Part shown: positions 1-19,774 of the stretch, piece after piece
How the letters are laid out: each line of letters opens with the position of its first letter
How positions within the stretch are numbered: position 1 is the first letter of the stretch
Assembly: GCF_035285525.1 (NCBI RefSeq)
Contig: NZ_JAYKGW010000233.1
Coordinates: forward strand, 1-19,774
Length of the DNA: 19,774 nucleotides
From: Okeania sp.
GTDB taxonomy: Bacteria > Cyanobacteriota > Cyanobacteriia > Cyanobacteriales > Microcoleaceae
Direction of reading: 5' to 3'
Made by a program: the position numbers and the translations under genes
The notes under the pieces: model-generated
What the model was told of the DNA's origin: nothing
Seen by the model: the letters and a program-made list of their open reading frames with translations, nothing else
Database searches by the model: none

Positions 1-39
1 TAATTAGATTGATTTAAGTGATTTAAAAAAGGATAAAAA

Positions 40-2148
40 ATGACAGAAAAAATAAAAATTATAGAAATTGACGAAAAATCTCCCTATTTGCCAACTGTTA
101 TTGAGTTTGGTGATGCTAATAGAAAAACTCTAGGTTTTTTCCCTAGGCAAGCTTTTAAAGAACACGCAGAAAAAGGGCAAATAATTGTAGCTATTGAGTC
201 TAAAAAAAGTTGTGTTGGATATTTATTATATAGAATAGCAACTTCATATAATCGAGTTGGTATTATTCATTTATGTATTGCTGATTCTTATCAAGGTAAA
301 GGATTAGCTAAAAAGTTATTTGATTATCTAGTTGAGATTACTAAAGAAAAATATAGTGGTATTGGTTTAACTTGTCGTCGTGATTTTAATTTAAGTAATT
401 TCTGGTCTAAGCTAGGTTTTGTTTTTCAGTATGATAAACCAGCAAAAACTCCTGGAAAAACGAATGCTTATTGGTGGTTCGATCATCATCATTCAAATTT
501 GTTTTCTAATGCTACTACTCATCAACGTGAATACAAATTATATGTTGCGATAGACTCACAAATTTTCTTTGATTTCTATCATAGCGATCGCTATGATAAA
601 GACGCTGAATCTTTACTTTCTGATTGGTTATCTCCTGACTTACAGTTATGTTTGACCGATGAAATATTTAACAAAATAAATGTATTTTTTGACAATCAAG
701 ATGAGAGAAAGCATTTTACTAACCTAGCGAAAAAGCTCTTTACTATTTTATCAACCAATAAAATAGATTCCTCACAATATCAGTCTCTGAAAAATTTCTT
801 TAATCAAAAAAACATTAATATTAGTGAGTCTGATATTCGTTATATAGATAAAGCTATTACATCAGATGTTTACATTTTTGTTACTGGTAATAACAGTCTC
901 TTAGACATAGCAGATGAATTTTATGAACAATTTAATGTTTCTATTATTCATCCTAGAGATTTGATTTTTCAAGTGGATGAAATATGGAGGCAAACAGAAT
1001 ATCAGCCTGTTCGTTTAGCAGGTACTTTACTACAAAAAGCCCGTGTTACTTTAGGGCAAGAAAAGTTTTTAAATGAATATTTTAGAGCTGATAAATTGGG
1101 TGAAAAGAAGGCTGAGTTTCAACAAAAAATGCTTCGCTTTATTACAGAGACGGATAAATTTGATTGTTTTTTAGTTTTTGAAGGAGAAAAACAACCTTTA
1201 GCCTTAGTTGTTTATGATAGACGTAAAAAATATGAGTTAGAAATTCCATTAATGAGAGTTGTAGATACTTCTATAACTGCCACTATAGCTAATCATTTAG
1301 TTTTTGAATCTATATCAATTTCTGCCAAAGAAAAAAGAAATTTTACTAAGATAACAGATCTATTCTTGCCAGAAACAGTTATTAGAAATATTCATCAAGA
1401 TGGAACTTTTGTAGAATTTAACCATACTTACTTAAGAGCTAATATGGCTATAGCTAAAACAGCAAATCAACTATCAGAAGATTTAGAAAAATTAGCTGTT
1501 AGTCTCGGAAAAGAATATGATTTTTTTCGTAAAATATCTCAACTTCTTCAGAAAAAGCTAGAAAATGAAAATCAGCAAAAAGAATTATATTTTAATTTAG
1601 AGAAATACTTATGGCCGGCAAAAATAATTGATGCTAATCTGCCTACATGGATTATTCCTATTAAACCATTTTGGGCAAAAGATTTATTTGATGAAGAGTT
1701 AGCTAATAATTACTTATTTTGCTCTAAAACTGAGTTAGCACTTAAACGTGAACTTGTATTTTATCGTTCTAAAGGAGGTTTAAAACCTGGTATAATTGGT
1801 AGAATTATATGGTATGTCAGCAATGATGAAAAATTTCCATCCGGGACAACAAAAGTAATTAAAGCTTGTTCTCGATTAGATGAAGTTATAGTAGATAAAC
1901 CCGAAAAATTATATAGACAATTTCGTAATTTAGGTGTATATAAGTTAGAAGATTTAATAAAAATAACCAAGAATAAATCTAATGAAGATATAATGGCTAT
2001 TCGATTTAGTGATACTCAAATATTCACTAATTATATAACTTTAAAAGAACTTCAAGATATACTAAAAAAACAGATAACTGTTCAAGGAATTTTTAAAATA
2101 ACACCAGAACAATTTGCTAAAATATATGATAAAGCAAACAAAAATTGA
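40..2148 (+). CDS. Large multidomain protein: N-terminal GNAT N-acetyltransferase, PIN-like region, unassigned central region, ASCH/PUA-like C-terminal region. The GNAT call is solid; the other domains are tentative.
   Basis: An uninterrupted 702-codon ORF in very AT-rich DNA, with AAGGA 6 nt upstream of the ATG. Residues ~55-135 carry GNAT motif A (IHLCIADSYQGKGLAKKLFDYL, i.e. Q-x-x-G-x-G/A followed by a helix). Residues ~165-310 show PIN-like spacing of acidic residues (YVAIDSQIF, LTDEIF, SESDIRYIDKAI, IFVTGNNSLL). Residues ~535-690 (WIIPIKPFWAKDLF ... ELVFYRS ... GIIGRIIWYVS) mirror the strand order of the ASCH protein encoded immediately downstream (LLSIKPKYADKIF ... VELRR ... LVIVYVS ... 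AVVGYFKI). Confidence 0.75.
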   Translation: MTEKIKIIEIDEKSPYLPTVIEFGDANRKTLGFFPRQAFKEHAEKGQIIVAIESKKSCVGYLLYRIATSYNRVGIIHLCIADSYQGKGLAKKLFDYLVEITKEKYSGIGLTCRRDFNLSNFWSKLGFVFQYDKPAKTPGKTNAYWWFDHHHSNLFSNATTHQREYKLYVAIDSQIFFDFYHSDRYDKDAESLLSDWLSPDLQLCLTDEIFNKINVFFDNQDERKHFTNLAKKLFTILSTNKIDSSQYQSLKNFFNQKNINISESDIRYIDKAITSDVYIFVTGNNSLLDIADEFYEQFNVSIIHPRDLIFQVDEIWRQTEYQPVRLAGTLLQKARVTLGQEKFLNEYFRADKLGEKKAEFQQKMLRFITETDKFDCFLVFEGEKQPLALVVYDRRKKYELEIPLMRVVDTSITATIANHLVFESISISAKEKRNFTKITDLFLPETVIRNIHQDGTFVEFNHTYLRANMAIAKTANQLSEDLEKLAVSLGKEYDFFRKISQLLQKKLENENQQKELYFNLEKYLWPAKIIDANLPTWIIPIKPFWAKDLFDEELANNYLFCSKTELALKRELVFYRSKGGLKPGIIGRIIWYVSNDEKFPSGTTKVIKACSRLDEVIVDKPEKLYRQFRNLGVYKLEDLIKITKNKSNEDIMAIRFSDTQIFTNYITLKELQDILKKQITVQGIFKITPEQFAKIYDKANKN

Positions 2149-2164
2149 TCGGGATACTTCAATC

Positions 2165-2605
2165 ATGCCAAATACAGTTCTTTTATCTATAAAGCCAAAA
2201 TATGCTGATAAAATTTTCAAAGAGAGAACAAAAAAAGTTGAATTACGTCGTGTTTTTCCCGATCTAGATAAAGATGATTTAGTAATAGTTTATGTTTCAT
2301 CTCCTAAAAAAGCTGTTGTTGGTTACTTTAAAATCAAAAACATTATTAAAAAAGAAGTTTCTTATCTTTGGGATGAAGTAGAGGACAAAGCCGGAATTAC
2401 TTCTCAAGAATTTTACGATTATTATTCAGGAGTAAAGTTTGGCATAGGAATATTTTTCAAAAAAAGCAAGACCTTTAAAAAACCAGTCGAATTAGAAAAA
2501 CTAAGACAAGAATTGAAAAATTTTAGACCACCTCAAAGTTACCGTTATTTAAAACCCGATGAATGGGAAATTATTAAGAGATTAGTAGATTATGATTTTG
2601 AATAG
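2165..2605 (+). CDS. Stand-alone ASCH-domain (PUA-like fold) protein, ~146 aa
   Basis: MPNTVLLSIKPKYADKIFKERTKKVELRR ... LVIVYVSSPKKAVVGYFKI ... PPQSYRYL matches the characteristic ASCH layout (IKP-x-(Y/F)A-x-x-I, K-x-x-E-x-R-R, C-terminal PPQS-x-x-Y). I prefer the ATG at 2165 over the ORF-track start at 2114. The 2114 start would overlap the upstream gene by 35 nt and add 17 residues ahead of the first conserved strand. Confidence 0.8.
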   Translation: MPNTVLLSIKPKYADKIFKERTKKVELRRVFPDLDKDDLVIVYVSSPKKAVVGYFKIKNIIKKEVSYLWDEVEDKAGITSQEFYDYYSGVKFGIGIFFKKSKTFKKPVELEKLRQELKNFRPPQSYRYLKPDEWEIIKRLVDYDFE

Positions 2606-2628
2606 TTCAAAAATAAAAATAACTCTCT

Positions 2629-4254
2629 ATGGCAATTAAACAACTAACTTTATTTATACAACTTTTCCAGGAATTTGCTGATTCATATCCCTATAGTTCA
2701 GAAGGATTAAATCATAGAGCCTCTTATGAAAAACAACGTCAACAAGGTCGTCGGAATTTTGCAGAAATAACTACTGCTCTTAAGGAAGGGGAAGACATAA
2801 CTGAGTTGGTTAGATTCAAACTTTTGCCTCATACTGATACTCCTAAAAATCGACAAAGGGGTGCATGGATTCATAGGACGGAATCAAACAATATTGATTT
2901 AACTGAATGGTTTCAATGGTCTACAAATAAACCTTGGGAAAAGCAAGAATATTGGTCTGTTATTGCTAGAGAAATTTATATTTTTGTAACTTTATGCATT
3001 ACAGACGATCGGAAGTTTTTAGTAGCTTGTAAAAATTTTTCTAAGTTACCAAATACTGGAGGATTTAAAGTAGGAAAAATGACACCTATTCTGAATGCAC
3101 TAAAACCAGATAATTTTCTTTTAATTAATCAAAAATCAACGAAAGTAATTAATTATTTAAGTAACACAAAATATACTCAAGATTTAACTGAATACCCATA
3201 CATTAATCTCACTGGTCATAATCTAATTTTAGAATTAGCTAAAGAAATGCAGAAACAAAATATACCTGCTATGCGAGATGATGATTTGTTTGATATGTTT
3301 TGTTATTGGTTGGTAGATGTGAAAAAATATAATTTTCCTAGTGAAAATATTAACAATACAGACAATATTTATGAAACTAATCAGGATGAAAAAATCAATC
3401 GAACTGTAACTCATTTACAACCAGAATATACTCTAACTAAATGTTCCCAAGAAACCTGTTTTCCAGAAACAAAACTCGCTCAATGGATACGCGGTATCGA
3501 CCGCAAAAAACAAGCGATTTTTCAAGGTTCACCGGGTACAGGCAAAACTTTCCTCGCTCAAAAACTTGCTCAATATTTAACCAGTGAAGGTGACGGTTTC
3601 TGGGAAATCATTCAATTTCATCCTGCGTACACCTATGAAGACTTTATTCAAGGTATTCGACCACAGAGCGAAGATGGTAAACTCATCTATCCTGTTGTTC
3701 CAGGTCGCTTTCTGAAATTTTGTCAAAAAGCAGCACTTTGTCAAAATACTTGTGTACTCATTATAGATGAAATTAACCGCGCTAACCTTTCCCAAGTTTT
3801 CGGCGAACTTATGTATCTCCTGGAATACCGCGATGCAGAAATTTTCCTTGCCGGTAGTGAAGAATTATTCAGTATTCCGGAAAATGTTCGCATTATTGGC
3901 ACGATGAATACTGCCGATCGCTCTATCGCTTTAGTAGATCATGCACTTCGTCGTCGGTTTGCTTTTATCACTCTTTTTCCTAACTACGAAATATTGCGCC
4001 AATATCACGAAGAAATAGAAGAATATTTTCCAATAGAACAATTAGTTGAAATTTTAGAAGCAGTCAACCGAGAAATAAACGACCCTCACTATCAAGTCGG
4101 TGTTTCCTTCTTTCTCCGAAGAAATATTGAAGAGGAAATACAAGATATTTGGCAAATGGAAATTGAACCATATTTAGAGGAGTATTTTTTTGCTCAACCA
4201 GAAAAAGTCGATGAGTTTCGGTGGGATAAAATTAAATATTTAATGTTAGAATGA
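2629..4254 (+). CDS. mcrB: McrB-family AAA+ GTPase (type IV restriction motor subunit) with an unassigned ~270-aa N-terminal domain
   Basis: Walker A GSPGTGKT (nt 3526-3549). Walker B plus the McrB signature LIIDEINRANLSQVFGELMYLLEYR (nt ~3757-3830). IIGTMNTADRS and ALRRRF motifs follow. This combination is typical of the McrB/AAA_5 family. The gene starts 23 nt after the ASCH stop. Confidence 0.9.
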   Translation: MAIKQLTLFIQLFQEFADSYPYSSEGLNHRASYEKQRQQGRRNFAEITTALKEGEDITELVRFKLLPHTDTPKNRQRGAWIHRTESNNIDLTEWFQWSTNKPWEKQEYWSVIAREIYIFVTLCITDDRKFLVACKNFSKLPNTGGFKVGKMTPILNALKPDNFLLINQKSTKVINYLSNTKYTQDLTEYPYINLTGHNLILELAKEMQKQNIPAMRDDDLFDMFCYWLVDVKKYNFPSENINNTDNIYETNQDEKINRTVTHLQPEYTLTKCSQETCFPETKLAQWIRGIDRKKQAIFQGSPGTGKTFLAQKLAQYLTSEGDGFWEIIQFHPAYTYEDFIQGIRPQSEDGKLIYPVVPGRFLKFCQKAALCQNTCVLIIDEINRANLSQVFGELMYLLEYRDAEIFLAGSEELFSIPENVRIIGTMNTADRSIALVDHALRRRFAFITLFPNYEILRQYHEEIEEYFPIEQLVEILEAVNREINDPHYQVGVSFFLRRNIEEEIQDIWQMEIEPYLEEYFFAQPEKVDEFRWDKIKYLMLE

Positions 4255-4300
4255 AAAAATTAGATAGACAGTTATCAAAACATCTCTTTATGAATACAAT

Positions 4301-4543
4301 GAAGAAATAGAAGAATATTTTCCAATGGAAGAATTAATTAAAATTTGAGAATAAGTCAACTGATAAATAAACGATCCTCACTATCAAGTTGATGTTTCTT
4401 TCTTTCTCCGAAGAAATATTGAAGAGGAAATACAAGATATTTGGCAAATGGAAATTGAACCATATTTAGAGGAATATTTCTTTGCTCAAGCAGAAAAAGT
4501 AGATAAGTTTCGGTGGGATAAAACTAAATATTTAATGTCATAA
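4301..4543 (+). pseudogene. Decayed duplicate of the mcrB 3' end (equivalent to nt ~4009-4254)
   Basis: Direct nucleotide alignment by eye. The copy starts with the same GAAGAAATAGAAGAATATTTTCCAAT. It then has in-frame TGA/TAA stops (aaaatttgagaataagtcaactgataa). After that comes ~165 nt at roughly 90-95% identity, including a >70-nt identical run (ttctttctccgaagaaatattgaagaggaaatacaagatatttggcaaatggaaattgaaccatatttagagga). It ends in its own TAA. Confidence 0.85.
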
Positions 4544-4554
4544 TAAAAAAATTA

Positions 4555-4654
4555 CAGGACTTACGCATAAAACCTCATAAACCGGGTTTTTCGCCAATGT
4601 TTATTGTTAAAAACAAAGGTTATCCTAAAAAACCTGTTTCTTTGCGTAATTCCT
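4555..4654. mobile_element. MITE-like small dispersed repeat with imperfect terminal inverted repeats (caggacttacgca ... tgcgtaattcct)
   Basis: It shares its termini and the internal aaacc(n)ggttt hairpin motif with the 69-bp element at 9914-9982. Partial copies lie at ~19444-19480 and 19735-19765. Confidence 0.55.
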
Positions 4655-4724
4655 AAACTATATACACACTTATCCAAACATCCCCTACTGTAAAAAATCT
4701 CTGTTATAGCTGCCTTTTTCTAAT

Positions 4725-5939
4725 ATGAAATATCCCCAAATAATCGAACTTACTGAATATAAACTTCGCCAGTTTCCAGCAGATAAAATAAACTATGATA
4801 TTGGCACTAAATTATGGCAAGAATACGACGAAAAAGACAAAAAAATTAAAGTTGAATTTCCCACTCCCAAAACTAAAAACAAATGGCAATTTACTTCTCT
4901 AGGGTATGTGGGTTATATTCCCATAACTTCAGAATTTCATATCATTCTTAAACCAAAAGTACCGCTTCATAACCTATTTGGAATGTTGGAATATGCCTAC
5001 AATATCAAAAGTTTTTGTTTCCTAGATGGTTTAGTTAACTGCGATTCTCTACAGGAATTTTATAACTATTTAGTTAATATTCTAGCTCAAAAAATATTAG
5101 ACCGAGGTCGCAAAGGTTTTTATCGCGCTTATCTGCCAAAAACAGAAAATTTAACTTATATTCGGGGGCGATTAAATATGCAGCAAGTTATGCAAAAACC
5201 CTGGGATGTTAAGTTGAAATGCGATTATCAAGAACATACTGCTAATATTTCTGACAATCAAATTTTGGCTTGGACTTTATTTATTATTGGTCGTAGTGGT
5301 TTCTGTTCTGAAAAAGTCGCCCCAATAGTGGCAAAAGCTTTTCATCTATTGCAAGGTTTAGTAAATTTACAACCTTTTAAATCTAGGGATTGTGTAAATA
5401 GAAAATATCATCGTTTGAATCAAGACTATCAAACTTTACACGCTTTATGTCGATTTTTTTTAGATAATATTGGAGCTAGTCATCAACAGGGTAATTATTC
5501 AATGTTACCTTTTTTAATAGACATGGCTAAACTCTATGAAAAATTTGTAGCTGAATGGTTAAAAATTCATCTACCCTCAAATTTAAGACTTCAATATCAA
5601 GAAAGAGTAGATATTATTGACGATAAAATTTATTGTCAAATCGATCTAGTTATTTATGAAGTAAAAACTCATAAAGTTGTTTATATTCTTGATACTAAAT
5701 ATAAGTTAAATAGCAGACCATCCACAGATGATATTCATCAAGTAGTCGCTTATGCAACTTATAAAAAATGTCACCAAGCTATTTTGATTTATCCTCATAA
5801 ATTAACTAATCATATCAATCAATTAGTTGGTGAAAGTCAAGTCAGATTGCGTAGTTTGACATTTGCTCTCGACTCCGATCTGGAAAAAGCTGGTCAATCT
5901 TTTTTAGCAGAATTAATCAAATATAATGAACCACGTTAA
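4725..5939 (+). CDS. mcrC: McrC-family nuclease subunit (PD-(D/E)xK)
   Basis: A 404-aa ORF downstream of mcrB. The C-terminal nuclease motif is IDLVIYE (D at nt 5643) ... YILDTKYK (D-x-K at nt 5691-5705) followed by QVVAY, which is the arrangement typical of McrC. The size and the N-terminal region are also typical of McrC. Confidence 0.85.
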   Translation: MKYPQIIELTEYKLRQFPADKINYDIGTKLWQEYDEKDKKIKVEFPTPKTKNKWQFTSLGYVGYIPITSEFHIILKPKVPLHNLFGMLEYAYNIKSFCFLDGLVNCDSLQEFYNYLVNILAQKILDRGRKGFYRAYLPKTENLTYIRGRLNMQQVMQKPWDVKLKCDYQEHTANISDNQILAWTLFIIGRSGFCSEKVAPIVAKAFHLLQGLVNLQPFKSRDCVNRKYHRLNQDYQTLHALCRFFLDNIGASHQQGNYSMLPFLIDMAKLYEKFVAEWLKIHLPSNLRLQYQERVDIIDDKIYCQIDLVIYEVKTHKVVYILDTKYKLNSRPSTDDIHQVVAYATYKKCHQAILIYPHKLTNHINQLVGESQVRLRSLTFALDSDLEKAGQSFLAELIKYNEPR

Positions 5940-5954
5940 AAAAATAATAACCCT

Positions 5955-5982
5955 GTAGGGACCTTCCATGGAACGTCCCTAC
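5955..5982 (+). terminator. Near-perfect 28-bp palindrome (gtagggaccttccatggaacgtccctac) followed by TTTGTT. It is a possible mcrC terminator and also looks like a member of a dispersed cyanobacterial palindrome family.
   Basis: It lies 16 nt after the mcrC stop. The stem is gtagggac/gtccctac with an inner ttcca/tggaa pairing and one C-C mismatch. A short T-rich tract follows. Confidence 0.45.
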
Positions 5983-6088
5983 TTTGTTGGAAAATTATAC
6001 CCGTTCTTGACAAACACCTTCTTTTCTTTTTTTCAAAGGGGTTTTAATGAATTTGATTTTCCCTTTCCATTCTTTAAAGTTTCACTCA

Positions 6089-6388
6089 TTAAACTATACC
6101 AGAACCATTCAACATAGAGGCAGCAACATCTGCTATTACTTCAGGAACTGTTTCTACGACTACAGGAGATGGAGTAGATTCAGCAATAGCTGGTTCGGCA
6201 ACGACACCATCTAGTAGCGGAAGCGGCATTAGACCGGGAAAAGCAAAATCTGTCTCTGTAACCACAAAATCATTGACATCTAAATTTGGAGTATTCTGTA
6301 AGACAGCAAATATACCTCCTCTTTCTGGTGCTGCAAAAATCAAGTCTCCTGCACCAAAATCTTCCTCAATACCATTAGGGTTAAGGAA
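6089..6388 (-). pseudogene. Possible 3' fragment of an FG-GAP/integrin-alpha-like repeat protein gene. It has no ATG, and the frame opens directly after a stop.
   Basis: The frame reads ...NPNGIEEDFGAGDLIFAAPERGGIFAV..., which resembles the end of an FG-GAP repeat (G-x-G-D-L-I-x-G-A-P). The only candidate start is TTG at 6343. GC content is higher than in the surrounding repeats. The upstream side abuts a repeat cluster. Confidence 0.3.
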
Positions 6389-6447
6389 TTAATAATTACA
6401 GAAATTTCGGAGACGCGTGAGGTGCAAAATTTTATTTAGTAATATTG

Positions 6448-6537
6448 GTAACACAACCTTCCAGGTTGTTACAGTAAACCAAGGCTGTGTTACAGATGAC
6501 TTTACAGTAAACGAAGGCTGTGTTACAGATGACTGTA
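6448..6537. repeat. Hairpin repeat family 'GTAACACAACCTTCGGTGGTTGTTACAGCAAACGAAGGCTGTGTTAC' (degenerate copy with a duplicated second half)
   Basis: gtaacacaaccttccaggttgttacagtaaaccaaggctgtgttacagatgac is followed by tttacagtaaacgaaggctgtgttacagatgac. This is the same family as 16702-17000, 17224-17270 and 17319-17365. Confidence 0.8.
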
Positions 6538-6735
6538 CTTTACCATCCTCAAAATTTCTGTTATTAATAATTACAGCACTTACGCAAAGGCACTACATAA
6601 GGTGTATTGGTGCCTTACGAAGTGCGCTTTTCATGTCGCGCAGCGTTATCGTATAGGGACTGCTACGCTTTCCATGTCCGCTCAAGCGCGGAAAAAGCAC
6701 CCTACTGGACTATTTCATCGAAAATGGTGCATGGG

Positions 6736-6978
6736 GTAGGGGCGGGTTTATGGGTCGATTTTTATACTACTCTAAGGTTTAGACAAACCTCCCCGGGGGC
6801 CGGTTTGTCTAATTTCTAGATAAGAATCCTTAACTCACTGGTGATTTTTCGGGAACCTTAACCCGTCCCTACTGGACTGTTTCATCTTAAATGCTGCTTT
6901 AGGGAATCAGGATTGGTAGGGGTGGGTTTATGTAAATCTTAGAGTAGTATAAAAATCTCCTCAAAAACCCGCCCCTAC
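6736..6978. mobile_element. ~243-bp MITE-like element with ~43-bp imperfect terminal inverted repeats
   Basis: The left end is gtaggggcgggtttatgggtcgatttttatactactctaag. The right end is cttagagtagtataaaaatctcctcaaaaacccgcccctac, which is its reverse complement apart from a short central mismatch. An internal hairpin is agacaaacc...ggtttgtct. The segment ccctactggact(a/g)tttcatc...taggggYgggtttatg occurs both just outside the element (6697-) and inside it (6867-). Confidence 0.6.
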
Positions 6979-9101
6979 CGTGTCTTCCTAGTTTTTTCTG
7001 ATTTTGGGCAACAAAGTCCTTGAATAGCTGTAATTGCTACAGTATTAATAATATCCTCAACTTTACAACCGCGACTCAGATCGTTGACTGGTTTCTTCAA
7101 ACCTTGCAATATGGGTCCGATAGCGATCGCTCCTGTCTCTCTTTGCACTGCCTTGTAAGTATTATTTCCTGTATTCAAATCGGGAAAAACAAATACTGTT
7201 GCTTGTCCAGCAACTTGAGAATCAGGCATTTTCTGAGCTGCTACAGAAGCATCTACTGCTGCATCATATTGGATCGGACCTTCTAATAGTAAGTCTGGTT
7301 GCCGTTGTTTGGCGATCGCTGTTGCTTGACGGACTTTTTCGACTTCTTCTCCTTTTCCGGAAGCACCTGAAGAATAGGATAACAGAGCAACTTTGGGTTC
7401 AATGCCAAACATAGAGGCAGTTTCTGCGGAAGCTAAAGCTATTTCTGCTAATTCTTCGGGGTTGGGATGAGGATTAACTGCACAGTCTCCATAGACTAAA
7501 ACGTGATTTGGCAAACACATAAAAAAGACGGAGGAAACTAGAGAAAAACCTGGTTTAGTTTTAATAATTTGGAGTGCTGGTCTGATAGTATGTTGAGTTG
7601 TATGCACTGCACCGGAAACCATACCGTCAGCATCTCCACATTGAACCATCATTGTACCAAAGTAAGATACATCTCTCATGTAATCTTTAGCTGCATCCAG
7701 GGTTATGCCTTTATGTTTTCTGAGTTCATAGAAAGTTTCGGCATATTCCTGGAATTTCGGATGTTGGTTCGGTTCAATGATTTTGAGAGTGTTAGCATCT
7801 AAGTTAATGCCATTTTTTATGATAGAACTTTCAATGTTTTTGGGATTACCTAAGAGTGTTAAATTAACCATTTCTTGACTGAGAAGAAAGGACGCTGCTT
7901 GCAGAATACGAGGCTCTTCTCCTTCTGGTAAGACAATGTGCTTTTTGATAATTTTTGCTTGTTGATGCAAATTGTAAATAAACATTTTGGGAGTCATACC
8001 ATGATATTTAATTTCACGCAACCTGTTTTCTAATTTGGTGCCATCAACATACTTGCTAAATAATTCTAGACTCAAACTAATTTTTTCCATATCCCCGCCA
8101 ACAATGGAACCTATTACTTCTTTTGCTTGAGTAGCAGTAGTGTAAGTATCGGTTTCTACTGAGAGAATGGGTAGAGAATGAGGTAAACCATCAATTAATT
8201 TCAGAATTGATGGCGCAGGAGAAATACCTCCCGATAGCAAAATTCCTGCTAGAGAGGGATAGTTTTTCGAACGCTCTGCTTGTAACATTGCTAATATTAT
8301 GTCGCCGCGATCGCCAGAAGTAATGATTAATTGATCTTCTTGCAACCAATTTAAGGCATTAGAAACTTCCATTGCTGTTACTAAATAGTCAGACACAAGA
8401 TTATCTAATTTCTCTTTTCCATTTATTAAGGATGCTTTAAGTTGGGTTGCTATTTCCCTAACTCGTGGATTGTTAAGTTTGGAAGTATAAGGAATTACAG
8501 ACACTAAATAGTTGAGTTTTTGATATTTAGATATTAATATTTCTTTAAGTTCATTAACTTGTTCTGAGACAACTTTATTAACAACAATTCCCATTATTGG
8601 AAAATTTTTCTCTTGATAAGCATCTAGGGTAATTTTAATGGTACTGGTTATTTCTTCGATGCTTTTTTGATAACCATTAGTCAAGAGAATAATCGGACAA
8701 CCTAAATTTTTGACAATTTCCCGATTAATATCTAATTCCCAAGCTAAACTTCGACCTAAATAATCAGAACATTCGCAGAGAATAAAATCACAATTTGCTT
8801 CTAATGCTTTGTATTTAGTAATAATTTTCTCTAAAATTTGCTCATGTTGATGCTGATTAATAAGTTTAATTGCTTCGCTTTCTGATAAACCATAAGAGTC
8901 CTCAGAGTTTTGTTGCAAATTAAATTGAGTAATAATTAGGTCAATGTCTTTGTCTTTATTACCTGTTAATGTATCTCTAATCAAAGGTCGAAAAAAACCG
9001 ACTTTAGTTGTTTTTAGTAAAGCTTGTTCTATAATTCCTAATGATAGTAAAGCTTTACCACTGTATGCTTCAAGGGTAGCGATATAGAGAGATATTGTCA
9101 T
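6975..9101 (-). CDS. pta: Phosphate acetyltransferase, long form (N-terminal regulatory/DRTGG-type region plus C-terminal PTA_PTB catalytic domain)
   Basis: 708 aa, the length of E. coli-type Pta. The C-terminal half carries hallmark PTA segments (VYGDCAVNPHPNPEELAEIA, LLSYSSGASGKG, VFVFPDLNTGNNTYKAVQR, GPILQGLKKPVNDLSRG). Confidence 0.93.
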   Translation of the reverse strand: MTISLYIATLEAYSGKALLSLGIIEQALLKTTKVGFFRPLIRDTLTGNKDKDIDLIITQFNLQQNSEDSYGLSESEAIKLINQHQHEQILEKIITKYKALEANCDFILCECSDYLGRSLAWELDINREIVKNLGCPIILLTNGYQKSIEEITSTIKITLDAYQEKNFPIMGIVVNKVVSEQVNELKEILISKYQKLNYLVSVIPYTSKLNNPRVREIATQLKASLINGKEKLDNLVSDYLVTAMEVSNALNWLQEDQLIITSGDRGDIILAMLQAERSKNYPSLAGILLSGGISPAPSILKLIDGLPHSLPILSVETDTYTTATQAKEVIGSIVGGDMEKISLSLELFSKYVDGTKLENRLREIKYHGMTPKMFIYNLHQQAKIIKKHIVLPEGEEPRILQAASFLLSQEMVNLTLLGNPKNIESSIIKNGINLDANTLKIIEPNQHPKFQEYAETFYELRKHKGITLDAAKDYMRDVSYFGTMMVQCGDADGMVSGAVHTTQHTIRPALQIIKTKPGFSLVSSVFFMCLPNHVLVYGDCAVNPHPNPEELAEIALASAETASMFGIEPKVALLSYSSGASGKGEEVEKVRQATAIAKQRQPDLLLEGPIQYDAAVDASVAAQKMPDSQVAGQATVFVFPDLNTGNNTYKAVQRETGAIAIGPILQGLKKPVNDLSRGCKVEDIINTVAITAIQGLCCPKSEKTRKTR

Positions 9102-9120
9102 TTCAGTTATCAGTTAAAGA

Positions 9121-9155
9121 AGGAGTCAGGAGACAGGAGTCAGGAGTCAGAATGA
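9121..9155. repeat. Heptanucleotide tandem repeat (aggagtc/aggagac x4-5). A second block lies at 9215-9242.
   Basis: Direct reading gives aggagtc aggagac aggagtc aggagtc agaatga. The repeat is STRR-like, a class characteristic of heterocystous cyanobacteria. Confidence 0.8.
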
Positions 9156-9767
9156 GGAATAAATAGTCAAGAAAAAGAAATAATTTGAACTTAAAAATTT
9201 CTAAATGAGTAAGAAGGAGTCAGGAGACAGAAGTCAGAATGGGTAAAGAAGGAGTATTGCTATTACTACATTTGTTTTCATTTTAGTTATGAGCTTTTTC
9301 AGTTATAAAAACTGGGTTTGTATTAGATGCTGATGCCTTATTGAAATCTTTCTCGAATCAACCAGGTTTCTTATAGTACAAATTTAGAATCATAGCTTTA
9401 TTTATCAACGTCAATAATGAAAAATATAACAATTCTTAAATAGGTTAGATTGCCAGAAATATGACATGAATAAAATAGGACTGCCATATATCTAATTATC
9501 AGTTATTAATGCCTATTTCCCAATAGTAGCAATATTCTTTTATTTTTAGCAACTACTGTTCATTTATATTGCCATTACTGCATTTTTTTTCTTAGATACA
9601 TTTAATCCTGATATATAATAATCTACCAATAAATTTTGGTTGATAAATTAAAAAGTAAATTTATCAGTTATCAGTACCTTTTATGAATTATTCATTATCA
9701 ATACCTATTTCTAAATAGTATAGCACTAAGATTTTTGAGAGGAACAAAATAGAATTGTTATATCTCT

Positions 9768-9816
9768 AATTATCTATTATCTATTATCTATTATCAATTA
9801 TCCATTATCCATTAAC
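9768..9816. repeat. Heptanucleotide tandem repeat (tattatc-like x7)
   Basis: aattatc tattatc tattatc tattatc aattatc cattatc cattaac. Confidence 0.85.
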
Positions 9817-9913
9817 CTTAATTTTTCTTATTTTTTTTCTCATAAAAATTTCATTTTTGCACCATTCTTTGAGAAAATTGTTATAATAAAAAATTATCAA
9901 AATTTCAACATAA

Positions 9914-9982
9914 CAGGACTTACGCAAAGAAACCCCGTTTCTCATAGAAACCTGGTTTCTAGGTAAACCTGCGTAAGTCCTG
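9914..9982. mobile_element. 69-bp MITE-like element with perfect 13-bp terminal inverted repeats (caggacttacgca / tgcgtaagtcctg) and two internal hairpins
   Basis: Internal agaaaccccgtttct and agaaacctggtttct hairpins. It belongs to the same family as 4555-4654. Confidence 0.65.
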
Positions 9983-10180
9983 AAATAATTTATTTTGATA
10001 AAAAAATAATAATATGTAGAGCCAAAATTTAAGCAAAATTTAACCATCTTTTATAGCAGTTTTATAGTACAAATAAAGTATAGTCACTTGACTAAGATTA
10101 CTGTCTTCAATTCTAGTAATCGTATTTATTATGCTTCCTAGATTGAAAAAGTAGAATTTTCTATAAGGAATCTGAAAACA

Positions 10181-12607
10181 ATGGTCTCAACTCCAGACAG
10201 AACTGCTTCAATAAGTGCCTTTGGTCCAGCGCGTTCAACCATTGAAGGCACACCTCTGAGTCCTGATGAACTCTACAAAATGCAGGCTTTTTGGCGAGCT
10301 TCTTGCTATTTGATGGTAGGGATGATTTACCTAAAAAAGAATCCCCTGCTGCGGGAACCTCTGCAACCAGAACATATTAAGAGTCGAATTCTCGGACATT
10401 GGGGTTCAAGTTCTGGTCAAGCTTTCATCTGGATACATCTCAACCGAATTATTAAAAAGTTTGACCTCAATATGATATATCTCTCTGGTCCTGGACATGG
10501 CGCACCAGGGGTGTTAGCTCCAACTTATTTGGAGGACACTTATTCCGAGGTCTATCCTGACAAGAGTCAAGATGTAGAAGGTCTAGAAAAATTCTTTAAA
10601 CAGTTCTCTTTCCCTGGTGGTATTGGTAGTCACTGTACCCCAGAAACTCCAGGTTCCATCCATGAGGGGGGTGAACTTGGTTATGTACTTTCTCATGCTA
10701 CTGGTACAATTTTAGATAATCCAGATTTAATTTCTGTGCCAGTTGTGGGAGATGGGGAAGCAGAAACCGGGCCTCTGGCAACGTCTTGGCATTCCAATAA
10801 ATTTATCAATCCCATTACAGATGGTGCAATGCTACCAATCCTCCATTTGAATGGGTATAAAATTAACAACCCAACAATTTTATCTAGAATTAACCATGAA
10901 GATTTAAAAAATCTATTTTTGGGTTATGGTTATCAGCCATATTTTGTGGAAGGGTCTGACCCAGACAGTATGCACCAAGCAATGGCTGCCACCTTGGATC
11001 ACTGCGTTCAAGAAATCAAAGGTATTCAAGAGCAAGCACGAAATTCTGGTAACGCAGATTTGCCACGATGGCCGATGATTGTGTTCCGGACTCCTAAAGG
11101 ATGGTCATGTCCTGGAGAAATTGATGGACACAAAATCGAAGGTTTTTGGCGAGCGCACCAAGTACCGATGAAGGATGTGGCAAAAAATCCAGAACATCTC
11201 AAAATGTTGGAAGAGTGGATGCGTAGCTACAAACCAGAGGAACTATTTGATGAAAATGGTAAATTTAAACCAGAATTAAGAGAAATAGCTCCTTATGGTG
11301 CGCGTCGGATGAGTGCGAATCCTCATGCTAATGGTGGTATCCTCTGCAAGGATTTGAATCTGCCTAATTTCCGGGAATATGGTGCAGATGTAGATAAACC
11401 TGGAACTACAGAGGCAGAAAATACTCGTCCGTTGGGTGTGTTTCTCCGGGATGTTATGCGCAATAATATCAACAATTTCCGGGTATTCGGACCTGATGAA
11501 AATACTTCTAATAAACTGGATGCTATTTATGAAGTCAGTAAGAAGACTTGGATGGCAGAGTTTTTACCAGAAGATTTGGATGGTGGAGAACTGGCACGAG
11601 ATGGTCGCGTGATGGAAATGTTGAGCGAACACACTCTGGAAGGTTGGATGGAAGGATATGTGTTGACTGGAAGGCACGTCTTTTTTGCGACTTATGAGGC
11701 GTTTGTTCATGTAATTGACTCCATGGTAGGTCAACACGCGAAGTGGATTGAGAAGTGCAATGAGTTAAGTTGGCGTCAAAAGGTTCCTTCTTTGAATTTA
11801 TTGATTACTTCTACTGTTTGGCGACAAGACCATAATGGGTTTACTCACCAAGACCCTGGTTTCTTAGATGTGATTTCTAATAAGACTCCGGCGGTAACTC
11901 GGATTTATTTACCGCCTGATGTGAACTGTTTGTTATCGGTTGCTGACCACTGTTTGCGGAGTAAGAATTATGTTAATGTGATTGTTTCTGACAAACAGCA
12001 GCATTTGCAGTACATGGATATGGATGCTGCGGTTAAGCATTGTACTAAAGGTCTTGGTATTTGGGATTGGGCAAGTAATGATGATGGAGTAGAACCTGAT
12101 GTGGTATTGGCAACTGCTGGGGATATTCCGACTAAGGAAGCTTTAGCTGCTAATGTGATGTTACGGGAAGCTTTCCCTGACTTGAAGATTCGCTTTATTA
12201 ATGTGGTTGATTTATTTAAGTTACAACCGGATACAGAACATCCTCATGGATTGAGCGATCGCGAGTTTGATAGTTTGTTTACTCTGGATAAACCAATTAT
12301 CTTTAACTTCCACGGTTATCCTTGGTTGATTCACCGCTATACTTACCGTCGCACGAATCACGATAATCTCCATGTCCGGGGTTATAAGGAAAAGGGTAAT
12401 ATTAATACACCTTTGGAATTAGCGATTCGGAACAATATTGACCGCTTTAGTATTGCGATGGATGTGATCGAACGAGTTGATAAGTTAAAAGTTGCAGGCG
12501 CTCACGCGAAAGAACATTTCCGGAATGAGCAAATAGATTGTCAAAATTATGCTTATGAATATGGTGTTGACCGACCTGATATCGATAGTTGGAAATGGCC
12601 TTATTAG
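10181..12607 (+). CDS. xfp: Xylulose-5-phosphate/fructose-6-phosphate phosphoketolase (ThDP-dependent)
   Basis: 808 aa with the canonical phosphoketolase signatures [37 protein letters not shown] and [20 protein letters not shown] lies ~12 nt upstream of the ATG. Confidence 0.95.
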
Positions 12608-13400
12608 GTGAATTCAAAATTCAAAATTCAAAAGTTAGAATTCATCTAGAATAAGTAAAATTTCAGAACGTAGGGGTTTGGTTTCCAAACCCCCTAGTTC
12701 AATAGATGTAGGTTGGGTTGAGGGACGAAACCCAACAATAATCTTTTTCCCCCACTCCCCTACTCCCCTACTCCCTAATGCACCATTTAAGGTGAAACAA
12801 CCCAGTAGGGTGTGTTAGCGTAGCGTAACGCACCATACAAAATAGCCATCCTCCCAACCCCTTTTCTATCCCCCCCAACCCCCCTTTGAAAGCTATGCTT
12901 TATAAACATCTTTCTTAACATAAAACTTGACAAAAAAGACGAGTTATGGGTAAGTCTCTTAAAGGCTTTTTTGGGAGAAAACTGATTGAAAAATACATTT
13001 TTTTGAGAGCTGTAGGCAAGATTCTTCCTCCCCATCCTCCCCCTCTTCCCCATCCTCCCCACCCTCCCACAAGGGTTTCAGGAGTTATGGGTAAGGGATA
13101 GCTTTGAAAGGGGGGAGTTACGGGGAGAGGTCTTCCCTAGCATAAGTAAAATTTCAGAACGTAGGGGTTTGGTCTCCAAACCCCCTAGAGACCTTACTTT
13201 CAACGTCAACAAATTAGTCAGTCTAGTAGGGTGTGTTAATGAAATGTAACGCATCCTACAAAAGCTATCCTCCCAATCTAGTAGGGGCAAACTGCCGTTT
13301 GCCCCTACTAAGCGATCGGGAATTATGCAAAAGATAAAACTATGCACAATTTCTAAATTTATGTAAATTTTTATAGGATACTTAACAGTTGAGAAAAAAT
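12608..13400. repeat. Patchwork of small dispersed repeats and palindromes with no credible CDS
   Basis: A heptamer aattcaa x3 at 12611-12631. A 47-bp direct repeat ataagtaaaatttcagaacgtaggggtttggt(t/c)tccaaaccccctag at 12651-12697 and 13142-13188. A hairpin gtaggttgggttgagggacgaaacccaac at 12708-12736, with a partial copy at 17004-17026. tagggtgtgtta...gtaacgca units near 12806 and 13227. A 28-bp palindrome gtaggggcaaactgccgtttgcccctac at 13281-13308. C/T-rich low-complexity runs are also present. Confidence 0.8.
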
Positions 13401-13413
13401 AACCTATTTGTAA

Positions 13414-13752
13414 GTACTTACGAAACTCACCGATGAAAACCCGGATGGTAGCGACCAGGGGATGCCCACTTCTCTCCCTACTGTTACCTTTGATGGCGTC
13501 ACTACATTTTCCTCTAACAATGCTACTGATACTAACACAGATAATCCTGCTCCAGACAGCATCGTATCAGGGGATGATCGCGATAACGATGACTTGTTTG
13601 GTAGCAGAATTACTCGTGAGTTTGAACCTGCTCGTTTTGATTTTAATAGTGATGGAGTAGCAGACATTCTCTGGCGTAATGAAAAAACTGGAGACAACCG
13701 GATTTGGTTTATGAATGACAAGGGGTTGGGGGGATATCTTCTGATACAATAA
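13414..13752 (+). pseudogene. Fragment encoding a single FG-GAP/VCBS-type repeat, probably a gene remnant
   Basis: DFNSDGVADILWRNEKTGDNRIWFMN is a textbook FG-GAP/VCBS repeat. The open frame begins right after a TAA at 13411 and terminates ~10 codons after the repeat. Real FG-GAP proteins carry several such repeats. Confidence 0.4.
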
Positions 13753-14044
13753 GTATTTAACCCGATTCTATCTATAATGAATACTATAGATAATTTAATA
13801 TTATAGACTATCTTCCATAAAGATTTGCAGAAAGATCATAAAAAGTAATAATTTTCACCAATGAAAACCCTCTACATTTTATACTAACTTCAAGTTAATA
13901 AAATTCAACTTAATAAATATTTATTAACTAAAAAAATTGAGAAAATTAAATAAAATTCACCCCATAACAAAAGAATCGAATTATAATATAAATAGATCTA
14001 AATCTTAGACCCAAAAAAAGCCCAAATTAGGATCAGGAAAAAAT

Positions 14045-16675
14045 ATGTTAGTAAATAACGAACAACAACTCGAAGAACTAATACAAAGAGTAAAAATAGC
14101 ACAACAAAAATACGCTACTTATACTCAAGAACAAGTAGACTATATCTTCAAAAAAGCGGCCTTAGCAGCTAATGCAGCTAGGATTCCTCTAGCTAAAATG
14201 GCAGCCACAGAAACAGGTATGGGATTAATAGAAGACAAAGTAATTAAAAATCACTTTGCTTCAGAAATTATTTATAACAAATACAAAAACGAAAAAACCT
14301 GTGGAATTATCGAAGAAGACAAATCTTTTGGCTTTCAAAAAATTGCTGAACCTGTAGGAATTTTGGCTGGAATAGTTCCCACAACTAATCCCACCTCCAC
14401 AGCAATTTTTAAATCATTAATTACTCTCAAAACTCGTAACGCTATCATATTTTCTCCTCACCCCAGAGCTAAAAAATGTACTACCGCAGCAGCTAAAGTA
14501 GTTCTGGAAGCAGCAGTTGCAGCAGGAGCGCCAGAAGACATTATTGGTTGGATAGATGAACCAACATTACCTCTATCTCAACAACTGATGCAACACTCAG
14601 AAATTAAATTAATTCTGGCTACCGGTGGACCGGGAATGGTTAAAGCTGCCTATTCTTCTGGTCATCCATCCCTGGGAGTTGGTGCTGGTAATACTCCGGC
14701 TTTGATTGACGAAACCGCTGATATCAAAATGGCAGTTTCTTCAATTATTCTCAGCAAAACCTTTGACAATGGGATGATTTGTGCTAGCGAACAATCAGTC
14801 GTTGTAGTTGATAGTGTTTATGATACAGTCAAACAAGAATTTATTGATCGTGGCGCTCATTTTTTAACACCAGAAGAAAAAGATAAACTGCGGAGCAAAA
14901 TTATTGTCAACGGACGATTGAATGCAGAAGTAGTTGGGCAAACAGTACAAAAAATTGCGGAAATGGCTGGTTTCTCTATCCCAGAAACAACTAGGGTAAT
15001 TATTGGTGAAGTGGAAGATATCAATAAAGAAGAACCTTTTGCTTACGAAAAACTCTCTCCCATTTTAGCAATGTATCATGCAAGTACCTTTGAGGAAGCT
15101 GTAGACAAATCCGAAAGTTTAGTAGAATTTGGTGGACGCGGACATACCGCAGCTCTATATACTTCCCCTGCTAATACAGAGCATATTAAACGATTTGAAG
15201 ATACGGTGGAAACAGCAAGGGTTTTGATTAATACTCCTTCTTCCCAAGGAGCGATCGGCGATATCTATAATTTCCGTCTCGATCCTTCCCTAACTCTTGG
15301 TTGTGGAACTTGGGGTGGTAACTCTGTCAGCGAAAACGTTGAACCTCACCATCTTTTGAATATTAAAACAGTAGCAGAACGTCGGGAAAATATGTTATGG
15401 TTCCGCGTTCCCCCCAAAATTTACTTTAAATATGGAGCGTTACCTGTGGCGATGCGAGAGTTGGCAGGTAAAAAACGGGCGTTCGTTGTCACTGACAAAC
15501 CTATCTATGAACTGGGGATGACTCGTGGTTTAGAAAATGTCTTGGATGAACTTGAAATTAAATATGACATCTTTTATGATGTGGAACCCGATCCTTCTTT
15601 GGATACTGTGAACCGGGGTTTGGATTTGATGCGCAAGTTTAATCCTGATGTGATTATTGCTATCGGTGGAGGTTCGCCGATGGATGCTGCTAAAATTATG
15701 TGGTTAATGTACGAACATCCAGAAATTGAGTTTGAAGGTTTGGCAATGCGGTTTATGGATATCCGCAAACGGGTTTATGAGTTACCAGCTTTGGGTGAGA
15801 AAGCTATTTTGGTAGCAATACCTACGACTTCGGGTACAGGTTCAGAAGTTACGCCTTTTGCGGTGGTTACAGACCGCCAAAATGATATTAAGTATCCTTT
15901 GGCAGATTATGCTTTGACTCCTAGTATGGCAATCGTAGATCCAGAGTTGGTGTTAAATATGCCGAAAGGTTTGACTGCTTTTGGTGGTATAGATGCTTTG
16001 ACTCATGCGGTGGAAGCTTATGTTTCGGTCTTAGCTTCTGAATATACGAACGGTTTGGCGTTGAAAGCTATTGGATTAATTTTTAAATATCTGCCTTCTG
16101 CTTATAACAATGGTGCTAATGATCCTAAAGCACGAGAAAAAATGCACTATGCTGCCACTATTGCCGGGATGGCTTTTGCTAACAGCTTTTTGGGAATTTG
16201 TCATTCTATTGCGCACCAGTTAGGAGCTATTTTTCATGTTCCCCACGGTTTGGCAAATGCGTTGATGATTTCTCATATTATTCGTTACAATGCTACCGAT
16301 GCACCATTCAAACAAGCTACTTTTTCTCAGTATAAATATCCTAATGCTAAATGGCGTTATTCTCAAATTGCTGATTATTTATCATTGGGTGGAGAAACTG
16401 AGGATGAAAAGGTAGATTTATTGATTGCTGCTATTGAAGACTTGAAGAGTCAAGTAGGTATTCCCAAGGGAATCAAGGATGTGGTGTCAGTCAGTGAGGC
16501 CGAATTTTTTGCCAAGTTGGAAGATTTAGCAGATCAAGCTTTTGATGATCAATGTACGGGTTCCAATCCTCGTTATCCTTTGATTAGTGATATTAAGCAG
16601 TTGTTGACTAATGCTTATTATGGTGACTTAACTGGTTCGGAAGTGACAAGTAAGGAGGAAGCAGCAGTAGAATAA
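14045..16675 (+). CDS. adhE: Bifunctional acetaldehyde-CoA dehydrogenase / iron-dependent alcohol dehydrogenase
   Basis: 876 aa. The N-terminal ALDH domain has a catalytic Cys context (FDNGMICASEQSVVV). The C-terminal Fe-ADH domain has GGGSPMDAAK and the metal-binding ICHSIAHQLG...HVPHG. AGGA lies 8 nt upstream of the ATG. Confidence 0.95.
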   Translation: MLVNNEQQLEELIQRVKIAQQKYATYTQEQVDYIFKKAALAANAARIPLAKMAATETGMGLIEDKVIKNHFASEIIYNKYKNEKTCGIIEEDKSFGFQKIAEPVGILAGIVPTTNPTSTAIFKSLITLKTRNAIIFSPHPRAKKCTTAAAKVVLEAAVAAGAPEDIIGWIDEPTLPLSQQLMQHSEIKLILATGGPGMVKAAYSSGHPSLGVGAGNTPALIDETADIKMAVSSIILSKTFDNGMICASEQSVVVVDSVYDTVKQEFIDRGAHFLTPEEKDKLRSKIIVNGRLNAEVVGQTVQKIAEMAGFSIPETTRVIIGEVEDINKEEPFAYEKLSPILAMYHASTFEEAVDKSESLVEFGGRGHTAALYTSPANTEHIKRFEDTVETARVLINTPSSQGAIGDIYNFRLDPSLTLGCGTWGGNSVSENVEPHHLLNIKTVAERRENMLWFRVPPKIYFKYGALPVAMRELAGKKRAFVVTDKPIYELGMTRGLENVLDELEIKYDIFYDVEPDPSLDTVNRGLDLMRKFNPDVIIAIGGGSPMDAAKIMWLMYEHPEIEFEGLAMRFMDIRKRVYELPALGEKAILVAIPTTSGTGSEVTPFAVVTDRQNDIKYPLADYALTPSMAIVDPELVLNMPKGLTAFGGIDALTHAVEAYVSVLASEYTNGLALKAIGLIFKYLPSAYNNGANDPKAREKMHYAATIAGMAFANSFLGICHSIAHQLGAIFHVPHGLANALMISHIIRYNATDAPFKQATFSQYKYPNAKWRYSQIADYLSLGGETEDEKVDLLIAAIEDLKSQVGIPKGIKDVVSVSEAEFFAKLEDLADQAFDDQCTGSNPRYPLISDIKQLLTNAYYGDLTGSEVTSKEEAAVE

Positions 16676-16701
16676 TTAATAATTAGATAAGTTTCATTTG
16701 G

Positions 16702-17000
16702 TAGCACAACTTTCGGTGGTTCTTACAGCAAACGAAGGCTGTGTTACCTGTAGCACAACTTTCGGTGGTTCTTACAGCAAACGAAGGCTGTGTTACCTGT
16801 AGCACAACTTTCGGTGGTTCTTACAGCAAACGAAGGCTGTGTTACCTGTGGTACAAACTTCGGTGGTTCTTACAGCTTTGTTACAGCAAACGAAGGCTGT
16901 GTTACCTGTGGTACAAACTTCGGTGGTTCTTACAGCTTTGTTACAGCAAACGAAGGCTGTGTTACCTGTGGCACAAACTTCGGTGGTTCTTACACCGTAG
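16702..17000. repeat. Spacerless tandem array of hairpin units: 3 x 49 bp, 2 x 60 bp, and one partial unit
   Basis: 49-bp units start at 16702, 16751 and 16800 (tagcacaactttcggtggttcttacagcaaacgaaggctgtgttacctg). 60-bp units start at 16849 and 16909; they are the same unit with tggtacaaac in place of tagcacaact and an 11-bp internal insertion (gctttgttaca). A partial unit runs from 16969. The array starts 27 nt after the adhE stop. Confidence 0.9.
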
Positions 17001-17223
17001 ATTTAGGTTGGGTTGAGGTACGAAACAAGGGCAAAAATCTTTTCTCCTCTTTACCTTGGTCTTTATTTGAGGTTGATGAATAAAGTAGCGATCGCTTGTG
17101 TTCACAAGATTATCAGCTACTAAACAGGGATAATGGATAATTAGACAGATAACAATCCTAGTTTTATTTTTGCTAAAAATAAGCGAGAATTGCTATATTT
17201 TTCATTATTAATTATCAATATTA

Positions 17224-17270
17224 GTAACACAACCTTCGGTGGTTGTTACAGCAAACGAAGGCTCTGTTAC
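17224..17270. repeat. Dispersed copy of the GTAACAC...CTGTTAC double-hairpin element, embedded in ttaattatta-type AT tracts
   Basis: gtaacacaaccttcggtggttgttacagcaaacgaaggctctgttac. Confidence 0.85.
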
Positions 17271-17318
17271 AAATAACTATTAATTATTAATTATCCAAAA
17301 GGTTGTTAGTCATAATTA

Positions 17319-17365
17319 GTAACACAACCTTCGGTGGTTGTTACAGTAAACGAAGGCTCTGTTAC
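17319..17365. repeat. Second dispersed copy of the same double-hairpin element, ending 24 nt beyond the stop of the oxidoreductase gene
   Basis: gtaacacaaccttcggtggttgttacagtaaacgaaggctctgttac, which differs by 1 nt from the copy at 17224-17270. Confidence 0.85.
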
Positions 17366-17388
17366 AAATAATTATTAATTATTAGTTT

Positions 17389-19397
17389 CTATTTCCATTC
17401 ATCCCAAGAATTATTAAAAATAGAAGTTCCAGGAAAAGCAGTTGGATTCCCATTTTCCTGCAAAAAGCCTTGTAATTCCTCTAATTCCTTCTCTACCAAA
17501 GGAATTTCATCAACTAATTCATAAGGAAAAATACCCTTATCTAAAACAAAATCAATTGTTGTACCAGCAGCAGCACCAGCAGACCATTCAAAAGAATGAA
17601 CCCGATAAGCAGCAGCAGCAATATAACTCGTGGCAATAGTCTTTCCAGCTACCAACAAATTATCAATTTTTTGAGGAATCATTGCTCGTAAAGGAATTTG
17701 AAAAGGATAAGCAGAACCTTGACCTCTCCTAATACCTTCTCGTTCCCTATTACCTGGTGCTTCTGCTGGATTTTTGGTCATGCAAGGATGAAAATCTATC
17801 GCATAATGACCTATTCCTACGCTATCAGGAAACACAGTTGCTCTGACTCTTTGAGGAATATCTTCTGGTGACTTAGTGTCTACATTTTCCGCTATCAAAT
17901 TACCAACTACTTTTTGCAAAGACTCAAAACGCTCAGGTGATAAATTTTGCCGATAAAAATCATCCCGAAAATTCTTTTTGGCAATATCAACCTCATTTAC
18001 CATAAAACCATTGGGGCGAGTTTTCCCCACACGACCAATAATACGTCGCCCTTCCCGCATATAAGGATATTTCGATAACCCATGAGCTGTTCCCATGGGT
18101 GCATCAAACCCAGTTAAAAAACGATGGTTGGGATATTTTTTCTTCACCCCTTCCCCTAACTGGGAGTCGGTAGTTCCCTCAACCAACCAATAAAAATAAC
18201 CGAGAGCATTTTCTTCACCTCGACGGAGGGTTTCGGTGCGCAAACCTCCCATCCAACCACCTGGTTGCAGTTGCCCTGTAGCTTCCAGTTGCTTTCGACT
18301 ATAAATCAAGTTATCGTCTGGGTTTCCAGGGCGGTAGTCATTTCCCCAAGTCCAATTTTGCATGGAAATATCCCCAGGAAAAATAGTGCGTTCTTTGGCA
18401 CTAGGGGGTTGGGGTGCATCTGGTTCGACTGCCCAGATTTGCCGATATGTGAAAACTAAGTTGAAACTAGCTAATCTGGATAACTCATAACTATAGTAGG
18501 GAGCGTATATATCGTAAAATGGTGGTTTAATATGGGTTTGGGGTTTTTCGGTTGCCTCCATCGCGAAGGTGTAAGTAAAACCTTGAGTACAGTATGAGTC
18601 TGTACTGTCAACGGGCGATGAAGGGTTGAGGTGACTTTGGGGATCGATACCGAGACGATAAGGAACATCTGCTAGAGCAATAATTTCTCCGGTTTCGGTT
18701 GCTTCCACAACGTACCAGTCTGCACCACCTCTTTTTTCTGGAGATGGTTTGGGTACAAACTGAATTATGGTTTTATTAAATCTGGATGAGTTTTCGTAAC
18801 GGTAAGCATCTTCAATAGTTTGAGATAGGGGTTCCGTGTTTATGGGTGGAGTGTTTGGTGCTGGTTGATGTTGGATAGCGATCGCTCTGTTGATCTGATT
18901 ATTAGAAATGTCTAATTCTTTGACAACCGTATTAGGGAACCATTTTAATTCGCCTTTACCTTTTTTGGCAGCATCCTGTAACATCTGAAATAGAATACCA
19001 TGACCATCATAAGGCATAAAACAGGAGACACTGACCCAACAGTTGCCAGGATTTTGTCTACCATACTTTTTCTCAATGCGTTCCCGTAACTCTAGATAAC
19101 CACGGGGATAAAATAGGAGACTGCGTTGAGTTGGACGTTCGTCGAGAGCAGAAGTTCCTTGGGAGGAAATTTGACCGCCTACCCAGTCGGTAATTTCGGT
19201 CATACAAACGGTACGACCTGCTAATAGTGATTCGTAAGCGGTTGCTGCTCCTGCTAACCCACCACCGATGATTAAGATTTCGCAGGTTTCTTCTTGGTCT
19301 GGGGTACGAGGTGGTGCTGCTAAGGTGGGGGCGATAGTTGGAGTTAGGGAGAATATGCTGAGGATGAGACTAATTATTGGTTGTTTTTTTTTAGCAT
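17389..19397 (-). CDS. FAD-dependent oxidoreductase, probably secreted. The 5' end is either frameshifted relative to the ATG at 19397-19395 or uses a non-canonical start.
   Basis: The ORF-track start (19203) sits inside the protein. The same frame continues upstream, stop-free, to ~19404 and encodes ...ETCEILIIGGGLAGAATAYESLLAGRTVCMTEITDW... This is a classic beta-alpha-beta dinucleotide-binding GxGxxG motif (nt ~19240-19281), preceded by a hydrophobic signal-like segment (PIISLILSIFSLTPTIAPTLAAPP). That extension contains no ATG, GTG or TTG. An ATG at 19397-19395 is one base out of frame across an A9 run (19384-19392). Confidence 0.8.
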
Positions 19398-19496
19398 AAT
19401 ATTTAGGTTAGTTGTTAATAGACAGAAATTATAATACATTTTTCAGGATTTTCGCAAAGAAACCGGGTTTCTGGGTTCACTAATAATACATTTTTT

Positions 19497-19727
19497 AATT
19501 GTGGGGGCGGGTTTAATCACAGATTTTCCTAGTTCATCCCATATTTACCTAAACCCGCCCTTTTTTCTACAACATCAAAATATGGTATTGGCAGGTTTAC
19601 ATATTATGGGGGCGGGTTTAATCACAGATTTTCCTAGTTAAACCCAGATTTACCTAAACCCGCCCTTTTTTCTACAACATCAAAATCTGGTATTGGCGGG
19701 TTTACATATTGTGGGGGGCGGGTTTAT
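19497..19727. repeat. ~105-bp tandem repeat (about 2.1 units). Each unit holds a gggcgggttta...taaacccgccc inverted repeat followed by a T-run.
   Basis: gggggcgggtttaatcacagattttcctagtt recurs at ~19503 and ~19608, with a third start at ~19713. The array is bracketed by direct repeats aaagaaaccgggtttctgggttcactaataata at 19456 and 19741. Confidence 0.8.
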
Positions 19728-19774
19728 CTAGGATTTCCCCAAAGAAACCGGGTTTCTGGGTTCACTAATAATAA

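Follow-up and report, generated by a model that had tools for sequence, protein, structure and literature searches.

Four same-strand genes in a stretch of Okeania DNA are best read as a conserved, horizontally mobile cyanobacterial unit in which a two-gene module, ORF1 and ORF2, is joined to an McrBC restriction module. What might such a module bring to a restriction system? The McrB linked to it has, on the best reading, lost a variable insert (EVE in one identified case) while keeping its helical N-domain and an intact GTPase, and the proposal to which we give a probability of about 0.5 is that ORF1 and ORF2 supply, in trans to McrBC, recognition of a nucleic acid or modified base, plus a second effector.

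The genes, ORF1, ORF2, mcrB and mcrC, all lie on the + strand at 40-5939 of the window (the whole 19,774-nucleotide stretch that was analysed), and the catalytic motifs of GNAT, McrB and McrC are all intact in this copy. The spacers between the first three, given in a first-pass annotation as 16 nt (ORF1-ORF2) and 23 nt (ORF2-mcrB), are correct by ORF coordinates; that between mcrB and mcrC is 470 nt.

Features of the cassette, with positions in the window and the basis of each assignment
Feature	Position	Strand	Basis
ORF1, 702 aa, GNAT-PIN-alpha/beta-ASCH-like multidomain protein	40..2148	+	ORF call
ORF1 GNAT acetyltransferase domain, residues ~1-150	40..489	+	Pfam, Foldseek
ORF1 acetyl-CoA loop Q85-G-K-G-L-A90	292-309	+	family alignment
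ORF1 PIN-like domain, residues ~165-320	532..999	+	weak PIN_3; family matches
ORF1 central alpha/beta domain, residues ~326-470	1015..1449	+	
ORF1 C-terminal ASCH-like (PUA-like) domain, residues ~530-702	1627..2148	+	hhalign, Foldseek, PADLOC
ORF2, 146 aa, ZmASCH-type stand-alone ASCH	2165..2605	+	PADLOC PDC-M11B, PDB profile match
mcrB, 541 aa	2629-4254	+	AAA_5, NCBIfam McrB
McrB N-terminal all-helical domain, residues ~1-235	2629..3333	+	AF2
McrB short low-confidence linker, residues ~236-268	3334..3432	+	pLDDT <50 at residues 239-265
McrB AAA+ GTPase domain	3433..4254	+	AAA_5, NCBIfam McrB
McrB Walker A GSPGTGKT	3526-3549	+	
McrB Walker B LIIDEINR	3757-3780	+	
McrB MNTADRS motif	3904-3924	+	
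McrB RRRF motif	3949-3960	+	
Degenerate direct repeat of mcrB 3' end	4293..4554	+	copy of 4001-4262, 262 nt, 90% identity
Imperfect palindrome, ~100 nt, 17-nt arms	4556..4654	.	in mcrB-mcrC gap
McrC, 404 aa, PD-(D/E)xK nuclease motif	4725..5939	+	PF10117, NCBIfam McrC
McrC D308	5640-5657	+	motif search
McrC D323-T-K325	5688-5705	+	motif search

The build first proposed for ORF1, with GNAT, PIN-like and ASCH-like parts, was upheld by Pfam, hhalign, PADLOC profiles and Foldseek, and the check by structure prediction (Foldseek, and an AF2 model of mean pLDDT 86) supported its GNAT and ASCH assignments; a central alpha/beta domain had been overlooked. The ORF1 profile matches upwards of 1349 cluster representatives (50% identity) at E<1e-30 and, among the top 150 matches listed, most are of ~700 aa with the profile covered nearly end to end. 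The GNAT domain is recognised by Pfam Acetyltransf_10/_1/_7 (E=1e-9 to 5e-8, with residues 33-130 at E=1e-9) and by Foldseek at TM ~0.8 to GNATs such as Ard1 (4pv6) and Naa50; in the family alignment the loop consensus is RGxGxA, with G88 nearly invariant. The PIN match is weak in the window copy (E=0.04 with the full protein; PIN_3 at 0.005 on the excised region), and among 30 family members PIN_3 matches 18 (best 5e-7), PIN_12 seven and PIN four. Of its acids, D172 and E208 are kept across the family alignment, and the third canonical one, that of T282-x-D, is N284 in the window copy and variable across the family. The central domain occupies the position of the GNAT in PIN-GNAT-EVE proteins; just one of the 30 members gave an Acetyltransf_1 match there (4e-4), and neither a PDB sequence match nor an hhalign match to the N-terminal GNAT of ORF1 was found. 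The C-terminal domain and ORF2 are homologous by hhalign (96.5%, E=7e-10) and are paralogues; the C-terminus of PADLOC PDC-M11A matches this domain at E=2.7e-7, Foldseek places it at TM 0.78 to ZmASCH (0.73-0.81 over 5y6c and 5guq), and its W591, Y592 and S594 vary little or not at all in the family. In family members the PIN region and the C-terminal part align colinearly with PADLOC model PDLC04421, and ORF1 reads, by such matches, as a PDC-M11A-like PIN-(GNAT)-PUA protein with an extra N-terminal GNAT.

ORF2, whose length is counted from the ATG at 2165 (the mechanical ORF begins at TTG 2114), scores slightly below the gathering score for Pfam ASCH (E=1e-3). However, its original designation as ASCH holds by the match to PADLOC PDC-M11B (E=8e-36) and by that of its family profile to ZmASCH (PDB 5GUS/5GUQ, E=2e-26). 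The comparison drawn earlier was with YqfB, but the nearest solved relative is Zymomonas ZmASCH, and YqfB is absent among the 8 PDB chains that the ORF2 profile returned at E<=1. ZmASCH is a nucleic-acid binder with reported RNase activity on ssRNA, not modified DNA, and this counts against recognition in trans. Residues contributing to nucleic-acid binding in ZmASCH are retained in ORF2 and in the C-terminus of ORF1, and both ASCH domains look functional, to judge from those residues.

The identities given at the outset to McrB and McrC stand, with motifs located and profile matches at E=7e-22 (AAA_5) and 1.5e-47 (NCBIfam McrB) for the one, and 2.6e-41 (PF10117) and 1e-28 (NCBIfam McrC) for the other; the McrB motif columns are at least 90% conserved in an alignment of 57 full-length homologues. 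The N-terminal domain of McrB is all alpha in its AF2 model (pLDDT 83.5, pTM 0.81). It found no match in Pfam and no sequence match in the PDB, Foldseek gave at best E=0.36 to HhH-GPD glycosylases with TM <=0.47, and the domain bears no significant resemblance to any known modified-base reader or DNA-binding fold.

Comparison was made of McrBs that share this helical N-domain, 86 with ORF1/ORF2 upstream and 36 without the pair. In 84 of the former no domain stands between the helical N-domain and the GTPase, whereas 35 of the latter carry an insert before the GTPase, 115-549 aa long with a median of 353, which is EVE in one (L130, E=1.7e-11) and DUF2461 in three (L105, L113, L114); its site is occupied in the window copy by the linker. 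Pair upstream and insert inside McrB are thus near-exclusive, the exceptions being two pair-linked McrBs with an insert (L032, L062) and a reader-less McrB without the pair (L095). The pattern is confounded by phylogeny, as at the loci of the pair-linked McrBs the ORF1s fall in one clade.

Synteny of ORF1 and ORF2 with McrBC elsewhere had been set in advance as a test, and the outcome was favourable. Of 80 independent genome loci, 79 have ORF2 immediately after ORF1 and 61 have the whole set of four in this order, all being intact in 45, with tight or overlapping spacing (median gaps across loci 10, 51 and -4 nt). This recurrence is more than chance would give, and the combination is not a local accident. 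The McrBC-linked ORF1s, from many cyanobacterial genera, form a single clade and the stand-alone pairs branch mostly outside it (one from Spirulina, L075, falls within), which indicates that the link arose rarely and has since been kept. Between Okeania and Trichodesmium the ASCH domain of ORF1, ORF2, McrB and McrC are 80-96% identical, and residues 1-530 of ORF1 30-68%. The ASCH end of ORF1, ORF2 and McrBC are transferred together as one block, the recombination breakpoint being inside ORF1 and not between the modules. The cassette occurs on plasmids and in low-GC islets, and the mobilizable Calothrix plasmid pCAL6303.01 carries it adjoining a type II R-M system.

The repeat in the 470-nt gap is a scar left by another mcrB cassette, stacked on the first. 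Junction copies of this kind number 2-6 in relatives from Okeania and Dapis (L002, L003, L022); in L003 and L022 the GTPase domain is also present a second time, and L002 has, besides, a further mcrB-like ORF whose N-terminal region differs. The palindromic element, without a match in Rfam, is present in the same place in L001 and L022. Neither the gap with its scar, nor the alpha/beta domain of ORF1, nor the lack of a reader in McrB, the most telling of the three, had been noticed in the first-pass annotation. With the scar in place, expression of mcrC here is not assured.

In the preferred reading, the ASCH domains of ORF1 and ORF2 would be the recognition parts for nucleic acid or a modified base, and would either flag a target for the McrB-McrC motor-nuclease, itself reader-less, or license that enzyme, which would then cut invading DNA; the GNAT and PIN of ORF1 would give the system a further output by transferring acetyl groups and/or cleaving RNA. 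What the analysis shows is the anatomy, the domain homologies, the intact motifs, the gene order and the near-exclusive pattern; an interaction of ORF1/ORF2 with McrBC, physical or functional, the ligand and the GNAT substrate are all things that we infer. Counted in its favour are the conserved order, the single clade, the near-exclusive pattern, the McrB without a reader, the functional-looking ASCH domains, the co-transfer, the intact catalytic motifs and the mobility and defence context. Weighed against it are the uncertain expression of mcrC in the window, the PIN there lacking one canonical acid, the phylogenetic confounding with its three exceptions, and the autonomy of the parts. McrBs that have this N-domain are often met with where the pair is absent, about 10 assessable loci have ORF1-ORF2 without McrBC, and in Prevotella the pair sits behind a different restriction cluster, so each module can work alone; defence genes that neighbour each other are, moreover, often independent.

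Perhaps these are two modules that merely travel together, ORF1-ORF2 being self-contained and PDC-M11-like, McrBC being a type IV enzyme sufficient in itself, with the helical N-domain of McrB as its DNA-binding or specificity domain, and the adjacency going back to a single ancestral juxtaposition that was passed on as a small defence island? This is tentative and on the unlikely side, though it accommodates the settings in which the pair is otherwise found (alone, next to Mrr, or next to a cluster of type IIG R-M, ATPase and HNH), the wide occurrence of McrBs with this N-domain but no pair, the exceptions to the insert pattern, and the single ORF1 clade, with which the association could date from one event in the past. 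Bell 2020 (PMC7641849) likewise reports such pairs adjoining several unrelated defence systems. However, operon-like spacing has been kept across many genera, insert loss coincides with presence of the pair, the co-transferred block has its breakpoint within ORF1, and the N-domain has no significant likeness to a DNA-binding or base-reading fold.

It is improbable that ORF1-ORF2 serves instead for toxin-antitoxin action or abortive infection, as a pair appended to McrBC. ORF1 would then be the toxin, its GNAT acetylating aminoacyl-tRNA or some other essential target and/or its PIN cutting RNA, with ORF2 restraining it or sensing infection; the pair would not direct McrBC but would stabilise the island or form a second line behind failed restriction. 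Both GNAT and PIN domains are common as toxins, such operons are interpreted in that way in Bell 2020 (PMC7641849), the acetyl-CoA loop is conserved as are D172 and E208, and the cassette is found on plasmids and in low-GC islets. However, ORF1 is a 702-aa four-domain protein and not a ~170-aa GNAT toxin, its third PIN acid varies through the family and is missing from the window copy, an RHH/DUF1778-type antitoxin is lacking, ORF2 being an ASCH nucleic-acid binder, and the missing McrB insert is left unexplained. Quite improbable is that the GNAT sets an acyl mark, e.g. N4-acetylcytosine, on invader DNA or RNA for ASCH to read and McrBC to cleave, or conversely that the mark goes on self DNA and protects it. 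GNAT writers and ASCH domains do share an operon with a modification-dependent nuclease whose McrB is without its own reader, N4-acetylcytidine is a substrate of the ASCH proteins YqfB and EOLA1 (review PMC12707154; also a preprint), and DNA-base acetylation was proposed for GNAT-EVE proteins by Iyer 2013, as relayed in Bell 2020 (PMC7641849). Yet acetylated bases are not on record for these organisms, ORF2 is not YqfB-like, a self/non-self rule is not evident in the sequence, and the pair also works with unrelated, modification-independent restriction systems.

The four-gene combination had been put forward as one not recognised among described systems, which stands for the coupling to McrBC but not for the ORF1-ORF2 pair. 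Distant relatives of that pair, against which it is extended at the N-terminus, are the (PIN)-GNAT-EVE + ASCH operons, PADLOC candidate PDC-M11, described computationally in Iyer 2013 and Bell 2020 (PMC7641849). The pair is, accordingly, not new as a kind; the new part is its coupling to an McrBC that lacks its own reader, and, if recognition in trans is true, this suggests a hitherto unexplored way of aiming a restriction enzyme, by reader proteins acting in trans to a reader-less McrBC.

Is the McrB of this Okeania cassette equipped to recognise modified DNA by itself? Its GTPase matches AAA_5 (E=7e-22), with GSPGTGKT, LIIDEINR, MNTADRS and RRRF present and conserved, and the McrC encoded downstream matches PF10117 (E=2.6e-41) and has the D308...D323-T-K325 of a PD-(D/E)xK nuclease. 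The NCBIfam McrB and McrC models are also matched, at E=1.5e-47 and E=1e-28, both below the equivalog cut-offs. Judged by these motifs the two, a McrB-type AAA+ GTPase and a downstream McrC nuclease, would constitute the core of a type IV McrBC system. The rest of McrB is another matter. Residues 1-235 form an all-helical domain in the AF2 model (pLDDT 83.5, pTM 0.81), followed by a short disordered linker (residues 239-265) and then the GTPase, and for residues 1-265 there is no Pfam match, DUF3578/ADAM, EVE and YTH included. A PDB sequence-profile search with the N-domain gave no meaningful match and Foldseek nothing significant, a resemblance to HhH-GPD glycosylases being weak (E>=0.36, TM<=0.47). 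Neither sequence nor predicted fold points to a dedicated modified-DNA specificity domain on this McrB, and the position at which relatives carry an insert, i.e., a domain between the helical N-domain and the GTPase, is empty in it. Among McrB homologues, precomputed Pfam annotations place PF28529 on several (e.g., the proteins P0312 and P0333) and PF28530 on longer, insert-bearing ones.

What occupies that position elsewhere goes with what lies upstream. Queried alone, the McrB N-domain found 6 homologous proteins, and the search was repeated using full-length McrB; a reciprocal search, for metagenome contigs with the helical N-domain, gave 80 further loci, 26 of them with the ORF1-ORF2 pair upstream and 47 with no pair. 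The distance from helical domain to GTPase was measured locus by locus, genome and metagenome loci together. Where ORF1 and ORF2 are upstream (n=86), 84 of the McrBs have no insert (median -4 aa relative to the window), the two that do, in loci L032 and L062, being longer by 125 and 233 aa. Where there is no pair (n=36, with >=600 nt visible upstream), 35 have an insert of 115-549 aa, median 353, and a single one, in locus L095, does not. Pfam identifies the insert as EVE in one relative, L130 (E=1.7e-11), and as DUF2461 in three loci, with no identification in the rest. It follows from this distribution that the position which is empty in the cassette is normally filled, in this McrB lineage, by a variable domain, a PUA-superfamily reader in one identified case. 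In place of the insert the cassette has two ASCH domains of PUA-like type, each carried by a separate protein. At the level of sequence this mutual exclusivity of pair and insert is the strongest argument that the pair and McrBC may be functionally coupled. It is weakened by shared ancestry: the loci of the pair-linked McrBs have ORF1s of a single clade, and the 86 are hence not 86 independent events.

How constant is the arrangement? With one genome per species scanned with an ORF1 alignment, 80 loci were obtained, from genera that include Trichodesmium, Okeania, Nostoc, Anabaena, Scytonema, Planktothrix, Microcoleus, Hormoscilla and Crocosphaera. ORF2 is directly 3′ of ORF1 in all but one of them (79/80), McrB with the same N-domain and McrC come next, in the same order, in 61/80, and all four ORFs are intact in 45, the median gaps being 10 nt (ORF1-ORF2), 51 nt (ORF2-mcrB) and -4 nt (mcrB-mcrC). 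In a neighbour-joining tree of ORF1 the McrBC-linked copies all fall in one cyanobacterial clade, and the stand-alone pairs (Scalindua, Verrucomicrobiota, some cyanobacteria) are mostly outside it, a Spirulina copy (L075) being inside. A complete four-gene cassette is also present on the mobilizable plasmid pCAL6303.01 of Calothrix sp. PCC 6303 (L161, 4808-12512), immediately 3′ of a DNA cytosine methyltransferase and an Eco29kI-family endonuclease, with a tyrosine recombinase near. That a cytosine methyltransferase is beside McrBC there suggests that the target is not simply the methylcytosine product of that enzyme. The first-pass annotation had let its proposal stand or fall, among other things, on whether ORF1 and ORF2 are syntenic with McrBC in other genomes, and in view of the conserved order, the single clade and the plasmid copy, they are; its gaps of 16 nt between ORF1 and ORF2 and 23 nt between ORF2 and mcrB agree with the ORF coordinates. 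A fifth conserved upstream gene was considered and rejected. The only recurrent neighbours are ileS, a housekeeping gene (isoleucyl-tRNA synthetase with a CAAD domain) that is divergent upstream of the cassette in 18 loci of many genera (L002, L003, L004 and 15 others), and a small PD-(D/E)XK_3 (PF13366) gene directly upstream of ORF1 in 10 loci.

Coordinates of the genes in the window and of compared features in related loci (L numbers)
Feature	Sequence	Positions	Strand	Remark
ORF1	window	40-2148	+	702 aa
ORF2	window	2165-2605	+	146 aa from ATG; mechanical ORF from TTG at 2114
mcrB	window	2629-4254	+	541 aa
mcrC	window	4725-5939	+	404 aa
pta	window	6975-9101	-	DRTGG + AAA_26 domains
phosphoketolase	window	10181-12607	+	XFP
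bifunctional aldehyde/alcohol dehydrogenase	window	14045-16675	+	AdhE-like
FAD-dependent oxidoreductase	window	17389-19203	-	
mcrB/mcrC junction copies	L002	14540-17940		
mcrB/mcrC junction copies	L003	14540-18290		
mcrB/mcrC junction copies	L022	11940-14400		
Mrr-type restriction endonuclease	L059	11232-12140	-	convergent, 3′ of stand-alone pair
Mrr-type restriction endonuclease	L070	12647-13555	-	convergent, 3′ of stand-alone pair
Mrr-type restriction endonuclease	L080	3092-4003	-	convergent, 3′ of stand-alone pair

Between mcrB and mcrC of the window there are 470 nt, a distance absent from the first-pass annotation, and inside that gap is a direct repeat of 262 nt of the mcrB 3′ end (4001-4262 vs 4293-4554, 90% identity), as well as an imperfect palindrome of ~100 nt with 17-nt arms (4556-4654). 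The palindrome has no Rfam match, recurs at the same place in the loci L001 and L022, and is possibly a small mobile repeat. In Okeania/Dapis relatives there are 2-6 copies of a junction joining the mcrB 3′ end to the mcrC 5′ end (43 codons); besides these, L002 contains another mcrB-like ORF, whose GTPase is near-identical but whose N-terminal region is not the same, and the GTPase domain is present in a second copy in both L003 and L022. Given these junction copies and extra mcrB copies, the window looks like a collapsed stack of alternative mcrB cassettes that shared one mcrC, left as a scar. Scans for tRNA, Rfam families, promoters and terminators yielded nothing above background.

Exchange of modules is evident at the other end of the cassette. 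Between Okeania and Trichodesmium residues 1-530 of ORF1 are 30-68% identical and residues 551-700 are 86-96% identical, with 83-91% for ORF2, 78-86% for McrB and 84-89% for McrC. The jump in identity within ORF1 places a recombination breakpoint at about residues 520-550 (the ORF1 of the window vs 10001-12103 of locus L004 and 4152-6263 of locus L082), and thus the ASCH domain of ORF1, ORF2 and McrBC are one co-inherited block. The first 6 kb of the window (1-6000) have a G+C content of 28-31% vs ~40% for the housekeeping genes downstream, which is consistent with the cassette being a horizontally acquired islet. The downstream genes are a fermentative acetyl-phosphate cluster unrelated to defence. 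Tandem and dispersed repeats lie in intergenic DNA at 6469-6538, 16701-16994, 17220-17417 and 19498-19726, with units of 33, 49-60 and 95 nt and the common core ...CTTCGGTGGTT(C/G)TTACAGCAAACGAAGGCTGTGTTAC..., and a tandem repeat of 105 nt, separate from these, lies at the end of the window; all are probably lineage-specific non-coding repeat families.

ORF1 is the more intricate member of the pair. Residues 33-130 match three GNAT Pfam families (E=1e-9 to 5e-8), and the acetyl-CoA loop of this N-terminal GNAT, Q85-G-K-G-L-A90, is kept across the family. A PIN domain follows at residues ~165-320; its match is weak in the window copy, PIN_3 is matched by 18/30 relatives, at best 5e-7, and a PDB sequence-profile search with it had no meaningful match. 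D172 and E208 are nearly invariant, and the third canonical PIN acid (T-x-D) varies across the family, being Asn in the window copy. The AlphaFold2 model, from 70 homologues, has a mean pLDDT of 86, and with it the GNAT and ASCH-like assignments of the first-pass annotation hold at the level of fold also, Foldseek against the PDB returning ZmASCH, an ASCH protein of Zymomonas (TM 0.73-0.81), as well as GNATs (TM ~0.8). Homology to ORF2 extends over the C-terminal ~170 residues (hhalign 96.5%, E=7e-10), which have no Pfam EVE match and as a PUA-like domain match the C-terminus of PDC-M11A, a component of a PADLOC candidate system, at E=2.7e-7. Residues ~326-470 are a well-folded alpha/beta domain whose strand/helix order in the model is GNAT-like; Acetyltransf_1 is matched there by only 1/30 family members and no meaningful PDB sequence-profile match was obtained, and because hhalign against the N-terminal GNAT gave a probability of 0.2%, this central domain is not called a GNAT. 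A census of the ORF1 family found at least 1349 cluster representatives (50% identity) at E<1e-30, of which the best 150 are mostly ~700 aa and matched over nearly the whole profile; the ~700-aa architecture is very common. A tblastn search of ORF1 against a phage collection had no match, and Foldseek against viral structures returned generic GNATs, one small unnamed protein and nothing else. A type II GNAT toxin-antitoxin of the AtaT/TacT/ItaT kind was considered and set aside: with 702 aa and four domains ORF1 is not a small single-domain GNAT, and its neighbour is an ASCH protein.

For ORF2 the family profile matches ZmASCH (5GUS/5GUQ) over the whole protein at E=2e-26, and Tyr47, Lys53 and Ser128 of ZmASCH have conserved counterparts in ORF2, namely Y43, K49 and S125. 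A role as N4-acetylcytidine amidohydrolase of the YqfB type was rejected. YqfB (about 103 aa, PDB 1TE7) is not among the 8 PDB chains found at E<=1, of which 5GUS and related entries, all ZmASCH, match best. Kim et al. (2017, PMC5615036) studied ZmASCH by itself, as an ssRNA nuclease dependent on Mg, whereas ORF2 sits in a restriction operon.

If the McrBC of the cassette has, as appears from sequence, lost its own reader, what recognises the target? The reading to which we give a probability of about one half is that the ASCH domains of ORF1 and ORF2 would recognise nucleic acid, or a modified base, in trans for the reader-less McrBC, with the GNAT and PIN of ORF1 adding an enzymatic output. 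Could pair and McrBC instead be two independent modules inherited together? In some ten loci that could be assessed, the genes after ORF1-ORF2 are convergent and unrelated, and the pair is an autonomous module of a known kind. Three stand-alone pairs have a convergent Mrr-type restriction endonuclease 3′ of them, Mrr_N and Mrr_cat being confirmed by Pfam in L059, with the L070 and L080 proteins near-identical by eye. Directly upstream in L059 and L070 is a thymidylate-synthase-like/DUF4346 protein. Farther afield, in Prevotella sp. oral taxon 299 (L162, 671-9438), a 685-aa ORF1-like protein, with 27.5% identity across 93% of ORF1, and an ASCH protein of 148 aa come directly 3′ of the genes for an Eco57I/MmeI-like R-M enzyme, an SMC/AAA_23 ATPase and an HNH protein, all on one strand and 1-7 nt apart; VapE-like and Toprim-like (primase-type) mobile-element genes adjoin. 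Such autonomy suits independence, the exclusivity of pair and insert argues for coupling, and we think independence rather unlikely.

The pair could also be a toxin-antitoxin or abortive-infection unit that stabilises or backs up McrBC; no match to a DUF1778/RHH antitoxin was found at the cassette, and we regard this as improbable. In a last alternative the GNAT of ORF1 would acylate a base of invader nucleic acid (e.g., to N4-acetylcytosine), and the mark would be read by the ASCH domains of both ORF1 and ORF2, which would pass the DNA to a McrBC with no reader of its own. We consider it slightly more improbable again, though if true, restriction would be aimed by an acyl mark written by the host and not by a modification that the phage brings.

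Recognition in trans by the ASCH proteins, the favoured reading, has the merit of being falsifiable. The (PIN)-GNAT-PUA + ASCH family is large (>1300 clusters at 50% identity), widespread and experimentally uncharacterised, and the fixed place of the pair in an operon with McrBC here gives it a simple assayable output, DNA or phage restriction, and the prediction that ASCH proteins supply specificity in trans. Its confirmation would reveal how target recognition can be outsourced by type IV restriction enzymes and would provide a handle on the acetyl acceptor of the GNAT; if it fails, what remains is a well-defined defence islet of two modules, widespread among cyanobacteria that form blooms or live in symbiosis (Trichodesmium, Okeania, Nostoc, Planktothrix, Microcoleus).

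That PUA-like domains associate with restriction systems is known. The closest known relatives of the pair are (PIN)-GNAT-EVE proteins that have an ASCH protein next to them, often beside type I R-M and with none of their domains characterised by experiment (Bell et al. 2020, PMC7641849); that paper credits the first, computational description of (PIN)-GNAT-PUA + ASCH pairs to Iyer et al. 2013, and connects the pairs neither to McrBC nor to cyanobacteria. In the literature searched we found no experimental test of (PIN)-GNAT-PUA + ASCH pairs and no description of the system named PDC-M11, and a census of McrBC (PMC11090510) nowhere mentions ASCH or GNAT. As in those pairs and in PDC-M11, a large protein with PIN, central domain and C-terminal PUA-like domain, in that order, is followed by a small ASCH protein, and as in the pairs of the literature ORF1-ORF2 is found beside restriction systems. 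The PDC-M11A model, PDLC04421, is colinear with the PIN and C-terminal domains of ORF1-family members (its positions 2-160 align to family residues 166-327), though for ORF1 itself the matches to PDC-M11A are weak and partial; component B is adjacent to the large protein, as ORF2 is (PDC-M11B, E=8e-36). PIN is N-terminal to the rest of PDC-M11A and of the ORF1 family, but in the latter an additional GNAT precedes it. Unlike the (PIN)-GNAT-EVE proteins, ORF1 has an extra N-terminal GNAT with its acetyl-CoA loop intact, the central domain that is in the place of their GNAT is not recognisable as one, and the protein ends in an ASCH-like domain, paralogous to ORF2, that has no match to Pfam EVE; moreover there is no AAA_17 ATPase, and the partner is McrBC, not type I R-M.

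The cassette resembles the EVE-McrB and YTH-McrB type IV systems in its McrB GTPase and McrC PD-(D/E)xK nuclease, which have every signature motif, and in the PUA-superfamily domain of its operon; in L130, closely related and equipped with the same helical N-domain, EVE is even fused in cis as in EVE-McrB. Unlike them, its PUA-like domains are on two separate upstream proteins, one of which also has GNAT and PIN, and its McrB keeps only the helical N-domain. The McrBC of E. coli K-12 has the same two-gene core of GTPase and nuclease, but the cassette McrB is without the DUF3578 5mC-binding domain and there are two extra genes upstream. The parts are of known kinds; what is new is that a PDC-M11-like pair is stably fused, at the level of the operon, to a McrBC whose own reader appears to have been shed.
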